64,000 nt of DNA from Candidatus Schekmanbacteria bacterium RIFCSPLOWO2_02_FULL_38_14 (GTDB taxonomy: Bacteria > Schekmanbacteria > GWA2-38-11), in NCBI GenBank assembly GCA_001790855.1, contig MGDH01000018.1, forward strand, positions 14,207 through 78,206. The letters are read 5' to 3'. This document shows, in pieces, positions 1-64,000 of the stretch. Made by a program: the position numbers and the translations under genes. Positions within the stretch are counted from its first letter, which is position 1. The number at the start of each line of letters is the position of its first letter. Under the pieces are notes generated by a model. That model did no database searches. It was not told where the DNA came from and was given only the letters and a program-made list of their open reading frames with translations.

Positions 1-412
1 TTGCTGTGTTTACAATAGGGGATGAAGGATTCCCGAGGCCATGGGAATAGGCAATTGAAGAAGCATCAACTGTGGCAACACTAAAAGAGGAAAGCTGAGG
101 ATAATCATCAGGTTTTTTATGGGTATTAATAAGTATCATGCCGCCTTTTTCCAGTCCCTCTGTTACATCAACGCTTTCAATCAGAGTAGAATGAAGGACT
201 ACTACATAGTCCGGCTCATACACACATGTGCGCAGTCTGATTGGTTCATCATCAATTCTGATAAAGGCTGCGACAGGCGCGCCTCTTCGCTCTATCCCAA
301 AAATGGGGAAGGACTGGACATGTCTTCCCTCATTGAACAAAGCCAATGAGAGGATTTTTGAAGCAACTACTGCTCCCTGTCCTCCCCTGCCATGAAATCT
401 GATTTCAATCAT
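1..412 (-). CDS. porG: 2-oxoacid (pyruvate):ferredoxin oxidoreductase gamma subunit, partial (N-terminal 137 aa; gene runs off left edge)
   Basis: Reverse-strand translation from ATG at 410-412 gives [61 protein letters not shown]...VNTA with no stop to position 2; classic POR gamma-subunit motifs (GRGGQG, ERRGAPV). Not in ORF track because it lacks an in-window stop. Confidence 0.8.
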
Positions 413-413
413 C

Positions 414-584
414 TTTTGTATCCAAATTTTGTTTTCAAAAATAATTATAAGTTCAAATGTCAAAATCCAAATTTCAAATGAAGTTCAAATTATTAAATGC
501 CAAAATATTCAATTTAGGCTTTAAACTTCCCCATTCATTTGAGCTTTGAGCTTTGGCATTTGACATTAGCTCCTCTACTGACCG
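414..584. repeat. AT-rich palindromic intergenic element, family A (caaat/aaatt-rich body, arms containing ttgagctttgagctttggcatttgacatt)
   Basis: Inverted-repeat organisation (aatgtcaaa ... tttgacatt). Related copies at 1927-2050, 15531-15668, 46211-46345, with short variants at 28135-28180 and 48670-48712. Confidence 0.6.
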
Positions 585-1196
585 TTACTCCTTCGGTGTA
601 TACAGCACCACCACTGCCTTGGGCTTAATATTTCCAATGCCGTTGAAAGCGTGAGGAATCTTGGAATCGAAACAAAGGCTGTCTCCTTTTTTCAAAGTAA
701 TTATTTCATTTTCCAGTTTATATTCAAGCTCGCCTTCAAGAAGAAAAAGGAACTCCTCTCCTTCGTGGCTTACAGGAGCAACCTCCTCTTCTATATTAAT
801 ATCAAATTCAACCAGAAAAGGCTGCATATGATTTTCTTTCCTGTGAGATGAAAGCATTTCATAGGAATAACTCAAAGGCATTGCCTTTCTCTGAGGCAGT
901 TTCCGTTCAACCTTTTTTCTCTCATTAACCCTGACTATATCAAATTTCCTGTCAGACCTCTCTTCACTGAAAAAATATACTATTTCAACACCCAAAGCCC
1001 TGGAAATCTTTAAAAGAGCCGGAATCGGAGGAGCAACCGTATCATCTTCTATCTGCGACAGCACAGTCTCTGAAAAACCTGTTTTCTCAGACAGTCCCTT
1101 TAAAGAAACTTCCCTGCTTTTTCTTAGCCCTTTTATTTTTTCTCCAATCTTTAAACCCCTTACCTCCTCTTTAGTATTCTTATTATCTAAAGCCAT
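585..1196 (-). CDS. XRE-family HTH transcriptional regulator with C-terminal cupin domain
   Basis: N-terminal HTH_3-like LKIGEKIKGLRKSREVSLKGLSEKTGFSETVLSQIE; C-terminal cupin-like fold (GDSLCFDSKIPHAFNGIGN). Confidence 0.75.
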   Translation of the reverse strand: MALDNKNTKEEVRGLKIGEKIKGLRKSREVSLKGLSEKTGFSETVLSQIEDDTVAPPIPALLKISRALGVEIVYFFSEERSDRKFDIVRVNERKKVERKLPQRKAMPLSYSYEMLSSHRKENHMQPFLVEFDINIEEEVAPVSHEGEEFLFLLEGELEYKLENEIITLKKGDSLCFDSKIPHAFNGIGNIKPKAVVVLYTPKE

Positions 1197-1359
1197 TTAA
1201 TGACTCCTTTAAGCTATAAGTTGGAGTGCAAAACAGAAAGTTAAAATTATTAGTTTTTTTAAAAAGCTTACAGCTAACAGAATTATTTTGATTTTGTCAT
1301 TTGCCACTTTATTAAGATTACCTTAGTTTTTTTGTCTGTTCAAGGAGTTTTCTTCACTG

Positions 1360-1641
1360 TCAAAATTTAATATCAAAGCCTTTGTACTCCCCTCTGTAAT
1401 CCTCCCATACAACTTCTACATCTGTTACTTTTGACAGCGAAGGGCCCTTTTTTAATCTAAGGATAAACTTTTCAATTTCTTTTTTCTCTCCCTCTGCAAC
1501 AGTTTCCACATTGCCATCGTAAAGGTTTTTTACATGTCCGTTTAATCCAAGGTTTGCTGCCTCTCTTACAGTAAAATAGCGGTAACCTACGCCTTGAACA
1601 AACCCCTTTACTACTGCCTTTATCCTGACCTTATCATTCAT
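1360..1641 (-). CDS. acyP: acylphosphatase
   Basis: 93 aa; VQGVGYRYFT...GHVKNLYDGNVE signature of the acylphosphatase family. Confidence 0.8.
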   Translation of the reverse strand: MNDKVRIKAVVKGFVQGVGYRYFTVREAANLGLNGHVKNLYDGNVETVAEGEKKEIEKFILRLKKGPSLSKVTDVEVVWEDYRGEYKGFDIKF

Positions 1642-1746
1642 AACCCAGAAAACCTTTTGACAAACCTATTGTGTTTAAGATAAAAAACAAAAACTTGATT
1701 AGATAAGAACTTTTTTGCTCTCTAAATTATCATATTTCGCTGTTAT

Positions 1747-1953
1747 ATGCAACTTAAAGAAAAATTTCGGAAAAGAAAAGCAAAATTAGGAGTAATCGGT
1801 CTTGGTTATGTCGGACTGCCTCTGTGCCTTGAAATGGCAAATGCAGGCTTTGATGTAACAGGAATTGATGTTGATAAAGAAAAGGTTAAGAAGATTAACA
1901 AAGGAATCTCATATATCTTAGATGCCAAAGTTCAAAGTCCAAATGCAAAATAA
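1747..1953 (+). pseudogene. N-terminal fragment of UDP-sugar (UDP-GlcNAc/UDP-glucose) 6-dehydrogenase, truncated after ~55 aa by a family-A palindromic element
   Basis: KLGVIGLGYVGLPLCLEMANAGFDVTGIDVDKEKVKKIN is the NAD-binding N-terminus of UDP-glucose/GDP-mannose dehydrogenases, normally ~430 aa. The ORF reads into repeat sequence (SPNAK*) and the epimerase gene starts at 2071, so no room for the body. Confidence 0.65.
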
Positions 1954-2050
1954 ATTTCAAATGATTAAATGCTAAAATGAATTAAAAATTAAATTTTGGA
2001 TTTTAGATTTCATTTGAACTTTGAGCTTTGACATTTGAATTTTTAATTAT
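1927..2050. repeat. AT-rich palindromic element family A copy (disrupts the dehydrogenase gene)
   Basis: caaatgcaaaataaatttcaaatg...tttgaactttgagctttgacatttgaat; same arms as 414-584 and 15531-15668. Confidence 0.6.
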
Positions 2051-2070
2051 TTTTCTTTAGAAGGAACATC

Positions 2071-3021
2071 ATGCAAAATTGTCTTATTGCCGGCGGAGCG
2101 GGTTTTATAGGTTCTAATCTCTGCAAAGAATTACTTGAGAGAGGACACTTTGTAAGGGTTCTTGATAATCTTTCAACAGGAAAGATTGAAAACATAAAGC
2201 CATTTATTAATAAGATCGAATTCATTCAGGGAGATTTAAGATCCGGAGATGATGTCAGAAAAGCCTGCTCGGAGGTTGATTACATATTCCACCAAGGAGC
2301 AATTCCTTCAGTCACAAGGTCTGTTCAGGACCCTATACCATCAAATGATTCCAATATTTCAGGCACATTAAATTTATTAATTGCTGCAAGGGAAGCAAAG
2401 GTAAAAAGATTTATTTTTGCAAGTTCCTCTTCTGTGTATGGTGATTCCCCTTCCCTTCCAAAGAAAGAGGATATGAAACCAAACCCCCTTTCCCCATACG
2501 CAATTACAAAACTCACAGGGGGATATTACTGCAAAGTATTTTTTTCCCTCTACGGGCTTGAAACAGTAGCTCTCAGGTACTTCAATGTCTTTGGTCCAAA
2601 TCAGGAACCAACATCCCCGTATTCAGGAGTCATATCAATATTTATAAAAAAGCTTCTTGAGAAAAATTCTCCCCTTGTTTACGGAAATGGAGAACAGTCA
2701 AGAGACTTCACCTTCGTAAAAAATGTTGTCCAAGCAAATATTTTTGCAGCAACTTCTCCTGATGCAGCAGGAAAAATCATCAATATCTCCTGCGGAGACA
2801 GAATTGATCTCAATAAAATGTTAGGACAGCTTAATAGAATTTTAAACTTGGATATAAAACCAACCTACATCGACCCGAGGCCCGGTGACATAATGCACTC
2901 TCGGGCTGACATCTCTCTTGCCAGAGAAATTTTAGGTTATAAACCCCTGGTCTCATTTGAAGATAGGTTACTTGAAACAGTCAGGTGGTATCAAGAAGAT
3001 AGAAAAGAAATAGACAATTGA
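2071..3021 (+). CDS. NAD-dependent epimerase/dehydratase, WbpP/TviC-like UDP-GlcNAc(A) 4-epimerase
   Basis: GGAGFIGSNLCKEL Rossmann motif; extended SDR with YxxxK; UDP-sugar 4-epimerase fold downstream of a UDP-sugar dehydrogenase remnant (TviB-TviC / WbpA-WbpP type arrangement). Confidence 0.75.
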   Translation: MQNCLIAGGAGFIGSNLCKELLERGHFVRVLDNLSTGKIENIKPFINKIEFIQGDLRSGDDVRKACSEVDYIFHQGAIPSVTRSVQDPIPSNDSNISGTLNLLIAAREAKVKRFIFASSSSVYGDSPSLPKKEDMKPNPLSPYAITKLTGGYYCKVFFSLYGLETVALRYFNVFGPNQEPTSPYSGVISIFIKKLLEKNSPLVYGNGEQSRDFTFVKNVVQANIFAATSPDAAGKIINISCGDRIDLNKMLGQLNRILNLDIKPTYIDPRPGDIMHSRADISLAREILGYKPLVSFEDRLLETVRWYQEDRKEIDN

Positions 3022-3127
3022 AATTCTGGCAGAACAGGCGCCTGCCTGCCGGCAGGCAGGTCTCGCCTGTCTGATAGGCAGGGTTTTCTAACCCTGCCAA
3101 ACTAATTTTCAGAAAAAAGGCAAAAGA

Positions 3128-4486
3128 ATGAATCCACAGATATTCAGGGAATATGACATAAGAGGGTTAGTTGATGTTGACTTGACTGAGGATATTGTTA
3201 CAAAAATAGGAGTTGGATTTGGTACATACATGGCAGTATCAGGTAAAAGAAAATTATCTGTTGGCTATGATATCAGGCTGAGTTCAGAGCGTTTTAAGGA
3301 TGCCCTCATCAAAGGGCTCACATCTGCTGGCTGCGATTGCATTAATATCGGAATGGTGCCAAGCCCTGTTCTTTATTTTTCCCTGTTTCATCTTGATGTT
3401 GACGGAGGTGTGATGATAACAGGCAGCCATAACCCTCCTGAGTTTAATGGACTGAAGCTATGCGATAACAAAACATCTCTTTATGGTGAAGAGATTCAGA
3501 GAGTCAGAAAAATCATCGAAGAAGGGAAATTCAGCAAAGGAAATGGAAATATCACTTCAAGAAATATAACTGAAGACTACATAGAGCTTATAAAAAATAA
3601 AATAAAGCTAAGAAGAAAGCTCAGGGTAGTTTTGGATGCAGGAAACGGAACAGCATCTTTAATAGCTCCAAAACTGATAAAAGGAATAGGCTGTGATGTA
3701 ACAGAGCTTTTCTGTGAACCTGATGGAAGATTCCCGAATCACCATCCTGACCCTACAGTTCCAAAATACCTGGAATCGCTCATTGCAACAGTAAAAAAAG
3801 AAAAAGCAGATGTTGGTATTGGGTATGACGGTGACGCTGATAGAATCGGTGTGATTGACGACAGGGGAGAAATAATATGGGGCGACCAGCTTCTTGTCAT
3901 ATTTTCAAGGGAAGTCCTGAAAAAAGGAAAAGCCCCTATTATCTTTGAAGTAAAATGCTCACAGGTGCTCAATGATGACATATTAAAACACGGAGGAATA
4001 CCAATAATGTGGAAGGCAGGGCATTCTCTTTTAAAGAGCAAGATGAAGGAAGAAAAATCTCCTCTTGGAGGTGAGATGAGCGGACATATGTTCTTTGCAG
4101 ATGGCTACTTTGGGTATGATGATGCAATCTATGCCTCATGCAGGCTTCTTGAAATCCTCTCAAATACAGATTTAAGGCTTTCTGAAATACTTAAAGACCT
4201 TCCAAAGATGTATAATACCCCTGAAATCCGTGTTAACTGCCCTGATGAAACAAAGTTCAGTGTTGTTGAAGATGTAAAAAAATATTTCAAGGAAAAATAT
4301 AAGACCATTGACATTGATGGTGTAAGAATAACCTTTGAAAACGGCTGGGGCCTTGTAAGGGCTTCAAACACACAGCCTGTTCTTGTCCTGAGGTTTGAAG
4401 CTGATTCCCAGAAGGCACTGGAAGAAATAAAAAAAATTGTCTTTGACAAACTGGCTCAGTATCCCGGAGTTTCAATCCCTGAATAA
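3128..4486 (+). CDS. phosphomannomutase/phosphoglucomutase (alpha-D-phosphohexomutase family)
   Basis: Active-site loop TGSHNPPEFNGLK, Mg loop GYDGDADR, sugar-binding GEMSGH; 452 aa. Confidence 0.85.
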   Translation: MNPQIFREYDIRGLVDVDLTEDIVTKIGVGFGTYMAVSGKRKLSVGYDIRLSSERFKDALIKGLTSAGCDCINIGMVPSPVLYFSLFHLDVDGGVMITGSHNPPEFNGLKLCDNKTSLYGEEIQRVRKIIEEGKFSKGNGNITSRNITEDYIELIKNKIKLRRKLRVVLDAGNGTASLIAPKLIKGIGCDVTELFCEPDGRFPNHHPDPTVPKYLESLIATVKKEKADVGIGYDGDADRIGVIDDRGEIIWGDQLLVIFSREVLKKGKAPIIFEVKCSQVLNDDILKHGGIPIMWKAGHSLLKSKMKEEKSPLGGEMSGHMFFADGYFGYDDAIYASCRLLEILSNTDLRLSEILKDLPKMYNTPEIRVNCPDETKFSVVEDVKKYFKEKYKTIDIDGVRITFENGWGLVRASNTQPVLVLRFEADSQKALEEIKKIVFDKLAQYPGVSIPE

Positions 4487-4510
4487 ATCTGATTTCTCTT
4501 ATAATTTTTT

Positions 4511-4585
4511 TCAAATTCCCCCCTTACCCCCCTTTTCCCTGCCTGCCGGTAGGCAAGTAAAAAAAAGGGGGATGGGGGGATTAAT
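4511..4585. repeat. composite palindromic element: family B (C6/G6 hairpin) with a family C core (CCTGCCTGCCGGTAGGCAAG) nested in the loop
   Basis: aaattccccccttaccccccttttccctgcctgccggtaggcaagtaaaaaaaagggggatggggggatt; the 108-aa ORF 4437-4763 is produced by this repeat and is not a gene. Confidence 0.6.
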
Positions 4586-4669
4586 TCCAATATTCCTTTG
4601 TATGGCCCTAAAACTTATGAAACTTACAATAATCCTAATCTCTGTAATCATATTAAACATACACAACAA

Positions 4670-7393
4670 CTATCTGGATTTAGAAAAAAAGGATTTCAAC
4701 AGCTCTGATGCCAAATCTCTGTATATGCTGAATTCAAGCAATTCTGCCACTATTTCCTTATAGGATTTCTCTCCTGAAACAAAGTCATATATCAGCTTAT
4801 ACAGCTTTTCGTTTCTCTGGGATATGTGGATAATTCCATCAATTATATGGTAATTTGTTGATATATTGCAGAGCCTTCTCATTAAAATTCCGTGATAATA
4901 ATCTTCAGTCAAATCCATGCACTTATAGGCATATTCTGAAAAAGCCTTTCTTGAGAATCCGTATCTGTGCATTACCAGGGCAGCCCTTATTCCTGTAATC
5001 ATTGCAACATTAATTCCCTGGCTCTTAAACGGCTTCATCCATCCTGTTGCATCCCCAACAATAACATAGCGGTGGCCATATGTGTTTTTTGCGGCAGAAG
5101 TCGGGAATCTTCCCGCATAGTAATTTAACTGGCTCTTGTCATATTCCGGAAGCAGCGATTTTACCTGCGGCTGGTTTAAAAAAAAGTCCATGTCAAGGGA
5201 TGTCACATTCTTTCCTGCTATGTTAATTATTATGTGGTCACCCTTTGGACCAATAGCACCAAATTCCACTGTTGGAAGAGATGAAAGAAGAAAGGCAAAG
5301 ATTGAGTCATTAAATTTTTTATTGATAAATTCCGGGTCTGTATGAATTTTCGTGATAAAAGTCTTAAGATAACCTTTAGGCCTTTTGTATGGATAAAAGT
5401 TAGCAGTTGCATGTTCAAACTGATTCAGCATTGCCTCATCAAGCCCAAACGCACCAACCACAGCATCTGCCCTGAAATACTGGCTCTCGCAGTAAATCCT
5501 CACTTCATCATTGTTTGCAGTCCTTACAAATTCAACTCCGCTTACCCTGCTGTTAACAACCTCTACGCCAGTCTCCCTTGCCTTATCAAGAAGAAACCGG
5601 TCAAACTCAACCCTGCGGACAGTGTAATACCTCTTATCCCTGTTTTTCTGGTCAAGAAAAATTTCTTTTCTGCCGGAGCGAAGGACATATCCCTTTATAG
5701 TCCGTTTTATAAGCTCTTCAGGAAGGCTTATGCCTAACTCTTTTACGAGACACTCTTCAACCTTAGGAGAAAGAATCCCCATGCACTGATTATAATGAAA
5801 ATTGAAATCCTTTCCTTCAAATATAACAACCCTTATATTCTTGTTCTCTTTCTGTGCTTCAAGAAGCAGTTTTATTGCACAGCTTGCGCCGCTTGGTCCT
5901 CCGCCGATTATTGCAATTGTTGTTCCGTTTTCAATAAATGGAGGTTTCTCTCTTCCTGTTTTTACTGACTTGGGCTGAGTTGCAAAACCCCTTCCGTCAA
6001 AATCATATTCAGAAGCTTTGTCAAAGTCGATTTCCTTAGGTTTTTCTCCGGAAAGTTTCCTTGAAATTTCACTGATTTTTTTTAAAAGCGTCTTTAAAAG
6101 CTGCCAGACAAGTGTAAGCTGAAGCCTCGGGTCTAACCCCTTCCAGAAGATTTTCTTGTAAGGCATTTCTCCTGTAAAGAGATACCACAGGGTTTTGCTG
6201 AAAAACCTGACCTTTGGGGCAAGCTTTTCCTGCTCAAAATTTGCTATTGAGAACTGAAGCTCAGAGAAAAATGGGTGTGATGCTGCAAACTCATTTACTT
6301 TAAAGAGAAATTTCCCAAACCGGTTATCAAAAGAAAACATTTTTCTGCATCTTGGATAATAATATTTCTTAAATGCTTCTTTTGAAACACCATGCCTGAT
6401 TGCACTTTCAGCAGCAAAAAGAGAAGTATAAATCGCAGACTCAATTCCATTCTTTAAATACCTGCTGTCACAGGCATCACCAACCATTACAAGCCGTTTA
6501 TAAAAAGGAACCTTTGCAGCAGTAACAGGAATCTTTGGATGGCAGTGGCAACTTATTCTCCAGCCCTCTGGCAGATAGGCGCGAACCTCCTTGTAATCCA
6601 AGACCTCTTCAAGGGCTTTTATCTTCACATGCTCGCCAATAGCGCTTATTGTAACAAACCTTCCTTTAGGCGTGAAGGCTACAAACTTAACATTCTTCTC
6701 GCCAAGGGTAAATATGTGTATCATATCCCTGTGCCTGTCTTTTATAAATCCGGGCTCCACTTCTATCTCTGCCTGACATGCATGCCATGTTTCAGGAGGG
6801 AAATATCCGAAATCCCATTTCTTTGAAAGCCTGCTGTTCACACCAAAAGCCCCGACAACAAGGTCAACCTCTTCTGTCTTTGTCCCTTCTCTTAATTTAA
6901 TTAATGGCTTTTCACTATCTCTATCAGAAAGAATAATATTTTCTACAAGCTCAGGAACATGGTTGGCTCCTGATTTTATTGCGTTATCAAGCAGATATTT
7001 ATCAAAGCTTACATACTCATCAACACAGGGTTTTGGAGTGATTCCCCTGAAAACAGTATAGATTGGAGAAAAAGGGTCCTGAGGTATTGCAACAACCCTT
7101 TTGTTAGAGTGGAATGCATAACCTTTTACCTCGTGCCTTATGACTTTTGTCCCAAGAGGCATCCCTTCATTTTCAAGCCTTCTGTAAAGGTTGCTTCCAA
7201 TGACTCCGGCACACATATTGCAGTCCTTTGGAAGGTGGGTTGCAAAAGTCTTGCGGTCATAGATGTCAACCTTCAAGGCAATTCCGGTTTCTCTTGCAAA
7301 TTTTAAAATGAAATGAGCAAAAAAGCTTCCTGCGGGTCCCCCTCCGATTACTGCAATCTTAGAGCCGTTTTGAAGTTTTGTGTAAGGTTCCAT
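4670..7393 (-). CDS. large FAD-dependent oxidoreductase with two tandem FAD/NAD(P)-binding domains (geranylgeranyl-reductase/FixC-like)
   Basis: Two dinucleotide-binding motifs (KIAVIGGGPAGSFFA near the N-terminus; TIAIIGGGPSGASCA near residue 485); 907 aa; CNMCAGV in the first domain. Confidence 0.55.
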   Translation of the reverse strand: MEPYTKLQNGSKIAVIGGGPAGSFFAHFILKFARETGIALKVDIYDRKTFATHLPKDCNMCAGVIGSNLYRRLENEGMPLGTKVIRHEVKGYAFHSNKRVVAIPQDPFSPIYTVFRGITPKPCVDEYVSFDKYLLDNAIKSGANHVPELVENIILSDRDSEKPLIKLREGTKTEEVDLVVGAFGVNSRLSKKWDFGYFPPETWHACQAEIEVEPGFIKDRHRDMIHIFTLGEKNVKFVAFTPKGRFVTISAIGEHVKIKALEEVLDYKEVRAYLPEGWRISCHCHPKIPVTAAKVPFYKRLVMVGDACDSRYLKNGIESAIYTSLFAAESAIRHGVSKEAFKKYYYPRCRKMFSFDNRFGKFLFKVNEFAASHPFFSELQFSIANFEQEKLAPKVRFFSKTLWYLFTGEMPYKKIFWKGLDPRLQLTLVWQLLKTLLKKISEISRKLSGEKPKEIDFDKASEYDFDGRGFATQPKSVKTGREKPPFIENGTTIAIIGGGPSGASCAIKLLLEAQKENKNIRVVIFEGKDFNFHYNQCMGILSPKVEECLVKELGISLPEELIKRTIKGYVLRSGRKEIFLDQKNRDKRYYTVRRVEFDRFLLDKARETGVEVVNSRVSGVEFVRTANNDEVRIYCESQYFRADAVVGAFGLDEAMLNQFEHATANFYPYKRPKGYLKTFITKIHTDPEFINKKFNDSIFAFLLSSLPTVEFGAIGPKGDHIIINIAGKNVTSLDMDFFLNQPQVKSLLPEYDKSQLNYYAGRFPTSAAKNTYGHRYVIVGDATGWMKPFKSQGINVAMITGIRAALVMHRYGFSRKAFSEYAYKCMDLTEDYYHGILMRRLCNISTNYHIIDGIIHISQRNEKLYKLIYDFVSGEKSYKEIVAELLEFSIYRDLASELLKSFFSKSR

Positions 7394-7480
7394 AAAAATG
7401 GGTCTTTTATTCTTAATATCTTTGCAAGAAACAGCTCTGTCAAGGGATTTCTATGAGGCTTCTGAAAAACCCGCCTCATG

Positions 7481-7572
7481 GTCATTGCGAGAAGCGTTAA
7501 CGACGTGGCAATCTCAAAAATGTCATTGTTATTAAAGAAATTGCCACCTGCCTGCGGTAGGCAGGCAATGAC
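7481..7572. repeat. palindromic element family D (GTCATTGCGAG ... CAGGCAATGAC termini) with a family C core inside
   Basis: gtcattgcgagaagcg...gtggcaatctcaaa...ccacctgcctgcggtaggcaggcaatgac. Related copies at 26227-26275, 29775-29891, 48509-48659 and 56028-56046 (partial). Confidence 0.55.
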
Positions 7573-7633
7573 AAAAAAGGAATTCTCGGACAGCCTGCTC
7601 TGCTGCGAGTTAGTTCATTTATATAACCATTTA

Positions 7634-8899
7634 TTAGTTCTCTATTCTGAATAACTCTTCTTTTAAGAATAACGAGAGCACTGCTGCCATTAGTGCGCAC
7701 AGGGAGAAGAAGATAAAGGCATTGCCATAAAAAATATTACCATTAGTTTTTGTTATTAGAAAGCCTGCAATTACCGGTGAAAGAAACGCGCCGCACTGGC
7801 CTATGAAATTACTGATTCCTGCAGCAGTTCCTACTATTTCTCTCGGATATCTTAACTGAATGAATGCAATAAAGGGGCCCCAGTTAAGATTTGCGAAGAA
7901 GCCAAGAAGGACAAAGAGTAAAATCAGCATTGATATATTTCCTGTCTGAATTTTTCCTATGGCATAAAGGCACGGTATGCAGCCTAAAAATGAGATAAGG
8001 AGAATCGGCTTTATTTTTCCATGAAAAACCTTGTCCATAAGATAGCCGCCAAGAATCTGTGAGGCTCCTCCTACTATAAAAGGTATGGCAGCTATTACTC
8101 CCATCTCCGCGATTTTAATTTTGTGCTGTTCATAGAGAAAAGATGAAATCCAAGTAGTGTTTCCCCAGAAAACCGCAAGGTTAAAAAAAAAGGCAATAGA
8201 GTAAAGCCAGAAAACAGAATCCTTCAGAATTGCCCCATAAACATTTTTTTTCTCTCCTGCAAGCGCCGGAAGAAGTCCTGAGCTGATATAGTCAAATTCA
8301 TTTTTTTCCAGTCTGCCAAGTTCATATGCCTGTTTTGGAGTGTTTATAATAAAATAATAGAGAAATATTATTCCGATTAGTCCGGGAATTGCCAGAAAGA
8401 AAAAAACATTTCTCCATCCAAATGATGCTGCAATCAGAGTGGCGACAATTGGAGCAACAGCAGGGCCCATGGTGAATGAAGTGCTGTATATCCCTGTAGC
8501 CCGTCCTTTTTCTTTTGTAGGAAACCAATCAGCGCATATTTTTAAGCTTGGAGTCCAGTGCTGACCTTCTCCCAGCCCAAGGGCAACTCTGATAAGAAGG
8601 AATTGTTTAAGGTTCTGAATAAGCCCTGTAACAAAGGTTACAACCGTAAAAGCAGATATGGCAATTGTCATCATTATTTTTGCGCCAAAACGGTCAGCCA
8701 TGTGACCTGCAAAGACCTGAGCAATAGCATAGGCAAGAAAGAAAATTGATGCAGCAAAACCGATTTCTGCATGGGTGAGGTGCAAGTCCTCTCTTATCAG
8801 AGGGAGAAGGGTTAAAACACTTATCCTGTCCCAGTAGTTTATGAAATAAAGAAGCCAGAGGGTAAAAAGTATCTTGTAACGAAATCTGCCGGTTTTCAT
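7634..8899 (-). CDS. MFS transporter
   Basis: 12-TM profile, MFS motif region (AGHMADRFGAKI); 4-nt overlap with upstream MFS gene suggests an operon. Confidence 0.8.
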   Translation of the reverse strand: MKTGRFRYKILFTLWLLYFINYWDRISVLTLLPLIREDLHLTHAEIGFAASIFFLAYAIAQVFAGHMADRFGAKIMMTIAISAFTVVTFVTGLIQNLKQFLLIRVALGLGEGQHWTPSLKICADWFPTKEKGRATGIYSTSFTMGPAVAPIVATLIAASFGWRNVFFFLAIPGLIGIIFLYYFIINTPKQAYELGRLEKNEFDYISSGLLPALAGEKKNVYGAILKDSVFWLYSIAFFFNLAVFWGNTTWISSFLYEQHKIKIAEMGVIAAIPFIVGGASQILGGYLMDKVFHGKIKPILLISFLGCIPCLYAIGKIQTGNISMLILLFVLLGFFANLNWGPFIAFIQLRYPREIVGTAAGISNFIGQCGAFLSPVIAGFLITKTNGNIFYGNAFIFFSLCALMAAVLSLFLKEELFRIEN

Positions 8900-10203
8900 T
8901 TCTTTATTTCCTTGTGATGAGGAATCTTTGACCAGTTTGAAAGTATATATATTATAACAAGAATATCACCTGCCCCTTTAAGCAGAAATGGCGTTGTAAA
9001 TCCTATATTGTCAAATAAGTAGCCTCCTATGAGGGCAAAAAACATTATCCCTATTGCTCCTGTTGTGTTGAATCCCCCAAGAACAGAACCTACAATTTCC
9101 TTTGGTGCCAGGTCTGCTGTCAGGGTTTGTGCGGCAATGGTCATTCCAGAAATTCCGAATCCAAGAAAAGTCATAAAAAGATAAATAAACGGCGAGAAAG
9201 GGGAAGAGAGAAACCCGAGTCCCAAATATGCTATGCCGCTTAGACCAAGGCACAGACAGAGAACGCTTTTCCTGCTCCATCTGTCAGTAAGATAACCAAA
9301 AAGCGGTGATGAGAGCGCTGCAAGAATCACATTGAAACCCATAACAGCAGAAGCAAGCGCTGTTGCAAATGCAGAGGTTTTGCCAAAATTCTGCGCTACC
9401 TTAACAGCCCATGTAATAAGAAAGAGCCCGAGAATTGACTGGTCAGCCCTTGCAGAAAAGGCGGAAACAAAGCATACCCGCAAACCAACGCTTTCCTTTG
9501 CGGCAGTAAGAACTCTTTTCCACTCCTTTTTTTCAAGCGAGTGATGAGGAGCCTTGCTTTTTGAAGTTCTATCTACTATGCCTGCAGCAACAACAGTGAA
9601 TCCAAGAACTCCGAGAATCGGTCCAAGATAGAAAAATTCCATAATTCCAACAAGCTGAGGAAGCCTTGAGAGGAAAATAAGGGAGATTACAGCTCCTAAT
9701 ATTCCAATAAGGTTTACTGCCCCCATCCCTTTCCCCCTGCTTTCAACAGAGGTATAGTCAGCAATCAGGGTTATGAGCTGAGGCCAGAGAAAAAGAAAAG
9801 CCAATGCATTTACCCCGCGCAGAATATATACAATTATTACAGGGTCAATTCCAAGTGATGCTGCTATTGAATTCGAGTATCCATAGACGAAGAACACGCT
9901 TCCAAAAAGGATATATCCTGTTGCCATCAGAATTTTTCTTCCAAACCTGTCTGAAAGGATTCCTATGTAGCCGACAAATGCAATGTTAACTATCTCCATA
10001 ATAATCTGGAGGTTGGCATTTATCTTTCCGTATGATGAAGGGTCAATTTTAATAACCTTCTCAAGCCAGATTGGCTGGATAATATGGAAAAGAGGGAGGA
10101 TTATATTGATAAGAAATGCTGCACAGATAAGGGACCAGAAGTTAACTGGCTTAAGACCTTCAGCAATTCTGACCCAGAGGGTTTTGTAACCAGATTTTGT
10201 CAT
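8896..10203 (-). CDS. MFS transporter (second, tandem)
   Basis: Hydrophobic 435-aa protein with MFS-like loop SDRFGRKILM; co-directional with the kinase and MFS genes. Confidence 0.75.
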   Translation of the reverse strand: MTKSGYKTLWVRIAEGLKPVNFWSLICAAFLINIILPLFHIIQPIWLEKVIKIDPSSYGKINANLQIIMEIVNIAFVGYIGILSDRFGRKILMATGYILFGSVFFVYGYSNSIAASLGIDPVIIVYILRGVNALAFLFLWPQLITLIADYTSVESRGKGMGAVNLIGILGAVISLIFLSRLPQLVGIMEFFYLGPILGVLGFTVVAAGIVDRTSKSKAPHHSLEKKEWKRVLTAAKESVGLRVCFVSAFSARADQSILGLFLITWAVKVAQNFGKTSAFATALASAVMGFNVILAALSSPLFGYLTDRWSRKSVLCLCLGLSGIAYLGLGFLSSPFSPFIYLFMTFLGFGISGMTIAAQTLTADLAPKEIVGSVLGGFNTTGAIGIMFFALIGGYLFDNIGFTTPFLLKGAGDILVIIYILSNWSKIPHHKEIKK

Positions 10204-10212
10204 TTTTAATCC

Positions 10213-11331
10213 TTATATATATTTAACAAAAAAATCTTTTAGCCCTTTCAGCTCTTCATATTTCTCAAGATTCTCCTTCACATATCTCAGTGTATCCGGG
10301 ATATACTGCAAATAGAAATCATTTCCTTTTCCCATTTTTTGAAAAGCAAATGTTCCTATGGCTTTAATGTTTCTCTGGACAGACATAAAATCAAATAATT
10401 TTCTAAACTCTTTTCTGTCTGTGTTGGTGCTGTAATGCTCATCAATCCTGAGAATATAATATTCTATAAGTCCATCCCTTAAAGAATCATCAAGAACCAC
10501 ATAAGAGTCCCTCAGCAGTGACGCAAGGTCATACTGGCAGAGTCCCATCCTTGCATCCTGAAAATCTACCATTGCAAGCTCATTGCCAACAACCATCAGG
10601 TTTCTTGAATGGTAATCCCTATGGGCAAAAACTCGTGGCTCTTGCGCAAGTTTCTGTGAAAGTTTTAAAAATTCATTATTTAAATTTATTAAATCATCAT
10701 TGCTGATTTCTGCCATAAGGAGACCTTCAAGGTAATGCTCTCTGAAAAAATTCAATTCAAACATAAATTTTTCAACATCGAATGACAGGGTAAAGGCTAT
10801 GCTTTTTGGCTTTTTTGGGATGGATGCTTTTACCTGCAAATGAACAAGAAGAGCAACTGCTTTTTCATAGAGGTTTTTTTTTCTTTTACCATCAAGAAAA
10901 GATAACCTCCTTTCCATAGTTTCATCACCCAGGTCCTCAAGCAAGAGGAATTTTTCATCTCCGTCAAAACCATATATCTCAGGAACCCTCAACCCTGATT
11001 TTTTCAGATGTTCCTGCACATCAATAAAGGAAAGATTTTTGCCTGAAAACCCTTCCTGCAGTTCCATTACAATTAATGACTTCTTTGCGCCTCCAGTTTT
11101 GTAGCTGTACCTGTAAAAAGAGCGGTCTGAAGCATCTCCTGGAAGTTTTTCAGTTTTCAGAGTCTCAATTTTCCCCTTATGGAGATTTTCAATAGCAAGC
11201 TTGATTTTCAAACTCATGGAAGGATTTATTTGTCCACAGACTTTTGTATTAATATAATCTTGAAGTTTATCTCTTTCCAATTGTAATTCAACTTGTTTTG
11301 AATTTATAAAAATATTTTTTTTATTATCCAT
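10213..11331 (-). CDS. APH/choline-kinase-family phosphotransferase
   Basis: Brenner motif HRDYHSRNLMV and VDFQDARMG (DFG-like) typical of the aminoglycoside phosphotransferase / ChoK / AmgK family; first gene of a kinase-MFS-MFS operon. Confidence 0.65.
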   Translation of the reverse strand: MDNKKNIFINSKQVELQLERDKLQDYINTKVCGQINPSMSLKIKLAIENLHKGKIETLKTEKLPGDASDRSFYRYSYKTGGAKKSLIVMELQEGFSGKNLSFIDVQEHLKKSGLRVPEIYGFDGDEKFLLLEDLGDETMERRLSFLDGKRKKNLYEKAVALLVHLQVKASIPKKPKSIAFTLSFDVEKFMFELNFFREHYLEGLLMAEISNDDLINLNNEFLKLSQKLAQEPRVFAHRDYHSRNLMVVGNELAMVDFQDARMGLCQYDLASLLRDSYVVLDDSLRDGLIEYYILRIDEHYSTNTDRKEFRKLFDFMSVQRNIKAIGTFAFQKMGKGNDFYLQYIPDTLRYVKENLEKYEELKGLKDFFVKYI

Positions 11332-11416
11332 AACTACACCTAACGACAGACATTACTCGCGAGTGTCCGAAGGGCGCAAGTTAGGTGCATGCCTTTATTA
11401 GATTTGCTTTTACATA

Positions 11417-12427
11417 CTAAATGATGTTGTCACTCTTTTTTCGATTACACTTCTCACACAGAAGTTCTATGTTTCTTGCAGTGTTACTTCCACCTTTTGA
11501 AACAGGTACCATATGGTCAAATTCTAACCTCTCTCGGCTTCCACATTTTACGCATGATCCATCATCACGTTTCCAGACGAATCTCTTTACTTCATCAGGA
11601 ATTCTTTGTCTATCAGGCTTTATACATTTCTCCTGAATAGGAATAGTATCATAGACCCTATCAATTAATTGTTCAGGTCTCCTCTTTATTAATTGTTCAA
11701 GTCTTCTCTTTCCATCTTTTTTTATAGAGAGTCCATGACTTGGCAGGATTGTATCAAAACTATAGTTCAACAACTTTGGTAGATTATCCCATGCCTTTTT
11801 GTAGGAAAAGCAAGACCATTCTGCTGAAAGGTTTAATTCCTCAGGTGCCATTTTAGGATTTAAAAGATTCTTCCCTAAAACTGTATCACCTGTAATAAGT
11901 ACCTTGTTTCGATAGAGCAAGCATATATTTCCTTTTGTATGCCCTTCAATGTGAATTATTCTTAAATCTTCATTAAAGAATTCATCATCTTTTAAACTGA
12001 TATCCACTTTACAGGGCGCAACATCAAAATGTTTTTGAAGCTCTTCAGGAACAAATTGAGGATTTGAAACCTTTTCTCTGCCTTCAATGAATGGTATGTC
12101 AGCGCTGTGTGCAGCAACAGGAACATTTAATTCTTCTTTAAGTTGGGCAAGGTTTCCTGTGTGGTCCCCATGGCAGTGAGTGCATATGATGACATCAACT
12201 TTGAACTTGTTTTTTTTCAAAAAGTTAAGGATTGTATGGTGAGAGCCCTTTTTAAAAAATTCAAATCCTCCTTCGCCAAAATTATATCCGTTTTTTGAAA
12301 GAAAATTCAAGACATCATTGTGCAATGGCTTTAGCCCGGTATCTACCAGTATCTTTTCAGACCCGTCTATATAAAATGCTTTTGTATTTGCCAGCTCAAT
12401 TTCATGGACACCATGAAAACTGTTCAT
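11417..12427 (-). CDS. fusion protein: N-terminal MBL-fold metallo-hydrolase plus C-terminal HNH endonuclease domain
   Basis: HCHGDHTGN (HxHxDH metal motif) near residue 85; C-terminal CVKCGSRERLEFDHMVPVSKGGSNTARNIELLCEKCN (HNH Cys4 and catalytic His). Confidence 0.7.
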   Translation of the reverse strand: MNSFHGVHEIELANTKAFYIDGSEKILVDTGLKPLHNDVLNFLSKNGYNFGEGGFEFFKKGSHHTILNFLKKNKFKVDVIICTHCHGDHTGNLAQLKEELNVPVAAHSADIPFIEGREKVSNPQFVPEELQKHFDVAPCKVDISLKDDEFFNEDLRIIHIEGHTKGNICLLYRNKVLITGDTVLGKNLLNPKMAPEELNLSAEWSCFSYKKAWDNLPKLLNYSFDTILPSHGLSIKKDGKRRLEQLIKRRPEQLIDRVYDTIPIQEKCIKPDRQRIPDEVKRFVWKRDDGSCVKCGSRERLEFDHMVPVSKGGSNTARNIELLCEKCNRKKSDNII

Positions 12428-12440
12428 TGCTCTCCCTCTT

Positions 12441-12478
12441 AAAAAATATCCCGTCCTGCAAAAAAATCAGGACGGGAT
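12441..12478 (-). terminator. rho-independent terminator (perfect 11-bp stem atcccgtcctg/caggacgggat) downstream of the 78-aa gene on the minus strand
   Basis: Stem-loop seen directly in sequence; reverse strand shows a T-run after the stem. Confidence 0.5.
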
Positions 12479-12522
12479 TATGTTTATATTCTTACTCTTA
12501 AATAATTGTTTTTCAACAATCA

Positions 12523-12759
12523 CTATTTTTTAATAAGAGGCTCAATTGATTTCATTGCCATAGCAAGAAAGGGCTTTGGTGTGATTTCCTTTACAACTTC
12601 AACAAGAATTTCAGGTGTTACTTTCCCGCCATCCCCGACTTTAGCAACAAGGGTTTCATTCGCTTTTTTTCTGGTCATTTCCTGAAAAGGTTTTGGTGAG
12701 CCGGAAATGAGTTTATCATAGATTTCTTTTGAGTTTCCTTCCCATGCGAATTCAGCCAT
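12523..12759 (-). CDS. small conserved hypothetical protein (78 aa)
   Basis: Clean ORF with its own terminator, co-directional with tusA-moeB; no confident family assignment. Confidence 0.4.
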   Translation of the reverse strand: MAEFAWEGNSKEIYDKLISGSPKPFQEMTRKKANETLVAKVGDGGKVTPEILVEVVKEITPKPFLAMAMKSIEPLIKK

Positions 12760-12935
12760 TTTTTTCCTCCTGTGTAAGGTTTTTTAATAAGTAATTAATG
12801 AAATTTGTTTTGATTATAATTATTATCAAAAAGTTGTCAAGGATGAAAAAAACATAAAAGCCGCCCTGATAATCAGAACGGCTTTTATGTTTTTATAAAA
12901 ACTCTCTCAGGTGAGAGAGAATGGCCCATAGTGTT

Positions 12936-13172
12936 TTATTGTTTGAGGATTATGAGACGAAAAACATCTCCATTTTGTTCAACTTTTAAAACCTTATGCC
13001 CTTCATCTGTAACTGACCTTGGAACATTTTTGATCGGCTCTCCATCTTTCAGAAAAACCTCTAAAATATCGCCTGCCTGAAGGGATTCAAGCTTAAGCTT
13101 GGTTTTCACAAAGGTCATCGGGCATGTTTCTCTGGTTATATCCAATGTTGCTGTAATGGAATATTCGTTCAT
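12936..13172 (-). CDS. tusA: TusA-like sulfur-carrier protein
   Basis: 78 aa with conserved CPxP motif (ETCPMTFVK) at the expected N-terminal position. Confidence 0.75.
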   Translation of the reverse strand: MNEYSITATLDITRETCPMTFVKTKLKLESLQAGDILEVFLKDGEPIKNVPRSVTDEGHKVLKVEQNGDVFRLIILKQ

Positions 13173-13292
13173 TGCTCTTTAAGATAACCCTCCTTTTCTG
13201 CTTTCCAGATATAATCTCTCTTTAAGTTTGTCAATTAGAATTTATCTGAGGGCTTAAAGGAACTCTACTTTAGAGACTTTTTCAAAGACATA

Positions 13293-14096
13293 TTATCTAA
13301 TCCCACAGAACTGTTCGTAGTCAATCAGCTCTTTTATTGATGGGTTTTCACCACAAATAGGGCAGGCAGGGTCTTTTCTTATCTTTAATTCTCTAAATTC
13401 CATATCCAAAGCATCATACATTAAAAGCCTTCCTGTTAAAGGCTCTCCGATTCCAAGTATGATTTTTATGGCTTCTATTGCCTGTATAATTCCAATTATT
13501 CCGGGAAGTACTCCTAATACCCCTGCTTCCTGGCAGCTTGGGACTGCTCCCGGAGGAGGTGGTTGAGGGTAAAGGCACCTGTAGCAAGGGCCATCAAAGG
13601 GTTTAAAGACTGTTGCCTGCCCTTCAAACCTGAAAATACTGCCGTGCACATTTGTCTTTTTTGCAAATACACAGGCATCATTCACAAGATAACGGGTTGG
13701 AAAGTTATCGCATCCGTCTAAAATCACATCATAGTCTTTAATAATTCCCATTATGTTTTTGGAATCTATTCTCTCTTTATATGTTATTACCTTAACATCG
13801 CTGTTTAGTTTGTTTATTGTTTCTTTTGCAGATTCTACTTTTGGTCTTCCCAAGTCAGTGGTGCTGTGGATTATTTGCCTCTGAAGATTGCTCAACTCAA
13901 CAACATCTCCGTCTATTATACCAATTTTTCCTATTCCTGCAGCTCCAAGATAATATGCTGACGGAGAGCCAAGCCCTCCTGCCCCGATAATCAGAACACT
14001 TGACTCAAGAAGCTTTTTCTGTCCCTTTCCGCCAACTTCAGGCAGGATTATATGACGGCTGTATCTTTCTATCTGTTCTTCAGAAAAATCAAACAT
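13293..14096 (-). CDS. moeB: MoeB/ThiF-family E1-like adenylyltransferase (molybdopterin/thiamine sulfur-carrier activation)
   Basis: GAGGLGSPSAYYLGAAGIGKIGIIDGDVVELSNLQRQ nucleotide-binding motif; C-terminal CxxC...CxxC zinc motif (CYRC ... CPIC). Confidence 0.8.
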   Translation of the reverse strand: MFDFSEEQIERYSRHIILPEVGGKGQKKLLESSVLIIGAGGLGSPSAYYLGAAGIGKIGIIDGDVVELSNLQRQIIHSTTDLGRPKVESAKETINKLNSDVKVITYKERIDSKNIMGIIKDYDVILDGCDNFPTRYLVNDACVFAKKTNVHGSIFRFEGQATVFKPFDGPCYRCLYPQPPPPGAVPSCQEAGVLGVLPGIIGIIQAIEAIKIILGIGEPLTGRLLMYDALDMEFRELKIRKDPACPICGENPSIKELIDYEQFCGIR

Positions 14097-14157
14097 TAAA
14101 AACTTACTCCAATAATTAGTCTATAGACCCACGCAACACAATATTATAAAGTAAAAA

Positions 14158-14206
14158 TCAAATCCCCCCTCGCCCCCCTTTAGCAAAGGGGGGTTGGGGG
14201 GATTTG
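14158..14206. repeat. palindromic element family B (AATCCCCCC-TCG-CCCCCC-TTTAGCAAA-GGGGGG-TTG-GGGGGATT)
   Basis: Perfect hairpin with palindromic loop; identical in sequence (reverse orientation) to the copy embedded in ppx at 15989-16033. Confidence 0.65.
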
Positions 14207-14472
14207 AACATTCAATTTATTTAACCTTTGACTTCTTTAAATTCATAAAAAATTGTTTTTGTCAAGGGCTTTTAACTCAATAAAAAAATAGGTCAAGCAA
14301 AGAAATTGAAAATGTATAGTAAGTGCAATTCCCACAGGTTGCTGCAGGGTTGGCAGGGTTGGCAAACGAATCTATAAAAACTGTTACTTGCATTTTGAGA
14401 TTTTCTGCAGTTTATTGGAGGAGCTTCAATTTATTTGACAATTGGATATTTTTCTGATAGCAAAATCTGAAT

Positions 14473-15528
14473 ATGGAAATGGTAGAAATGATAAAAGTTG
14501 GAATCATCGGAACATCGAGCCTGACATCAGGCGAGATTTTAAAAATTTTAATAAACCATCCAAAAGCAAAGCTTGCCTATCTTGAATCAGAACATTTTAC
14601 CGGGAAAAAGGTCTGGGAAGTCCATAAATTCTTAAAAGGAATTCTGGATTTGACTCTTAAGGCTTTTTCTGAAGAAGAGATTATTGAAAACTGCTCTGTG
14701 GTTTTTATTTCAAAGCAACATGACTATGCCTCAAAGATTTCAAGAAAATTGATTGAAAATGGAGTGAAAGTCATAGACCTTGGCGCTGATTTCAGGCTCA
14801 AGGATTGTAAGGAATATCAGAAATGGTATGGGGTTGACCACAAAGACCACGCTCTTGTTAAAATTGCAATTTACGGACTTCCTGAAATATATGGAAATAA
14901 AATCAAAAAGGCAATGCTTGTTGCAAATCCCGGGTGCTATCCAACAAGCATAATACTTGGCTGCAATCCTTTGGTTAAAAATGAATGGATTGACTTGAAG
15001 GATATAATTGTCAGTTCTTATTCTGGAATTTCAGGCGCAGGAAGGTTTGCAAAACCCGGAATGAATCTTTTTATGGACAACTACCGCAATCTTTTTCCTT
15101 ACAATGTGGCTTCTCACCGCCATACCCCTGAGATTGAACAGGAGCTTTCCGTAATTTCCGGAAGTTCAGTTAATCTGACATTTGTTCCCCATGTTGCACC
15201 TCTTGATAAGGGAATTTTAAGCACAATTTACTTGAAACCTGAAAAAAAATGCTCTGAGGATGAAATCAGGGAACTTTATAATGAAGCCTACAGGAAATGT
15301 CATTTTGTAAGGGTATATGGCAAAGGTGAATACCCTTCAACACTGAATGTGGTTGATACCAATTTCTGCGATATAGGGATAAAATATGACGAGCGCAGTA
15401 ATAGAATTATTGTAATTTCTGCAATTGATAATCTTGTAAAGGGAGCTGCAGGACAGGCTGTTCAGAATATGAATATTATGATGGGTATTGATGAAACAGA
15501 GGGATTGCCTGTTGGCAAAAAAATTTAA
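14473..15528 (+). CDS. argC: N-acetyl-gamma-glutamyl-phosphate reductase
   Basis: VGIIGTSSLTSGEIL N-terminus and catalytic MLVANPGCYPTS motif. Confidence 0.85.
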   Translation: MEMVEMIKVGIIGTSSLTSGEILKILINHPKAKLAYLESEHFTGKKVWEVHKFLKGILDLTLKAFSEEEIIENCSVVFISKQHDYASKISRKLIENGVKVIDLGADFRLKDCKEYQKWYGVDHKDHALVKIAIYGLPEIYGNKIKKAMLVANPGCYPTSIILGCNPLVKNEWIDLKDIIVSSYSGISGAGRFAKPGMNLFMDNYRNLFPYNVASHRHTPEIEQELSVISGSSVNLTFVPHVAPLDKGILSTIYLKPEKKCSEDEIRELYNEAYRKCHFVRVYGKGEYPSTLNVVDTNFCDIGIKYDERSNRIIVISAIDNLVKGAAGQAVQNMNIMMGIDETEGLPVGKKI

Positions 15529-15530
15529 AT

Positions 15531-15668
15531 AATAAGTTCAAATTTCAAAATCCAAAATTCAAAATCAAATAAGAGCTTCAAGTGATTATTTTTTCACTTA
15601 AACCTTTGAATCCCTGACACTCTGAACCCTTTTTTATTTGAACTTTGAGCTTTGGCATTTGACATTTT
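15531..15668. repeat. AT-rich palindromic element family A copy
   Basis: aataagttcaaatttcaaaatccaaaattcaaaatc ... ctttgaatccctgacactctgaaccc ... tttgaactttgagctttggcatttgacatttt. Confidence 0.6.
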
Positions 15669-16611
15669 ATATCATCTCCATCATTACACCATAGCGCAGC
15701 CCTCTTGTGCTCACATGTAGCTCATAGAATTTCAGATAGTTTATTATCTCTTCAAGAATAATAGCTCCAGCAATAATAACATCTGCTCTATCAGGTTCAA
15801 GACCTATTATCTTTTTCCTCTCATCCATGTCCTTTTTCTTCAAAACAGAAATAATTCTTTTTAAATTTTCACTTTTCAATTTCCAATTTTCAATTTTCAA
15901 CCTGTCATATCCTGGGATTTTCAGGTCTATCTGCGCAAGGGTGGTGACTGTTCCTGCAACTCCGATTAGAAGATTATCCTTGTTAGGCAAATCCCCCCAA
16001 CCCCCCTTTGCTAAAGGGGGGCGAGGGGGGATTTGCTTGAGATTATTTTTTATTGCTTCCCTTATATTTCTAACCTCATTTTCTTCTACAGGGTCTGATT
16101 TCAAGAACTTTTCTGTCAGTCTCACTGAGCCGATTTCAAGGCTTTTAGAATATTGAATTTTATCATCTGCTCCAAAAATTATTTCAGTGCTTCCTCCTCC
16201 AATATCTATGATTGTTGTATTAATACCTTTATCTTCTATTCCTGAAACTGCTCCAAGAAAAGAAAGCTCAGCTTCTTTTTTCCCTGATATTACTTCAACT
16301 ATTATATCTGTTTCATTTTTTACAAGATTTAAGAAGGCTGATGAGTTTTCTGCCATTCTTAAAGCGCTTGTTCCCACTACCTTGATATTTTCTGCTCCTG
16401 ATTTTTTGCACTTATCAATATAGTCCTTCAGAACGCTGAGGGTTTTTGTCATCGCTTCGTTTTTTATCAGTTTTGTATCATAAACCCCTTTGCCGATTCT
16501 TGTAACTTTTAAATCTTCGTGGATGGGTTCAATGTGTTTATTTTTATCAATTCTTCCTATTAATAATAAAACTGAGTTTGTTCCTATATCTATTGCACCA
16601 TAAGTTTTCAT
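15667..16611 (-). CDS. ppx: Ppx/GppA-family exopolyphosphatase / guanosine pentaphosphate phosphohydrolase
   Basis: MKTYGAIDIGTNSVLLLIG N-terminus and IGGGSTEII actin-like ATPase motifs; carries an in-frame family-B repeat insertion. Confidence 0.8.
   Translation of the reverse strand: MKTYGAIDIGTNSVLLLIGRIDKNKHIEPIHEDLKVTRIGKGVYDTKLIKNEAMTKTLSVLKDYIDKCKKSGAENIKVVGTSALRMAENSSAFLNLVKNETDIIVEVISGKKEAELSFLGAVSGIEDKGINTTIIDIGGGSTEIIFGADDKIQYSKSLEIGSVRLTEKFLKSDPVEENEVRNIREAIKNNLKQIPPRPPLAKGGWGDLPNKDNLLIGVAGTVTTLAQIDLKIPGYDRLKIENWKLKSENLKRIISVLKKKDMDERKKIIGLEPDRADVIIAGAIILEEIINYLKFYELHVSTRGLRYGVMMEMI
15989..16033. repeat. family-B palindromic element embedded in-frame inside ppx (encodes IPPRPPLAKGGWGDLP)
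   Basis: Reverse-complement translation checked by hand: atc ccc cct cgc ccc cct tta gca aag ggg ggt tgg ggg gat ttg cct gives IPPRPPLAKGGWGDLP inside the Ppx ORF. Confidence 0.7.
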
Positions 16612-16848
16612 AAGGTTACTTCAAAAATTAGTTTAATTATTTTTATTCTTGACTCTTGACTATCTTTTAGCTTGCATATATCAAATATGTTTTAAAAGAT
16701 TAAAGCAAAAAAGGATTTGTAGAAACAGACCTTAAGGTCTGTTGTCAACAGGTCTAAAGACCTGTTTCTACATTTTAAAAAACTTACTACTTACAGCTCA
16801 ATGCTTATAGCTTACAGCCATTAAAAGTCTTAAATCAAGGAGAAGTTT

Positions 16849-17904
16849 ATGAGTGAAGTTTTGAATAATAATAGTTTCATAAGCTCTATTGACAAAAGTA
16901 ACATGTACAGGGAACTGGATAATTTTCCAACAACTCTTTCTGAAAAAGTAGCTCTCTCACTTCCTAAAGAATACTCATCTGTTAAAAATATAATGATTGG
17001 CGGAATGGGTGGTTCAGGAATCTGTGGAGATATAATTCAGTCCCTTTTTCTTGAAAAAGCAGATGTGCCGGTTGAAGTAGTAAAAGACTACACCCTTCCA
17101 AAACATATAGGGCCAGACTCTTTGGTTATAGCAATCAGTTATTCAGGAAACACAGAAGAAACTCTTTCGCTTTATGATGAAGCCCGCAGGAGAAAATCAA
17201 AAATCATTGCTATCTCAAATGGCGGGGAATTAGAAGAAAAGGCAAGAAAAAATAAATGCCCTTTTATGAAAGTCAGGGACAGCCTTATGCCAAGGACAGC
17301 CCTCGGGCACCTTCTCAATCCGCTTTTTAACATAATCCTTAAACTTTTTCCAAAAGCATTACCTTACAAGGATATCCTTGAAGCTGAGAAAATCTTAAAA
17401 AAGCTTCAAGAAAAATATACCCTTTCATCTCTGGTTTCTGGAAACAGGGCAAAGGAGATTGCAAAGAGGGTTGAAGGTAAGAATATAATGATTTTTGGTT
17501 CTGAACAAATAACAAAGCCCGCAGTATTCCGTTTAAAGACTCAATTTAATGAGAATTCAAAACTTTCGGTCTATTATAACTTCTTTCCCGAACTTGGGCA
17601 TAATGAAATTATAGGGCTTGCAGATGACCCTGAGTCAAAAAAGAGTACAATAGTTGTATGTCTGCGTTCTTCTATGGAAAATCCTGAGCTTAAGAAATGT
17701 ATTGATGTAGCTCTGGAAATTATAAAACCAAAGGTTGGAAGCATTATAGAATTATGCGGAGAGGGGAAATCAAAACTGGCTCAGATGCTTTCTCTTATCT
17801 GTCTTGGTGACTGGACAAGCTATTATTTTGCAATTCTCAGAAAAGTTGACCCTACACCAGTGCCGTCAATCAATCAATTCAAGAGAATGAAGAAAGAGAG
17901 ATAA
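16849..17904 (+). CDS. bifunctional phosphoglucose/phosphomannose isomerase (SIS-domain, archaeal-type PGI/PMI)
   Basis: 351 aa; SIS motifs GGMGGSGICGDI and ISYSGNTEET; size and architecture of the PGI/PMI family. Confidence 0.7.
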   Translation: MSEVLNNNSFISSIDKSNMYRELDNFPTTLSEKVALSLPKEYSSVKNIMIGGMGGSGICGDIIQSLFLEKADVPVEVVKDYTLPKHIGPDSLVIAISYSGNTEETLSLYDEARRRKSKIIAISNGGELEEKARKNKCPFMKVRDSLMPRTALGHLLNPLFNIILKLFPKALPYKDILEAEKILKKLQEKYTLSSLVSGNRAKEIAKRVEGKNIMIFGSEQITKPAVFRLKTQFNENSKLSVYYNFFPELGHNEIIGLADDPESKKSTIVVCLRSSMENPELKKCIDVALEIIKPKVGSIIELCGEGKSKLAQMLSLICLGDWTSYYFAILRKVDPTPVPSINQFKRMKKER

Positions 17905-17923
17905 TTGGAAATTGAAAATTTAT

Positions 17924-18364
17924 TTACTTCTTTAATCTTTTGTACTTAATAACATCTCCAGATGGTGTACCGCCGATTGCATCTAAATACTGCATTTTAA
18001 TTCTGTTTTTCCCATTGCTTATAAGTGTTATTCTTACAAAATCACTTGGCGAACCAATTTGAGTGGCTCCTAAAATGGTAATATCAGCAGTTTTTTTGTT
18101 TTCGTTAACAGTTCCTGATGCATTTATTGTGGGAAGATCTACGCCATTATAATTTGTGTCTACTGTTCCTGAAATGTTATTTCCTTCCATTTTCAGAATG
18201 TAAACTATAATAATAGGCACTTGTTGATACTCAATGCTTGCTTCAAATTTTCCTGCAAAAGGTTTTTTTGGTTTGAATTTAAAATTTCCTCCTGCAAAGG
18301 CACTGCTGCAAACCAGAAACATTGGGATAAGAAAGATTAAGATTAGTAAACGCGACTTTTTCAT
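17924..18364 (-). CDS. secreted hypothetical protein (signal peptide)
   Basis: N-terminal signal MKKSRLLILIFLIPMFLVCSSAFAGG; no recognisable domain. Confidence 0.4.
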   Translation of the reverse strand: MKKSRLLILIFLIPMFLVCSSAFAGGNFKFKPKKPFAGKFEASIEYQQVPIIIVYILKMEGNNISGTVDTNYNGVDLPTINASGTVNENKKTADITILGATQIGSPSDFVRITLISNGKNRIKMQYLDAIGGTPSGDVIKYKRLKK

Positions 18365-18552
18365 TTTGAAAAACCTCCTTCTAAAAAGATTGTTGTAGAA
18401 TATTATGCAAAAATTATGCCAGAGTAATCTTGGAAATATTTAAGTTGCTAACTTCTTGAAAAAATAGAGTATGATCTCTTAAAACATTTCAATTGAGAAA
18501 ATAACTGAGATTGTAATGGTACAAAAATGAACATATCCGTTATATAACTAAC

Positions 18553-19857
18553 TTAAAATTTGTAACCAACACTCATTGAAACTATATTTGCATAGCTGTT
18601 GTATTTTGCATTGAACCTGAACATGTTATTGAATCCGACCCTTGCAGTCCGGGTTGAGGCTTCTTCAAAGAAGATAGCCATATTGGAAATATCAAACTTC
18701 CATTTTCCAAGCTTGTAGCCGAGTCCAAGGGTTACAGCGTGTTTGTCAGCATCAGGTACCATCGGGTCAAGACGGTTGTTAGGAACAGTGCTTGGGTCAT
18801 AAGCGTAACCTCCCCTTAGTGCCAGATTATTGTTTAACCTGTATTCAAGTCCTGCCCTGTAGGTTACTGTATCCTTCCACTGCTGGGAAATCTTTACGTT
18901 TTTCATCCTTTTATTCCTGAACTGAATTCTAAGTGTATCACTCCGCGACCAGCCTCTCCAGTCAATGTCAAACTCAGCAGTAAGATTTTTAGAGATATTG
19001 TAGGATACGCCTGCTAAAAGCTGCGGAGGCATTGTTATCTTTGTTCTTGCCCTGCTGTTAAATAATGTTGCATTTATAAGAGCTACTGTTGGACTGTTTG
19101 CACTGTTAGCTTTATTGAACTCTGTCCTTCCTGAATATCTTATTCTTATTGGAGACCTGTAGGACAGACCGATTTTTAGATTATCAGTAACGCTGTATAA
19201 CCCTCCGGCATTTATTCCTGCGCCACCCCCATCCCCTTTAAGTTTTGAATGTCCTTCTATTCCGGTCAAAGTTCCTGGAGTAAAGCCGGGTATGCTGGCT
19301 GCGGCAAGATTTTCATAAACAAGCCTGCTGTTCAATACTACGTCTGAGTATACTCCAATACCTCCAACTCCAATTGATAGATTTTTTGTTGGTTGCCATG
19401 CGATGACAGGATTAAAGAAAAAGGTTTTGAGCATCGCGTAAGTAACAATGTGTCTTCCGGGCCAGCCACTCTGCCAGTCTGATGCAAGGCCAAATGGCTG
19501 GTAAAAACCAAAACCTGTTGCAAACTTGTCATTTATTTTTCCTGTTACATAGAAATAACTTGGAGTGTCTAACCTGTCTTTTGTTGAGCTTTTATCACCG
19601 CCTCCGGATTTATTGTATGTAGTTTTTACAGTTACCAGATTAGTTCCCAAAGTCATATTGATTCCATCAAGCTGTGTGATTCCTGCCGGATTGTAGAATA
19701 TTGCAGATGGGTTGCTTGCCCTTGCAGCAAAGGCGCTTGCCCCACCCATTGCCTCTGCATCCTGCTCGCCAATAATAAAGCCATTGCCAAAGGAGGCAGA
19801 AGGGTGCAGAAATATAATGATTGCTAAAACAAAGAAACTTATCAGATATTTTTTCAT
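18553..19857 (-). CDS. outer-membrane transport protein, FadL/OmpP1/TodX family (hydrophobic-compound channel)
   Basis: Signal peptide; NPAGIT motif near N-terminus characteristic of FadL family; alternating beta-strand pattern; C-terminal aromatic residue (VGYKF). Confidence 0.7.
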   Translation of the reverse strand: MKKYLISFFVLAIIIFLHPSASFGNGFIIGEQDAEAMGGASAFAARASNPSAIFYNPAGITQLDGINMTLGTNLVTVKTTYNKSGGGDKSSTKDRLDTPSYFYVTGKINDKFATGFGFYQPFGLASDWQSGWPGRHIVTYAMLKTFFFNPVIAWQPTKNLSIGVGGIGVYSDVVLNSRLVYENLAAASIPGFTPGTLTGIEGHSKLKGDGGGAGINAGGLYSVTDNLKIGLSYRSPIRIRYSGRTEFNKANSANSPTVALINATLFNSRARTKITMPPQLLAGVSYNISKNLTAEFDIDWRGWSRSDTLRIQFRNKRMKNVKISQQWKDTVTYRAGLEYRLNNNLALRGGYAYDPSTVPNNRLDPMVPDADKHAVTLGLGYKLGKWKFDISNMAIFFEEASTRTARVGFNNMFRFNAKYNSYANIVSMSVGYKF

Positions 19858-20057
19858 GCTATTCCTTTCTTTTAGAATTCAAGTAAAGCAAACTTAATTC
19901 TTTATCTATGCAATTATTATGCCAACTCTTCCAATCCATTAAACTCTTGAAACCACAATAATAATACACTGTAAATTCTCATAGAGAAAGAAATATGTTA
20001 ATTTTATGTCGCTTTAATGTTCTTAGTGTACAGAAATGTAATGTTACTAATGATAGC

Positions 20058-23000
20058 TTAAAATGGCTGGATGATTTCCTTTTTCTTTTCCGCAAACCAT
20101 TTATATATGGTTGGCAGAACAAGCAATGTTAAAAGTGTTGATGATACCAGTCCGCCTACCACCACCGTTGCCAAAGGTCTCTGAATTTCAGAGCCTGGAC
20201 CTTGAGCAAAGAGCATGGGAATAAGTCCCATAATGGCTACAAAAGCTGTCATAAGCACAGGCCTTAAGCGTTTCTCACACCCTAAAGTTATAGCCTCTTC
20301 AATATTCAAACCTTCTTCCCTCAGCTTATTGATGTAAGAAACAAGGACTACGCCATTTAGAACTGCCACACCAAAAAGGGCAATGAAGCCAACTGATGCG
20401 GGGACACTTAAGTATTGTCCAGAAATAAAAAGACTTAGAATACCGCCTATCAGAGCAAGTGGGAGGTTTAAGATTATCAAAAGAGCGTATCTCATGGAGT
20501 TAAAAGTCGAGAATAGCAGAAAGAAGATAAGACCAATTGTCAGGGGAACAATAATCAAAAGCCTCTTCATAGCCCTCTGCTGATTTTCAAAAGTACCTCC
20601 CCATGTAATGTAATATTCAGGTGGAAGTTTTACCTGTTCTCTTATTTTCTCCTTTCCCTCCTGCACAAAACTCCCTATGTCTCTTCCTTCAACATTGCAT
20701 TCAATCACAACTCTCCTTTTGCTGTTTTCCCTACTTATTTGGACAGGACCTTCAGTAATTGAGATTTTGGCAAGCTGGGCAAGAGGAATATTAGCTCCAT
20801 TAGAAGCCTTCACCCCGTTAGAACGCCCCATCACTTGGGATGGGGATGAATCTAAAGCCCCGTCCTTTCTAACGGGGTTCACAAAAATATTACCAATCGC
20901 TTTAATGCTATTTCTTTTCTCTTCAGGAAACCTTAACACCACTGAAAACCTTTTATCTCCTTCAAAGACTTCTGTGGCAGCTTTTCCACCAATAGCAGTC
21001 TCAATTATTTCTTGAATATTTGCTACATTGATTCCATATCTTGCAATTTTCCTCCTATCTATATCTATTGTCAGGTAAGGCTGGCCAGCCACCTGTTCAA
21101 CTCTCAAGTCCCTAACTCCATCAACTTTAGCCATCACTCTTGCTATCTCCTCAGCTTTTTCTTTTAAAACTTCCATATCATCTCCAAAGAGTTTTATGGC
21201 AATCTGGGACTTTACTCCGGATATAAGCTCATCAACTCTCATTGCTATGGGCTGAGTGATATTAAGACCTATACCCGGAATCTTCTCAAGTTCTTCTCTA
21301 ATCTTTTCTATGAGTTCATTCTTAGTCCTTGCTGTTTTCCACTTCTCCCTTGGTTTAAGCCTTACAAAGGGGTCGCTCAAATTCGGCCCCATGGGGTCTG
21401 TGGCAATCTCAGGCGTTCCTATCCTTGATACAACTCCTTCAACTTCGGGAATATTGAGAAGCGCTTTCTGCACCTTTTTTTCTATCTCCACAGATTCTGT
21501 AAGAGAAATACTTGGAAGCCTTATAATCTGTGGCATGATAGTTCCTTCATCAAGGCTTGGTATGAATTCAGTGCCAAGAAAAGGGAATAGAGCAATGCTT
21601 CCTATCAGAAGAATCAAAGCAGCGGTTATAACCACCTTGGGATGTTTCATAACCCAACGGAGGAGAATAGTATAAGGTTTCTTTACCCAATGGATAATAA
21701 AACTTTCCTTCTCCTTCCCCGGTTTTAAGAATAAAAAACAGAGAACCGGTATTACAAAGATAGAAAGGATGAGGGATGAGAGAATAGCTATGACTACTGT
21801 AAAGGCTAAGGGTGAAAATATCTTTCCCTCCATTCCCTGAAGTGTCATGATGGGGATAAAGGTTAAGGCTATTATAAGTTCCCCAAAAAAACTGGGTTTC
21901 CTCACTTCAATCACAGCATTTAAAACTGTATGCAACTTATGTTTTGATGCCCCGGTTTCTGACAAATGCCTGTGGACATTTTCCACCTGGATGATGGCTG
22001 CATCCGCAATCATGCCTAAGGATATGGCAAGGCCTCCTAAAGACATAAGGTTTGCAGAAAGACCGAGCCTCTCCATTACGATAAAGGTTGCAAGAGTTGC
22101 AAGGGGCAAACTTAAGGCCACAACAAAGGCACCTCTTATGTCTCTCAAGAAGAGATATAGAACTATGATAATGAGAATACCACCCTCCTCAATGGCCCTT
22201 GTTACGGTTCCAATACATTTTTCAACAAGCTCAGTCCTGTCATAATAAGGCTTAATCTTTATCCCTCTCGGAAGAATACTGCTCTCATTTATTTCCTTTA
22301 CCTTTTCCTTAACCTTCGCTACTACATCCCTGCCGCTTCCTCCCTTTATCATCATGACAATCCCAGCAACAACCTCTCCCTTACCATCCTTCACAGTAGC
22401 ACCCTGCCTCGTCTCTGGACCAATCTTTACTTCAGCTACATCCTTAACAAAAATAGGTGTTCCTGCTTCTTCCCTGACAATGATATTTTCAATATCCTGA
22501 ATAGATTTGATAAGGCCAAAACCTTGAACTATATATCGCTCTGATGAGTGCTCGAGAATATTGCCTGCTGCATTTGTATTATTTTGAAGGACGGACTCAA
22601 AAATTTCCCTCAAGCTCAAGTCATATTTTCTCAGTTTGTCTGGATGGACAAGCACCTGATACTGCTTAACAAATCCTCCAAAAGCATTGACCTCTACAAC
22701 TTCTGGGATGGTTTTTAAGATGGGTCTTATAACCCAATCTTGAAGAGTTCTTAATCCCATAAGATCTTTTTCTGTGAAGTTGGGATTGCCTTCCTTTTCA
22801 AAGGTATACTGATAAATTTCTCCAAGAGCTGTCGATATTGGACCTAAGCTTGCCTCTATACCTTCAGGTAACTTCTCCTTAGCTTCAATTAATCTCTCAA
22901 GAACCAACTGCCTTGCAAAATAAATATCTACATCATCTTCAAAAACAATTGTTACGAGAGAGAGCCCGAATTTTGATAGGGAGCGAAGTTCGACAAGTCT

Positions 23001-23231
23001 TGGAAGTCCGCTCATTTGAACTTCTATAGGGAATGTTACAAATTTTTCAACTTCAATGGGAGAACGACCAGGAGATTCTGCTATGACCACAACCTGGATA
23101 TTTGTCACATCTGGGAAGGCATCAATGGGAAGCCTTTGGAAAGAATATATTCCAAAAACGGCTAACAAGATGACTCCGATTATTATAAGAAGCCTTTGCT
23201 CAAGGGCAAAAATGATTAACTTTTCAATCAT
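20058..23231 (-). CDS. czcA: heavy-metal efflux RND transporter, CzcA/CusA family
   Basis: 1057 aa, 12-TM RND architecture; N-terminus LPIDAFPDVTNIQVVVIAESPGRSPIEVEKFVTFPIE typical of HME-RND pumps. Confidence 0.85.
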   Translation of the reverse strand: MIEKLIIFALEQRLLIIIGVILLAVFGIYSFQRLPIDAFPDVTNIQVVVIAESPGRSPIEVEKFVTFPIEVQMSGLPRLVELRSLSKFGLSLVTIVFEDDVDIYFARQLVLERLIEAKEKLPEGIEASLGPISTALGEIYQYTFEKEGNPNFTEKDLMGLRTLQDWVIRPILKTIPEVVEVNAFGGFVKQYQVLVHPDKLRKYDLSLREIFESVLQNNTNAAGNILEHSSERYIVQGFGLIKSIQDIENIIVREEAGTPIFVKDVAEVKIGPETRQGATVKDGKGEVVAGIVMMIKGGSGRDVVAKVKEKVKEINESSILPRGIKIKPYYDRTELVEKCIGTVTRAIEEGGILIIIVLYLFLRDIRGAFVVALSLPLATLATFIVMERLGLSANLMSLGGLAISLGMIADAAIIQVENVHRHLSETGASKHKLHTVLNAVIEVRKPSFFGELIIALTFIPIMTLQGMEGKIFSPLAFTVVIAILSSLILSIFVIPVLCFLFLKPGKEKESFIIHWVKKPYTILLRWVMKHPKVVITAALILLIGSIALFPFLGTEFIPSLDEGTIMPQIIRLPSISLTESVEIEKKVQKALLNIPEVEGVVSRIGTPEIATDPMGPNLSDPFVRLKPREKWKTARTKNELIEKIREELEKIPGIGLNITQPIAMRVDELISGVKSQIAIKLFGDDMEVLKEKAEEIARVMAKVDGVRDLRVEQVAGQPYLTIDIDRRKIARYGINVANIQEIIETAIGGKAATEVFEGDKRFSVVLRFPEEKRNSIKAIGNIFVNPVRKDGALDSSPSQVMGRSNGVKASNGANIPLAQLAKISITEGPVQISRENSKRRVVIECNVEGRDIGSFVQEGKEKIREQVKLPPEYYITWGGTFENQQRAMKRLLIIVPLTIGLIFFLLFSTFNSMRYALLIILNLPLALIGGILSLFISGQYLSVPASVGFIALFGVAVLNGVVLVSYINKLREEGLNIEEAITLGCEKRLRPVLMTAFVAIMGLIPMLFAQGPGSEIQRPLATVVVGGLVSSTLLTLLVLPTIYKWFAEKKKEIIQPF

Positions 23232-23232
23232 C

Positions 23233-24474
23233 TTATTCTTCCTCCAATTCCGCTTTGAGAAGTTCTGATTTTAGATAAAAAGCTCCATCAGTGACCACAC
23301 TATCTCCGGCTTTAAGCCCTTTTAGAACTTGATAAAAACCATTTATTTCTTCTCCTACTTCTATTTCTCTTTTTTCAAAGGTATTGTTGCTCTTTGCAAT
23401 AAAGATAATTTTCTTTCCATCCTCCATCTGAATTGCTTTTTCAGACACAACCAACAACTCTGGGGACGATTTAGTTATAATCTGTACATCAGCAAACATT
23501 TCGGGTTTCAGAATCCCCCCATTCCCCCCTTTAAAATCCCCCTCAGCCCCCCTTTTCCAAAGGGGGGTGTGGGGGGATTCAGGGGGATTATCAATCTCAA
23601 TCCTTACTTTTGCCATACGGGTTGAAGCATCTACAATATCACTAATATAAGTGACTTTTCCTTTAAACTCTTCTTTAGGATAAGTTGAGACTTTAATATT
23701 TGCTTCCAACCCCTTTTCAACTGATGATATATCCTTCTCAGGAACATCAGCTATAACCCATAATCTTGATAAATCTATAATAGTAAAAAGCTGACTTGAA
23801 GACTCAATTACTTCTCCTAAAGTCAAGTTCCTTTCAACCACTGTTCCAGAAAACGGAGATCTTATTGACATTTGAGGATTGATTATGTGGGTTGAGGTCA
23901 ATCTTTCTATATCTTTATCACTTATTCCAAAAAGGTATAATTTCTCTTTAGAGGCTTGAAACTCTGCTTTGACATTTAAATACTCTGCCTCTCTCCGTTG
24001 AAACTCACCAAGTCCGATTGCTTTACCGTCAAAAAGCCTTTTTGCACGCTCATACCCCTTTTCAGCTACCCTCAAATTCGCTTCAAGTTTTAGAAAATTT
24101 GACTCTGCTTCTCCAAGTTCAGGACTGTCTATTGTGGCAAGGGCTTCACCTTTTTTAACCTCGTCACCAAGATTTACTTTTATCTCAATAACCCTTCCAG
24201 GTATTCTGCTTCCTATACGGGCAACTCTGTTTTCATCAGGCATTATTTTGCCAGGAAAATTATGAGAAAGGCTTAGTTTTTTTAATGTTACCTCTTCAAC
24301 TTTTATCCCTGCTATTTTTATAGAGGAAGGATCAAAATGAACTATATTTAGATTGGTATCTTGCTTGGTTACATTTTCTTTGTTCTCTTTTTTTGGAGAA
24401 CATGCGTTGAAAGTAAAAACACCAATTTGTAAAATTAAAATCATTAAAAGTAAATTAATCAGATTTTTTTTCAT
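23233..24474 (-). CDS. czcB: RND efflux membrane fusion protein (CzcB/HlyD family), with in-frame repeat insertion
   Basis: Lipoprotein-like N-terminus, coiled-coil hairpin, beta-barrel motif ...IEIDNP[insert]LKPEMFADVQI; family-B repeat at 23506-23583 encodes NPPESPHTPLWKRGAEGDFKGGNGGI in-frame. Confidence 0.8.
   Translation of the reverse strand: MKKNLINLLLMILILQIGVFTFNACSPKKENKENVTKQDTNLNIVHFDPSSIKIAGIKVEEVTLKKLSLSHNFPGKIMPDENRVARIGSRIPGRVIEIKVNLGDEVKKGEALATIDSPELGEAESNFLKLEANLRVAEKGYERAKRLFDGKAIGLGEFQRREAEYLNVKAEFQASKEKLYLFGISDKDIERLTSTHIINPQMSIRSPFSGTVVERNLTLGEVIESSSQLFTIIDLSRLWVIADVPEKDISSVEKGLEANIKVSTYPKEEFKGKVTYISDIVDASTRMAKVRIEIDNPPESPHTPLWKRGAEGDFKGGNGGILKPEMFADVQIITKSSPELLVVSEKAIQMEDGKKIIFIAKSNNTFEKREIEVGEEINGFYQVLKGLKAGDSVVTDGAFYLKSELLKAELEEE
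23506..23583. repeat. tandem family-B palindromic element embedded in-frame in czcB
   Basis: aatccccccattcccccctttaaaatccccctcagccccccttttccaaaggggggtgtggggggattc; hand translation of the reverse strand matches the ORF-track protein. Confidence 0.7.
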
Positions 24475-25712
24475 CTCAACTCTCCTCCAGCAAGTCTTTC
24501 CAAACGTGCTTTGCTTGAATTTCCCTCGAAGAGGGTCTGGTAATATTCAAAAGATACCTGCCTGTAAACTCGTTGGGCATCTAAGAAATCAATCAAACCG
24601 GATTCCCCTTCCACATATCTTAATTTTGCAATTCTCAAAGCCTCTTCCGCTTGTTTGAGAAGCCCTTTTTCAAAGATTTCTATCTGTTCAGAGGATATTT
24701 GATAGTTTTTAAGTTCTTCTGTGATAAGCCTTGAAAGCTCAATTTTAATTTGATTTAATTCCTCTTGTGCTTTTCTTTCCTCTGCAGAAGCTCTTGCTAT
24801 TGCTCCCTGATTTCTATTCCAGAGAGGAAGTGGTAGTGAGAAGCCAAAACCAAAAGACCTTTTATCTATTTCTCTTGCAAAAATAGTTTTTAGGGAAATG
24901 TCAGGAAAACGGTTATTCTTTTGAAAAGAAATATTATATTGCTGTTTCTGTAAGCCACTCTCCTTCTGGAGTAACAAAGGTTGTTTTTTATATGCAATGT
25001 TCAGAAGTGGATTAATTTCATATATTTCATAAGGTGCTTTTAGTTCACCTGAAACATCAAAGCCTTCTGGAAGAAATTTTCCTAAGAGGCTATTTAAATT
25101 TGATTTTGCAATAATAATTTTATTCTCTGCTTTCTTTAACTCTTTCTCAGCACGCAGAACTTCAACTTGGGCTTTTATCAATTCAAACTCTGGTGCCTCA
25201 CCTGACTCAACCCTTACCTTTACAGAAGTCAAAATTTTCTCTGAATCTGAAAGGTTTTCTTTTGTTAAAGTAAGCTCTTTTTCAAGTTTTAAAATTTCAT
25301 AGAAAGATGTTTTAACTTGAGAGGTCAAATCTAATTTGAACTCTTCCAGTTCAAGGGTTGCTATATCTACATCTTTTCCTGCAACTTTTTTTCTATAAAA
25401 CCTTTTTAAAGGCCATTCAAAGGGCTGGCTTAAGGTGAAGTTGTACTCCTTTCCTCTCTTACTTTCTCCTCCAAGTGCCCTTCCTCGCAAACCCTCTCCC
25501 TCTATTTCAGGATTTGGATATAGAGAGGCTTGAATTAAATCGCCCTGACTTGCGTCTACTCCTGCTTTAAAGGCTTTTAGCTGAGGATTTTCTTTAATGG
25601 CTATTTCAATCACTTCTTCAATGGGATAAAAATGGCTTTCTTCAAATGCATGAAGAAGGAAATTAAAAAGAGAAATTAAAACAACAAAGGTAATGATTAA
25701 AAAATTTTTCAC
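24471..25712 (-). CDS. czcC: outer-membrane efflux protein (TolC/CzcC family)
   Basis: Signal peptide, two-repeat OEP architecture, 4-nt overlap with czcB giving a czcCBA operon. Confidence 0.75.
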   Translation of the reverse strand: MKNFLIITFVVLISLFNFLLHAFEESHFYPIEEVIEIAIKENPQLKAFKAGVDASQGDLIQASLYPNPEIEGEGLRGRALGGESKRGKEYNFTLSQPFEWPLKRFYRKKVAGKDVDIATLELEEFKLDLTSQVKTSFYEILKLEKELTLTKENLSDSEKILTSVKVRVESGEAPEFELIKAQVEVLRAEKELKKAENKIIIAKSNLNSLLGKFLPEGFDVSGELKAPYEIYEINPLLNIAYKKQPLLLQKESGLQKQQYNISFQKNNRFPDISLKTIFAREIDKRSFGFGFSLPLPLWNRNQGAIARASAEERKAQEELNQIKIELSRLITEELKNYQISSEQIEIFEKGLLKQAEEALRIAKLRYVEGESGLIDFLDAQRVYRQVSFEYYQTLFEGNSSKARLERLAGGELR

Positions 25713-26316
25713 ACCTATTCCTTTCGCTACGAAAAATTAAAAGAAATTATTTGAAATTAAAAAATAGAATAGAAATTTAGAATTTTGGAGGTCTGTAAAG
25801 TAGATTGATTGAAATTGAAGGGATGAAGATGCAGTAGTAAATCGTAATTAATGAAATAAACAAATACAAGACAATTCCATTAGATAAAGGGATAAAACTT
25901 AAATTCAAACAGAAAGAACAGATATGGGAGTTAATATCAATTCCATATGGGCTTCCACATTCATCGCACAGAAAAAAGTCCACACAATATGCAAATAGAT
26001 ATAGAACTAGAAAAATTATTATCACTAAAAAATAAATCTTTTTCATATTGCTTTTTATAAATTATTAATTTTCTTTTTTGTCAAGACAAAAAATTGTGAG
26101 TGTAGTAAAATATTGCTTATGAAAGTCAATTCCTATATACTTCATTTGTACATCTCCTTTATTGTTTTTAATCAAGCAGTAGTTTATTCCATCTACTACT
26201 TCGAGGATCACAACTTTTTTATGTTATCATTGCGAGCTATGAGCTTGCCGCGTTGCTACTTTTCCCGCAACGACTAAGAGTAGTTTTTTCAGAGACTAAT
26301 ATATAAGGCATTAACA

Positions 26317-26880
26317 TTGAAGAAGCAGTCATGGAATGAAAAATATAGTGAAGATGAATATGCGTTAGGAATTGAGCCTGCGGAATTTCTTGTTGAGCAT
26401 ATTGGAAGGCTTACAAAAGGAAAAGCACTTGATATTGCAATGGGCGAGGGGAGGAATGCAGTTTATTTAACAAAGAAGGGTTATGAGGTAGACGGTGTTG
26501 AATTTTCAGAGGAGGGGATAAAAAAGGCATTAGCCCTTGCCCAAAAAAACAATGTTACTATCAATGCTATAAGGGCTGACCTTGAAAAACACGAGCATAG
26601 AATAGAAAAAGAGAAATATGATTTAATCTCCTGCTTTTATTATTTGCAGAGAGACTTGTTTCCGGAGATTAAGGAAGGATTAAAAAAAGGAGGGATGGTA
26701 ATCTGCCAGACCTTTACAACAGACAACCTGAAATACCAGCCCCACCCCAAAAACCCTGACCATGTATTGCAGCCAAATGAGCTTTTCAGGTATTTTCTTG
26801 ATTTGAGAATTATTTTTTACAGGGAATGTGTTTTGAATAACGAGACTGCTGTTGCAAGCATTATTGCGCAGAAGATATAG
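26317..26880 (+). CDS. class I SAM-dependent methyltransferase (TehB/TPMT-like)
   Basis: Motif I LDIAMGEGRNAVYL, acidic residue after beta-2 (VDGVEFSE); 187 aa. Confidence 0.6.
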   Translation: MKKQSWNEKYSEDEYALGIEPAEFLVEHIGRLTKGKALDIAMGEGRNAVYLTKKGYEVDGVEFSEEGIKKALALAQKNNVTINAIRADLEKHEHRIEKEKYDLISCFYYLQRDLFPEIKEGLKKGGMVICQTFTTDNLKYQPHPKNPDHVLQPNELFRYFLDLRIIFYRECVLNNETAVASIIAQKI

Positions 26881-26918
26881 TAAAAAGGTCTTAGGGTCAA
26901 GGGTCAAGGATGAAAAAT

Positions 26919-26966
26919 TAAATCCCTCCAGCCCCCCTTTGATAAAGGGGGGTAAGGGGGGATTTT
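26919..26966. repeat. family-B palindromic element (intergenic)
   Basis: aaatccctccagccccctttgataaaggggggtaaggggggattttt. Confidence 0.6.
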
Positions 26967-26993
26967 TCATAAAAGTAAAAGAGGTAAATTAAA

Positions 26994-27638
26994 ATGCAGA
27001 ATCTGAAATACTTAATAATTGATCTTGATAACACTATTTATCCTGAATCAGCAGGTGTGTTCAAGAAAGTTGACCAGAAGATAAATCGCTATCTTGAGGA
27101 AAAAATGGGGTTTTCAAGAGAAGAGGTTAATCCGCTGAGGCTTAGATATTATAAAGAATACGGCACAACACTCAGAGGACTTATGATTAACTATAAAATT
27201 GCTCCTGAAGACTATCTTGAATATGTACACAATATCAATATGAAAGAGCTTCTTTCAAAGGATACAAAACTTGATAAGGTATTGAAAGGCATTTCCATAG
27301 AAAAAGTTATTTTTACAAATGCCTCTAAGGCTCATGCTGAAAATGTTCTTAATACACTGGAAATCACGGATAATTTTGTTCGTATATTTGATATTGTTGC
27401 TATGGATTATCTGGCAAAACCTCACCCCGTAACATATGAAAAACTTCTAAATACGCTTGGGGTAAAAGGGGAAAGGTGTCTTTATTCTGATGATATTGAA
27501 ATAAACTTACAGCCGGCAAAAGAACTTGGCATGAAAACGGTTTTTGTCAGCAACAACGGATATGAGAAAAAGCCTTTTGTTGATTTTGTGATAAAAGAGA
27601 TTAGCGAGATTGGAAAGTTTTTTAGCTGTAAGCTATAA
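26994..27638 (+). CDS. HAD-superfamily hydrolase (pyrimidine 5'-nucleotidase-like)
   Basis: HAD motif I IIDLDNTIY at N-terminus; motif IV region SDD. Confidence 0.65.
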   Translation: MQNLKYLIIDLDNTIYPESAGVFKKVDQKINRYLEEKMGFSREEVNPLRLRYYKEYGTTLRGLMINYKIAPEDYLEYVHNINMKELLSKDTKLDKVLKGISIEKVIFTNASKAHAENVLNTLEITDNFVRIFDIVAMDYLAKPHPVTYEKLLNTLGVKGERCLYSDDIEINLQPAKELGMKTVFVSNNGYEKKPFVDFVIKEISEIGKFFSCKL

Positions 27639-28124
27639 GCTCTCTAATCCCTCAAACATCTTTTTGAGTGTCTTATATGTCTTGCTTATATGTTCAGGAA
27701 TGACTCTTACATCAGCAAGAACAGGCATAAAGTTAGTGTCGCCTTCCCATCTTGGTACTATATGGAGATGGACATGGTCTTTGATTCCGGCTCCTGCAAC
27801 TTTGCCAAGGTTTATTCCGACATTGAATCCATCAGGCTTAAAGGTTTTTTCAAGAATCTTTAAGCAGACTTGCATTGTTTCAAATATCTCCAGGCTTTCT
27901 TCCTTATTTGCTTCAGTAACATTACCAAAGTGTCTGTATGGGGCAATCATAATATGACCGTTGTTATATGGATAGAGATTCATGATTGCAAAACAGAGGT
28001 TTTTCCTCAGAAGAATCAGATTGTTTTCATCTTTATTTTCTTTTGATTTGTTGCAGAAAATGCATCCATTTTCTTTATTGTTCAGGATATAATCCATTCT
28101 CCACGGCGCCCATATGTTCTCCAA
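27633..28124 (-). CDS. HIT-family hydrolase
   Basis: Histidine-triad motif DHVHLHIVPRW; N-terminal Cys pair (CIFC). Confidence 0.75.
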   Translation of the reverse strand: MENIWAPWRMDYILNNKENGCIFCNKSKENKDENNLILLRKNLCFAIMNLYPYNNGHIMIAPYRHFGNVTEANKEESLEIFETMQVCLKILEKTFKPDGFNVGINLGKVAGAGIKDHVHLHIVPRWEGDTNFMPVLADVRVIPEHISKTYKTLKKMFEGLESL

Positions 28125-28176
28125 TACCAGTCTCCTTTTTTCTGAAAATTCTAAATTCTAATTTGGATTTAGAATT

Positions 28177-28626
28177 TTAATTTTTATGTTTATAATATTT
28201 CTCCATAAGCTCTTTCTGGAGGGAGTTCATTTTTTCTTCATCTTTCTTGTTATGATGGTCATAACCTAAAAGGTGAAGAACCCCATGGGTCAGCAGAAGC
28301 GTTACTTCTTTTTCAAGTGAATTCTTAAAGATTTTTGACTGAAGTTTAGCCATTTCCAAAGAGATTGCTATATCTCCCATTTCTTTTTCATTGCCTTCCT
28401 TTAGCTCTTTTTCCTGGTCTGCAGTAAATGCCAAAATATCAGTAGCACGGTTTATCTTGCGGTATCTTAGATTTAATTCTTTGATATATTCATTATTTAC
28501 AAGAACAATATTGAGGCTTGCCTTTTTTTCTCCAAGCTCGGCAAGAATATCATTTAAATGTTTTTTTAGTTTATTTGTATCTATTTTAAGATCAGTCTTG
28601 GAAATATTCTGGATGGTAATTTTCAT
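28177..28626 (-). CDS. ybeY: rRNA maturation endoribonuclease YbeY
   Basis: HGVLHLLGYDH zinc-binding motif; 149 aa; downstream of phoH as in many bacteria. Confidence 0.85.
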   Translation of the reverse strand: MKITIQNISKTDLKIDTNKLKKHLNDILAELGEKKASLNIVLVNNEYIKELNLRYRKINRATDILAFTADQEKELKEGNEKEMGDIAISLEMAKLQSKIFKNSLEKEVTLLLTHGVLHLLGYDHHNKKDEEKMNSLQKELMEKYYKHKN

Positions 28627-28667
28627 TTGGGTAATTCAAAATCCTATTCTTAACAGCCCATCAAACC

Positions 28668-29693
28668 CTAAAGTCCTTTTCCATTCTTGTTGTTTTCATA
28701 AGCCTTGATTATTTTTTTTATCAAATCGTGCCGTACCACGTCTTTTTCATCAAAGTAGACGAATTTAATATCCTCTATATCAGAAAGGATTTTCTGTGTT
28801 TCAATCAAACCAGAAGATTTTCCTTCTGGCAAATCAATTTGTGTAATATCTCCGGTAATTACTGCTTTTGAATTAGACCCTAACCTGGTTAAAAACATTT
28901 TCATCTGCTCAGAAGTAGTATTCTGAGCTTCATCAAGAATTACAAATGAATCGTTCAATGTTCTGCCTCTCATAAAAGCCAGAGGTGCAATCTCAATTGA
29001 ACCCCTCTCAACCAGATTTTCTATTTTTTCTTTATCAATCATTTCATATAAGGCATCATAAAGAGGACGCAGATAGGGGTGTACTTTTTCATACATATCC
29101 CCTGGCAGGAATCCGAGCCGTTCTCCTGCCTCTACTGCAGGTCTTGCTAAAATCAGACGGTTTACTTTTTTATTCATTAAAGCTGAAATAGCCATTGCCA
29201 TTGCAAGATAGGTTTTCCCTGTTCCTGCAGGACCTATTCCTATTACTATATCATAATTTTTGATTGCGTCTATGTATCTTTTCTGGTTGCTGCTTTTTGG
29301 TGAGATAGATTTCCTTAATGCCAAATGTATTTTTTCAAGAAAAACATCGTCTAAATCATCTTTAATGCTATCAGTGGCGGTGTGTGCAATGTGCCTGATG
29401 TTGGATTTGTTGATTTCTAAACCTTTTTCTGAAAGGTTATGCAGTTTTTTCAATGTATTGTATGCTCCATTGACAGGTTCCTCTTTTCCTCTTAGTAAAA
29501 CAGTCCTGCCTCTTGCAAATATTTTTATCTTATAGGTATCTTCCAGAAATCTGAGATGCTCATCAAGAATTCCGTAAAGAACTTTTAGATTGGTGCTTTC
29601 TCCAAAATTTATCTTCTTTTCAAAATCCACTATTTTACTTAGATTGCCTCCTTGAACCACTATTAATTTACAGAGATTTTCAATGTTTGTCAA
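28668..29693 (-). CDS. phoH: PhoH-family ATPase (PhoH/YbeZ)
   Basis: Walker A GPAGTGKTYLAMAMA; conserved phoH-ybeY gene order. Confidence 0.85.
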   Translation of the reverse strand: MTNIENLCKLIVVQGGNLSKIVDFEKKINFGESTNLKVLYGILDEHLRFLEDTYKIKIFARGRTVLLRGKEEPVNGAYNTLKKLHNLSEKGLEINKSNIRHIAHTATDSIKDDLDDVFLEKIHLALRKSISPKSSNQKRYIDAIKNYDIVIGIGPAGTGKTYLAMAMAISALMNKKVNRLILARPAVEAGERLGFLPGDMYEKVHPYLRPLYDALYEMIDKEKIENLVERGSIEIAPLAFMRGRTLNDSFVILDEAQNTTSEQMKMFLTRLGSNSKAVITGDITQIDLPEGKSSGLIETQKILSDIEDIKFVYFDEKDVVRHDLIKKIIKAYENNKNGKGL

Positions 29694-29774
29694 TTGGTAT
29701 TTAGGAGCTTTGGATTACACAGATTTCTATCAGTTTGCCGAAAAAGTGCCTTTTTGACCGGGATTGCGGAGTAA

Positions 29775-29891
29775 TGTCATTGCGAGCGAAGCGAAGCAAT
29801 CCAGACGAGATTACCACGAGCCGATAAATCGGCTCTAGTGAAATGACCCTTTGGGTCAGATTGCTTCAGGGCTAAAGCCCTTCGCAATGAC
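29775..29891. repeat. palindromic element family D (GTCATTGCGAGCGAAGCGAAGCAATCC ... GGCTAAAGCCCTTCGCAATGAC)
   Basis: 117-nt element with inverted termini and internal sub-hairpins (gagccgataaatcggctc; gaccctttgggtc). Confidence 0.55.
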
Positions 29892-30036
29892 GGGCGAGGA
29901 AACAGATATTTTTAAAAGGATTCCTTTCAAAAATCATTAGGTCTTGACACTGGATTGCCTTGTAAATATTATTAAAAAATCATAGGGTAAAAAAATTTAA
30001 GTATTCAAACCACATTAACCCCTTGAAGCAACTGAC

Positions 30037-31035
30037 ATGAAAGCAATGGTTTTAAAGTCTTGCAGTCCAATTGAGCAAAACCCATTGGTAGAAGCAGAAG
30101 TTTCTGTTCCTGTGCCAAATGAGAATGAGGTTCTTATTAATATTAAAGCCTGCGGGATATGCCATACTGACCTGCATATAATAGAGGGGGAACTCCCCTC
30201 AAGAAAGCTTCCATTGATTCCAGGGCATCAGATAGTTGGCGTTGTTGAAGGGATGGGTGAAAGGATTTCAAGATTTAAAAAAGGTGACAGGGTTGGTATT
30301 CCGTGGTTAAACTCTGTATGTGGAAAATGCAGTTTTTGCAAAAAAGGAAAGGAAAACCTCTGCGACAATATCAGCTTTACCGGCTACAATGTGAATGGAG
30401 GCTTTGCCCAGTATATTAGCATGAATGAAAGGTTTGCTTACCATATCCCTCAGGGATTTTCTGACCTTCAGGCAGCTCCTTTGCTCTGTGCAGGAGTAAT
30501 AGGGTATAGAGCATTTAGATTAAGCGAAATTAAAGAGGGTGAGCGACTTGCCCTTTATGGGTTTGGCGCTTCAGCGCATATTGTAATCCAGATGGCTGTT
30601 TTTGATGGAATTGAAGTTTATGTTTTTACAAGAAACAGGGAACACCAGAGGCTTGCAGAAAAATTAGGGGCATCATGGGTCGGAACTGCAAAGGATAAAC
30701 CTCCTTCATTTTTTGACAGCGCTATAATATTTGCTCCAGCAGGAGAACTGGTAACTGAGGCTCTATGGTATTTGCAGAAAGGCGGAACTATTGCGCTTGC
30801 AGGAATACATATGTCTCCAATCCCTGAGATGGATTATAATCTGGTCTATAATGAAAGAACTATAAGAAGCGTTGCAAACAGTACAAGGCAGGATGCTGAA
30901 GAACTTTTGAAAATTGCAGCAAAAATTCCAATTAAAACTGAGGTCGAGGTATTTCCTCTAAAAGATGCAAACCAAGCACTCCAGCACCTGAAGTACAGCA
31001 AAATTCAGGGCGCCGGAGTGTTGGAAATCCCTTAA
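30037..31035 (+). CDS. zinc-dependent alcohol dehydrogenase (MDR family)
   Basis: Catalytic Zn motif GICHTDLH, structural Zn Cys4 (CGKCSFCKKGKENLC), GxGxxG (GFGASAHI). Confidence 0.8.
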   Translation: MKAMVLKSCSPIEQNPLVEAEVSVPVPNENEVLINIKACGICHTDLHIIEGELPSRKLPLIPGHQIVGVVEGMGERISRFKKGDRVGIPWLNSVCGKCSFCKKGKENLCDNISFTGYNVNGGFAQYISMNERFAYHIPQGFSDLQAAPLLCAGVIGYRAFRLSEIKEGERLALYGFGASAHIVIQMAVFDGIEVYVFTRNREHQRLAEKLGASWVGTAKDKPPSFFDSAIIFAPAGELVTEALWYLQKGGTIALAGIHMSPIPEMDYNLVYNERTIRSVANSTRQDAEELLKIAAKIPIKTEVEVFPLKDANQALQHLKYSKIQGAGVLEIP

Positions 31036-31248
31036 CCCAAAAGTTATTGAGATATTGTAATTATAAATGATATCAAAATCTTTAATTCAATAACATATTG
31101 ACATATCATTATTATAAATTAAGATTCATATCAGAAATTTATACCTAATTATTATTATTAGAAAATTCTAACTAAAAAAGTAAAAGTAGCTAACAGATAC
31201 TCTCCTTAAATATAGGAAATTTACCTAAAAGTTTAAAACTATCAATAT

Positions 31249-32178
31249 ATGAATCGTAAAATCATTTTATTTATCATCCTGTTTCCATTTATCTTGGGGT
31301 TGATATTCTCCGGGTGTAAAAAAGAGGAAGAAACTTATAAAAAAGTTCGCCTTAATGTTAAAGAAACAGAAGAAAATAGTCCTGCTGCTAAACCTCAAAA
31401 AAAACCGCTTCGTATAGCAATAGCGCCTGTAATCTCGCCAAAAGAAAGTTTTAATGTTTATAGTGACTTAATAGAATATATTTCCAAAAAAGTTGGAAGG
31501 TTGCCGGTTTTTATTCAGGGCAGTAATTACGCTGAGATAAATAATTTAGTCAGATACAGGCATTGTGACGTTGCCTTTGTATGCGATTATGCTTATCTGC
31601 AAGGAAAAAAAGATTTTGGAATGGAAATATTAGTGGTTCCACAAGTGAATGGGAAGGCAAAATATCAATCTTATATTATAGTGCCAGAAAAAAGCACTAT
31701 TAAAAGTTTTTGGGAATTAGAAGGAAAAAGTTTTGCTTTTGCTGACCCTTTATCAAGTTCTGGATATCTGTATCCCAAATACTTACTAAAAAAGAATGGA
31801 AAAACGCCTGAAACTTTTTTCAGCAAGACTATTTTTACATATGGACATGATAATTCCATTGAAGCTGTTTCTCAAGGGCTTGTAGACGGAGCTGCTGTAG
31901 ATAGTTTGGTATACGACTTTATGGTTGCAAATAAAAAGACTTATAGAGTTAATGCAAAGATAGTTCATAAATCTCCTTTCTGGGCTTCACCACCAATAGT
32001 TATTCATCCTGCAATTAATCCTGAAACTCGCTCAATGTTGAAAAATGTTTTCCTCTCAATGCATGAGGATAAGGAAGGTAAATTAATTCTCCGCAGGCTT
32101 ATGATTGACAGATTTGTGGCACAGAAGGATAAAGCATACGATTCAATTAGAAAAATGGCAAACGAGATAGGTTACTAA
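31249..32178 (+). CDS. PhnD/SsuA-like periplasmic substrate-binding lipoprotein (sensor-associated)
   Basis: Lipoprotein signal (ILGLIFSGC); type-2 periplasmic-binding fold resembling phosphonate-binding PhnD; immediately upstream of a sensor kinase, a common arrangement for sensory PBPs. Confidence 0.6.
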   Translation: MNRKIILFIILFPFILGLIFSGCKKEEETYKKVRLNVKETEENSPAAKPQKKPLRIAIAPVISPKESFNVYSDLIEYISKKVGRLPVFIQGSNYAEINNLVRYRHCDVAFVCDYAYLQGKKDFGMEILVVPQVNGKAKYQSYIIVPEKSTIKSFWELEGKSFAFADPLSSSGYLYPKYLLKKNGKTPETFFSKTIFTYGHDNSIEAVSQGLVDGAAVDSLVYDFMVANKKTYRVNAKIVHKSPFWASPPIVIHPAINPETRSMLKNVFLSMHEDKEGKLILRRLMIDRFVAQKDKAYDSIRKMANEIGY

Positions 32179-32185
32179 AACGAAA

Positions 32186-33643
32186 GTGAAAAAAAATATA
32201 CTTTGGCTAAGGGAAAGAGTTCTCTCCGTTAGTATACGTATAAAAGTTATGGGGATTGCTTTAGGGATTGTTTTCCTTTTTGCATTAACCATTATTTTCC
32301 AAATAAGAGAGAGTTTTGAAAAAGAGTTAAGAGAGGAATTGAAAACAAGTGGCATTTTTATTGCTAAAGAAATGACTTCAAGAAGTTCAGGTTTTATCTT
32401 AACTCCCAACCAGTTTGCTCTTAATCTGCTAATAAAAAACATATTTGAAAATAATGAAAATGTAGAGTATGCTTTTATTTTGTCCTCTTCAAATGAAATC
32501 TTAGTCCATTCTTTTGAAAATGGTTTTCCAAAGGAACTCTTGGCAGTTAACAGGGTATCTCCTGGCAGTAAATTCCGTGTAGAGATGTTGGATACTGAAG
32601 AGGGAATTATAACTGACGTAGCTGTTCCTCTCTTTGGAGGAAAACTTGGAACTGTAAGAGTTGGGATGAATGAAAAACATTTGCGGAATAAGCTTAATGC
32701 CATCACTTTACAGATTTTAATCGTTACAGCCATAGTTTCCTTGTTAAGTATTGGCGCAGCCTCTCTCTTAACCATAGTATTAACAAGGCCAATTACTAAT
32801 CTTGTTAGTTTTGTAAATGCACTTGGGAAAGGTGATTTCGAACAGAGAGCGAGAATATGGGCTGATGATGAAATAGGAAAGCTAAGTAATGCTTTTAACG
32901 ATATGATTCAGAAATTGAAAAACTTCAAAACTGAATTAGAATTTAAAGAGGAAATGACGTCACAGCTTTTAAAAAAGGTTATTAATGCCCAGGAAGAAGA
33001 ACGTAAAAGGATTGCCCGGGAATTGCACGACCAAACCAGTCAGTCACTCACATCATTAATGATAGGATTAAAGATATTGAAGTCAGCTAAAACTCTGGAT
33101 GAAGTGACCAAGCGGTCTGATGATTTGCGGGAATTGACATCAAAGACACTGGAAGAAGTCCACGACCTTGCTATCCAATTAAGGCCTACAGTGCTGGATG
33201 ATATAGGACTGGATATTGCTTTACAAAAATATGTTGCAGACTATTCCATGAAATTCAATATAAAAGTGGATTATCATTCCATTGGTTTTGACTCTTTTCG
33301 TCTTCCAACTGAAATAGAGATAGTCATCTATAGAGTTGTTCAGGAAGCACTCGCCAACATTTTAAAACATTCAGAAGCAAGGAATGCGTGCCTGCTTTTG
33401 GAAAACAGAGGTAACTTACTGAAAGTAATCGTTGAAGATAACGGAAAAGGATTTGATGTAAGAAAAGTAATGAGTTCAGAGATTGATGGAAAACTTGGTT
33501 TGTTTGGAATGCAGGAAAGAATTAACTTAATAAGTGGAGATATTACTATTGAATCAACTCCGGGGAATGGAACTAATATATATATTACAGTTCCAATTGA
33601 TAAAAAACTATCATATGAAAAAGATAAAAATACTTTTAGTTGA
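32186..33643 (+). CDS. sensor histidine kinase (2 TM, periplasmic loop, HAMP, HisKA_3, HATPase_c; NarX/LiaS-like)
   Basis: HAMP segment after TM2; H-box RIARELHDQTSQSL; ATPase motifs (NG...GNGTNIY). Confidence 0.8.
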   Translation: MKKNILWLRERVLSVSIRIKVMGIALGIVFLFALTIIFQIRESFEKELREELKTSGIFIAKEMTSRSSGFILTPNQFALNLLIKNIFENNENVEYAFILSSSNEILVHSFENGFPKELLAVNRVSPGSKFRVEMLDTEEGIITDVAVPLFGGKLGTVRVGMNEKHLRNKLNAITLQILIVTAIVSLLSIGAASLLTIVLTRPITNLVSFVNALGKGDFEQRARIWADDEIGKLSNAFNDMIQKLKNFKTELEFKEEMTSQLLKKVINAQEEERKRIARELHDQTSQSLTSLMIGLKILKSAKTLDEVTKRSDDLRELTSKTLEEVHDLAIQLRPTVLDDIGLDIALQKYVADYSMKFNIKVDYHSIGFDSFRLPTEIEIVIYRVVQEALANILKHSEARNACLLLENRGNLLKVIVEDNGKGFDVRKVMSSEIDGKLGLFGMQERINLISGDITIESTPGNGTNIYITVPIDKKLSYEKDKNTFS

Positions 33644-34274
33644 TGACCATGCTGTTCTTCGCTCGGGATTAAAGCTTTTATTAAACGCACAACCAGATAT
33701 GGAAGTTTTAGACGAAGCAACAGATGGGTTGGAAGCAATAAATAAAGCTGTAAAACTCTTTCCAGACATTGTTTTAATGGATATATCTATGCCTGGTATC
33801 GGAGGTCTTGAAGCTGCAAAGCGAATCAAGGCAAAATGCCCTAAAACAAAGATTCTGGTTTTAACCATGCATGATGATGAAAAATATCTGGATGAGTTCC
33901 TGAGACATGGCGCTTCAGGGTATGTTGTAAAAAAGGCTGCAGATACAGAACTTACGGCTGCTATACGCGCTGTTAATAGAGGCGAAATAGCACTACACCC
34001 CGCTGTAACCAAAAAACTTATTAATAATTATCTAAATATTTCCTCGCCTTCCAAAAAGAAAAATGGACAGCATGACCATTTAAGTGAACGGGAGCAGCAG
34101 GTATTAAAACTTATAGTTCTCGGCCATACCAACAAGGAAATATCAGAAGCCCTGTTTATAAGCATAAAAACTGTAGAGACTCACAGAACAAGAATCTTGC
34201 AAAAGCTAAACCTGAACACAAGGGCTCAGCTTGTCCAGTATGCAATGGGAAAAGGTATTTTTAAAAAATCCTGA
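33615..34274 (+). CDS. response regulator, NarL/FixJ family (REC + LuxR-type HTH)
   Basis: MKKIKILLVDDH receiver start (I place the start at the internal Met, 29-nt overlap with the kinase); C-terminal LuxR HTH EISEALFISIKTVETHRTRILQKL. Confidence 0.8.
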   Translation: MKKIKILLVDDHAVLRSGLKLLLNAQPDMEVLDEATDGLEAINKAVKLFPDIVLMDISMPGIGGLEAAKRIKAKCPKTKILVLTMHDDEKYLDEFLRHGASGYVVKKAADTELTAAIRAVNRGEIALHPAVTKKLINNYLNISSPSKKKNGQHDHLSEREQQVLKLIVLGHTNKEISEALFISIKTVETHRTRILQKLNLNTRAQLVQYAMGKGIFKKS

Positions 34275-34445
34275 CAAACTCTTAAAACTTATTCTTTCAA
34301 AAACCAAGCCTGCTTTATCATGTTGTAAGGTTTTCCCCTACACAAAAATCAATGTTTTCCCCGATTGTAAATCTTCTGGTTCTCATATTATAAGTAATAA
34401 ATATGAAATAAAAAATCTCACTTTTCTTTTTATAAGGAATAAATT

Positions 34446-34949
34446 GTGGGGAAAATCCTATCTACTTTCTTTATTCTTGTTTTTATAGCTTCATTATTTT
34501 CATGCTTGAAAAGCTCAGAAGAATTACAACAGCCAATCAATTTTAATCACAAGAAACATATTGAGCAGGGAATTGAATGTGAAACCTGCCACATATACAT
34601 AAAAGAAGAAAGCTTTGCAGGACTTCCAGAGCTTCAAACCTGCCTCGACTGTCATGGGAGTCCTATAACAAAAAGCACTGAAGAGGAGAAGATAAGGAAT
34701 TTTGCAAAAAAGGGAATAAGTTTAGAATGGAAAAGAATATATAGGCTTCCTCAGCATGTATATTTCTCCCATAGAAGGCATGTAGCTTTTGCAAACTTAG
34801 AATGTCAAGTTTGTCATGGCGCAATTGGAGATGCTGTGAAGCCTCCAACAAAGCCTTTAAAGATTTTGATAATGAATGATTGCATAGATTGCCACAAGAG
34901 TTCCAAGAAAAGTAAGATAAGCGCTGATTGTATTGATTGTCATAAATAA
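34446..34949 (+). CDS. pentaheme c-type cytochrome (QrcA/ActA-like small periplasmic cytochrome)
   Basis: Signal peptide; five CxxCH (CETCH, CLDCH, CQVCH, CIDCH, CIDCH) in 167 aa. Confidence 0.8.
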   Translation: MGKILSTFFILVFIASLFSCLKSSEELQQPINFNHKKHIEQGIECETCHIYIKEESFAGLPELQTCLDCHGSPITKSTEEEKIRNFAKKGISLEWKRIYRLPQHVYFSHRRHVAFANLECQVCHGAIGDAVKPPTKPLKILIMNDCIDCHKSSKKSKISADCIDCHK

Positions 34950-34991
34950 AAAGATGATTACACAGATTATTTAGGAAGATTATACAGATTT

Positions 34992-37451
34992 ATGAAGAGA
35001 AGAAGATTTTTAAAGACATTGGGTGGAACATCAGCAGGGGTAGCACTCTCTTCTTGCACCAAGATAGAGAGTTTAAACAAAAAAATTGTAACTATAATTC
35101 CTGCAAAAGAAGAAGTAGTAGTTCCTAAAGGAGTAGAGAAATGGGTGATTTCATCATGTGGGCAATGCTCTGGAGGTTGCGGAATTAAGGTAAGACTTAT
35201 AAATGAAAGAGCTGTAAAAATTGATGGTAATCCACTGCATCCTGTAAACCAGGGAACCCTTTGTCCTAAAGGACAGTCAGGGTTACAGCTCCTTTATAAT
35301 CCAGACAGATTAAAAAGTCCTCTGAAAAGAAAAGGAAATAGGGGAGCAAATCAATGGAAAAAAATTAGCTGGGATGAGGCTGCTAAATTAGTGGTTGAAA
35401 AACTAAAAGAGATTCGAACAAATGGAAAAGCTCACCAACTAACTTTTCTATCAGGCGAATGTGGTGGTCTGATGAAAAGTTTGAGCAAAAGATTTTTAGA
35501 ATCATTCGGCTCCCCAAATTATTTTGATATTTCTGGTTCAATGGATGGTAATGACCAGGGGCCCTCAGACAGTCTTTTTGCAACTCAGGGTATCAGAAAA
35601 AATCCAGTCTATAATCTGGAAAAAACTAAATTAATTCTTTCCTTCGGCTCTAATTTTTTGGAATCTTTTTCATCTCCTGTACAGATTTCCCAGGCATATG
35701 GCTATTTCAGGAGAGAAAGGACAGGCTCAAGAGCCAAACTTATCCAAATAGACTCCAGGCTTTCAGTCACTGGCGCAAAAGCTGACGAATGGATTCCAAC
35801 AAACCCGGGCACATTAGGCGCTCTTGCACTGGGACTCGCTTATATAATTATAAAAGAGGACCTTTATGACAAGGATTTTATAGATGAAGACAGTTTTGGT
35901 TTTGAAGATTTCAAAGATGATAATGGCACATTACATCAAGGTTTTAAAAGAATGGTGCTTGATGAATATACATCCGGTGTAGTCTCCAAAATCACAGGAG
36001 TCTCAACAAATAATATAATAAGGCTTGCCAGAGAATTTGCCACAAATAAACCTGCTATTGCCATAAGTGATAAAATAGGAATATATGATCAGATAGCAAT
36101 TCATTGCCTCAATGCTTTATGCGGGAATATTGATGTTGAAGGAGGGGTTTTAGTACCTAGGGATGTCCCTCTTAAGAGCTTGCCTCCTTTTAAGCTTGAT
36201 GAGATCTCAAAAAAAGGCTTGTCAATGACAAGGGTCGACGGAAGTAACCCGGAGCAATCTTCTGTTTTTTTTAACCCTTTTAAATTTATTATAGAAGCAA
36301 ATGCAACAGGCAATCCCTATAAAATAGATGCCATTTTTATTTACAACTCAAATCCTTTATTTACTTATCCTGATAAAGAAAATTTGAAAAAATTCTTTGC
36401 AGAAATACCTTTCATCTTAAGTTTTTCCTCTTATCTTGATGAAACTTCAGAAATGGCTGATTTAATCTTACCAGATCACACCTATCTGGAAAAATGGGAA
36501 GATGTCCAGACAAACACCCTGAACGGATACCCTGTTTTAGGAATAAGACAACCTGTAGTCAGCAAAATTAATGATACCATGCACACTGGTGACTTTTTAC
36601 TGAAGGTTTCAAAAGAGATAGGGGGTCCGGTGGCGCAGGCTTTACCTTGGAATGATTTTAAAGATTTTCTTTCCTATAGCATTGAAGGAATTTACGAAAA
36701 TCAGAGTGGTAATATATTTGGACCAAAATTTGAAGAAGCATGGGTCCGCCTCCTTGAAAAAGGGGGATGGAGTATTCCTTTGCATTCATCTTTTGAAGAG
36801 TTCTGGAAAAAGGTATTAGAAAAGGGCGGCTGGTGGGATTCGATGTACTATTTTAATGAATGGAGCAGAATTTTTAATACCTTATCAGGAAAATTTGAAT
36901 TCTATTTTCAAACCCTGAAGAATGAGGTTGATAAAACAAAGGATGAAAGAAGAAAAGAGATATTTAAAATGTTAGGAGGGACTAAAGACAAAGGAAAAGA
37001 GGATAAAATATATATGCCCCATTATGAGGCAAAAGCAGAAACAAATGGAAAGAGTTATCCCTTTTATCTTAACGTCTATAAACTTATGTCGCTTTCAGGT
37101 TTAAATGTAACGAATCAGCCATGGCTTCAAGGAATTCTGGCAGTCAATGTTCCAATTAAATGGAATACATGGGTTGAAATAAATCCAGAAACTGCAAAGA
37201 AAATGGCTATATCTGAAGGAGACTTGGTTGTTGTAGAATCAATAAAAAGGAAAATAATTGTTTATGCTCATTTATATGAAGGTGCAATGCCTGAGGTAGT
37301 AAATATTCCTTTTGGGTTAGGGCATTCAGCAAATGGACGGTGGGCTAAAGATATAGGTAAGAATCCAGTTTCTATCCTGGAAGAATTTTCAGATCCGTTA
37401 ACTGGAAACTTCTTCAAAGATTACACACGGGTAAAAATCTATAAGGCTTAA
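34992..37451 (+). CDS. molybdopterin-oxidoreductase-family subunit, TAT-exported (PsrA/QrcB/ActB1-like)
   Basis: Twin-arginine signal MKRRRFLKTLGG; N-terminal CxxCxxxC...C FeS-0 motif (CGQCSGGCG...CPKG); 819 aa MopB fold. Confidence 0.8.
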   Translation: MKRRRFLKTLGGTSAGVALSSCTKIESLNKKIVTIIPAKEEVVVPKGVEKWVISSCGQCSGGCGIKVRLINERAVKIDGNPLHPVNQGTLCPKGQSGLQLLYNPDRLKSPLKRKGNRGANQWKKISWDEAAKLVVEKLKEIRTNGKAHQLTFLSGECGGLMKSLSKRFLESFGSPNYFDISGSMDGNDQGPSDSLFATQGIRKNPVYNLEKTKLILSFGSNFLESFSSPVQISQAYGYFRRERTGSRAKLIQIDSRLSVTGAKADEWIPTNPGTLGALALGLAYIIIKEDLYDKDFIDEDSFGFEDFKDDNGTLHQGFKRMVLDEYTSGVVSKITGVSTNNIIRLAREFATNKPAIAISDKIGIYDQIAIHCLNALCGNIDVEGGVLVPRDVPLKSLPPFKLDEISKKGLSMTRVDGSNPEQSSVFFNPFKFIIEANATGNPYKIDAIFIYNSNPLFTYPDKENLKKFFAEIPFILSFSSYLDETSEMADLILPDHTYLEKWEDVQTNTLNGYPVLGIRQPVVSKINDTMHTGDFLLKVSKEIGGPVAQALPWNDFKDFLSYSIEGIYENQSGNIFGPKFEEAWVRLLEKGGWSIPLHSSFEEFWKKVLEKGGWWDSMYYFNEWSRIFNTLSGKFEFYFQTLKNEVDKTKDERRKEIFKMLGGTKDKGKEDKIYMPHYEAKAETNGKSYPFYLNVYKLMSLSGLNVTNQPWLQGILAVNVPIKWNTWVEINPETAKKMAISEGDLVVVESIKRKIIVYAHLYEGAMPEVVNIPFGLGHSANGRWAKDIGKNPVSILEEFSDPLTGNFFKDYTRVKIYKA

Positions 37452-37465
37452 TCAAGAGGTATTTT

Positions 37466-38152
37466 ATGGCAAAATGGGGAATGGTTATAGATTTGGATAA
37501 ATGTACAGCCTGTCAAGCCTGCGTAGTTGCATGCCAGGCTGAAAACAACATTCCTATAGCAGGACCAAAAGAGACCCAGATGGGTAGGGCAATCCACTGG
37601 ATAGAACTAATATCTCATATAGAGGGGGAGTATCCTAACACCAAAATCAAGCTTATACCCAGACCCTGTTTCCATTGCGATGAACCCCCATGTATCAAGG
37701 TTTGTCCTGTAAGGGCTACTTATAAAAGCGAGGAAGAGGGAATAGTTGGACAGATATTCCCCAGGTGTATAGGCTGTCGTTACTGTACCACAGCATGTCC
37801 TTATACGGTACGGTATTTTAACTGGGAAAAACCCGAATGGCCGGAAATGATGAAAAACCTTCTTAATCCTGATGTATCAGTGAGGCCAAAAGGTGTTGTT
37901 GAGAAATGCAGTTTCTGCTATCACAGGCTGGTAAAGGCAAGAGAAAAAGCAAAAGCAGAAGGAAGAGATTTCTCTCCTGATGAATATATACCAGCATGTG
38001 TCCAAACATGTCCAAGCAAGGCAATGTATTTTGGTGATTTAAGCAATCCCAACAGTAAAGTCTCAATTCTGGCAAGAACCAACAGAGCTTTCAGAATTCT
38101 GGAAGATTTGGGAACAGAACCAAAGGTTATTTATCTCTCGGAAGGGGAATAG
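37466..38152 (+). CDS. 4Fe-4S ferredoxin-type electron-transfer subunit (PsrB/NrfC/QrcC-like)
   Basis: Four Cys clusters (CTACQACVVAC, CFHCDEPPCIKVCP, CIGCRYCTTACP, CSFC...C). Confidence 0.85.
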   Translation: MAKWGMVIDLDKCTACQACVVACQAENNIPIAGPKETQMGRAIHWIELISHIEGEYPNTKIKLIPRPCFHCDEPPCIKVCPVRATYKSEEEGIVGQIFPRCIGCRYCTTACPYTVRYFNWEKPEWPEMMKNLLNPDVSVRPKGVVEKCSFCYHRLVKAREKAKAEGRDFSPDEYIPACVQTCPSKAMYFGDLSNPNSKVSILARTNRAFRILEDLGTEPKVIYLSEGE

Positions 38153-38153
38153 G

Positions 38154-39488
38154 ATGGAGTTAAAGAACGCTAAAGTAAAAGATGAAGATCATATCCTCTT
38201 AGATCCAATCCTCAAAATAGGAAAGGGTTTTTATCTGACGGTAGTTATATTAGGGTCCTTTGTCCTGTTAGCAATTTATGCCTATATTACTCAATTCCAG
38301 AAAGGACTGGGGGTAACCGGATTAAATAGACCAACCTTCTGGGGAGTTTATATTACTAATTTTGTATTTTTCATAGGAATAAGCCATGCCGGCACTTTAA
38401 TATCAGCTATCCTGAGAATTGCTCAGGCTGAATGGAGAAGAGCAATTACAAGGTCTGCAGAAGTAATAACTGTTCTTGTTCTTTTCTTTGGAGTTGGGAA
38501 TATTCTGATTGATTTAGGAAGACCTGATAGGCTTTTTAATATGCTACTGTACGGCAGGTTTCAGTCACCACTCCTGTGGGATTTTGTTAGCATTTCAACC
38601 TATCTAACAGCAAGTACAATATACCTTTATCTTCCTTTAATTCCGGATATAGCCATTTTAAGAGATACTTCCGGCAAAAGAAAATGGCTATATAGTGTAT
38701 TAGCTTTAGGCTGGAAAGGAACAGAAAAGCAGCATCAAATTTTAGAAAAAGCCATAGCCATAATGGCAATATTAGTAATACCTATAGCAATTTCAGTTCA
38801 TACAGTGGTCTCTTTTGTTTTTGCAATGACAATTCAACCTATGTGGCATAGCGCAATTTTTGGCCCTTATTTTGTAGCAGGGGCGATATTTTCAGGTATT
38901 GCTGCTCTTATCATCGCCATGGCAATTATTAGAAAAGTTTATAAACTTGATAATTATCTGAAGGATATACATTTCAATAATCTGAGTCTCCTTTTGCTGG
39001 TAATGAGCTGTCTCTGGTTCTATTTTACATTCTGTGAATATATAACTGTCTTTTACGGCAGTGAACCAGTTCATTTAGCTGTCTTGTACTCTAAATTCAG
39101 CGGTGAATATGCCCTATATTTCTGGACTATGGTCGCAACCTGTTTTGTAATACCATTTTCTATCCTGTCAAACAGCAAGACCAGAACAATTACAGGTAGT
39201 GTAATAGCATCAATATCTGTAACCATTGGTATGTGGCTTGAACGTTTTACAATAGTTGTTCCAACCCTTGTTAATCCCAGACTCCCCTATGAGCGAGGCA
39301 TTTATCACCCAACATGGGTTGAGGCAGCTATAACAGCAGGCTCTCTCTCATTGTTCATTCTTCTATATATGATATTTACTAAGTTTTTCCCTATTGTATC
39401 TATCTGGGAAATAAAAGAGGGGAGAGAAAAAGGTGTAGCTGAGGTACAGGAGAGGATTAAAACTTACCTCCCTGGGTCTGAGACTTGA
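38154..39488 (+). CDS. NrfD/PsrC-family quinone-interacting integral membrane subunit (QrcD/ActC-like)
   Basis: 444 aa, ~10 TM helices; start overlaps upstream stop (translational coupling). Confidence 0.8.
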   Translation: MELKNAKVKDEDHILLDPILKIGKGFYLTVVILGSFVLLAIYAYITQFQKGLGVTGLNRPTFWGVYITNFVFFIGISHAGTLISAILRIAQAEWRRAITRSAEVITVLVLFFGVGNILIDLGRPDRLFNMLLYGRFQSPLLWDFVSISTYLTASTIYLYLPLIPDIAILRDTSGKRKWLYSVLALGWKGTEKQHQILEKAIAIMAILVIPIAISVHTVVSFVFAMTIQPMWHSAIFGPYFVAGAIFSGIAALIIAMAIIRKVYKLDNYLKDIHFNNLSLLLLVMSCLWFYFTFCEYITVFYGSEPVHLAVLYSKFSGEYALYFWTMVATCFVIPFSILSNSKTRTITGSVIASISVTIGMWLERFTIVVPTLVNPRLPYERGIYHPTWVEAAITAGSLSLFILLYMIFTKFFPIVSIWEIKEGREKGVAEVQERIKTYLPGSET

Positions 39489-39501
39489 AAAATATAAGGA
39501 G

Positions 39502-40731
39502 ATGTTTCAAATGGGATTTTTGAAATTAGTCTTTAGAAAATGGCGAATGAACTACAAGGTGTTCTTTTTAATATTAATCATATTTTCTTTTCTGCCATTA
39601 AATATTCATTCTGAGAAGAATACTAATCTTTTCCCTGAAAACCCTCTGGAAGGCTCGAAGATATTTGTGATTAAAGGTTGTGTAAAGTGTCATGCCATTA
39701 AGGGAGAGGGAGGAAATATAGGGGCAGATCTAGGCAAAGTCACCTTTAAAGATACATTGCTTGATATGGCAGGAATTATGTGGAACCATTTTCCGTTTAT
39801 GAGTGAAAAAATGGAGGAGGAGAAGATTGACTGGCCAAAGTTTTTAAGTGGGGAAATGGCAAGTCTAATAGGCTACCTTTATTATATAAATTATTTTGAT
39901 GAGCCAGGCAATACTAAAAAGGGAGAAAATTTATTTTCAGTAAAAGGGTGCGCGCAATGCCATGGCATAGAAAAAAAAGGTGGCAAACCAGGACCAAGTT
40001 TAAGTAAGTTTAAACGTGACTACTCACCAATCTTCATGGCACAAGCTATGTGGAATCATGGTTCTGAAATGGAGGCATCCATGAAGAAATTAGGGATTAA
40101 GAGACCTCAGTTTAATGATAAAGAGATGGCTGACCTATCTGCTTATATTAGAAAAGAAGCAAGAGGGGAAAAGAAGGGATATGGTTTTATGTTGCCTGGA
40201 AATCCAAAAGAGGGGAAACAACTTTTTAACAAAAAAGGATGCATACACTGTCATGCCATTTCAAATGAAGGTGGAAACATAGGGCCAGACCTTGGCAAAA
40301 AGGCAGAAGAGCTGCACAGGAGTCTAAATGAAGTAGCAGGCATTATGTGGAATCACTGGCCTAATATGTATAGAAAAATGATAGAGATGAGAATAGAGGT
40401 TCCAAGTTTTTCAGATAAAGAGATGGCAGACATAATAGCATATCTCTATTTTCTTGGATACTTTGATGAAAAAGGAGATATGAAAAAGGGGTCTATAATT
40501 TTCAATGAGAAGGGGTGTATTAAATGTCATTTTTTTGATGGAAAACAAATGATAGGGCCTGATTTGAGAAAATTATCTAATACTACTTCTTCCATAGAAG
40601 TTGTTACAGAGATGTGGAACCATGCCTCAAAGATGAAAAATAAAATGGCAGAGCTTAAAATCCAATGGCCCAAATTCAAAAAAGGCGAGGTAGCAGACCT
40701 TATGCAATATCTCAGGTCTTTAAAAAAATAA
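39502..40731 (+). CDS. tetra-domain c-type cytochrome (four class-I monoheme repeats, each with CxxCH...GG...MWNH)
   Basis: CVKCH, CAQCH, CIHCH, CIKCH each followed by GEGG/KGG and an MWNH motif ~25 residues later; N-terminal membrane anchor or signal. Confidence 0.75.
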   Translation: MFQMGFLKLVFRKWRMNYKVFFLILIIFSFLPLNIHSEKNTNLFPENPLEGSKIFVIKGCVKCHAIKGEGGNIGADLGKVTFKDTLLDMAGIMWNHFPFMSEKMEEEKIDWPKFLSGEMASLIGYLYYINYFDEPGNTKKGENLFSVKGCAQCHGIEKKGGKPGPSLSKFKRDYSPIFMAQAMWNHGSEMEASMKKLGIKRPQFNDKEMADLSAYIRKEARGEKKGYGFMLPGNPKEGKQLFNKKGCIHCHAISNEGGNIGPDLGKKAEELHRSLNEVAGIMWNHWPNMYRKMIEMRIEVPSFSDKEMADIIAYLYFLGYFDEKGDMKKGSIIFNEKGCIKCHFFDGKQMIGPDLRKLSNTTSSIEVVTEMWNHASKMKNKMAELKIQWPKFKKGEVADLMQYLRSLKK

Positions 40732-40854
40732 CAGGCTGCTTAATGTCATTTCTGCCTGCCTGTCGGCACCTGTCTGCCGCCTGACTGCCGTCAGGCAGGT
40801 CAGGCTGGGACAGGTAAGAGCAGGAATCCAAAAGCAAAGGAGGTTAATAATCTT

Positions 40855-41115
40855 TTGAATCAGCAGAGAGAAGTAATAAAAAATAAATCTGTAAATATTT
40901 TTCAATTACTGATGCTATTTGCTTTCTACTTGTTTGTTGGATCCATAATTGCCTTTGTTGTCAATGGAATTTATAATGCATTGGAAAATAATGATGCTTT
41001 TATGTATTCTATAGTTATAGGAGCAATAGTTATTCCTGTATTTTTGACTTTAACTATTCTGGTTACATTAGTTTTCTGGGTCATCGTGAGAGAAGGCAGG
41101 AAGGATATGAGGTAG
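40855..41115 (+). CDS. small 2-TM membrane protein (possible complex-associated subunit)
   Basis: 86-aa ORF with two hydrophobic helices between the two paralogous cytochrome genes; weak evidence only. Confidence 0.3.
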   Translation: MNQQREVIKNKSVNIFQLLMLFAFYLFVGSIIAFVVNGIYNALENNDAFMYSIVIGAIVIPVFLTLTILVTLVFWVIVREGRKDMR

Positions 41116-41120
41116 AGTTT

Positions 41121-42347
41121 ATGAAGAATCTAAAGAAAATTACCATCTATATGTTTTCAGTTTTTTTGATAGTAGGGTCATTATTAACCGTAGGAATAAA
41201 TGTTGTTTGCAGCACAGAAAAATACCTTTTGCCTGGAGATGCTAAAAAAGGGTGGCAGAGTTTTTTCACCAAAGGGTGCATCAAATGCCATTCTGTTTGG
41301 GGAGAGGGAGGTACAGCCGGTCCTAATCTTGGCATTACACCCTCTAAGCATTTGACTGAAGCAGAGCTTACAGCAGCCATGTGGAACCATGCTCCGGCAA
41401 TGTGGGAGAAAATGTTAGCAAAAGGGATAGATTTTAAAGCCATAAGCCAGGAAGAAATGGCTGATATATTCGCATTTCTCTACTTTATTAGATATATGGA
41501 TGAGCCAGGTAATAAGGAAAATGGAAAAGAGTTGCTGGCCACAAAAAAATGCACTAATTGCCATGCAATTCATGGAAAAGGAGGCAGAGTAGGGCCCGAG
41601 CTGACAAAATGGGGAACATATACTAATCCAATTCTGTGGGCGCAGATGATGTGGAATCATGCACCCCAGATGGAAGAGGAAATGAGGAACAGAGGAATAA
41701 CCTGGCCAATATTTGGTGAAAACGAGATGGTTGATATTATTGTTTATGTAAAGAGTGTCAGTAAATCGGGAGATAAAATTTTTATTTCACCAGGTGACTC
41801 AAAAGACGGTAAAATACTGTTTTCTAAAAAGGGTTGCAGCCATTGCCATTCTACCGAGACAGGTAGCAAAAAGGATGGACCAAATCTTGGAAGGGATTTA
41901 AGAAAAAAAGAATCTTTCCCAAGGACTATTACTCAGGTTGCAGGCCTTATGTGGAACCATTCTCCTGAAATGTGGAAAGAGATGAAAGAAAAGGGAATGA
42001 AGAGGCCAGAGCTCAATCCTCAAGAGATGGCAGATTTAATCGCATATCTTTTTTCTCTCCAATATTTTGATGAGCAAGGAAACAGAGAAAAAGGAGAAAA
42101 GGTATTTAAAGAAAAATATTGCATAAAGTGTCATACAGTGAATGGCAAAGGCGGTCTGAAAGGTCCTGACCTTAAGGAATGGCGCAGGCAGGTTTCGCCA
42201 ATTTCCATGGCGCAAGCTATGTGGAACCATGGTCCTTCAATGTTGGGAGAAATGAAAAAAATGGGCTTTAAATGGCCAAAGTTTGAAGGAAATGAGATAG
42301 TGGATTTGATGGAATATTTAAGAGAACTGGCTAATAAAACACTTTAA
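41121..42347 (+). CDS. tetra-domain c-type cytochrome, paralog of 39502-40731
   Basis: CIKCH, CTNCH, CSHCH, CIKCH with the same four-repeat layout and MWNH motifs; 408 vs 409 aa. Confidence 0.75.
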   Translation: MKNLKKITIYMFSVFLIVGSLLTVGINVVCSTEKYLLPGDAKKGWQSFFTKGCIKCHSVWGEGGTAGPNLGITPSKHLTEAELTAAMWNHAPAMWEKMLAKGIDFKAISQEEMADIFAFLYFIRYMDEPGNKENGKELLATKKCTNCHAIHGKGGRVGPELTKWGTYTNPILWAQMMWNHAPQMEEEMRNRGITWPIFGENEMVDIIVYVKSVSKSGDKIFISPGDSKDGKILFSKKGCSHCHSTETGSKKDGPNLGRDLRKKESFPRTITQVAGLMWNHSPEMWKEMKEKGMKRPELNPQEMADLIAYLFSLQYFDEQGNREKGEKVFKEKYCIKCHTVNGKGGLKGPDLKEWRRQVSPISMAQAMWNHGPSMLGEMKKMGFKWPKFEGNEIVDLMEYLRELANKTL

Positions 42348-42379
42348 GTTATATTATGTGAAAAAGGGAGGTTATTAAA

Positions 42380-43549
42380 ATGAAATATAAAAAACATTTT
42401 ATTTTCCTTATTTTTTTTCTCCTGCTTTATATTAATGTAATTTATGGATTTTCCAAGGATTGGCTGGAAAAGTTAAGTTCTGAATTTAAAGGACAAGAAT
42501 TTATCTCATCCAATATCTGTGGCAAATGTCATGTTGATATTTTCAAGTATTGGAAGAATTCTATGCATTCCCTCTCTTATCAAGACCCGATTTTTATGAA
42601 TGCGTATAAACAGGCTTTTTTCGATACTGACGGGAAGGCAAAAGAGTTTTGCCTTAGATGCCATGCCCCTATTGCTTACTATAGTAAAGACTTTGGATTC
42701 AAAAATGAAGTGAGCAAAGAGGGTATTACATGTGACTTCTGTCATTCTGTTTCTGGAATAGACCTGGATAATTTTAATCAACCTTATAAAGTTGAACCTA
42801 GTAAGACAAAATATGGTCCGCATAAGAATATGGAATCTCCGGTTCATATTACCAAGGCAACAAATTATTTTAGAAGATCTGAATTCTGTGCCGGCTGCCA
42901 TGAGCTTAAAGGAAAGAACGGAGTCAACATCATAAGTACTTACTCAGAGTGGAAAGAAGGGCCTTATTCCAAAAAAGGAATCCAATGTCAAAACTGCCAT
43001 ATGCCTTACGGTCCAGGCTCCATCGTTGACCAGAACCTAAAAAAGAGTGTGGTTAGAATGAATTTGCATGATGTCTCCGGAGGTCATTCAGTGGAACTTC
43101 TTGGTAAAGTAGCAAAGGTAGAAATTATAGAGCTTAAAAAGGGGGATGGAACTATTTCTGCCAAAGTTAAAGTAACAAATGTCAAATCCGGACACAAAAT
43201 ACCTACAGGCACCCCTACAAGAGAGTTGATTCTCAAAGTAACAGTAAAAAATTCCAAAGGGAATACACTGTGTCAAGACTCCAAAGTTATTAAAAAAACC
43301 TTGGCAGATGAGCAAAATAAAGAGCTCCTGACTGACAGCGATATTATTCTGAATGCAAATAGTATCTTGAGTGATAACCGGATTCCCCCAGGAGGCTCAA
43401 GAGAGTTTCTCTTTTCATTAGACTGCAATTTAAAAGGTGAATTTTTTGTTGAAGCATCGCTGATTTATATGTATAGACCTGAAATCACTACCTACGGGGA
43501 AATGTCAATTGATATGTCTAAGGATAGTAAAAAATTAGGTGTTAAATAG
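42380..43549 (+). CDS. pentaheme c-type cytochrome, periplasmic (389 aa)
   Basis: Signal peptide; CGKCH, CLRCH, CDFCH, CAGCH, CQNCH; C-terminal ~150 aa heme-free beta-rich region. Confidence 0.75.
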   Translation: MKYKKHFIFLIFFLLLYINVIYGFSKDWLEKLSSEFKGQEFISSNICGKCHVDIFKYWKNSMHSLSYQDPIFMNAYKQAFFDTDGKAKEFCLRCHAPIAYYSKDFGFKNEVSKEGITCDFCHSVSGIDLDNFNQPYKVEPSKTKYGPHKNMESPVHITKATNYFRRSEFCAGCHELKGKNGVNIISTYSEWKEGPYSKKGIQCQNCHMPYGPGSIVDQNLKKSVVRMNLHDVSGGHSVELLGKVAKVEIIELKKGDGTISAKVKVTNVKSGHKIPTGTPTRELILKVTVKNSKGNTLCQDSKVIKKTLADEQNKELLTDSDIILNANSILSDNRIPPGGSREFLFSLDCNLKGEFFVEASLIYMYRPEITTYGEMSIDMSKDSKKLGVK

Positions 43550-43672
43550 AAAAGATTTAATATTTTTTTAAAAATTTGATTTATAAAAGAAGTTTAATAA
43601 AGATAAAGACATCAGGCAATAATAGGAATAAAGTTCTTATTTTAACAATATAAAAAATAAAAGGAGGAGATT

Positions 43673-44245
43673 ATGAGAAAAAGAACAGCCTTGGTTTTTG
43701 TGTTTATATTTTTCTCTTTAATTTTAATTAGTAAAGTTCCAGGCGAAGAGACAAAATATAATTACATGGGTGTATTTAAATGCAAGACCTGCCATGCAAA
43801 TGTAAAGCTTGGTGGAACTGAGCATCAGGTATGGGAAAAAAGTGCCCATTCAAAGGCATACCAGACTTTGGCAAGTGAAAAAGCTAAAGCAAAGGCAAAG
43901 GAGCGGGGCATTGATGATCCTCAGAAGAGTGAGAAATGCTATAAGTGTCATGTGACAGGCTATGGGGTTGATAAAAGCAGATTTGATAAAAAGTTTAAAA
44001 TTGAAGATGGTATTCAGTGTGAAGAGTGCCATGGTCCTGGAGAGGGTTATTATCCCCGGTTTGTGATGCAGAAAAGAGATGAGTCAATAAAGAAGGGTTT
44101 GATAATTCCAGATGAAAAGGTATGTGTTAAGTGCCATAATGAAGAGAGCCCTTTTTATAAAAAATTTAATTTCAAAGAATTTTTTGCAAAGATGGATCAC
44201 AAGGGCCTTGGAACAAGTAAAGTAGGAGGAGGGAGTAAGAAGTAG
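43673..44245 (+). CDS. tetraheme c-type cytochrome (190 aa)
   Basis: Signal peptide; CKTCH, CYKCH, CEECH, CVKCH; own RBS aggagg upstream. Confidence 0.75.
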   Translation: MRKRTALVFVFIFFSLILISKVPGEETKYNYMGVFKCKTCHANVKLGGTEHQVWEKSAHSKAYQTLASEKAKAKAKERGIDDPQKSEKCYKCHVTGYGVDKSRFDKKFKIEDGIQCEECHGPGEGYYPRFVMQKRDESIKKGLIIPDEKVCVKCHNEESPFYKKFNFKEFFAKMDHKGLGTSKVGGGSKK

Positions 44246-44298
44246 GGTAGAGGCAGGTCTCCTGACCTGCCATTTTCAAAGCAAAAAAATTTAATTCT

Positions 44299-46203
44299 AT
44301 GAATGAAAAGAAATACAAAGTAGAGATTCCAGATTTAGAATATTACCAGCGTGTAATTAATTGCCAGTATGCCTGTCCAGTTAAAACTGCTGCTGGAAGC
44401 TATGTTACTGCAATTACAGATAGGGAATATGAAAAGGCTTATGATTTTGCAAGAATGCCAAATCCCTTTGTTTATGTCTGTGGAAGGATATGTGACCATC
44501 CATGTGAAACAGCCTGCAGGCGTGGTGCTATTGATGAGCCAATAGCAATATGCGCCCTTAAGAGAACAGCCACTGACCACCATAATTTGAGTTTAGGTCA
44601 TTGGCTAGGCTTGCCTCTTGAAAAGAAAAGAGAGGAAAAGGTAGCTGTTATTGGCGCAGGACCAGCAGGTTTATCAGCAGCCAATGATTTAGCAAGGCTC
44701 GGTTATCAGGTTACTGTTTTTGAAGCATCACCTGTCGCTAGTGGAATGTTATATCTTGGTCTGCCAGGTTATCGCCTGCCAAGAGATATAATCAAATTAG
44801 AGGTTGATTCCATATTAAACCTTGGGGTTGAGCTTAAGACAAATACTCCTTTGGGTGAAGGGTTGAATTTAGAGGATTTAAAGAGGCAAAAATATAAGGC
44901 AATTTTTATTGCTACAGGATGCACAAAAAGCAGGGATTTAAATATAGAAGGAGCTAATCTTGACGGGGTCTTAAAGGGTGTTGATTTTCTCTTAAACATT
45001 AACCTCGGTTATAGGGTTGAACTTGGGAAGAGGGTCATTGTAATTGGTGGTGGAAATGTGGCAATGGATGTGGCTCGTTCAGCTATCAGAAAAGGAACAG
45101 AGCTTGAATCTTTAAGCCCTGAGGAGATGAAAGATGCTTTGGAAAAGGCAAGAAAGGCATTACAGCAATTGGTTGAGAGTGAAGAGGAGAGAGAAAAGGA
45201 GATGCACATTGCAATGGATGTTGCAAGGTTAGCTCTGAGAAAAGGGGCAAAGGATGTGCATTTAGTCTGCCTTGAATCAAGAGAAGAGATGCCTGCCCAT
45301 GCTTGGGAGACAGAAGAAGCATTCGCAGAGGGGATTGTGTTTCATAATAGACTCGGGCCAAAAAGGATTTTAGGAAGAGATGGAAAGGTTACAGGCATTG
45401 AGACCATTAGATGCTCGTCGGTTTTTGATAGTGAGCATAGATTTAATCCAACCTTTATCAAAGGGACAGAAGAATTTATTGAGGCTGATTCAATTATTTT
45501 GGCTATTGGCCAGGCAGCAGATATCTCTTTTTTCAAGAAAGAGGATGGCATTTCAATAACTCGCCAGGGTTTGATAGAAGTTAATCCTGACACCCTCGCA
45601 ACAACAGCAGATGGAATTTATGCAGGTGGAGATATAGCTTTTGGGCCAAGAAATGTTATTGCAGCAATTGCAGATGGACAGAAGGCTGCAAGGTCAATTG
45701 ACTCTTATTTAAGAGGAGAGAGCAAGAAAAGGATTCGGGCAAGAATGGCAGTGATTAAGGATCATAAGATGCATGAAGGATATGAGAGAATCAAAAGGCA
45801 GAAAATGCCTACATTGCCACTTAATAGAAGGATTGGCATTGCTGAGGTAGAATTAGGTTTTTCTGATGAACAGGCAATAGAAGAAGGGAAGCGATGCCTC
45901 AGATGCAATATAAATACAGTCTTTAATGGTAATAAATGTATCCTGTGTGGTGGGTGTGTAGATATATGTCCTGAATATTGCTACAGAATGGCAAAAATTG
46001 AAGAGTTAGAAGAGAATGAGGTTCTTGAAAAGTTAGTTGAAGCAAGATATGGCATTTCTTTTGAAAAATTAAAAAGTGAAAGTGGTTTAAACAGGGCTAT
46101 GATAAAGGATGAAGAGAAATGCATTAGATGCGGCCTATGTGCTGAGCGCTGCCCTACTGGTGCTATTACTATGGAGCTTTTTGAATATAGTGAAAGGATT
46201 TAA
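44299..46203 (+). CDS. NfnB/GltD/SudA-like FAD- and NAD(P)-binding iron-sulfur oxidoreductase with C-terminal 2x[4Fe-4S] ferredoxin domain
   Basis: N-terminal Cys cluster (CQYACP...C), FAD motif VAVIGAGPAGLSAANDLARLGYQVTVFE, second Rossmann VIVIGGGNVAMDVA, C-terminal CILCGGCVDICP and CIRCGLCAERCP. Confidence 0.75.
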   Translation: MNEKKYKVEIPDLEYYQRVINCQYACPVKTAAGSYVTAITDREYEKAYDFARMPNPFVYVCGRICDHPCETACRRGAIDEPIAICALKRTATDHHNLSLGHWLGLPLEKKREEKVAVIGAGPAGLSAANDLARLGYQVTVFEASPVASGMLYLGLPGYRLPRDIIKLEVDSILNLGVELKTNTPLGEGLNLEDLKRQKYKAIFIATGCTKSRDLNIEGANLDGVLKGVDFLLNINLGYRVELGKRVIVIGGGNVAMDVARSAIRKGTELESLSPEEMKDALEKARKALQQLVESEEEREKEMHIAMDVARLALRKGAKDVHLVCLESREEMPAHAWETEEAFAEGIVFHNRLGPKRILGRDGKVTGIETIRCSSVFDSEHRFNPTFIKGTEEFIEADSIILAIGQAADISFFKKEDGISITRQGLIEVNPDTLATTADGIYAGGDIAFGPRNVIAAIADGQKAARSIDSYLRGESKKRIRARMAVIKDHKMHEGYERIKRQKMPTLPLNRRIGIAEVELGFSDEQAIEEGKRCLRCNINTVFNGNKCILCGGCVDICPEYCYRMAKIEELEENEVLEKLVEARYGISFEKLKSESGLNRAMIKDEEKCIRCGLCAERCPTGAITMELFEYSERI

Positions 46204-46210
46204 GCAGAAG

Positions 46211-46345
46211 GGTTCGAGGATTCGAGGGTTCAAATGAAAATCAAAGTTTAAAAATAAAAAATTAAAATTTTGGTATTTGAATTTTGATATTTGATTTTTA
46301 TTTCACTTGAACCCTTGACACCTAGACCCCTTGAACCCTTTTTTG
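46211..46345. repeat. palindromic element, family A variant with GC-rich arms (gggttcgagg...cttgaaccc)
   Basis: gggttcgaggattcgagggttcaaatg...ttcacttgaacccttgacacctagaccccttgaaccc; arms match those of 15531-15668. Confidence 0.55.
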
Positions 46346-46355
46346 AGGTTAACTA

Positions 46356-46829
46356 ATGTCTAAAGACGAAAAAATAGAGGAAATTTCACGTAGATATTTT
46401 TTAGCAGCAGGATGGTCATCTCTTGGCATTATTATGGCTGGCTCAGCCGGTGCAAGCATTCGCTTCTTGCTCCCCAATGTTCTTTTTGAGCCTCCAACTT
46501 CTTTTAGAATTGGAAAGCCTGAAGACTATGCTGATGGTTCAGTAAATTTTTTTCCTGAGAGAAAGATCTTTGTAATTAAAAAAGAGAATGGAATTTTTCA
46601 AACTATCTCTGCAGTATGCACTCATCTACGTTGTATTGTGAAATGGTCAGAGACAAACAAGAATTTTGAGTGCCCCTGCCATGGAAGTATATTTGATGGG
46701 AAAGGCAGAATTATTGGTGGACCTGCTCCAACACCACTTGACTGGTATGAGATAACACTTGGAGAGGATGGTAAATTGTTCATAGATACTATGAAAGTTG
46801 TGGATAGCGGATATTATTTAAAGGTATAA
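46356..46829 (+). CDS. Rieske [2Fe-2S] iron-sulfur subunit of a cytochrome bc-type complex
   Basis: TAT-like RRYFLAAG; CTHLRC...CPCHGS Rieske boxes. Confidence 0.85.
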   Translation: MSKDEKIEEISRRYFLAAGWSSLGIIMAGSAGASIRFLLPNVLFEPPTSFRIGKPEDYADGSVNFFPERKIFVIKKENGIFQTISAVCTHLRCIVKWSETNKNFECPCHGSIFDGKGRIIGGPAPTPLDWYEITLGEDGKLFIDTMKVVDSGYYLKV

Positions 46830-46987
46830 AACATTTCTCCTCATCCTTTATCCTTCTCCCCATAGGGGAGAAGGCAGGTTGAGGGGGAGAAGAAAAACAT
46901 TCAACCCCAGAAGGGGTTTCCCACAGGAAATTGTGGGAGAGAATAAGAGGGACGACAGAGACGTCGTTCCCTACATGATAGGATAAT

Positions 46988-48472
46988 ATGGGGAATATAT
47001 TAAGCAAGTGGACTGAAAGAATTACACAAAACAGAATCTGGAAATCAATTTTCAGACATGGCTATCCTGATACAGAGCTTAATCAATCCCTTGTCATGTA
47101 TACCAATCTTTTTCTTCATATTCAACCTGTAAAGGTTCATAAAAATGTTTTAAGACCATCATATACCTTAAGCCTTGGTTTGATCTCTTTTATACTATTT
47201 CTTGTCCTTGTAATAACAGGGATATATTTAATGTTCTATTATGTCCCTTCAGTTGACAGGGCTTACAATGATATGAAGGAGCTTCAATTTGTTGTCTCCT
47301 TTGGCATATTTTTGAGAAACCTGCACCGATGGTCAGCTCATGGAATGGTGGCTGCAGTATTTTTACATATGTGCAGGGTTTTCTATACGGCTTCTTATAA
47401 ACCTCCAAGAGAATTTAACTGGGTCTTAGGAGTTATACTTTTAATAGTGACATTTGGTTTAAGTTTTACAGGCTATCTTCTTCCCTGGGACCAGCTTGCT
47501 TTCTGGGCAATTACAGTGGGTACAAGCATTGCCAGCTATGCACCAATTATTGGGCAGAAACTACGCTATTTTCTGTTAGGTGGGAATATTGTTGGGCAGA
47601 ATGCTCTTTTGCGGTTTTACGTTCTCCACTGCGTTGTTCTGCCATCAGTTGCTGCTGTCTTAATAGGAATACATTTCTGGCGGATAAGAAAGGATGGAGG
47701 GTTATCAAAGCCTGCAGAAAAATTAAAACAAGAAGAAAAGTTTGAAGAGCTGCAGGAAGAAGGGCTTTCCCCAAAAGGAACAAGTAAGACTTATGGTTTA
47801 ATGGAACTTGTAAAAGGTGCTACTATTCCTGTAGAACAGGAGCCCGAGAATGAGATAATGTCATGGCCACATTTGATCTTTAGAGAGTTCCTTGTCGCCA
47901 TAGTTGTTTTAGTAGTGCTTATTGCTATTTCCTTATTTTTTAATGCACCTCTTGAGGAGCTTGCAAATCCTTCAGAGCCTCCGAATCCAGCAAAGGCTCC
48001 ATGGTATTTCTTAGGACTTCAGGAGCTTGTATCTTATTCAGCCTTTATAGGAGGTGTAATTACACCTTTTCTTGTTGTTTTTGCGCTCCTGATGGCAATA
48101 CCTTATATAGATTACAGAGCAGAAGATGTGGGGATATGGTTTTCCTCTAAGAAGGGTCGTTTAATAGCATTAATTACAGCAACCCTGACATTAATAAGTA
48201 TTCCTGTCTTGATTTTTCTTAATATGAAATACGGGATTAGAGTTTTCTACCCTGATGCTCCTTCAATTCTTGTGGATTTGATAAATCCTGGAACAATTCT
48301 GATTGGAGTTACAGCAGTTATCTCAATTATTATAGGGGTCCGCACTAAGTCATGGAGGTTAGCTGCCATGATGATATTTACCTCCTTTGTAACTGGTTTT
48401 ATTGTGTTGACTGTTATTGGAACATTATTCAGGGGTCCTAACTGGGAGTTTGTTTTCCCATGGAAAGGATAA
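46988..48472 (+). CDS. cytochrome b (fused b6 + subunit-IV-like, 494 aa) of bc-type complex
   Basis: Conserved cytochrome b N-terminus ([12 protein letters not shown] ... [10 protein letters not shown]) and C-terminal PEWY-region equivalent ([10 protein letters not shown]); additional C-terminal TM helices. Confidence 0.85.
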
Positions 48473-48508
48473 AAAAATATATAGGAGTCTGTCAGAGAAC
48501 CCTTTTTT

Positions 48509-48659
48509 GTCATTGCGAGCGACTCCCTCGATATTGCTCGGGACAGGCTCCGGGAGCGTGGCAATCTCAAATCCCCCTATATCCCCCTTTTCCCTGCCTG
48601 CCGGTAGGCAAGTAAAGGGGGAGAAAAGAGGGATTGCTTTGGATTCGCCTCGCAATGAC
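48509..48659. repeat. nested palindromic element ~150 nt: family D termini, then GCAATCTC/GAGGGATTGC, then family B C-runs, then family C core
   Basis: gtcattgcgagcgactccc...gtggcaatctcaaatccccctatatcccccttttccctgcctgccggtaggcaagtaaagggggagaaaagagggattgctttggattcgcctcgcaatgac. Confidence 0.6.
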
Positions 48660-48713
48660 AAGAAAACTCATATTATTTAGAATTTCGAATTTAGGATTTT
48701 AGATTTTAAATAC

Positions 48714-49808
48714 ATGGTTAAATATTTTACATTTTTTAGTATTATTCTCCTGGTCTTTTTTTCTCTTGCCATCTTTAAGGATTATGATAGAGAGTGGAAG
48801 GATTTCCAGAAGAGGTTCTACGAGATTGAATCAGAGAGAGGAAAAAACGCTGAAGAGAAAAAAGTGATAAGAAATACTCCTTTGAGAATAAAACAGATAG
48901 TGTTAGAGGATTTGAATAGAGTTGATAGGTGCACAACCTGCCATCTCGGAATGGAATATGAGAAAAAGTCTTACAAAAAGAATCCATATAAGTCTCATCC
49001 CGACCCAACAATGCATCCCTTTGATCAATTTCCCTTTGATAGATTTGGATGCACCATCTGCCATGAAGGGCAGGGAAGAGCTACTACAAAGGATGATGCC
49101 CATGGTGATGTGGATTTCTGGGATAAGACCATGCTAAGGGGTATTTATCTGCAAGCCTCATGTCTAAAATGTCATGATGACCCTGACCTTAAGGGTGCTG
49201 AGATTGCAATGAAAGGGAAAAAACTTTTTGAGGAAAATGACTGCTATGAGTGTCATAAAGTAGGAGATAAAGGAGAAAGTGTAGGACCTGAGCTTACAAA
49301 GGAAGGATTAAAGACAAAACACCATTTTGATTTTACCCGTGTAAAGGGCAAGCACACTATTGCTAACTGGCAATTCGAGCATCTAAAAAATCCGGAAGCA
49401 GTTGTTCCTGATTCAGTGATGCCAAATTTGGAACTCAGTGATGAAGATGCAAGAGCCTTGACTATATATCTCTTAAGCCTTACTGATGAAAAGGTGCCAG
49501 AAGAATACATAGCGTCTCTAAAAAGAGGTCCTATCCTTGCATTAAGTAGAAAAGTTACAAAGCCTGAGATGAGTCCAGGTGAAAAGCTTTATATAGAGAT
49601 GAACTGCTATTACTGCCATAAGATAAAAGGGGAAGGAGGTGATGGAGCACCTGATTTAACTGGAGTTGGCGCAAGGCATGATGAAGATTGGCTTATAAAA
49701 CATTTTGACACTCCGCGGTCAATAAGTCCTCATTCTTTTATGCCTGACTATAAACTTACACCCGAGGAGATAAAGGCTCTGACAGATTTTATGTTGACTT
49801 TGAAATAG
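48714..49808 (+). CDS. pentaheme c-type cytochrome associated with the Rieske/cyt b genes (C-terminal class-I monoheme domain)
   Basis: N-terminal TM anchor; CTTCH, CTICH, CLKCH, CYECH, CYYCH; C-terminal CYYCHKIKGEGGDGAPDL...FMPDY typical class-I cytochrome c. Confidence 0.75.
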   Translation: MVKYFTFFSIILLVFFSLAIFKDYDREWKDFQKRFYEIESERGKNAEEKKVIRNTPLRIKQIVLEDLNRVDRCTTCHLGMEYEKKSYKKNPYKSHPDPTMHPFDQFPFDRFGCTICHEGQGRATTKDDAHGDVDFWDKTMLRGIYLQASCLKCHDDPDLKGAEIAMKGKKLFEENDCYECHKVGDKGESVGPELTKEGLKTKHHFDFTRVKGKHTIANWQFEHLKNPEAVVPDSVMPNLELSDEDARALTIYLLSLTDEKVPEEYIASLKRGPILALSRKVTKPEMSPGEKLYIEMNCYYCHKIKGEGGDGAPDLTGVGARHDEDWLIKHFDTPRSISPHSFMPDYKLTPEEIKALTDFMLTLK

Positions 49809-49840
49809 CTATGAGACAAAGGTTTTCATAAAACAATCAA

Positions 49841-50000
49841 GCCCAGAAGGGCTTTTCCACAGTTTTATGTGGGAGAGCCTTTTTAGGCTCGATAGCGAAG
49901 AAAAAAATAAGGAGGTGATGAGACAAGCTACATAGTAAGGGAAAGAGTTTAGATTTAAATTCTGTTAGCTACCGGATATATTTAAGAAAAAGGAGGAACT
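49841..50000 (+). promoter_or_regulatory. conserved leader/promoter module (copy 1): GCCC-AGAA-GGGC hairpin, CCACAG-TTTTAT-GTGGGAG hairpin, GAGCC-TTTTT-AGGCTC hairpin, A-rich tract, TTTAGATTTAAATTCTGTTAGCTACCGGATATATTTAAG, AGGAGG RBS
   Basis: Near-identical ~140-nt block recurs at 53010-53149 upstream of the next gene; hairpins and a TTGAAT/TTTAAA-17nt-ATATAT promoter-like spacing seen in sequence. Confidence 0.45.
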
Positions 50001-52790
50001 ATGATTGAAGAAGTATTTTTGATACTGAAAAGAAAATGGTTTATATGTGCATTGGCTTTTCTTTTTGCCATTTCAGCATCCTATGTTTTTGAGAAAGAAG
50101 CCAGTGCAGCAAAAACTTATAACATAGTGGTTAAGATAAAGTCAAATAAAGCCACTAACAGAACAGGCGTAGCGGTAGAGGTCACAGGAGGAGATTTAAC
50201 AACACCCAAGACTGCTACAACGAAAAAAACAGGTATTGTAAAGTTTACAAAACTTGCTAAAGGAACTTACACTGTTACTCCTGCAAAGGAAGGCTATACC
50301 TTTGACCCTGAATCAAAGCCTGTTACATTTGCAACAAGGAGAACAGTAAATGTTGTTTTTAAGTCAACAGAGGTTGTAATTCCTGTTACTGAAGAGGCTA
50401 TAACTCTGTCAACATCTGCAAACGGGACTCACTTTGCTGCGGGTGAGAAACCAATAATCACCATTTCTCTGCCCGACCTGTCCAGCCGCAGTGACTATTC
50501 GCAGCTACGCCTGGTGGTTTATGGTCCACAGGAAACGACCAAGACTAAAACAGCGGTGAATCTGCTCAATGCGTCCACTGACCGTTCCTTAGCTAACACG
50601 GGCCCGCATCACTACATTGACCTCGTTACAGACACCAATGTTCAGCTCAATGATAATATTCTGACCTATACGCTCCAGCCAATCACAGATGAAGAAGCAG
50701 GGACATACACAGCAAGTTTGTGGGCTGTTTTGAAAGATGACCCTTCTGTGCAGTCGTTCCCGCTTGCTGATTTCCAGATTGGAACAGCTACTGCTGAGAC
50801 GCAAATAGTAGAGAGGGAAAATTGTTCTGTCTGCCATAAGGGTGCTGATAGCGGGAAATATTACTTCCATCACATAGATCCTCGTACCGCCGGTTCATCT
50901 GGATACCCATCAATTGACTCGTGGGCAGTGAGAACGTGCAAGAGCTGCCATAACACAGATGGCTATGCAGCATACACTGATCCCGCTAATCCCTCTGCCA
51001 CTGATGGCTCTAATAAAATTCCGGATCCGATTGTAAAGCGTGTACATGGTGTTCATATGGGAGAGGAGTTAAAGAACGCGCTCAACACTGACGCGACGAC
51101 AGGTATTTTCAAAAACTACACAAGTGTGGTATTTCCTGCAAATGTCAAGAACTGCACTATGTGTCACGTGGATGATAAATGGAAGACCACACCTTCACGT
51201 CTTGCTTGTGGCGCCTGCCATGATAATATCTGGTTTGGTGATCCGGCAGCCCTTCCTTCAGGACAAGAGGCACATCCTGGTTTACAACAGGATAGCGATA
51301 CCGGATGCTCTACCTGCCACCCTGCAGATGGTTCATGGACCAAGGGTTCGGCACCTGCACCCATTTCAACGGTTCACAAGGTTGATTCGCCAGCTTACAA
51401 GTATACTGTAGAGATTAGCCTAAGCGCACCGGCAAATGAGACTCACTATGTTGCGGGCGAGGCGCCTCAGGTAACAATAACAATCAAAGATGCTACCACT
51501 GGTGCCACAATTGACCCGAACACGCTAACAGAGACCGCCTTCAGCCGTGCCTCTCTCTACGTCTCCGGCCCGCGTGAAAATACAAAACCTGTGCTTACCA
51601 CCTCGGCCAAGGGCCTTGGAGCCGTCCGTGCTTTGGCGACGAACAGCAAGGATGGACCCTGGGATCTGTCAGGCGACCCTACCTTTATCATTGGCATTGA
51701 CGGTACCTCCCGCACGGTAACGGCTGCGGCAAGTAATTTCGCAAATCCGGCAGCTGCGACCCAGGCAGAGGTCATTACATGGCTGAAAAAGGCGCTTCCT
51801 GATGGCATTGGCGATGTGGCGACAGTCTCTGCGTCTGGCACAACAAAAGTCACGATTAAAAGCAATACCAGAGGCTCGACATCCAAGGTCGAGATCTTTG
51901 CAAGTTCAGTTGCAACGGCTATGGGGTGGACCGTTGGTGCGAAAACCCCTACACCTCGTTCCTATGCCAGCAATGACTTCCGCGTCCGCAAAGATTCTTT
52001 TGATGAGGATCCGAAGGTGAGTCGTTCCACCACTGCAGTTACGTACCAGTTAGACGATGTTGCCGGTCTGACCTCAGGCACCTATACTGCTTTTGCCCAG
52101 ATGAGTCCGACATCTGGTTTTGGCGGCTCGGCGGTGGTCAATTTCCAAGTGGGTGGGGCTACAGAAGAAAAGAAGGTTGCTACAAACTGTACCAATTGCC
52201 ATGGTGATACAACAATGCACAGCACCTCCTTATCAGTGCCATTCAATCCAGACATCTGCAAGAACTGCCACGATTACAATCGTGAGGGGACTGGATATGG
52301 TTGGGCCGGCGCTCCCCCGACCGGAACGAACGGGACCTCAACGAGCGGCTGGAGCGGTTTTGGTGCCAAGCCCTTATCAAGCAGAATCCACGGTGTTCAC
52401 CGCGGTCGTTATCTGGAGCATCCTGAGGATGTAAAACCACTGTATAGGCTCGTAAGCGGGGTTGCCACGTATTGGCCTGAATACGATTTCTCTGAAGTGA
52501 TTTTCCCTCAGGATATAAGAAACTGCACCAAGTGTCACAGCGCCGATACGACCGGGACTTGGAAGACAGAACCATCTCGGTTAGCCTGTCTTGCCTGCCA
52601 CGACAACGATGAGGCAACTACCCACGGTAATCTGATGACGTATGATACGACACCTACAGATCCATGGAGCGGTGATGAGATAGAGACATGTGTTGTGTGT
52701 CATGGTTCTGGTAGGGACTTTTCTCCTGACAAGGTGCACAATATCTCGAGTCCCTATAAGCCACCGTATCTACGAGAGCCTGCAGAGTAA
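50001..52790 (+). CDS. large secreted decaheme c-type cytochrome (929 aa), mosaic composition
   Basis: Signal/anchor N-terminus, beta-sandwich N-domain. Ten CxxCH sites: CSVCH, CKSCH, CTMCH, CGACH, CSTCH, CTNCH, CKNCH, CTKCH, CLACH, CVVCH. Internal duplicated module (CxxCH...WKT.PSRLAC.ACHDN occurs twice). Bases ~50420-52790 are ~55% GC vs ~33% elsewhere. Confidence 0.8.
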   Translation: MIEEVFLILKRKWFICALAFLFAISASYVFEKEASAAKTYNIVVKIKSNKATNRTGVAVEVTGGDLTTPKTATTKKTGIVKFTKLAKGTYTVTPAKEGYTFDPESKPVTFATRRTVNVVFKSTEVVIPVTEEAITLSTSANGTHFAAGEKPIITISLPDLSSRSDYSQLRLVVYGPQETTKTKTAVNLLNASTDRSLANTGPHHYIDLVTDTNVQLNDNILTYTLQPITDEEAGTYTASLWAVLKDDPSVQSFPLADFQIGTATAETQIVERENCSVCHKGADSGKYYFHHIDPRTAGSSGYPSIDSWAVRTCKSCHNTDGYAAYTDPANPSATDGSNKIPDPIVKRVHGVHMGEELKNALNTDATTGIFKNYTSVVFPANVKNCTMCHVDDKWKTTPSRLACGACHDNIWFGDPAALPSGQEAHPGLQQDSDTGCSTCHPADGSWTKGSAPAPISTVHKVDSPAYKYTVEISLSAPANETHYVAGEAPQVTITIKDATTGATIDPNTLTETAFSRASLYVSGPRENTKPVLTTSAKGLGAVRALATNSKDGPWDLSGDPTFIIGIDGTSRTVTAAASNFANPAAATQAEVITWLKKALPDGIGDVATVSASGTTKVTIKSNTRGSTSKVEIFASSVATAMGWTVGAKTPTPRSYASNDFRVRKDSFDEDPKVSRSTTAVTYQLDDVAGLTSGTYTAFAQMSPTSGFGGSAVVNFQVGGATEEKKVATNCTNCHGDTTMHSTSLSVPFNPDICKNCHDYNREGTGYGWAGAPPTGTNGTSTSGWSGFGAKPLSSRIHGVHRGRYLEHPEDVKPLYRLVSGVATYWPEYDFSEVIFPQDIRNCTKCHSADTTGTWKTEPSRLACLACHDNDEATTHGNLMTYDTTPTDPWSGDEIETCVVCHGSGRDFSPDKVHNISSPYKPPYLREPAE

Positions 52791-52811
52791 ATAAAGCAAG
52801 GTGGATTCGTT

Positions 52812-52856
52812 AACAAGCCTATTCCCGATGGGGGGGGGTAGGCTTGTTATTTTATC
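52812..52856 (+). terminator. rho-independent terminator after the decaheme gene (aacaagcct...aggcttgtt + T-run)
   Basis: 9-bp stem, G-run loop, followed by attttat. Confidence 0.5.
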
Positions 52857-53009
52857 AAATATTTCTAATTAGCCATATGAGATATTATAGGAGGAAGAGA
52901 TAAAGGTTCTGATTAAATAGAGGTTGACTTTGAAATAGGTATAGGCTAAAAGTTTTTGCAAAATAATCGGCCCCACAGAAGGGGCCTCCCCTGCCTGCGG
53001 TAGGCAGGC

Positions 53010-53149
53010 ACAGTTTTATGTGGGAGCGCCTTTCAAGGCTCGATATAGAAAAGAAAAAAATGGAAAGGGGTGATGCAATAGAATAGATAAAAACTGGAGA
53101 AGGTTAGATTTGAATTCTGTTAGCTACCGAATATATTTAAGGAGGATAT
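53010..53149 (+). promoter_or_regulatory. conserved leader/promoter module (copy 2), paralogous to 49841-50000
   Basis: cacagttttatgtgggagcgcctttcaaggctcgata...ttagatttgaattctgttagctaccgaatatatttaaggagg atg; a family-C palindrome is inserted just upstream (52988-53011). Confidence 0.45.
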
Positions 53150-54679
53150 ATGAAGAGAAATTTATTTTTGACGACAATTTTCGTAGGAGTGTTTATCTCC
53201 TCGATTCTTTCCTTTTCCTATGCCACTGCTAAGGGGAAACCAGGAAAGAAGCCAACGGTTATAAGCATAACCCCGAAAACAGGAGCACAAGGGGAACCCC
53301 TTGATGTAACTATAAAAGGAAAGAATTTTGTTGACACACCTACTGTTAGTTTAGGCGCAGGGATAACTGTGAATGGAGTTGAGTTTGTCTCAGCGACAAA
53401 GTTAACTGCAAACATCACTATTGCCTCAGATGCTAAGATAGGACCAAAACCTGTAACTGTTACTAATCCTGATGGGAAAAAAAGCCAGGCAAAGAAAATT
53501 TTCAAGGTTAAGAAAAGCACATTACCTCAGGCTGATATAATTGCTAAAAAGGTAACAGATGAACCAGGTGAGGCTGATTGGGCAAAAATATCTGGTTCAT
53601 TAATCCAGACAACAGGCAACCCAGCAACTGGAGGACATGGTGCTCTCGGTGAAGAGAATCTCGTTGCAGTAAAGCTTCAGGCATCTCATGACAGCACAAA
53701 TATCTTCATGAGATTTGAATGGGATGACTCAACCCAGAATAACACCCATGAGGTCTGGACATATAGTGCAAGCAGTAGCACATGGTCTAAAGCTGGCAAT
53801 GAGGACAGAATTCTTATTGCATGGCCAATTACAGACGTTGCTGGCAGAGAGGGAAAAACTTTTCAGGAGATTGGATGTGCAATGCTCTGCCACCTGAAGG
53901 ATGCAAATGACCCAACTAAAACTAAGATTGTGCCTAACACCACTGACGCAGTCAATGATTGTTCAGTTTGCCATCCAAATTCTTCAGGTAAAGATACAAC
54001 CTTTGTCCATGTATTACCTACATCAGCTCAAACTTGTATTAGCTGCCATGCTGATAGGGAGATTGAAGAGATTGCTGATATGGGTTCACCTTCTGGTGGT
54101 GCCTTTGACATCTGGCACTGGAAAGCTGGAAGAAGCGATGGTATAGGACTTGCTGAGGACCAGGAAGCATCTGACGGCAAACTTCGAACAAATGATGGTG
54201 CAGGGCTTACAAGCAATAACGATGGTCCTGCTGGATTCACGGACAGGCCAAAATATATCTGGACTGCTGCTTCAGGTAAAGGAGCTTCTCCTGTAACAGA
54301 GATAATAAAGAATAGCGAGATCGCATCCCTTAAGGCTTCAAATTACCTTGCTGAGATAAATGCTACTGATGGGAAATATTATCTTAGCAATGGAACAACT
54401 GAAGAAGTTCTAGGGGATGGTGCGCAAGTGAGGAGAAGAATCCTTAAGGATGGAACCAATATTACAGAGCCTGGCAATGGAGATATCAAGGCATCAAGCG
54501 GCTATTTAGACGGAAAATGGACAGTAGTACTTAAGAGAAAACTCAATACTACTGACACTAAAGACTATGTGTTCAAAACAGGTGAAACTGATATAAACTA
54601 CTTTGGATTTGCTGTCACTGACAACAGCGGGAACAGCCATAAAGCAAAGGCTTTGCTGAAATTGAGGTTTGGGCAGTAA
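53150..54679 (+). CDS. secreted IPT/TIG-domain protein with c-type heme motifs (one CX3CH plus two CxxCH)
   Basis: Signal peptide. N-terminal IPT/TIG-like Ig domain (VISITPKTGAQGEPLDVTIKGKNF). Heme motifs GCAMLCH (verified on DNA: tgt gca atg ctc tgc cac), CSVCH, CISCH. Confidence 0.65.
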   Translation: MKRNLFLTTIFVGVFISSILSFSYATAKGKPGKKPTVISITPKTGAQGEPLDVTIKGKNFVDTPTVSLGAGITVNGVEFVSATKLTANITIASDAKIGPKPVTVTNPDGKKSQAKKIFKVKKSTLPQADIIAKKVTDEPGEADWAKISGSLIQTTGNPATGGHGALGEENLVAVKLQASHDSTNIFMRFEWDDSTQNNTHEVWTYSASSSTWSKAGNEDRILIAWPITDVAGREGKTFQEIGCAMLCHLKDANDPTKTKIVPNTTDAVNDCSVCHPNSSGKDTTFVHVLPTSAQTCISCHADREIEEIADMGSPSGGAFDIWHWKAGRSDGIGLAEDQEASDGKLRTNDGAGLTSNNDGPAGFTDRPKYIWTAASGKGASPVTEIIKNSEIASLKASNYLAEINATDGKYYLSNGTTEEVLGDGAQVRRRILKDGTNITEPGNGDIKASSGYLDGKWTVVLKRKLNTTDTKDYVFKTGETDINYFGFAVTDNSGNSHKAKALLKLRFGQ

Positions 54680-54876
54680 GAACAATCAACTGTGAGAGAG
54701 CCTTTCCCTGCCTACTGCAGGCAGGCTCGATAAATATTTTCTGGATTAAAGCCGTCAGGGAAAAATTCTCTGACGGCTTTAATATTTGCAATGAAAAATA
54801 AATCTGATATATAAAGTAAAATTTTTAAATCTTGTAGGAAAGACTTTTAGACTCGATGAATATTTTTTGATTAAAC

Positions 54877-55803
54877 CTATTTCCCCTGCTGCTTAGCCAT
54901 TGCAGCTTTTACCGCAGGGACTGCTTTTTTAACAAAGTCAGAAACGTGCTGGAATTCTATACCAAAAATATCCTTTATTCCTTTGTGGTCAAGGATTGTG
55001 TCATTCATAAAGTCCTTAATCTGTTCAGCAGTGAAGAATGACTTCTGCGGATTTGCTTTTACCATTTCAATTAACTGCTCCTTTGAAACACCCTCTGTAT
55101 AGTTTGCCTTTATGCCTGCCTCTTTTGCAATCATATTGAGGAGGTCTCCCTGCGTAATGCAGTCTGGTCCGCCAATCTCAAGGCTTTTGTTTGCTGACTT
55201 TGGATTTGTGAGTGCATCTACCATGCATTTTGCAAGGTCAACATGGGAGAGAGGATTCATGTGGAAGGTCACCGGTCCAAAGGGCCATTTGGCTGCTTCA
55301 CCCATTTTCAATACATTTGGGACATGGAAGAACTGGAAATCCTTGAACATTCCTGATGGTTTAAAAATCGTATAACCGATTCCTGAATTTCTGATTGTCT
55401 CCTCAGACTGGTGTTTTGCCATGTACATGTCAGATACGGATTGTGGACCAACTCCGACTGCTGTTACATGAATTATTTTTTTTACTCCATTTTTCTTTGC
55501 CACTTCCACAAGATTATTTACTCCTGTAAGCTCCACATCCTCATATTTCCGTCCTTTTTTAATTTCACCAGGAGTGAGTCTTATTGAAATAATAAGCGCA
55601 TCTATTCCCTTCATGGCAGGTTCAAGAGAAGTCTTGTCAAGAATATCTCCTTCAAAAAATTCTATTTTGCTTTTTGCTTCTCCCAGTTTGTCCCTGTTAG
55701 AAGTGCTTCTTACCAGCGCTCTTACCTTGTGCCCTTTTGCCACAGCAATTTTTGCTGCTTCAGAACCAACATCTCCTGTTGCGCCTATGACTAAAATATT
55801 CAT
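54877..55803 (-). CDS. NmrA-like / atypical SDR NAD(P)-binding protein
   Basis: MNILVIGATGDVGSEAAKIAVAKGHKVRALVRS Rossmann N-terminus; 308 aa. Confidence 0.7.
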   Translation of the reverse strand: MNILVIGATGDVGSEAAKIAVAKGHKVRALVRSTSNRDKLGEAKSKIEFFEGDILDKTSLEPAMKGIDALIISIRLTPGEIKKGRKYEDVELTGVNNLVEVAKKNGVKKIIHVTAVGVGPQSVSDMYMAKHQSEETIRNSGIGYTIFKPSGMFKDFQFFHVPNVLKMGEAAKWPFGPVTFHMNPLSHVDLAKCMVDALTNPKSANKSLEIGGPDCITQGDLLNMIAKEAGIKANYTEGVSKEQLIEMVKANPQKSFFTAEQIKDFMNDTILDHKGIKDIFGIEFQHVSDFVKKAVPAVKAAMAKQQGK

Positions 55804-55917
55804 ATATTAATCCTCCTGAGAATTCGTTGTAATTGTTTTTGATTGATTACCTTAGTAATTTTTGTTTATAGGATAAAGGTATTTTCATGTCAATTGGAAA
55901 GGCATCTTATCAGGTTG

Positions 55918-56046
55918 ACCGAGAATCTCAAATCCCCCTCTATTCCCCTTTTCCCTGCCTGCCGGCAGGCAAGTAATGGGGGAGAAAAGAGAGATTGCTT
56001 TGTCGCCTGCCTGCGGTAGGCAGGCTTTGCTCCTCGCAATGACATT
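55918..56046. repeat. composite palindromic element (family B C-runs + two family C cores + family D right terminus)
   Basis: gaatctcaaatccccctctattccccttttccctgcctgccggcaggcaagtaatgggggagaaaagagagattgctttgtcgcctgcctgcggtaggcaggctttgctcctcgcaatgac; ORF 55885-56127 is produced by it. Confidence 0.6.
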
Positions 56047-56059
56047 GTCGGGGAGATTG

Positions 56060-58267
56060 TTATTCTGGTTTTTCTGTCCAGAAGCAGATTGAATAAGTAT
56101 GCTTTGTGCTTTGTGATGTGACGTCAACTTTGATTTTCTTTTTTTCTGACTGTTGAAGTGAAAAATCTATTGCTATGATTTTTTCTGAATGGGGCAACAC
56201 TTTAACTGAACCTTGTCTGATGCCCAATTCTTCAGGATAAATATTGTAAATATAGTTTTCTTCAATATCAGCATGGTTTTTTATAGAAAAAGAAAATCTG
56301 TTTTTTTCATTTTTAATAATTATTGGAAGGAGAGTGGTTGTTTTATTATTGAAAGTCTCCGCAGGAGAAAGAAAAGAAGAAATATTCTGCCTTGCAGCTT
56401 GAAGCGGTTTTGGAACTGGATTGCTTTTATCAGTTTCAACAAACACTGTATCTTGTAAATCTGTTTTCAGGTATTTCTTGGCTCCTGATATCCGGAAATA
56501 GACTTCTGTTTTGTTAAATGCAAATGATTTGCCTGTCAAAGAGTCCAGAGAAATCTGTTTAAGTCTTAGCGGAAACGGCGAACTCTCTTCGTATGGATAA
56601 AAGAATATAACAATATTGCCATTATCATAAATTCTACTGATTGATTCTGATGATTCAAGTCTTGAATGAAACTCCGGGTCTTTCCCGGTAAACCTGCGGC
56701 TCATCTCCCTGTAAGTGTAATATATCCTGTCATCAGTTTCATGTGAAGGAACAACAAAAAACCTTATAAAATATTTTCTCGCAGTCTCCTCAACATCTCC
56801 CCTTATCATTCTGATTCCATCTGAGAGTTCAAGGTCTCTGAAGTTGTATGCCTCAAATCCCATTAAATTTGCAAATGGGGCGTTTTCATAGACAAGCAGG
56901 GAATCAGGGCTTTCAGGAATAAATTTTATTGCCTGAATATAACTGTTTATCCATCCGGTTAAATCTTTGGTCCTCCAATAGGTGTACCTGATGCTGTAGA
57001 ATATAATCATTAAAATCAGAATTGAGGTTCCTGTATATGAAAATAGATTACTCTGAAATAACGATTTTGAGTTCAATGCCTTTGTTATGAGCAAAGAAGG
57101 GAGTGCCATTAGCAGGTATGATATGGAAACATAAAAGGTCATTTTCAGGATTCCGTCTAAGTTCTCAAGAGGAGTGTTAAAAGGACCTGTGAATTTTAAG
57201 AATAGATAAAATATACTTCCAAGAACAAGAGTTAATATTAAAAAGGGGCTATGATGTTGAGAAGAACTATTGAAAACAGAGTCAATGGCAACAGCCATAA
57301 TAATACACATCATCGGAACTGCAGGCATGAGGATTCTCGGGAAATGATGCCCCGGATTTATTATCGCAAGAATTATGTAGGAAAGAGAAAAAACAAGAAC
57401 CAGCAGGTTTGGGATATAAATTTTTTTATTACTGAATGATATGTAAATAAAAAAAACAAATGACGGGAGAAAAATGAAATAGATTAATGAATAGTAATCA
57501 CAGATATTTGACCACAAACCACGGTAGAAATACTCCATTGATTGAAGCCATGCAGGCATTCCAAAGTCTCTGAAAAAATATATGCCGAGTTTATTTATGC
57601 GGTAGGCAAAGAAGGGAAGAAGGAATAAAACTGAAGAAATTAAAAAAACAGAAAGGTTTTTGCTCAGGAAATCTGTTTTCTCTTTCTTTTTAAGCTTAAT
57701 AATTAAATCTATAAGGAGCCAGACAAAAATTCCAATAACGATTGCCATTGAAAATGTCCTGAAGAAGAAGGCAAGGGACGCAGTAATTCCTGCAAGAACA
57801 GCAAAAGAAAATTTCTCTTTCTCTATGCTTATCAGCAGGAGAAGGGCTGAGGAGATTATTAAAAGAGATGTATATGTGTATCCCTTGCACAGATATGAGA
57901 AGATTACATGGAGAGGGAAGATAGCCAGGAAAGTGGAAGACAGAAATGCTACCCGCGGATTATAAGCTTTTATGCAAAAAATGTAGGTTATAATGATTGT
58001 GATAAGCGCAACAAGGGATTCAAGAATTTTACCAACGACTAAATGCTCACCTGTGAAGCGGTAGATAAAACCCAAAATTATTCCTGCAAGACTCGAGTCT
58101 ATGCTGATCTTTCCTGTATAGGCGAATTGCCGTGCATTTAAAAGAATTACTGCCCCGTCAGTTTCTATCAGGGGTGTGCTTAAGGAATAAAAAAACCTTA
58201 TAATTCCTCCAAGGAGGAGAGGGATAACAAGAGGAAAATAAATATAAGATTTATTTGAAGTCATCAA
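56060..58267 (-). CDS. GT-C superfamily membrane glycosyltransferase (ArnT/PMT-like, GT39/GT83-type) with C-terminal soluble domain
   Basis: 735 aa, ~12 N-terminal TM helices with first periplasmic loop acidic motif region (ETDGAV), large C-terminal extracytoplasmic domain. Confidence 0.5.
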   Translation of the reverse strand: MMTSNKSYIYFPLVIPLLLGGIIRFFYSLSTPLIETDGAVILLNARQFAYTGKISIDSSLAGIILGFIYRFTGEHLVVGKILESLVALITIIITYIFCIKAYNPRVAFLSSTFLAIFPLHVIFSYLCKGYTYTSLLIISSALLLLISIEKEKFSFAVLAGITASLAFFFRTFSMAIVIGIFVWLLIDLIIKLKKKEKTDFLSKNLSVFLISSVLFLLPFFAYRINKLGIYFFRDFGMPAWLQSMEYFYRGLWSNICDYYSLIYFIFLPSFVFFIYISFSNKKIYIPNLLVLVFSLSYIILAIINPGHHFPRILMPAVPMMCIIMAVAIDSVFNSSSQHHSPFLILTLVLGSIFYLFLKFTGPFNTPLENLDGILKMTFYVSISYLLMALPSLLITKALNSKSLFQSNLFSYTGTSILILMIIFYSIRYTYWRTKDLTGWINSYIQAIKFIPESPDSLLVYENAPFANLMGFEAYNFRDLELSDGIRMIRGDVEETARKYFIRFFVVPSHETDDRIYYTYREMSRRFTGKDPEFHSRLESSESISRIYDNGNIVIFFYPYEESSPFPLRLKQISLDSLTGKSFAFNKTEVYFRISGAKKYLKTDLQDTVFVETDKSNPVPKPLQAARQNISSFLSPAETFNNKTTTLLPIIIKNEKNRFSFSIKNHADIEENYIYNIYPEELGIRQGSVKVLPHSEKIIAIDFSLQQSEKKKIKVDVTSQSTKHTYSICFWTEKPE

Positions 58268-59564
58268 ATATCAGTTTAGTCGCTTTTCTGCCAAGGTCAA
58301 TACTGTTTGAGATGGTCCTGTCATCAGGGTGAAGCTGTGATGAGTCTGTCATGTATAAGCCTTTGACAGGAGTTTTTATATCAGGCATAACTTTTGAAAA
58401 ACCGACTTCACATATAGGCTGGGCATATTTGTCCCTGAATACATACGCAGATTTTATATCTTTTTCCTTAAAATCACTCCTTATTGTATGGAGGTATTCT
58501 GTGTACTGAGATATGATTTTTTTATCATCCCATGAGAATCTTTCATCAGTAGAAGGAAGATACTGGGGCAGATATATTATTTTCCCGCCGTTCAGAAAAG
58601 TACAAGGATTCAGATTGGTATATTCTATGACACCTGCAAGACTTATTCTCCTGTCATTGATATTAAGCCAGAAGGTTTCAGTCAGGGGCTTTTCAGTTTT
58701 CATAAGCACACAAACTACTCCTATGGAGTCGATCTTTTTCAGGTTTCCCCAATATGTTCCGGCAAGGGATGGCAGGAGGTTCAAAAAAACAGGGGAAGGC
58801 GCAGTTGATATAACAGCATCAAATTCTGTTATCTGAGAATCTATCTTGATTCCTTTTAGTGATAGAGCAGAGGATAACTCTATTCCGGTTGCTGCAGTTC
58901 CTTTGATTATCTCTCCGCCCTTGTTGATTATTTCTTTCTCAAGCTTATCTATGAGGGTTTTTGTCCCGCCTTCAAGATAACCAAGGGTTTCTTTCTGTGT
59001 AATCCTGCTTCTTGATTTCCCTATGCGGTGTATCCTTGCCCACATCCATGCAGCAGAGAGGTTTGAGGCATAAGCTCCGAATTTAAGTCTTATAAGAGGC
59101 TCATGAAGAATCTCATAAACATTTTTTCCAAATTTTGATATAAGCCATTCAGGGGATGGAATATTTTCAATATCCTTCCAGTCGTCAGCATTTCTACTTT
59201 TTATTTCCATGAGCGCAAACCCAAACTTTAACTTTTCAACCAGTGTAAGGTATGGAAATTTTAAGAGGTCAAATGGACTTCCAAACGGGTAGAGTTTCCC
59301 ATCATAAAAAAGCCCCATCTTTGTTTTTATCCATTTCAGCCTGTTTTTAAGCCCTAATTCTTCAAGCAGAGGAAAAAGAGGGTCATCACCGAGGCAGACA
59401 AAATGGTAATATCTTTCTATAAACCCGTTATCCAACGGAAAAGAACTTGCAAGTCCTCCGAGGACAGGGTTTTTTTCAAAGAGAGTTACTTTAATCCCTT
59501 TTTTCGAAAGCTCATATGCTGATGACAGACCAGCAACTCCTCCGCCAATTATACCTACTTTCAA
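58251..59564 (-). CDS. FAD-dependent oxidoreductase (amine oxidase / phytoene desaturase / protoporphyrinogen oxidase superfamily)
   Basis: MKVGIIGGGVAGLSSAYELSKKGIKVTLFEKNPVLGGLASS dinucleotide-binding motif; 17-nt overlap with downstream GT gene. Confidence 0.65.
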   Translation of the reverse strand: MKVGIIGGGVAGLSSAYELSKKGIKVTLFEKNPVLGGLASSFPLDNGFIERYYHFVCLGDDPLFPLLEELGLKNRLKWIKTKMGLFYDGKLYPFGSPFDLLKFPYLTLVEKLKFGFALMEIKSRNADDWKDIENIPSPEWLISKFGKNVYEILHEPLIRLKFGAYASNLSAAWMWARIHRIGKSRSRITQKETLGYLEGGTKTLIDKLEKEIINKGGEIIKGTAATGIELSSALSLKGIKIDSQITEFDAVISTAPSPVFLNLLPSLAGTYWGNLKKIDSIGVVCVLMKTEKPLTETFWLNINDRRISLAGVIEYTNLNPCTFLNGGKIIYLPQYLPSTDERFSWDDKKIISQYTEYLHTIRSDFKEKDIKSAYVFRDKYAQPICEVGFSKVMPDIKTPVKGLYMTDSSQLHPDDRTISNSIDLGRKATKLIFDDFK

Positions 59565-59654
59565 TTCTGAATAACCTTTACCTTTCGTTTTTTGTCTGAA
59601 AATGCGGGGTTAGAAAGTCCCGCCTATAAATTTAATCTGTGTAATCTTGTCCTA

Positions 59655-61046
59655 TCAATCAACAAACAGATAATCCCATCCTCTTTTCAAGATAGATTTA
59701 AAATGCTTGGGAGTTTTTATCTCAGAAAGCATTTTTAAAAGTATTTTAGGCCTTAGATGAAATGATAAAAAAGCCTTTCTCTGAAATTTTTTAATCTCCT
59801 TTTTTGATATTCCTTTTGGAGAATATGGAACCTTAGAATAAAATAAAGATTCCCATTGGATGTTACCTATTTCTTTGCTTTGCTGCAACTCTTCAGTAGC
59901 TTCAGTTCCCGGAAGAGGCAGAAAATTGGCAAAGTGGGCTCTTTTAAGCTTTAATTTTTTTGCAAATTTAATTGTTGCTTCTATATCCTCTTTTGTTTCT
60001 GCAGGATAGCCTATGATAAAAAAACCGCTCGGCTCAAGCCCCACTTCATTTATCAAATTGACCTTTTCCTCGATTAATTTCAGGCTCAGTTCCTTTTTCA
60101 TGTGGTCAAGGACTCTCTGCGAGCCTGATTCAATCCCGACAGTAAAAGCATATGCTCCTGTTTCTTTCATAAGCATAAGCATTTCACGGTCAAGGGTATT
60201 GAGCCTCAAGCCATTCGGGAAGGTGTAGCTTATATTCATTTTTCTTTCTTTTACTCCGTCACAGAACTCTTTGACTCTGTTTTTGTAGAGATTGAACATA
60301 TCGTCAATTATGTGGAATTCTCTGATTCCATAGTCATTATACAAAAGTTCCATCTCGTCCAGCACATTTTTAATATTCCTCAACCTTAATTTCCTTCCCA
60401 TATTGGTATATGAGGCACAGAAGGTGCAGTGGTACGGGCAACCCCTTGATGTGCTGATAGGTGCTATTGGAAAATTTTTATAAAAAGCCCCCTGAGGGTT
60501 GTCAGGATAGGTGTCTGGCTTCAGTAAATCCCATGCAGGGAACTCAAGGGAGTCCAAATCCTCTATGAATTTTCTTTCATTAACCTGTATTTTATTCCCG
60601 TCTTTCCAGATTAAACCCGGAATGTCTTTGAATGCAATATCTTCACTATTTAAAGTTTTTTTCAGCAAGAGCGGAAGATTTTCTTCTCCCTCTCCCCAAA
60701 CTCCGTAATCTGCCTTATCAAGCTCTTTCAGAACTTTTTCTCTTGTTGTTGAGACATGAGCGCCCCCAATGATTATAATAGTGTCAGGATTTGATTTCCT
60801 GACAATTTCTATTGATTGCTTAACTCTGCCAAAATCAAAGGAGAAGACCTGAAACCCTACGATTTTTGGTTTTTCTTTTCTTATAAAATTTTCAAAATCT
60901 TTAAAACTGAATTTTTCCTTTATGCAATCAAGGATTGAAATATCAGAGAAACCATTTTTTCTGAGAGCACTGGCTAAATATCCCAGCCCGATTGGCGGGA
61001 CAACATAATGAGTGTTGCTTATAGGGGTTACAAGCAGAATCTGCAT
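59655..61046 (-). CDS. B12-binding-domain radical SAM protein
   Basis: N-terminal cobalamin-binding Rossmann-like region; CPYHCTFCA (CxxxCxxC) radical SAM cluster motif. Confidence 0.8.
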   Translation of the reverse strand: MQILLVTPISNTHYVVPPIGLGYLASALRKNGFSDISILDCIKEKFSFKDFENFIRKEKPKIVGFQVFSFDFGRVKQSIEIVRKSNPDTIIIIGGAHVSTTREKVLKELDKADYGVWGEGEENLPLLLKKTLNSEDIAFKDIPGLIWKDGNKIQVNERKFIEDLDSLEFPAWDLLKPDTYPDNPQGAFYKNFPIAPISTSRGCPYHCTFCASYTNMGRKLRLRNIKNVLDEMELLYNDYGIREFHIIDDMFNLYKNRVKEFCDGVKERKMNISYTFPNGLRLNTLDREMLMLMKETGAYAFTVGIESGSQRVLDHMKKELSLKLIEEKVNLINEVGLEPSGFFIIGYPAETKEDIEATIKFAKKLKLKRAHFANFLPLPGTEATEELQQSKEIGNIQWESLFYSKVPYSPKGISKKEIKKFQRKAFLSFHLRPKILLKMLSEIKTPKHFKSILKRGWDYLFVD

Positions 61047-61312
61047 TTATTTGATTTATTAAATTATATCTTTCTTGTTTTTAATTAGTTTTCTTTTTCA
61101 ATTTTTTTTATTGCTTTGCTTAGAGTTGCTTAGAGTAGTATAATGAGTGTGTAAACAATCTGCAATAACTTTTGGTGAGTATTAAGAACCGGCACCTTTA
61201 TTTGAGGTTTAAACTATATAAGAGCTTTTGATAAGCTCCGAAAAGTTACCGAATTAGTGAGCATTAACAACCGTCCCCTTTGAAATTCTTTTAAAACTTC
61301 CAGATTATTGCC

Positions 61313-61993
61313 CTACTGAGAGACTGTGGTAAAATGTATAACCCGGCTAGTAATCATATCATTACCATTGCCGTCAGTATCTTTTGTTTCCAGACGCAGC
61401 TCATATTCAGTACCTGACTGAAGCGGGCTATCTAAAAAATCCAGCGATGTATCGCCTGTTGACAGCTCAAATTTCTCCTCCTCCAGACCCTCAGCTTTGA
61501 TATAGAGAATCAAGCCATCTATGCCACTCAAAGAACTCCATTTAATCTCAGGAGTTAAAGAAACATCTGTGTCATTGTCCTGAGGGGAGGTGATGTCAGG
61601 GGTAGGTGGAAAATCGTGGATGACACCTACCTGAAGATTTCCATACTGCTTTGGATAGAGAATAATCTGATATTTCCCTTCAGGATACTTTCGCACAAAT
61701 TCTTCCTTGCTCAGCCCATCAGCTTTCAGATTGATAGCGAAGTCATTAAAATTAAATGTATTTTTTAAAACCATTGTTTTACCGGTTGGAAGCCTCAACA
61801 GGGCTTTTTGCAGTTTCTTCGTATCCTCAGTAGCAAGCTGGAACTCAATTGCATATTCCTCTTTTGTGGGGTAAACATATTTGTAATGGTCAATACCCCA
61901 TTTTATCTCTTCTTTAGCTACAAGCTCAGTATTTAAAAGACCTGTCAGGAAAAGAAAAACCACGACAAAAGCTATTACAAAATTTTTTCTCAT
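61313..61993 (-). CDS. secreted hypothetical protein with C-terminal Ig/FN3-like region
   Basis: Signal peptide MRKNFVIAFVVVFLFLTGLLNTELVA; no catalytic motifs. Confidence 0.4.
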   Translation of the reverse strand: MRKNFVIAFVVVFLFLTGLLNTELVAKEEIKWGIDHYKYVYPTKEEYAIEFQLATEDTKKLQKALLRLPTGKTMVLKNTFNFNDFAINLKADGLSKEEFVRKYPEGKYQIILYPKQYGNLQVGVIHDFPPTPDITSPQDNDTDVSLTPEIKWSSLSGIDGLILYIKAEGLEEEKFELSTGDTSLDFLDSPLQSGTEYELRLETKDTDGNGNDMITSRVIHFTTVSQ

Positions 61994-62307
61994 AATTTTT
62001 CTCTCTCCTATTATAATTAAGATATAAACTTAGTTTCAGATATATTCCTTTCAAAGGGTTTGATTACAGTCATAATTTAATTTAGTATAATCCTAAAAAA
62101 AAGTGTAAGTCAATAATTAATTAAAGGGGACTAAGGGGACGGTTCTCTTTTTCAGTTGATATGGCTATGATATGATGATAATTAGAAACTCATAAAAAAA
62201 AGAGAACCGTCCCCTTTAGTCCTAAGTTTACAATTAATATGGTCCTCTTCATGAAATATTCTTTAATTAGGTAGGAAAACGGTCCTCTTATTTAAACCAC
62301 ATAATTA

Positions 62308-62565
62308 TTAAGAGACTTGGCTTTCTTTTATTTTTTCCATGTAGGAATAAAGAAAATCAGGACAAAAATCTGCACCTGTATCCCAAACTATTGTTCCAAG
62401 TTGTTTGTCTATACGAAAATTTTTAAATTTTTTTAAACTATTTAAAGGTTCGAAAACTTCTCCATAGAGAAATTTTTTGAAATCAATCCTTTTTTTCTTA
62501 CCATTTTCAAATTCTATTTCTATGATGTATTCTTTTATATAAAGTGCATTTTTTACTTCATGCAT
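62308..62565 (-). CDS. DUF2442-family small protein
   Basis: 85 aa; sequence pattern typical of DUF2442, encoded directly downstream of a DUF4160 gene as in the known paired arrangement. Confidence 0.6.
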   Translation of the reverse strand: MHEVKNALYIKEYIIEIEFENGKKKRIDFKKFLYGEVFEPLNSLKKFKNFRIDKQLGTIVWDTGADFCPDFLYSYMEKIKESQVS

Positions 62566-62577
62566 TTTACTCCTCCC

Positions 62578-62838
62578 TTATTCTAAAGGTTCTATACGGA
62601 ATAAAGGTTTGTGTTCCTGAGCAAGTTTCCATTCTTTCCTTAACTCATTTCGATGTAGAAATGCCCACTCAAGGACAAGAGAGATTACCCTTCTTGACAA
62701 TTTCCCTTCTAATATCTGCAAATCTTCAATAGAAAATTTTGCTTTATATTTTCCATATATTGCATGGAAATGTGGTGGATGATGATCATCATAAAACATT
62801 GCAATAATTATCCCAAAGAACTCACTTATTTTAGGCAT
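62578..62838 (-). CDS. DUF4160-family small protein
   Basis: 86 aa, MPKISEFFGIIIAMFYDDHHPPHFHAIYG is the hallmark N-terminus of DUF4160. Confidence 0.6.
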   Translation of the reverse strand: MPKISEFFGIIIAMFYDDHHPPHFHAIYGKYKAKFSIEDLQILEGKLSRRVISLVLEWAFLHRNELRKEWKLAQEHKPLFRIEPLE

Positions 62839-63579
62839 TGTGAATTAGTTTTGTATAAATTGCAGAGAATCTTTTCAAAACGGAATTTTATAAAAATTTT
62901 TATTTGAAATATATTTTACTTAAAAACTTTATAATGTAAAGGAAAAGATGACTTACTATTCATTCCTTTAATTCAAAGCCAAGATTGAATCCTGTTGTAG
63001 AATCATCAAAAGGAATTGCTGAGGGGTTTTTTACTTATGCACATGGTATTATCTTGCCGGTACATTTCCGACAAATTTCCGATAAAATATACGCCCCCCC
63101 ACGGTTGGAAGTATCAGCCACAATCAGCCAACCGTCATCTGTCCATTTCTTGCTTAACCCCGAAGGGGTGACATAAACCCTATTTCTTTCTCAGTGTTCT
63201 CTGTCTGCCTGCCGGCAGGCAGGTGTCTCTGTGGTGAAAAATTATTTGGTTCTAAGCAAGACCTTATTATGATTCCTGGGAACTTTTTATTTGAGGTAGT
63301 TGCTGAAAGAAGCATGGTGAATTGAAGTGAAAAGTAACTTTTGAGAAGAAGCAAAAAGAGACGGGATTAGTGAGGGAGGACGACCCTTCCTTTATTCTCT
63401 TCTTGATTTCGCTTGTCGCGGTATAAAAACCTCTAATCTTAACTCGTCATCAATTGTAAAGTGTTCTTATTCAACAACGTCCCTCTTCTTTCCAACTTTC
63501 AATCTAATCGGTTTTGTCTTCGCTATATAATAAGTGCGCGTCGTGCTTTTGCGTGTTAGGCGAAGTGCCGTTGATGTAA

Positions 63580-64000
63580 TCATTTCACTTTCTTGAACAG
63601 ACAGTAAACAAATTCCTGTATCGTATTAAATGGTGTTGTGTGATGTTCAACCTGACTTGACATGAGACTAAAGGCGTCTCCAAGAGTCCGTTGAAGGGAA
63701 GTCGGATCGTAGCGTACAATCTCAAGACCGCTGCACTTAAGCGGGCCATTAGGGCCAAAGGTCGCGATGATGACAAAACCACCCCGGCGAACGCTGGTCT
63801 CCATTGACTTGCAGTATCCTTTGCGCTCATTTTCCCGTACCAGAAAGTGAAATACTGCTCGGTCATGCCAAACATCAAAACTGGATTCCGATAGATCAAC
63901 CGCAGTAATATCGCCAAGAACCCATTTGACGGAATCGGCTCGGGAAGCGAGTCGGTTTTTAGAGTACTCTAATGCTTGCGCTGAAATGTCCAAAACAGTG
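63580..64000 (-). CDS. class I SAM-dependent methyltransferase, partial (C-terminal part; gene start beyond right edge)
   Basis: Protein fragment has post-motif-I features (VLGDITAVDL, DVWHDRAVFHFL, FVIIATFG); region is ~50% GC, unlike most of the window. Confidence 0.5.
   Translation of the reverse strand, partial: TVLDISAQALEYSKNRLASRADSVKWVLGDITAVDLSESSFDVWHDRAVFHFLVRENERKGYCKSMETSVRRGGFVIIATFGPNGPLKCSGLEIVRYDPTSLQRTLGDAFSLMSSQVEHHTTPFNTIQEFVYCLFKKVK

Follow-up and report, generated by a model that had tools for sequence, protein, structure and literature searches.

A metallo-beta-lactamase-fold hydrolase of Candidatus Schekmanbacteria with an HNH nuclease tail, most likely an incidental capture of a truncated gene fragment

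When two well-known domains are found in one protein in a rarely seen combination, the question arises whether they form an integrated enzyme or have been brought together by an accident of genome evolution. We addressed this question for a gene in a 64,000-nucleotide stretch of DNA from the groundwater bacterium Candidatus Schekmanbacteria bacterium RIFCSPLOWO2_02_FULL_38_14 (hereinafter, the window; all positions are counted from its first letter). The gene occupies positions 11417..12427 on the minus strand, where the parts of the insertion described below and the downstream gene are located as well; it starts with ATG and encodes 336 amino acids followed by a stop codon. An earlier note on this DNA described a single open reading frame that combines a metallo-beta-lactamase-fold (MBL) domain with an HNH nuclease domain, and this description is borne out by the present analysis. 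The reading frame is uninterrupted, with both domains in one frame and both above the Pfam gathering cut-offs: Lactamase_B (PF00753) covers residues 17-192 (E 1.6e-19, 71.1 bits against a cut-off of 22.7) and HNH (PF01844) residues 292-333 (E 1.3e-12, 48.1 bits against 21.4), and a second HNH model, PF14279, reaches 37.7 bits against 27.5. The MBL metal ligands and the catalytic histidine of the HNH domain are all present, as judged by motif location and by alignment with the endonuclease Gmet_0936, and neither of the two outcomes that the note regarded as fatal to its proposal, a gene that splits in two or dead active sites, was found. The functional part of that proposal, namely that both domains are nucleic-acid-processing folds and that the combination could act in end processing or defence, fares much worse, as detailed below.

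The gene is real. An exact look-up found the identical 336-aa product on 18 contigs from the ENA and Logan assemblies, representing at least five samples, with constant gene context. A JGI contig retrieved with a degenerate junction pattern is 100% identical to the window over positions 11435-12670, and the fetched fusion loci show 99.5-100% identity to the window with zero differences inside the gene. The identity of the product on 18 contigs and of the surrounding loci excludes a frameshift or an assembly chimera, and the fusion gene is accordingly genuine and has become fixed in a single population of Candidatus Schekmanbacteria (GWA2_38_9 type). Public databases already list the protein, uncharacterized: at NCBI it has the accessions OGL41401.1, OGL50222.1 and OGL55467.1 (as a "hypothetical protein" of Candidatus Schekmanbacteria bacterium GWA2_38_9), and in UniRef it is named "HNH nuclease domain-containing protein". 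We found no description of the MBL-HNH architecture in the searchable literature.

The N-terminal portion of the protein, residues 1-247 (11687..12427), is collinear with orthologs that lack HNH and represents the ancestral hydrolase. Its membership in the MBL superfamily (PF00753) is supported both by the score above the gathering cut-off and by the five intact metal-binding motifs (D, HxHxDH, H, D/C, H), which are represented by VDTG (28-31), H84-C-H86-G-D88-H89, EGH163, TGD181 and PSH231 and supply the complete set of metal ligands (D29, H84/H86/D88/H89, H163, D181 and H231). In the AlphaFold2 model, this region adopts the alpha-beta/beta-alpha fold with pLDDT >90. The sequence matches of the MBL part are to glyoxalase-II-like and class-B-type small-molecule hydrolases, all of them far under the equivalog cut-offs; the PDB entries matched by sequence are GloB, TTHA1623 and glyoxalase II, and the Foldseek matches of the model include GloB (7l0b), Ava_3068, ST1585, TTHA1623/1429, YcbL, LACTB2 and B3 lactamases. 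With 47.2 bits against a cut-off of 200.8 (TIGR03413) and 24 against 421 (NF007597), the MBL part resembles GloB in fold and is not a member of the GloB family. The evidence for a nuclease of the beta-CASP class is no better. No beta-CASP or RMMBL domain was matched in the 336-aa protein by Pfam at E up to 1, no RNase J, RNase Z or beta-CASP structure is present among the 50 Foldseek PDB matches listed, and the best match to this class, RNase J1, yields 22.6 bits against a cut-off of 820 and spans residues 68-116 only. By its matches in both sequence and predicted fold, the MBL part thus appears to be a glyoxalase-II-like small-molecule hydrolase rather than a beta-CASP nuclease, and the statement that both domains are nucleic-acid-processing folds finds no support in a domain that lacks the features of beta-CASP proteins, RNase Z and RNase J. 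Human LACTB2, which belongs to this glyoxalase-II-like fold neighborhood, is an RNase, and because glyoxalase-II-like MBLs can be RNases, a nucleic-acid substrate is conceivable for the MBL part. Comparison with the ortholog at the syntenic locus L002 gives dN/dS = 0.07 (dS 0.84), indicating that the MBL part is under strong purifying selection.

The fusion is rare. In the search of 5.8e9 clusters, the 35 best matches are MBL-only proteins of 251-263 aa, 44-86% identical to the query and lacking HNH, and the remaining matches listed are HNH-only, with the HNH domain at the C-terminus of unrelated proteins. No protein with both domains ranked between the MBL-only and the HNH-only matches in an exhaustive search of 1.84e9 representatives either, and the view that the combination is uncommon is therefore upheld in both libraries, to the extent that no other MBL-HNH protein ranks above the HNH-only matches: a protein with the same HNH subtype and even a weak MBL match would outrank these, and more distant MBL-HNH combinations could lie below them. 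Four proteins with matches in two stretches (P0123, P0124, P0125 and P0179) were discarded as candidates since in each of these the HNH domain was matched twice, without an MBL domain. Judging from these sequences, a single species carries the MBL-HNH fusion. In the closest relatives, such as that in Schekmanbacteria RBG_16_38_10, amino-acid identity is 85-86% and the protein ends in ...KRRLEQLIQQTVQK, and four closely syntenic relatives without HNH end in ...LEQLIQKSIQK.

Comparison with the relatives shows where the tail begins. In blastn alignments, the MBL portion is 75-85% identical at the nucleotide level to the loci L001 (a JGI contig), L002 (a Logan contig) and L007 (Schekmanbacteria GWA2_38_11); the match stops exactly at 11687 and homology resumes at 11253 (L001, L002) or 11279 (L007), with overlapping subject coordinates. 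This pattern of interruption implies a lineage-specific insertion of 433 bp at 11254..11686 that is absent from all three relatives. The old 3' end of the hydrolase gene survives downstream of the insert as a relic at 11226..11252, TTA ATA CAA AAG TCT GTG GAC AAA TAA, or LIQKSVDK*, which compares with LIQKSIQK* or LIQKTIQK* in the orthologs P0001-P0004; the hydrolase has lost its last 6 residues only and now reads in frame into HNH. Since all orthologs lack HNH and the relic tail lies behind the insert, insertion is the only parsimonious direction of change. The reverse scenario, loss of HNH by deletion in the relatives, was ruled out given that orthologs at every distance lack HNH and that the relic tail and its stop codon are retained.

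In the coding orientation, the junction reads as an ordered series of segments: the host sequence with the left copy of the target, a tandem copy of the target, 251 nt from the 3' end of a donor gene, a spacer of 85 nt, a Shine-Dalgarno-like TAGGTG followed by ATG and 26 codons, and the old tail of the MBL gene. The original target sequence of about 30 bp, which now forms the left copy, GATGGAAAGAGAAGACTTGAACAATTAATA, is located at 11687..11716 and includes a 10-mer (repeat D3) at 11705-11714. The second copy, AAGAGGAGACCTGAACAATTAATT, 24 nt at 11663..11686, encodes K248-I255 and forms with the first a tandem repeat pair (D1; 24 nt, 83% identity) that reads KRRLEQLI-KRRPEQLI in the protein. 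A degenerate right copy, AATTGGAAAGAGATAAACTTCAAGATTATATTAATA, is found at 11247..11282; it contains the exact D3 10-mer TGGAAAGAGA at 11270-11279, matching the left copy, and ends in the 7-bp ATTAATA that it shares with the left junction. This right copy differs from the target by mismatches and two indels in about 30 nt, and an alignment score as high as its own was obtained in only 3 of 5000 shuffles. At the left breakpoint, the E-Q-L-I of the host resembles the E-L-V/I-D of the donor over a short stretch, and a near-palindromic sequence (I2) also is present at this junction. The insert has the same composition as the host gene, with a GC content of 35.1% and GC3 of 29% vs 30%. The spacer (11332..11416) carries a locally GC-rich imperfect hairpin at about 11345-11395; its RNA fold is no better than those of shuffled sequences (z-score -0.25), and it shows no homology to the locus L003 or to the relatives. 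Rfam searches of the insert (permissive) and of the whole window (gathering) returned noise or nothing, ARAGORN detected no tRNA or tmRNA that might mark an integration site, and a promoter and terminator scan yielded nothing beyond shuffle expectation. The right-hand 163 bp and its 26-aa peptide gave no useful match against all fetched loci. An AT-rich 40-nt match to the locus L009 just past the HNH stop codon was judged to be due to chance.

The donor of the tail can be recognized at the family level; no individual donor locus was identified. The donor-derived fragment (11420..11670, residues ~254-336) consists of a linker and a complete minimal HNH domain of the HNN type; over its 251 nt, it shares 76.6% nucleotide identity with the P0036 gene (loci L003/L004) at the 3' end of the latter, up to the stop codon and no further, and the linker and HNH together show 75-77% protein identity to the donor family. 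The members of this family (P0036, P0037, P0042-48, P0062, P0114, P0127, P0137, P0138, P0146, P0163 and P0165), where examined, possess an N-terminal CxxC zinc ribbon and/or a region of the form PIRLKRNE...LTNQRLF (a weak bPH_3 match), and share a linker motif, [LM][VI]DR[VI]NDPI...P.RERIPD, to which the linker of the fusion, LIDRVYDTIPIQEK..PDRQRIPDEVK, conforms; the DR.NDPI element is specific to this zinc-ribbon/bacterial-PH-like/HNH family. The fusion retains the last ~83 of the ~280-390 codons of the donor family, without the zinc ribbon and the PIRLKRNE...LTNQRLF middle domain, which identifies the captured piece as a truncated gene fragment rather than a cassette with natural boundaries. 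With 247 N-terminal residues of MBL origin, the fusion protein is, on the evidence of these alignments, a derivative of this family and not a member. The HNH domain itself is intact, with C292xxC295, D304-H305, N319 and C324xxC327-N328 accounting for the catalytic histidine, the structural and the metal-binding asparagines, and the CxxC...CxxC zinc site. Among the 48 columns conserved in at least 90% of the donor family, it deviates at 6 (0-8 in bona fide members); the junction accounts for two of these deviations and the linker for one, and the remaining three are conservative substitutions (R>K, I>M and I>V). The dN/dS of 0.12 against P0036 is not assignable to the branch after the insertion. 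There is no start codon for the HNH part within the open reading frame, and accordingly the tail is expected to be translated only within the fusion. A phage or viral source was considered and rejected because cellular relatives are closer than the phage records (<60% identity) and the single viral contig (69%). In the AlphaFold2 model of the whole protein (mean pLDDT 88.3; built from alignment A4, alignment A3, in which HNH proteins were set against the MBL part, having been dropped), two helices (239-248 and 251-255) are followed by residues 263-272 with pLDDT <50 and by the HNH domain with pLDDT 67-89. The model thus describes two independent domains joined by a disordered, flexible tether of ~25 residues, and shows no sign of a domain interface between MBL and HNH.

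The neighborhood of the gene explains how such an insertion could be tolerated. Immediately downstream is a gene for an APH-family kinase-like protein (10213..11331; Pfam APH, E 4.6e-23; 372 aa), and on the other side lies a conserved 78-aa ORF (12523..12759); this 78-aa/MBL/APH order is kept in L001, L002 and L007, and in L002 the resemblance to the window extends upstream to the ArgC-ThiF-TusA genes. Synteny and start-codon analysis indicate that, in the ancestor, the 5' end of the APH gene overlapped the 3' end of the MBL gene. Upstream of the conserved GDASDR motif, neither L002 nor L007 offers an ATG, GTG or TTG in the APH-frame ORF, and a conserved ATT is found 9 nt after AAGAGGAG, encoded within the KRR codons of the MBL gene. 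It is probable, from these sequences, that the target held the C-terminus of the MBL together with the ribosome-binding site and start of the APH gene. Programmed -1 frameshifting between the two genes in the relatives was considered and dropped, given that the A-run is not conserved. In the window, the insert provides TAGGTG and an ATG with 26 codons in frame into the APH gene (11254..11331), the last of which are the degenerate third copy of the target, and gene callers run on public contigs start the 372-aa APH product at this new ATG (11331). Through the duplication of the target, the upstream frame stayed open and the downstream gene was provided with a start in frame; thus, with the target duplication and a new in-frame Shine-Dalgarno and ATG, both genes kept their open reading frames. 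The flanking genes are all present also in the relatives without HNH, so that no partner gene arrived with it. The earlier note was right on this absence of partners and less accurate on the surroundings: the genes next to the fusion are the APH-family gene and the 78-aa ORF, whereas TusA/ThiF and the two MFS transporters are one step further out.

Taken together, these observations suggest a scenario of incidental, lineage-specific domain capture, which we consider the probable explanation of this gene, with the hydrolase keeping its ancestral role and HNH being an independent module, a weak untargeted nickase at most. A 433-bp segment entered at the point where the 3' end of the MBL gene overlapped the ribosome-binding site and start of the APH gene, bringing the last ~83 codons of a gene of the donor family, 85 nt of presumed donor 3' flank and the initial codons of a further ORF. 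The target of ~30 bp was duplicated on both sides, with an additional 24-nt tandem copy on the left; the similarity of host and donor at the breakpoint and the target duplications fit a microhomology-mediated insertion of the template-switch type, a mechanism that we infer from the junctions only. The MBL domain would continue to function as a small-molecule hydrolase within the conserved 78-aa/MBL/APH trio, and the tail would be a complete minimal beta-beta-alpha-metal nuclease module on a flexible tether of ~25 residues, not mechanistically coupled to the hydrolase. Because the N-terminal domains of the donor family are absent, the tail is probably, by analogy with Gmet_0936, at most a weak, untargeted, divalent-metal-dependent DNA nickase.

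Among the alternatives, the one that survives best, although it is itself rather unlikely, goes further and takes the tail to be a neutral or slightly deleterious by-product with no nuclease role in vivo that persists only because it is recent. The restriction of the fusion to one near-clonal population, the truncation of the fragment with loss of the N-terminal domains, the weak activity of the characterized minimal homolog and the absence of a partner or immunity gene all are compatible with such a decaying passenger. Set against this, in the family alignment the tail is free of stops and frameshifts and shows no radical change at the positions invariant in the family, the target copies have already diverged (83% identity, with indels in the right copy), which suggests a non-trivial age, and the composition of the insert equals that of the host. 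The contrast between an intact, AT-rich frame of 83 codons and decayed target copies weakly suggests that the tail has been retained by selection, a hint drawn from some 30 nt that also takes the target copies to have been identical at the outset. Similarly, the insert matches the reading frames of the genes on both of its sides, an outcome expected in about 1 of 9 cases by chance, and this double fit may reflect selection beyond mere tolerance. Selection on the tail would argue for a real, possibly integrated function and so against the incidental reading.

Such integration is the substance of the next alternative, a bifunctional enzyme of nucleic-acid metabolism or defence in which both domains act on DNA or RNA, or HNH is gated by an MBL domain that serves as a small-molecule sensor. 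The intact active sites and the maintained reading frame are in keeping with it, some glyoxalase-II-like MBLs, LACTB2 among them, cleave RNA, and HNH is a common defence effector, although the PADLOC matches are weak here. We nevertheless regard this alternative as improbable. The orthologs of the MBL part are hydrolases of a housekeeping type that lack HNH and lie in conserved synteny, and the part itself has no beta-CASP domain; the linker is predicted to be disordered, without sign of an interface; the architecture does not recur among the top matches of two very large libraries; no defence-island context, immunity gene or co-acquired gene was detected near the fusion; and neither the fusion protein nor the proteins of the donor family could be credibly assigned to a PADLOC family, all matches being generic HNH-motif ones. 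Membership in a defence system of PADLOC-DB v2 is not indicated (best E 1.7e-4, in the HNH motif only, with housekeeping genes as neighbors). The concerted role in end processing or defence suggested in the earlier note is thus not supported, the fusion being present in one species only and bearing the marks of a truncated gene fragment that came in with a 433-bp insertion. Still less probable is a specific version of integration in which the captured tail has been selected and co-opted, such that the metabolite-binding MBL domain, or the 78-aa/MBL/APH module, controls the tethered nuclease as a newly evolved small-molecule-gated DNA nickase in defence, toxicity or repair. A tail that proved to be under selection and under the control of the hydrolase would make the protein a very young effector-sensor fusion whose origin can still be read in the DNA.

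The insertion could also be viewed as a selfish mobile element of the homing type, in which an HNH module inserts at gene ends with target duplication and is expressed via the host gene. The position of the insertion exactly at a gene boundary, the flanking target duplication, the near-palindrome at the left junction and the presence of near-identical HNH modules at the C-termini of many unrelated proteins from very different phyla all speak for such an element. The edge of the fragment, however, falls inside a larger conserved family architecture and is not a natural cassette edge; the sequence past the stop codon is shared with no relative, and the ends of the putative element are not matched at the fetched loci. 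There is one copy in the 64-kb window, with no second HNH and no second spacer hairpin, the exact 25-nt core of the hairpin has 0 matches in a JGI metagenome scan, cellular HNHs resemble the tail more closely than those of phages and viruses do, and the DNA-targeting domains typical of homing enzymes are missing. We therefore rate a mobile element as very improbable. An assembly chimera or a sequencing frameshift joining two genes, favored only by the prior that fusions in single MAGs can be artefacts, can be dismissed with near certainty given the recurrence of this junction and ORF in the JGI contig and in 18 contigs that were assembled independently (ENA, Logan, NCBI), the syntenic host sequence on both sides of the insert, and flanking repeats that have diverged and so cannot be collapsed assembler repeats.

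Incidental domain capture thus is the preferred reading, and the domain combination, though new, is most likely incidental. Both domains are well known, and the new part is the documented origin of the gene: the event that created it can be read base by base, in the truncated donor fragment, the duplicated target and the relic stop codon. The gene offers, in an uncultivated phylum, a clean natural case of a domain being added through templated insertion, and a caution against inferring function from a rare pair of domains.

In comparison with known systems, the protein would work as a glyoxalase-II-like hydrolase joined to a minimal HNH of the Gmet_0936 type. Among nucleases with an MBL fold, the beta-CASP proteins (RNase J, CPSF73, Artemis/SNM1) and RNase Z have only the generic HxHxDH motif in common with the fusion, which lacks both the beta-CASP insertion and RMMBL. 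Assignment to IscB or Cas9 is similarly unwarranted: the NF040563 score is 45.5 bits (cut-off 175) and comes from the HNH segment alone, the 336-aa protein contains no RuvC, and no Rfam RNA was found in the window. Homing and phage HNH endonucleases (the nearest phage and viral relatives are 54-69% identical) share the HNH chemistry and insertion at a gene boundary with a duplicated target; unlike free-standing homing HNH genes, the HNH of the fusion is truncated, single-copy in the window and without a start or promoter of its own. The glyoxalase-II-like MBLs (GloB 7l0b, YcbL 2xf4, TTHA1623 2zwr, Ava_3068 2p97 and ST1585 3adr) have the same fold, the full ligand set (HxHxDH, H163, D181 and H231) and a size that agrees with that of the ancestral protein, about 253 aa; unlike these, the fusion sits in a 78-aa/MBL/APH-kinase-like trio and has 89 extra C-terminal residues. 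A characterized counterpart of the tail is Gmet_0936 of Geobacter metallireducens (PDB 4h9d), a minimal zinc-ribbon HNH (HNN) endonuclease of 112 aa, residues 5-81 of which align with residues 261-332 of the fusion (E 1.4e-6). Its C38/C41/C73/C76 and D53/H54/N68/N77 correspond to the Cys4 site and the D-H...N...N residues of the fusion and have been shown to bind zinc or to be required for Mn-dependent nicking, an activity that is weak (PMC3765158). Gmet_0936 is a free-standing dimer, whereas the HNH of the fusion is tethered to an enzyme. A further comparison is with the zinc-ribbon/bacterial-PH-like/HNH family, with which the fusion shares the linker motif (E)[LM][VI]DR[VI]NDPI and the HNH domain, and whose N-terminal part is replaced in the fusion by an unrelated MBL hydrolase.

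The MBL gene, which in the window encodes the chimeric MBL-HNH protein, is directly preceded by a conserved ORF of 78 amino acids (window 12523-12759, minus strand; 9588-9824 in the JGI contig L001; 2992-3228 in the Logan contig L002) for which a Pfam search gave no match. Together with the downstream APH-family kinase-like gene, these genes appear to form a conserved, uncharacterised Schekmanbacteria module.

When the window (11247-11260 and 11687-11716) is compared with L002 (~4150-4260), the GWA2_38_11 locus L007 (~3714-3800) and L001 (~10720-10830), the relatives without the HNH show an overlap between the 3' end of the MBL gene and the APH-family gene. The starts of the APH-family genes of these relatives are set too far downstream by gene callers. 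Upstream of the essential GDASDR motif, no ATG, GTG or TTG codon was found in L002 or L007. A conserved ATT is located 9 nt 3' of the Shine-Dalgarno-like (ribosome-binding) sequence AAGAGGAG, which is encoded by the 'KRR' codons of the MBL gene, and this arrangement suggests a putative non-canonical AUU start for the APH-family gene.

At the left junction of the insert that carries the HNH-coding fragment, exactly at the boundary between host-derived and donor-derived sequences, lies the near-palindrome AGACCTGAACAATTAATTGATAGGGTCT (window 11653-11680; inverted repeat I2, 16-nt arms, 81% complementary), which may be a chance occurrence or may have a bearing on the recombination event. The insert-borne spacer, otherwise of ~31% GC, contains a GC-rich imperfect hairpin (window 11345-11395; CACCTAAC...GTTAGGTG enclosing CTCGCGAG). 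The hairpin has no Rfam or tRNA match and its fold energy is not significant; its 25-nt core has no exact matches in JGI metagenomes. Part of the right-hand segment of the insert (window about 11290-11325) is 82.5% identical to a 40-nt AT-rich stretch of locus L009 (3243-3282) that follows a deltaproteobacterial HNH gene, directly behind its stop codon; this is probably a chance similarity of low-complexity sequences.

Elsewhere in the window, an ORF of 907 amino acids (4670-7393, minus strand) shows recognisable FAD-binding / halogenase-like matches at residues ~490-816 only, within its C-terminal half; for the ~490 residues at the N-terminus, Pfam gave no match at E up to 0.001.

The donor family, represented by P0036, P0037, P0127, P0137, P0146, P0163 and P0165 (loci L003 and L004), combines a zinc ribbon, a PIRLKRNE...LTNQRLF region with a weak bPH_3 match, a DR.NDPI linker and the HNH domain. 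It is a sizeable, uncharacterised nuclease family that lacks both annotation and a PADLOC assignment. The HNH subtype found in the window (75-78% identity across the module) is also recurrently joined to a RuvB-like AAA+ ATPase (P0059, P0061, P0097, P0107, P0111, P0208 and P0219), sometimes with Cys-rich repeats N-terminal of the ATPase. These fusions, taken with the many other unrelated N-termini joined to it, show the high promiscuity of the HNH module of ~60 amino acids in phyla of both bacteria and archaea.

Follow-up and report, generated by a model that had tools for sequence, protein, structure and literature searches.

A small hairpin-forming palindromic repeat between genes and, in frame, within genes of a Schekmanbacteria contig

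A hairpin-forming palindrome of 44-46 nt is dispersed through the window (the whole stretch of 64,000 nucleotides analysed here), where it lies between genes and, in frame, within two intact genes. We interpret it as a very small, non-autonomous dispersed repeat of the REP/MITE class whose intragenic copies are tolerated in permissive loops, and we assign this reading a probability of about 0.78. Since the same DNA also stands in an intergenic position close to one of the intragenic copies, a dispersed palindromic repeat with RPE-type behaviour is the right class for it. The initial annotation had likened the element to the RPEs of Rickettsia. That comparison holds for the class, dispersed palindromic repeats carried in frame, and does not extend to identity, because size and composition differ; the element is best read as analogous to the RPEs and not as a member of them.

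Form and copies of the palindrome

The short element has the layout AAATCCCCCC..CCCCCCTTT-loop-AAAGGGGGG..GGGGGGATTT. Its basic unit consists of a head, AAATCCCCCC, a spacer of 2-4 nt and a hairpin of the form C6TTT-loop-AAAG6 (CCCCCCTTT-loop-AAAGGGGGG). The core CCCCCCTTTNNNAAAGGGGGG occurs four times in the window, a number that none of the shuffled sequences attained; their expectation was 0.01. Altogether the window holds four short and three long copies (Table 1). Their settings include the gaps of divergent and of co-directional gene pairs as well as the interior of unrelated genes. The intergenic palindrome that had been noted near 14158-14206 was confirmed; its AAT..ATT span covers 14161-14204 and it reaches 46 nt once the flanking A and T are counted. 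Folded as single-stranded DNA, this copy forms a hairpin of -23.7 kcal/mol (z -6.7 against shuffles), and a second energy among the window copies, obtained in the same way, was -24.8 kcal/mol (z -7.1). The copy in ppx, 1.8 kb away from its intergenic twin, is the exact reverse complement of it at 46 of 46 nucleotides, with the spacers TCG/TT and the loop AGC included. The element in the membrane-fusion protein (MFP) gene, previously described as a tandem variant, proved to be one copy inserted within another, older one; a relative carries the single-copy allele. In all three long copies the loop holds a second palindrome, CCTGCCTGCCGGYAGGCA.

An intrinsic terminator was considered and rejected: copies lie within ORFs and between divergent genes, the tail reads ATTTG, and terminator-like calls in the region were not above shuffle expectation, with two copies weakly picked up. 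Rfam models gave no match at gathering score in the window; the best hits at permissive settings, all of them generic hairpins, reached about 23 bits where the thresholds are 40-230 bits. A separate GTAG-tagged palindrome is present at 16719-16800.

Table 1. Repeat copies and host genes, with positions in the window.
Feature	Position	Strand	Description
Long ('family A') copy	4514..4582	+	Head and C/G arms as in the short form; CCTGCCTGCCGGTAGGCA palindrome inside the loop
Intergenic short copy	14160..14205	+	Between divergent thiF-like and asd; no ORF across
ppx (Ppx/GppA phosphatase, 314 aa)	15667..16611	-	Pfam PF02541, E 1e-63, residues 23-313; intact
Copy in ppx	15989..16034 (AAT..ATT 15990-16033)	-	Encodes IPPRPPLAKGGWGDL
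CzcB/CusB-type RND membrane-fusion protein (MFP), 413 aa	23233..24474	-	Pfam HlyD_D23, E 8e-57; intact
Compound (nested) element in the MFP gene	23512..23589	-	78 nt = 26 codons, NPPESPHTPLWKRGAEGDFKGGNGGI
Outer partial copy of the compound element	23512-23534 + 23580-23589	-	Older copy
Inner complete copy, 45 nt	23535..23579	-	Occupies the place of the older copy's right inner arm
Fourth short copy, intergenic	26921..26964	+	Head slightly degenerate, AATCCCTCC
Degenerate long copy	48570..48635	+	Nested CCTGCCTGCC palindrome; direct repeat of 55931-55996
Degenerate long copy	55931..55996	+	Nested CCTGCCTGCC palindrome

Intragenic copies and their alleles

The ppx reading frame passes through the element as ...LKQIPPRPPLAKGGWGDLPNKD... 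without a frameshift, as had been claimed. The insert is missing from the aligned orthologues P0003 and P0004 and from every more distant homologue, and the alignment to A. aeolicus PPX (2j4r) is gapped at the same place. The AF2 model of Ppx has a pLDDT of 92.4 overall and of about 52 in the insert (residues about 192-212), which is predicted to form coil between helix 177-191 and strand 213-218. Peptides predicted from the inserts are QIPPRPPLAK and GGWGDLPNK for Ppx, and IEIDNPPESPHTPLWK and GGNGGILKPEMFADVQIITK for the MFP.

The MFP gene belongs to an OEP-MFP-RND operon, and its frame is likewise kept across the compound element (...DNPPESPHTPLWKRGAEGDFKGGNGGILKPEMF...). The initial annotation was right that an element is present here in frame; its coordinates, 23506-23583, are replaced by those in Table 1, and the approximately 27 residues said to be added become a net gain of about 21 over insert-free orthologues. 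The loop position it had predicted is supported by the alignment to ZneB (3lnn), which is interrupted exactly between ZneB residues 267 and 268, and by the AF2 model, in which residues 304-318 fall below a pLDDT of 50 between strands 287-295 and 327-336. Related genes carry an allelic series at this loop. It is empty at locus L126, holds a single copy at L125 and the compound copy in the window and at L128, and is decayed at L127. Among the proteins, the insert is absent from P0122, P0126 and all distant MFP homologues. P0123 shows the single-copy state and P0125 the compound one of the window; in P0124 the element has decayed, its palindrome gone but its 26-codon stretch still open and in frame. 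A second Schekmanbacteria genome contains the same compound insert with 5 substitutions. The claim of an active or recently active element can stand at most for the ppx copy, given its 46/46 identity; the MFP copy is old, as it is shared with an orthologue at 80% amino-acid identity and has decayed in another lineage. Comparison of the window with L128 shows 93.6% identity in the element DNA and 82.2% for the gene overall, and third codon positions are conserved at 24 of 26 sites in the element versus 212 of 302 in the remainder (p = 0.013). The empty alleles nest within the element-bearing clade, as though the element had been lost almost precisely; CCA AAA CGG would be the footprint of such a loss, and the alternative is repeated gain at the DN|LKPEMF loop. 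Depending on the lineage, this one protein loop holds one palindrome family or another, or nested copies.

As judged from orthologue alignments, which bore out the expectation that the inserts are extra, both intragenic copies are additions. Both are also placed, by the models, in low-confidence loops between conserved secondary-structure elements. The invariant motifs downstream of the inserts are kept in both host proteins; together with full-length Pfam matches and open frames, this answers the concern that the host genes might be pseudogenes. A pseudogene or assembly artefact was rejected on the full-length Pfam matches and the agreement of independent assemblies. Net length gains at intragenic sites were +36, +30 and +33 nt, about 12-15 nt below the element length. 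The intragenic copies examined, two from the window, about 12 from genomes and 18 from metagenomes, were all free of stop codons and in frame. The C/G runs cannot form stop codons, so that five or more of the six reading frames through the ppx/intergenic copy stay open, and both orientations read Pro-Pro ... Lys-Gly-Gly.

Spread of the family, its movement and alternative readings

Scans of genomes, metagenomes and viral sequences yielded at least 120 stretches each, those from genomes representing more than 10 phyla. The unit was found in Nitrospirota, Desulfobacterota, Proteobacteria, Cyanobacteria, Chloroflexota, Planctomycetota and others, as well as on viral contigs, and its sequence is nearly invariant across phyla. 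The flank AAT, which was not part of the query, was present in 139 of the 152 genome copies listed, and AAAT in 115 of them. The family also occurs in isolate genomes and on one finished plasmid; a BLAST search of a plasmid collection gave one cyanobacterial plasmid, on which the copies are solo and have no informative neighbours. In the window's genome, and mainly in Nitrospirota, two heads surround one shared hairpin, giving the near-perfect palindrome of 44-46 nt. Other lineages have two head-plus-hairpin units as terminal inverted repeats (TIRs) of about 33 nt at the ends of MITE-like elements of 80-170 nt (for example at L029, L052, L081 and L097), and doublets in both relative orientations were seen in other phyla.

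The initial annotation had supposed that elements tolerated in frame are rare outside Rickettsia. For this family the supposition fails: such copies were found in RecJ, LeuRS, Tex, CobN, CbiG, GH3, radical-SAM and sensor-kinase genes of other phyla, flanked on both sides by Pfam domains, and 18 of 74 testable metagenomic copies (about 24%) were intragenic among the matches listed. The metagenomic intragenic copies read NPPxPP(F/L)xKGGxGG or IPPxPPLxKGGxGD. Intragenic copies use three reading frames, in both orientations, and fall into all three length classes modulo 3. Bacterial coding density is roughly 85-90%, and set against this the metagenomic share amounts to a depletion inside genes. 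Searches by sequence strings or encoded peptides found no literature record of the element, and keywords led only to general REP, MITE and RPE literature. The kind of element is already known; the family itself, and how widely it occurs, appear to be undescribed.

Several searches addressed a mobilising partner. An all-against-all BLASTP of 3,333 ORFs from 120 genome loci returned only generic families (sensor kinases, ABC ATPases), and no recurrent gene family lay beside copies among the 120 genome loci listed. Between 30 inverted pairs lay only ordinary genes or structural genes of phages (purF-like, amidohydrolase, MnmA, portal, terminase). A tblastn search with an approximate IS200 TnpA query, a weak test, gave no RAYT or IS200 matches in the window and 364 loci. 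No parent insertion sequence with matching ends was seen among the inverted pairs or in the plasmid collection. Absence of partner genes beside copies is expected of non-autonomous elements. Around 142 copies, direct-repeat matches of 1-4 nt were at or below shuffle expectation, a comparison that a target duplication of AT within AAT..ATT would escape; palindromic extension of the flanks was marginally above expectation. No clean recent pair of filled and empty sites was found among the compared loci. For the 14160 copy, the region upstream of asd in L001 was too diverged to serve as an empty site, and for the 26921 copy the locus is rearranged in L126, with an rsmE-like gene instead. We therefore infer mobility from dispersal and identity.

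Under the preferred reading of a non-autonomous REP/MITE-class repeat, copies would land, or be copied by recombination, at any genome position, and those surviving within genes would be the ones that keep the frame, bring no stop codons and fall in a permissive surface loop. The Pro-Pro ... Lys-Gly-Gly reading would suit a disordered loop. The insert is probably translated and may be selectively near-neutral, although a neutral passenger would not be expected to show DNA more conserved than the rest of the MFP gene. Mobilisation would occur in trans, most plausibly by an enzyme specific for single-strand-DNA hairpins (such as a RAYT/IS200-type HUH transposase); as an alternative, a DDE transposase could recognise the 33-nt ends. 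Gene conversion among copies probably adds to the spread. Since net gains fall 12-15 nt short of the element and all length classes modulo 3 are represented, simple cut-and-paste of a fixed unit is not a fit.

The conservation within the MFP gene could also mean that selection acts on the DNA or RNA, the hairpin being a cis element exploited by the host (for example by binding a protein, by stabilising the mRNA or causing a pause, or as a terminator-like structure acting in both directions) and the intragenic copies being functional. That third positions are conserved along with the rest, that the unit is near-invariant across phyla with very stable hairpins, that the compound copy has four G-runs on its mRNA strand and that two copies were weakly called by the terminator scan are all consistent with such a role. 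However, copies occur in every context with no recurrent neighbour gene family, the element has decayed freely in L127 and been lost in another lineage, terminator-like calls are at chance level and no close Rfam family exists, and we consider this explanation improbable. Selection might instead favour the Pro/Gly-rich peptide as an adaptive linker or loop, with DNA palindromy and the intergenic copies secondary. PPxPP(F/L)xKGGxGG does recur in many proteins, and the insert peptide is identical at 23 of 26 residues between the window and P0125. Yet identical DNA is non-coding 1.8 kb away, as is the 26921 copy, about 76% of metagenomic copies lie outside long ORFs, three frames and both orientations are used in functionally unrelated hosts, and the AF2 models assign the insert no confident structure; a peptide-driven origin is accordingly very improbable.

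It is just as hard to credit that the insert escapes translation, through intron-like excision or programmed bypassing over the GC-rich hairpin. Bypassing has precedents in the mitochondrial 'byp' elements and T4 gene 60, and the mRNA hairpin here is very stable. Neither bypassing nor splicing, however, would impose a stop-free and in-frame insert, and every examined intragenic copy is both; even the decayed copy in P0124, which has no palindrome, retains an open frame of 26 codons. Finally, the sequence comes from a metagenome-assembled genome, and repeats are known to endanger assembly, so that the copies could reflect mis-assembly at a repeat, or the host genes could be dead. Against this, the identical MFP protein is recorded from 8 contigs of NCBI, JGI, ENA and Logan assemblies, ENA contigs encode a Ppx almost identical to the one here, insert included, the compound insert is shared by the second Schekmanbacteria genome, the ORFs are full-length with catalytic and structural motifs conserved, and the family is known from isolates and a finished plasmid, which makes an artefact exceedingly unlikely.

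A broader proposal, which we advance tentatively and regard as rather doubtful, is that the C6/G6 unit represents one horizontally spreading, pan-bacterial and phage-borne family, whose propagation and maintenance would rest on a mechanism that targets or overwrites existing hairpin sites and is not classical cut-and-paste. It is suggested by the occupation of the same loop by different palindromes or nested copies, by the nesting of empty alleles within an element-bearing clade, by net gains below the element length, by the lack of target duplication and by conservation above the synonymous rate. If true, the family would amount to a genomic parasite compatible with coding sequence, one that time and again places the same Pro/Gly loop in essential proteins of different phyla.

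Palindromic repeats carried in frame tend to be treated as a peculiarity of Rickettsia. The present ones belong to a candidate phylum that is free-living, and in many phyla a single 33-nt unit behaves in this way, adding a recurrent PPxPP(F/L)xKGGxGG loop to proteins such as RecJ, LeuRS, Tex, CobN, Ppx and the RND adaptors. In annotation and structure prediction, such stretches should be treated as inserts derived from a repeat. The inserts can serve as markers of permissive loop positions in proteins, and their presence or absence as characters for tracing strains and lineages in groundwater MAGs. Extreme cross-phylum conservation with no visible transposase raises a testable question, namely which enzyme moves or maintains the element.

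Comparison with known systems

In-ORF RPEs, REPs and MITEs are all known (PMC3733652, PMC3184786, PMC10969869). As two later papers relate, RPEs are found between genes and in frame in unrelated housekeeping genes, with the peptide at fold-compatible positions (Ogata et al. 2000 via PMC10969869, PMC3733652). Both systems therefore comprise a palindromic repeat that is intergenic and also in frame within ORFs. RPEs, however, measure about 100-150 bp, fall into ten families specific to Rickettsia and code for a conserved peptide about 30-50 aa long, whereas the window element has 44-46 nt (78 nt when nested) with C6/G6 runs, is set apart by size, composition and host, and belongs to a family spanning many phyla and viral contigs.

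Like REPs and REPINs, the element is a short, G+C-rich, imperfect palindrome with a conserved tag beside the hairpin and many copies (PMC3116915, PMC3733652), present as singlets and inverted doublets that are mostly extragenic, sometimes intragenic, and have no gene of their own. It differs in its tag (AAAT+C6, as opposed to GTAG or CGTC), in its conservation across phyla, where REPs are typically lineage-specific, and in its larger intragenic share (24%). The neighbourhoods examined yielded no gene of RAYT or IS200-like type. Inverted doublets are common among REPINs; in the window two heads share one hairpin.

The long forms resemble MITEs (Correia, ERIC, Nezha, QMITE) in having TIRs of about 33 nt around a short non-coding core, and the likeness includes long hairpin folding, mutual nesting and occasional in-frame fusion to ORFs (PMC3184786, PMC5896051). 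Unlike MITEs, the element has no detected target-site duplication or parent IS with the same ends. The form in the window is much shorter than a typical MITE, since its two inverted repeats share a single hairpin.

The cyanobacterial small dispersed repeats (SDRs; Elhai et al. 2008, a study cited in PMC3116915) are reportedly mobile repeats of about 20-30 nt that nest in other repeats and lie within genes without breaking the frame. Compared by description, the sequences probably differ and SDRs are reportedly confined to cyanobacteria, while SDRs and the present element are alike in being very small, in nesting and in preserving the frame within genes.

Copies of the element and their host genes

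The initial annotation had named three stretches with the palindromic element: one intergenic, one inside the phosphatase gene ppx and one inside the gene for a CzcB/CusB-type membrane-fusion protein (MFP). All three were found in the window. The intergenic and ppx copies are identical over 46 nt, variable spacers and loop included, and the window holds the core CCCCCCTTTNNNAAAGGGGGG four times, as against 0.01 expected from dinucleotide-preserving shuffles. Folded as single-stranded DNA, the short copies each give one long bulged hairpin (-23.7 and -24.8 kcal/mol; z about -7 against shuffles). Three longer relatives share the heads and arms of the short copies and hold another palindrome, CCTGCCTGCCGGYAGGCA, in the loop; the palindrome CCTGCCTGCCGGCAGGCAGG was counted six times in the window where none was expected, three times solo in intergenic DNA and three times nested in the loop of the C/G-arm element. 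In this genome, one palindrome nests within the loop of another.

Element copies, related palindromes, host genes and MFP alleles
Feature	Window position or protein	Strand	Details
Short copy, intergenic	14160-14205		AAATCCCCCC-TCG-CCCCCC-TTTAGCAAA-GGGGGG-TT-GGGGGGATTT
Short copy inside ppx	15989-16034		exact reverse complement of the intergenic 14160-14205 copy
Fourth short copy	26921-26964		intergenic
Longer relatives	4514-4582, 48570-48635, 55931-55996		detected by their C/G runs and head motifs
Palindrome CCTGCCTGCCGGYAGGCA/CCTGCCTGCCGGCAGGCAGG, solo	about 3041-3060, 40780-40799, 63204-63223		intergenic
Palindrome CCTGCCTGCCGGCAGGCAGG	4538, 48593, 55954		nested in loop of C/G-arm element
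Ppx/GppA phosphatase ORF	15667-16611	-	full-length; PF02541, E 1e-63
CzcB/CusB-type MFP ORF	23233-24474	-	HlyD_D23, E 8e-57
MFP allele, empty	P0122/P0126		GAT AAT CCA AAA CGG TTG TTG AAA
MFP allele, single 45-nt copy	P0123		NPPLPPFIKGGNGGI
MFP allele, compound as in window	P0125		second Schekmanbacteria genome; 80% identity; 5 substitutions/78 nt
MFP allele, decayed compound	P0124		palindromy gone; 26-codon stretch still open

The Ppx frame crosses the element as IPPRPPLAKGGWGDL without stop or frameshift, and a Ppx with an identical insert and one residue different is recorded from ENA contigs. The nearest orthologues lacking the insert (P0003 and P0004; 60-62% identity by BLASTP) share the pgi-ppx-asd neighbourhood; in these and in every more distant homologue aligned, the helix leads directly into the LIGVAGT strand. 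At this codon position the two closer relatives, P0002 and P0005 (65-68% by BLASTP), have instead a longer palindrome of another type, TCCCCTCTCCCC..GGGGAGAGGG..AGGGTGAGGG. When Ppx was aligned to A. aeolicus PPX (2j4r), the insert fell in a gap just before the strand preceding the second ASKHA phosphate-binding motif, and an AlphaFold2 model (mean pLDDT 92.4) shows it as coil, with a pLDDT of about 52, that follows helix 177-191 and leads into strand 213-218.

The MFP gene lies between genes for an outer-membrane factor and an AcrB-family RND pump. Its translation across the compound element, NPPESPHTPLWKRGAEGDFKGGNGGI, likewise contains no stop or frameshift, and the identical protein is on record from 8 contigs of several sources under Candidatus Schekmanbacteria bacterium GWA2_38_9, which argues against mis-assembly. 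Alignment to ZneB (3lnn) is interrupted precisely at the step from residue 267 to residue 268, adjacent in the solved chain, and the predicted model gives residues 304-318 a pLDDT below 50, between strands 287-295 and 327-336. Both inserts are thus loop extensions, as the initial annotation had proposed, the 2j4r and 3lnn alignments and both structure models bearing this out. Conceptual translation upheld the proposed in-frame reading, and comparison with insert-free Ppx (P0003/P0004) and MFP (P0122/P0126) showed the inserts to be extra relative to orthologues. The MFP copy had also been described as a tandem variant; since a complete copy (23535-23579) stands in place of the older copy's right inner arm, and given the allelic series, it is instead nested, and old. 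In the mRNA, four G-runs of the compound copy (23512-23589, minus strand) fall within 40 nt, GGGGGG-CUGA-GGGGG-AUUUUAAA-GGGGGG-AAU-GGGGGG, making up a canonical G-quadruplex motif in a coding region that would compete with the hairpin.

Several other repeats were seen nearby. The ppx loops of two relatives' loci (L001, 2222-2330, and L002) hold the palindrome TCACCCTCCCC..TCCCCTCTCCCC-TT-GGGGGAAAGGGA..AGGGTGAGGG, encoding SPLPLGERDRVRE; it has the element's head-hairpin-head plan with T-interrupted C-runs and is possibly a sister family. The ppx-pgi spacer (16719-16800) holds a GTAG-tagged palindromic doublet, GTAGAAACAGACC..GGTCTGTT..AACAGGTC..GACCTGTTTCTAC, which is missing from the otherwise alignable spacer of L001 and occurs at a different locus (5172-5229, 91% identity) in L126, the locus with an empty MFP allele; it is a second mobile family in this genome, REP/REPIN-like. 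The spacer around the fourth short copy is only 118 nt long in the window (26873-26992), where L126 (3487-4227) has an rsmE-like RNA methyltransferase gene flanked by TehB-like and HAD genes. Long copies (48500-48660, 56000-56050) are embedded between inverted repeats TGTCATTGCGAG...CTCGCAATGACA of another repeat family, which probably gives 'RFARND/LAMT'-like peptides in MAG annotations. Two direct composite repeats, roughly 90% identical, bracket 7.3 kb (48570-55996) whose central part has a G+C of 0.45-0.48 as against about 0.36. The gene products of this region are a multi-haem cytochrome c, an outer-membrane cytochrome of 929 aa resembling MtrC/MtrF, an EB_dh haem-domain protein and an NmrA-like protein, and the region is a possible extracellular-electron-transfer island of horizontal origin.

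Gain, loss and age

In net terms ppx gained 36 nt and the MFP gene 30 and 33 nt, 12-15 nt short of the element's length. Intragenic copies are 44, 45 or 46 nt long among the metagenome matches listed, and a single protein loop, in Ppx as in MFP, holds different palindrome families or nested copies according to lineage. These short gains, variable lengths and shared loops, and the palindromes lying within palindrome loops, are at odds with simple insertion of a unit of fixed size. No direct target duplication was found at the copies, where conservation outside the AAT/ATT ends is limited to W at -1 and +1; an AT duplication within an AATT target is possible.

In a neighbour-joining tree of MFPs, built with the insert columns removed, the two empty alleles fall within the element-bearing clade (bootstrap 88% with P0124, 99% with P0124 and P0123), and neighbour-joining bootstraps never recovered a clade of element-bearing proteins without them. 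At the junction the empty alleles read DNPKRL|LKPEMF as against DNxxGK|LKPEMF in outgroups. This tree position and junction suggest that the empty alleles arose by near-precise loss that left a footprint; alternatively, the element may have been gained more than once at a hot spot. Between the window and L128, the locus with the same compound allele, the element is 93.6% identical and the rest of the gene 82.2%, and third codon positions agree at 24 of 26 versus 212 of 302 sites (Fisher p = 0.013). At L127, the locus with the decayed allele, it has fallen to 64% as against 76.5% for the rest. This pattern points either to constraint at the DNA/RNA level or to gene conversion in lineages that still have a living family. 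The proposal that the element is active or recently active applies at best to the ppx copy, which alone looks recent; the MFP copy is old.

Distribution across phyla and within genes

One genome per bacterial or archaeal species was scanned with the pattern CCCCCC-N2-4-CCCCCCTTT-N0-6-AAAGGGGGG, which returned at least 120 stretches. Hosts among the matches listed include Nitrospirota, Thermodesulfobacteriota and other 'Deltaproteobacteria', Beta- and Gammaproteobacteria, Cyanobacteria, Chloroflexota, Planctomycetota, Methylomirabilota, Acidobacteriota, Chlamydiae, Binatia and others, with Chromatium okenii, Thiorhodococcus, Lysobacter, Luteimonas, Iodobacter, Lyngbya and Geomesophilobacter as isolates. 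Immediately ahead of the first C-run, 139 of the 152 matches listed have AAT (115 have AAAT). Since this flank lies outside the search pattern, the conserved unit is asymmetric: head AAATCCCCCC, spacer, hairpin. A second head opposite, as in the window, was present in only 26/152 of these matches, mostly from Nitrospirota. In Proteobacteria and others, two inverted units bound MITE-like elements of 80-170 nt with inverted ends of about 33 nt, and head-to-head doublets also occur in the genome loci; the 44-46 nt form of the window is the minimal case, with one hairpin common to both ends. Two further scans, one for the symmetric form in metagenome contigs and one for the unit in viral contigs, each returned at least 120 stretches. 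Copies adjoin Mu-type portal and T4-type large-terminase genes on four IMG/VR contigs (L329, 6584-7924; L340; L358; L265), phages carry the element, which might travel between phyla by this route; a finished cyanobacterial plasmid has solo copies with a GAT head.

The initial annotation had considered in-frame copies rare outside Rickettsia; in this family they proved to be general. Long ORFs of the genome loci that hold the unit between Pfam domains include those for a radical-SAM protein and a CbiG-CobJ fusion (two copies) of Nitrospirae, RecJ, Tex, a family-3 glycosidase (two copies), a Chromatium okenii hybrid sensor kinase, Halothece CobN and a TPS/CHAT protein. In the LeuRS editing domain of a Nitrospinota MAG it reads EIPPHPPLEKGGWGDL, nearly the Ppx peptide. 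We counted symmetric metagenomic copies on contigs below 55% G+C with enough flank as intragenic when an ORF extended at least 75 codons on each side, and 18 of 74 (24%) of those listed qualified, 14 encoding NPPxPP(F/L)xKGGxGG and 4 IPPxPPLxKGGxGD. Bacterial genomes are roughly 85-90% coding, and the element is therefore strongly depleted from genes; it is nevertheless tolerated there far more than classical REPs. Its sequence is intrinsically ORF-friendly: outside the loop and the AAAT/ATTT ends no stop codon can form, and the ppx/intergenic copy is open in at least five of its six frames.

Mode of spread and known systems

No gene family recurs next to copies in the genome loci among the matches listed, and the genes between inverted pairs of the unit are ordinary ones. 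An IS200-type TnpA query, a weak test with an approximate sequence, gave no match in the loci searched. The copies are most likely non-autonomous repeats, mobilised in trans or spread through recombination and then filtered by selection. By analogy with REP/RAYT and IS200/IS605 (PMC3116915), a hairpin-specific HUH transposase would be the most plausible candidate mobiliser. The initial observation is confirmed and its interpretation right in kind; the interest lies in conservation across phyla, in the in-frame peptide that recurs in essential genes, and in the mode of spread.

No Rfam family matches the element in the window, and its sequence strings and six encoded peptides had no relevant match in literature outside subscription journals. 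REPs and MITEs inside ORFs are on record in several species (PMC3733652, PMC3184786, PMC10969869, PMC5896051). The element lacks the tag of GTAG/CGTC REPs and falls outside that group, and its membership among MITEs is incomplete, neither a target duplication nor a parent IS having been found. Size and host set it apart from the RPEs of Rickettsia, but its behaviour matches theirs.

Follow-up and report, generated by a model that had tools for sequence, protein, structure and literature searches.

Which signal does a three-gene regulatory module respond to, and which genes does it control, when it lies directly ahead of a set of cytochrome genes? The question is raised by a locus of Candidatus Schekmanbacteria within the 64-kb stretch of DNA analyzed here (hereafter the window), in which a binding protein, a sensor kinase and a response regulator (X, S and R) are encoded in a row. 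By sequence, the module is homologous to three-component systems of the ArrXSR (ArrTSR/AioXSR) kind, a type already described (PMC5908839; PMC5492636) that the original prediction had overlooked. The module probably switches on the neighboring cytochrome/quinone operon via two conserved DNA sites.

Composition and conservation of the X-S-R module

ORF and domain calls confirmed the three genes at the positions predicted, all on the plus strand. The first (31249–32178) encodes X, a lipoprotein-anchored sensor binding protein of 309 aa with a PhnD fold, assigned to the ArrX/AioX subfamily from Pfam, PDB and AF2/Foldseek comparisons. The second (32186–33643), starting with GTG 8 nt past the end of the X gene, encodes S, a two-TM sensor histidine kinase of 485 aa in which the domain search found HAMP, HisKA_3 and HATPase_c. 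R, according to the same search a NarL/FixJ-type response regulator of 219 aa with REC and GerE HTH domains, is encoded from an ATG at 33615 to position 34274 and shares 29 nt with the S gene. The 8-nt spacing, the HAMP-HisKA_3 architecture of S with its two TMs and the overlap of R with S had all been foreseen. The gap between R and the first cytochrome gene (34275–34445) measures 171 nt rather than the 170 nt given originally. A consensus scan returned a candidate sigma-70-type promoter of the X-S-R operon (TTGACA, 16-nt spacer, TAAGAT; 31098–31125, plus strand), which agrees with 10 of 12 consensus positions and is a pattern match alone. The motif scan of the window gave no operator-like motif upstream of X.

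Protein X begins with a hydrophobic segment whose last residues, FSGC, resemble a lipobox; conservation of Cys23 across the family is at least 90%. The PhnD/SsuA-type fold first proposed is correct insofar as X has a PhnD fold and matches the Pfam family Phosphonate-bd (PF12974, E 1e-61); its nearest kin, however, are ArrX and then AioX, with PhnD far behind. In a phmmer search of the PDB, ArrX scored E 6e-58 and AioX 1e-36, against 1e-16 to 1e-12 for PtxB, PhnD and HtxB. With the AF2 model of X (pLDDT 87.6) as query, Foldseek returned ArrX at 39% identity (TM 0.89–0.93) and AioX at 30% (TM 0.91); PtxB, HtxB and PhnD, the three proteins singled out earlier for a structural comparison, ranked below both at 21–24% identity. 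Overall, X is 39–40% identical to ArrX and 30–31% to AioX. All seven AioX/ArrX pocket residues listed in PMC5908839 are identical in the alignment: Y94, C112, Y139, S169, S171, H200 and D218 of X align to Y88, C106, Y131, S161, S163, H192 and D210 of AioX, and among 26 family members these positions are mostly invariant or at least 90% conserved. Since the same residues bind arsenite in AioX and arsenate in ArrX (PMC5908839), they cannot predict the ligand. An identical X sequence is on record from Candidatus Schekmanbacteria MAGs. Sequence and modeled fold support X as the ligand-binding arm of the sensor rather than a transport protein. This is the role originally assigned to it, and X groups with the sensor proteins ArrX and AioX, not with transport SBPs.

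Protein S has TM segments at residues 19–37 and 177–195 and a periplasmic domain of ~140 aa with a weak match to sCache_3_2; precomputed matches to this domain are stronger in S orthologs. The NCBIfam model NarX covered residues 271–476 only (117 bits, cutoff 578). The label of NarX-type kinase thus holds for the transmitter, which is NarX-like, but not for the periplasmic domain, which is weakly sCache_3_2-like and no NarX sensor. R combines REC and GerE without an AAA+ domain, in agreement with the predicted NarL/FixJ type, and a PDB search matched it best to VraR and NarL. It scored 148 bits against the NarL equivalog (cutoff 250) and is therefore a member of the NarL family, yet not NarL. 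Across 44 distant homologs, the segment S[IV]KTVETxRxR of its recognition helix is conserved. A NarX/NarL nitrate/nitrite system was considered and rejected, the similarity of S being limited to the transmitter.

X-S-R is kept in four orthologous loci (L001, L002, L003 and L004) and on one ENA contig (that of P0007), and the genes upstream of X vary among orthologous loci. In L002, L003 and the P0007 contig the module runs on into cytochrome and MopB-like genes, and in the latter two the series continues through FeS, NrfD and cytochrome c genes; the L002 contig ends within the FeS gene and that of L004 within R. A cytochrome gene, more distant, lies downstream of R in L001. The wider set comprised 80 distant loci (X identity 41–54%) from Chloroflexota, Bacillota, Methylomirabilota, Nitrospirota, Zixibacteria, Omnitrophota and Methanoperedens. 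In 67 of 68 loci, the gene directly after X encodes an S homolog that includes the N-terminal sensor part, and X pairs with this part of S even where the types of transmitter and regulator change (loci of Methanoperedens, Nitrospirota and Omnitrophota). Of 61 distant loci, 44 encode a GerE-type R, and a MopB, FeS or NrfD gene lies nearby in 43 of 49. The MopBs of L023 and L047 carry the signature motifs of ArrA and so connect the family with genuine arr clusters, and the Methanoperedens-type MopBs of homologous loci have HSSICAD with the Cys ligand.

Candidate operators in the gap downstream of R

The sequence GTTTTCCCC has exactly two copies in the 64-kb window, both strands considered, at 34330–34338 and 34354–34362. 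The two direct repeats reported for the gap are both present, but their spacing is 24 nt from start to start, with 15 nt in between, and not ~22 nt. The bare 9-mer repeat is weak and statistically not unusual: when the gap was dinucleotide-shuffled, 11% of the shuffles had a direct repeat of at least 9 nt within 40 nt, as did 6% of 171-nt tiles of the real window. Support for the sites comes from conservation and family-wide enrichment rather than from the repeat count.

Candidate operator 1 (GTAAGGT-TTT-CCCCTAC; 34325–34341, plus strand), which contains the first GTTTTCCCC copy, is an imperfect 7-3-7 inverted repeat, a description that suits it better than that of a direct-repeat unit. Candidate operator 2 (TCAATGTTTTCCCCGA; 34349–34364, plus strand) contains the second copy, and TTTTCCCC is the core of both candidate sites in 34275–34445. 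Cores like that of GTTTTCCCC are also found in an unrelated REP-like repeat elsewhere in the window. The dyad of site 1 is perfect in L003 (GTAAGGG-TTT-CCCTTAC) and L002 (GTAAGGT-TTT-ACCTTAC), where the change of the inner base is complementary and the dyad is preserved. Site 2 is conserved in L001 to L003, and the best-conserved block of the gap in orthologs holds both GTTTTCCCC copies. Compared with tcaggtttttccctga, the putative ArrR site of Chrysiogenes arsenatis (PMC5908839), site 2 is identical at 12 of 16 positions and its L001 copy at 13 of 16.

In 29 distant loci, the k-mers most enriched from R to the following CISM gene were TTTTCC (20 loci, 3.5 expected) and TTTTCCC (12 loci, 1.1 expected). 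On the coding strand downstream of R, TTT[TC]CC[CT] was found in 20 of the 29 loci (shuffles: mean 3.6, maximum 9), against 3 of 29 in a control of equal length upstream of X; in distant loci, the enrichment of the core is strand-biased and specific to the gaps from R to the CISM gene. The instances there are dyads such as TGTCAGGTTTTCCCTGACA, often in tandem at a distance of 24 or 33 nt. A PWM trained solely on distant loci ranked site 2 tenth and site 1 twelfth among the 128,000 positions of the window. The operator core is missing in some family loci, e.g. L034, L017, L029, L041 and L042, and no RNA family of Rfam matches the operator region. With a conserved block in orthologs and the core recurring across distant loci, the GTTTTCCCC copies are good candidates for R sites, as had been suggested.

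A consensus promoter scan of the gap found none. A possible weak core promoter, TTGTAA and TATTAT separated by 15 nt (34365–34391, plus strand), was recognized by eye and was not returned by the scan. Relative to it, site 2 would lie near −41.5 and site 1 near −65, positions that are a guess, since the scan of the gap gave no consensus promoter. The stretch from R to the cytochrome gene yielded no terminator either, and read-through from the X-S-R promoter could therefore add to expression.

The downstream operon and the nature of the signal

Five genes follow on the plus strand. The first (34446–34949) encodes a membrane-anchored, QrcA/ActA-like pentahaem cytochrome c with five CXXCH motifs and one N-terminal TM, which matches Pfam Cytochrome_C7 and scores 104 bits against NCBIfam QrcA (cutoff 180). 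The second product (34992–37451) is a MopB-like subunit with a Tat signal and an FS0 cysteine motif, lacking the loop with the Mo-ligand Cys/His. It is followed by a QrcC-like four-cluster Fe-S subunit (37466–38152; NCBIfam QrcC 316 bits, cutoff 400; DsrO 182 bits), an NrfD-family quinone-interacting membrane subunit (38154–39488; Pfam NrfD, E 8e-35; NCBIfam DsrP 132 bits, QrcD 41 bits with a cutoff of 570) and a cytochrome c with four class-I domains (39502–40731). A gene for the latter also comes after NrfD in L003, L085, L086, L087 and L088. This fifth gene is the last one ahead of a 389-nt gap, which makes 40731 the probable end of the regulated operon, and no further operator-like sites were found in the later intergenic gaps downstream. 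The proposed activation of the whole supercluster was thus overstated. The best family models for the operon are QrcA, QrcB and QrcC, with all four subunits under the Qrc equivalog cutoffs, and the operon resembles a cytochrome c:quinone oxidoreductase module of the Qrc/ACIII type. The same operon is widespread with unrelated regulators (loci L085–L088); in L086 and L087 it stands under unrelated sigma-54 two-component systems, and the pairing with X-S-R is therefore lineage-specific.

The MopB-like subunit scored 310 bits against QrcB (cutoff 440) and 295 bits against the ArrA equivalog (cutoff 1600); its best full-length solved relative is ArrA (E 4e-73). R165, Y166, H189 and K198 of ArrA as well as its Mo-ligand C193 are all replaced, and the subunit has neither the GRY motif nor the HSxxCAEAxK loop. 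The loop after GSPNY is hypervariable among ~50%-identical relatives and has no conserved candidate ligand. The FS0 cysteines C56, C59, C63 and C91 are invariant in the family. Judged from these residues, the catalytic site of the subunit appears to be lost. The idea that the module senses the substrate of this MopB finds no support here: because Mo ligand and substrate loop are lost, the signal is probably not a substrate of the subunit, but an oxyanion cue from the environment, of the arsenate/phosphate/arsenite class.

We consider it likely that X-S-R works as an ArrXSR-type system in which R drives the five-gene operon (34446–40731) via the two operators. A lipid anchor and a disordered linker would tether X to the outer face of the membrane, where it would take a small periplasmic oxyanion into a pocket whose contacts are, by alignment, identical to those of AioX/ArrX. 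Liganded X would dock onto the ~140-aa periplasmic domain of S, a step suggested by the near-obligate pairing of the genes. S would autophosphorylate on the HisKA_3 histidine and transfer the phosphate to R, and R dimers would bind the two dyad-like operators with GTTTTCCCC cores, their centers 24 bp apart, and activate the weak promoter just 3' of them. The products would be, in this order, the pentahaem cytochrome c, the MopB-like, the 4x[Fe-S] and the NrfD subunits and the four-domain cytochrome c.

Alternatively, X may be an ordinary phosphonate/phosphite/phosphate ABC-transport SBP with permease and ATPase encoded elsewhere and the two-component genes as incidental neighbors. Its public annotation reads 'phosphonate ABC transporter substrate-binding protein', it passes the cutoff of the broad TIGR01098 subfamily (137.5 against 112 bits), and our view of the genome covers 64 kb. 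Yet X is far under the cutoff of the PhnD equivalog TIGR03431 (142.7 against 261.1 bits), is much nearer to ArrX/AioX than to any transport SBP in sequence and fold, and has the AioX-specific pocket Cys that is absent from PhnD (PMC5908839). ABC ATPase or permease genes were not found in the 64-kb window, and an ABC-ATPase-like ORF occurs within 10 kb in 5 of the 80 homologous loci and adjacent to X in none, whereas the kinase gene comes next in all but one of 68. The transport reading is largely refuted already and hardly credible. Direct sensing by S through its own Cache-like periplasmic domain, with X dispensable or merely modulating, is also improbable: Cache domains often bind small ligands themselves, and the sCache_3_2 similarity of the ~140-aa domain, weak here, is stronger in orthologs, but the joint retention of X and the N-terminal part of S, whatever the transmitter and regulator, stands against it. 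It is unlikely, too, that R of a genuine module works at other promoters and that chance or another element accounts for the GTTTTCCCC copies. The frequency of comparable 9-mer repeats in shuffles, the similar cores in the REP-like repeat and the family loci lacking the core would fit such a case, and NarL-family sites are usually heptamer pairs. Against this stand the conserved block with its dyad-preserving changes, the strong, strand-biased enrichment specific to R-to-CISM gaps, the likeness to an independently proposed Chrysiogenes ArrR site and the lack of an Rfam match in the region.

A true arsenic sensor might be advocated from the 40% identity of X to arsenate-binding ArrX with an identical pocket, and from ArrA as the best solved relative of the MopB-like subunit. 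The Cys-less MopB would then still be catalytic on arsenic or a related oxyanion, its Mo held without a protein ligand, as is the case in the arsenite oxidase AioA. The invariant FS0 cysteines also distinguish the family from true QrcB, which has no cofactors (PMC13059093). Considering the replaced ArrA residues, the hypervariable loop, the Qrc models as the best for three of the four subunits, the spread of the operon under unrelated regulators and the lack of ars genes in the 64-kb window, this is quite improbable. The preferred reading of an ArrXSR-type system acting on a Qrc/ACIII-like operon has a speculative extension, to which we assign a low probability: an ArrX-type sensor may have been rewired to a non-catalytic or unconventionally catalytic module of this kind instead of an oxyanion reductase. 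If so, the module would feed the neighboring multihaem cytochromes. A dissolved oxyanion (e.g. arsenate or phosphate freed from metal oxides) might then be a proxy cue for deploying an electron-transfer chain, or the Cys-less, FS0-containing MopB family might represent a new ligand-free, AioA-like molybdoenzyme acting on the sensed oxyanion.

Relation to known systems

The operon shares with QrcABCD and alternative complex III the set and order of subunits (multihaem cytochrome c, MopB-like, four-cluster Fe-S and NrfD-family) and a MopB-like subunit without Mo ligand. It differs in that this subunit keeps the FS0 motif, in contrast to the cofactor-free QrcB, and in that the NrfD subunit is closer to DsrP than to QrcD; judged from the window, the host is no sulfate reducer. 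With TorT-TorS-TorR and LuxP-LuxQ the module shares the logic of a free periplasmic binding protein that informs a membrane kinase of ligand occupancy, and the Tor system also induces a cytochrome and molybdoenzyme operon. The folds and lineages of TorT and LuxP are, however, unrelated to that of X (PMC5908839), and the classes of kinase and regulator differ as well.

The closest counterparts are ArrXSR and AioXSR (PMC5908839). ArrXSR of Chrysiogenes arsenatis and relatives, an arsenate sensor controlling arrAB, has the same gene trio with ArrX homologous to X. ArrR is of a non-AAA+, FixJ/CitB-like type (PMC5908839), the class to which R belongs, and the module described here likewise lies upstream of a complex iron-sulfur-molybdoenzyme-type operon. 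AioXSR and ArxXSR, arsenite sensors controlling arsenite oxidases, share the PhnD-fold sensor, the kinase and the regulator, and Cys106 of AioX has its equivalent in C112 of X. In contrast to R with REC and GerE, AioR and ArxR are sigma-54-dependent AAA+ (AtoC-type) regulators (PMC5908839), and the signaling loop of AioX (residues 53–61) is shorter in X, as it is in ArrX. While ArrXSR and AioXSR regulate arsenic molybdoenzymes (ArrA, ArxA, AioA), the MopB regulated here does not qualify as one: it is not ArrA, and its operon is Qrc/ACIII-like with pentahaem and class-I cytochromes c. Precedents for the module beside non-Arr members of the molybdoenzyme family are 'ArrTSR' upstream of an arsenate-induced ttr-like locus in Melioribacter roseus (PMC5492636) and the arrRSX-like genes upstream of sreABC in a Methanoperedens extrachromosomal element (PMC13444090). 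The targets in both organisms keep a catalytic-type MopB, whereas the MopB-like subunit of Candidatus Schekmanbacteria has dispensed with the Cys ligand.

The XSR trio and the family of its binding protein

Three consecutive genes, all in + orientation and arranged head to tail, encode a binding protein (X, 31249-32178, 309 aa), a sensor histidine kinase (S, 32186-33643, 485 aa, GTG start) and a response regulator (R, 33615-34274, 219 aa), together termed XSR. X affiliates with the Pfam family Phosphonate-bd (E 1e-61) and has a single N-terminal hydrophobic segment with FSGC at its end. S contains two transmembrane segments (19-37 and 177-195), a weak Pfam match to sCache_3_2 and the domains HAMP, HisKA_3 and HATPase_c; R consists of the Pfam domains Response_reg and GerE. 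A NarX-type sensor was rejected for S. Public MAGs of Candidatus Schekmanbacteria (GWA2_38_9 and others) contain the exact sequence of X, and its annotation there as a hypothetical or phosphonate ABC-transporter protein differs from its actual identity: X is a sensor of the ArrX/AioX family.

In a sequence search against the entire PDB, the best matches of X were ArrX from Chrysiogenes arsenatis (E 6e-58) and AioX from Rhizobium NT-26 (1e-36), while PtxB, HtxB and PhnD reached only 1e-16 to 1e-12. The structure-based comparison with the latter three proteins, proposed in the original prediction, was run with an AlphaFold model of X (alignment of 26 family sequences, pLDDT 87.6). Foldseek reproduced the sequence ranking and placed the sensors ArrX (39% identity, TM 0.89-0.93) and AioX (30%, TM about 0.91) above the transport proteins (21-24% identity). 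The AioX pocket is formed by Y88, C106, Y131, S161, S163, H192 and D210, all of which are kept in ArrX and ArxX, with C106 missing from PhnD (Badilla et al., PMC5908839). Residues Y94, C112, Y139, S169, S171, H200 and D218 of X align with these seven. Furthermore, X scores 143 bits, below the PhnD equivalog cutoff of 261, and no ABC ATPase or permease gene is present within the 64 kb window. Likewise, no ars genes were found within the window. The only oxyanion-related gene seen in it outside the XSR module encodes a TehB-like SAM methyltransferase of the tellurite-resistance family (26317-26880), located about 4.4 kb 5' of X.

The trio is conserved, with X 75-80% identical, in four orthologous loci with DNA (L001-L004) and one contig listed without DNA. 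In three of these five, cytochrome and MopB-like genes follow; the FeS, NrfD and cytochrome c genes come next in L003 and in the contig without DNA, and L002 stops inside the FeS gene. In L001 a more distant cytochrome gene follows R, and L004 ends inside R. The genes 5' of X-S-R vary among the orthologous loci. More than 2,600 homologs were found at E no greater than 1e-5, and a scan of a genome collection yielded 80 loci (X identity 41-54%) from at least eight phyla, with sources in Chloroflexota, Bacillota, Methylomirabilota, Nitrospirota, Zixibacteria, Omnitrophota, Thermodesulfobacteriota and Methanoperedens archaea. The family is thus far broader than the handful of arsenic systems studied so far. 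Gene content was called by tblastn with the window proteins. Among 68 loci with enough sequence, 67 have a homolog of S, including its N-terminal sensor part, that begins no more than 400 nt after X ends; a GerE-type regulator comes next in 44 of 61, and a MopB, Fe-S or NrfD gene is present at 43 of 49. Of the 80 loci, 5 carry an ABC-ATPase-like ORF at a distance of up to 10 kb, in no case adjacent. X and the sensor part of S remain paired even where the regulator type differs (Methanoperedens, Nitrospirota and Omnitrophota), as would be expected if X acts via the periplasmic domain of S.

Several loci depart from the simple arrangement. A single archaeal locus of Candidatus Methanoperedens nitroreducens ANME-2d (L061) contains two X-S modules (2086-8659 and 10001-17832), one following an ArrA-like MopB (LRGRY, SHSAICAES) and the other preceding an HSSICAD-type MopB-FeS-NrfD cluster, and a Chloroflexi locus (L078) contains two complete XSR modules in tandem. 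In many loci from Chloroflexota and Zixibacteria (L009, L011-L013, L016, L017, L021, L026, L031, L035 and others), the kinase match to S is split into two pieces with about 500 nt between them, which suggests an extra domain inserted between HAMP and HisKA_3.

The MopB-like subunit and its operon

Behind a gap of 171 nt (34275-34445), R is followed by a five-gene operon (34446-40731) for a pentahaem cytochrome c, a MopB-like protein with Tat signal (34992-37451), a four-cluster Fe-S protein, an NrfD protein and a four-domain class-I cytochrome c. Farther 3', the window contains more cytochromes, a GltD-like flavoprotein, a Rieske/cytochrome b pair, an MtrC-like protein of 929 aa and an EB_dh-domain protein.

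Over its full length, the closest solved relative of the window MopB is ArrA (E 4e-73), followed by PsrA/PhsA (1e-43), with ActB of alternative complex III (ACIII) distant. In the alignment, the arsenate-site residues and the Mo ligand of ArrA are replaced (RGRY by SGEC, HSSVCAEAHK by ISG-SMDGNDQ), and these active-site residues rule out a canonical ArrA, PsrA or TtrA. The Cys ligand is retained in other XSR-linked MopBs, whose motifs form four or more distinct classes, comprising true ArrA motifs (L023 and L047; ArrA-like in Methanoperedens L061), HSSICAD, HSNLCD, and HTTICEQS with variants. The window clade alone is without the Cys, and across the 80 sampled loci the MopB partners of XSR fall into at least five active-site classes.

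A database search placed the window MopB in a large family (about 50% identity) from Thermodesulfobacteriota, Acidobacteria, Nitrospinota and others. The four FS0 cysteines of this family are invariant, but its Mo-ligand loop, which follows GSPNY, is hypervariable and holds no Cys, Ser or Asp that is conserved. The window protein and its homologs P0134-P0247 are always encoded within an operon for a cytochrome c7-like protein, MopB, FeS, NrfD and a four-domain cytochrome c. No named family passing its cutoff was found for this MopB-like family. The best NCBIfam matches of the operon were QrcA, QrcB and QrcC of the menaquinone reductase Qrc, and DsrP for the NrfD protein, every score falling below the curated cutoff. 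QrcB and ActB are MopB homologs without cofactor (PMC6303296), and QrcB has no redox cofactors whatever (PMC13059093). Since FS0 is retained in the window MopB, a strict QrcB identity was not accepted, and from its sequence the protein is classed as Qrc/ACIII-like.

The same operon, with two four-domain cytochromes c, recurs at other loci, where later genes are only partly shared (e.g. a c554-like cytochrome in L086 and L087, GltD-like protein and cytochrome b in L085). It occurs without XSR in L085 and L088, and in L086 (3388-6385) and L087 (1673-5065) the place of XSR ahead of the operon is taken by HisKA kinases with HAMP or PAS domains and by sigma-54 (NtrC-type) regulators. Hence, sensor module and target operon have been combined independently. 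L087 and L001 derive from the same metagenome sample.

Candidate operators 3' of the regulator gene

The repeat GTTTTCCCC occurs at 34330-34338 and 34354-34362 and nowhere else in the window. Dinucleotide shuffling of the gap produced a direct repeat of at least 9 nt within 40 nt in 11% of cases, and 6% of 171-nt window tiles contain one; the repeat count was not significant and was dropped as an argument. An RNA element in the gap was rejected, as Rfam returned no family match in the region. The argument for a regulator-binding site comes from conservation and family-wide enrichment. The repeats mark the core TTTTCCCC in site 1 (34325-34341) and site 2 (34349-34364), and the most conserved part of the gap in a four-way alignment is the block CTGTAAGGnTTTnCCnTACA..AAAAATCAnTGTTTnnCCnGATTG. 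Site 1 is a 7-3-7 dyad with two mismatches in the window (GTAAGGT-TTT-CCCCTAC) and is perfect in L003 (GTAAGGG-TTT-CCCTTAC) and L002 (GTAAGGT-TTT-ACCTTAC), the innermost base being altered in both arms together between these two. Site 2 reads TCAATGTTTTCCCCGA in the window and TCAGTGTTTTCCCCGA in L001, identical at 12 and 13 of 16 positions, respectively, to tcaggtttttccctga, proposed as a FixJ-like ArrR site 5' of arrA (Badilla et al., PMC5908839).

The same core recurs in 29 distant loci with a CISM gene start no more than 650 nt after the regulator stop. Four k-mers were the most enriched: TTTTCC (20 loci, 3.5 expected), TTTCCC (18, 3.2 expected), TTTTCCC (12, 1.1 expected) and TTTCCCCG (8, 0.4 expected). 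On the coding strand, TTT[TC]CC[CT] was present in 20 of the 29 loci with 40 instances, compared to a mean of 3.6 and a maximum of 9 loci in 200 dinucleotide shuffles and to three loci (three instances) in equal lengths 5' of X. The distant instances are dyads, e.g. TGTCAGGTTTTCCCTGACA in L081, GTGTCGGGGTTTTCCCGACAC in L084, GCCTAAGGATTTTCCCTTAGGC in L073 and CCATCGGGACTTTTCCCGATGG in L027, and are often in tandem at a spacing of 24 or 33 nt (L028, L075, L021, L012). A position weight matrix (PWM) from the distant instances only ranked the window copies 10th and 12th of about 128,000 positions, and the recognition-helix segment S[IV]KTVETxRxR of R is kept in 44 distant homologs. The window repeats thus appear to be cores of a family-wide candidate operator, roughly GGnTTTTCCC within a dyad. 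Its recurrence 3' of the regulator supports and generalizes the lone ArrR site that had been proposed in Chrysiogenes and offers a concrete handle for regulon prediction. In the nearest relative from the genome collection (L034, X 54% identical), XSR lies between a divergent ACIII/Qrc-like cluster without Cys ligand (5928-8468, -) and, on its 3' side, a Cys-containing MopB-FeS-NrfD cluster (13808-18333, +), and the core is absent from both gaps flanking XSR.

Searches of the window with the exact 9-mer, one mismatch, two dyad patterns and the family PWM returned no convincing extra intergenic site. High PWM matches at 4528, 48583 and 55944 are part of an unrelated REP-like repeat. This intergenic REP/MITE-like element (about 4500-4600, 48550-48650 and 55900-56010, with a related hairpin near 54697) reads aatccccct.tatCCCCCTTTTCCCTGCCTGCCGG[TC]AGGCAAGTAA.gggggagaaaagag.gattgc, contains a GC-rich hairpin and matches the PWM by chance via CTTTTCCCTGC. 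An inverted near-copy of the core (TAGGATTTTCCCCAC, 34446-34460, -) is the second-best PWM match in the window; it runs across the GTG with which the cytochrome gene starts, is absent in L001-L003 and is probably a coincidence of coding sequence. No operator-like site indicative of autoregulation was seen 5' of X in the window, and of the 29 distant loci only 3 showed one there. A promoter consensus scan of the gap returned nothing; read by eye, TTGTAA (34365-34370) together with TATTAT (34386-34391) might serve as a weak promoter, with site 2 then at about -41.5 and site 1 at about -65. The original prediction had the module switching on the cytochrome supercluster. The 389-nt gap after 40731 and the absence of further operator-like sites point to the five-gene operon as the direct target, and not to the supercluster as a whole.

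Ligand and relation to known systems

The tree of X tracks taxonomy and not enzyme class, with ArrA-linked X proteins scattered, a taxonomic pattern likewise described by Badilla et al. (PMC5908839). A ligand call from the tree was therefore abandoned. AioX binds arsenite, and ArrX binds arsenate and, weakly, phosphate, with identical pocket residues (PMC5908839). Given this shared pocket and the tree pattern, we go no further than predicting, as ligand of X, a small oxyanion from the arsenate/phosphate/arsenite class. The proposal that the ligand is the substrate of the MopB enzyme found no support, the target having no recognizable catalytic site, which calls for caution in deducing a ligand from an adjoining enzyme: sensor ligand and enzyme substrate can differ. 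Proteins of the XSR family are candidate parts for oxyanion biosensors.

Taken as a whole, the module is likely an ArrXSR-type system that controls the five-gene Qrc/ACIII-like operon through two candidate operators. It shares with the known ArrXSR (also ArrTSR) type the X subfamily, the pocket residues, the gene trio and a non-AAA+ regulator of the FixJ/NarL type, but differs in the enzyme under its control, which is no arsenic molybdoenzyme. Such modules have been seen beside non-Arr enzymes before, namely the ArrTSR of M. roseus, which adjoins a ttr-like locus (PMC5492636), and the arrRSX-like genes 5' of sreABC on a Methanoperedens element (PMC13444090). To these known systems, the analysis adds cross-phylum support for an ArrR-type operator and an example of a target without a recognizable catalytic site.
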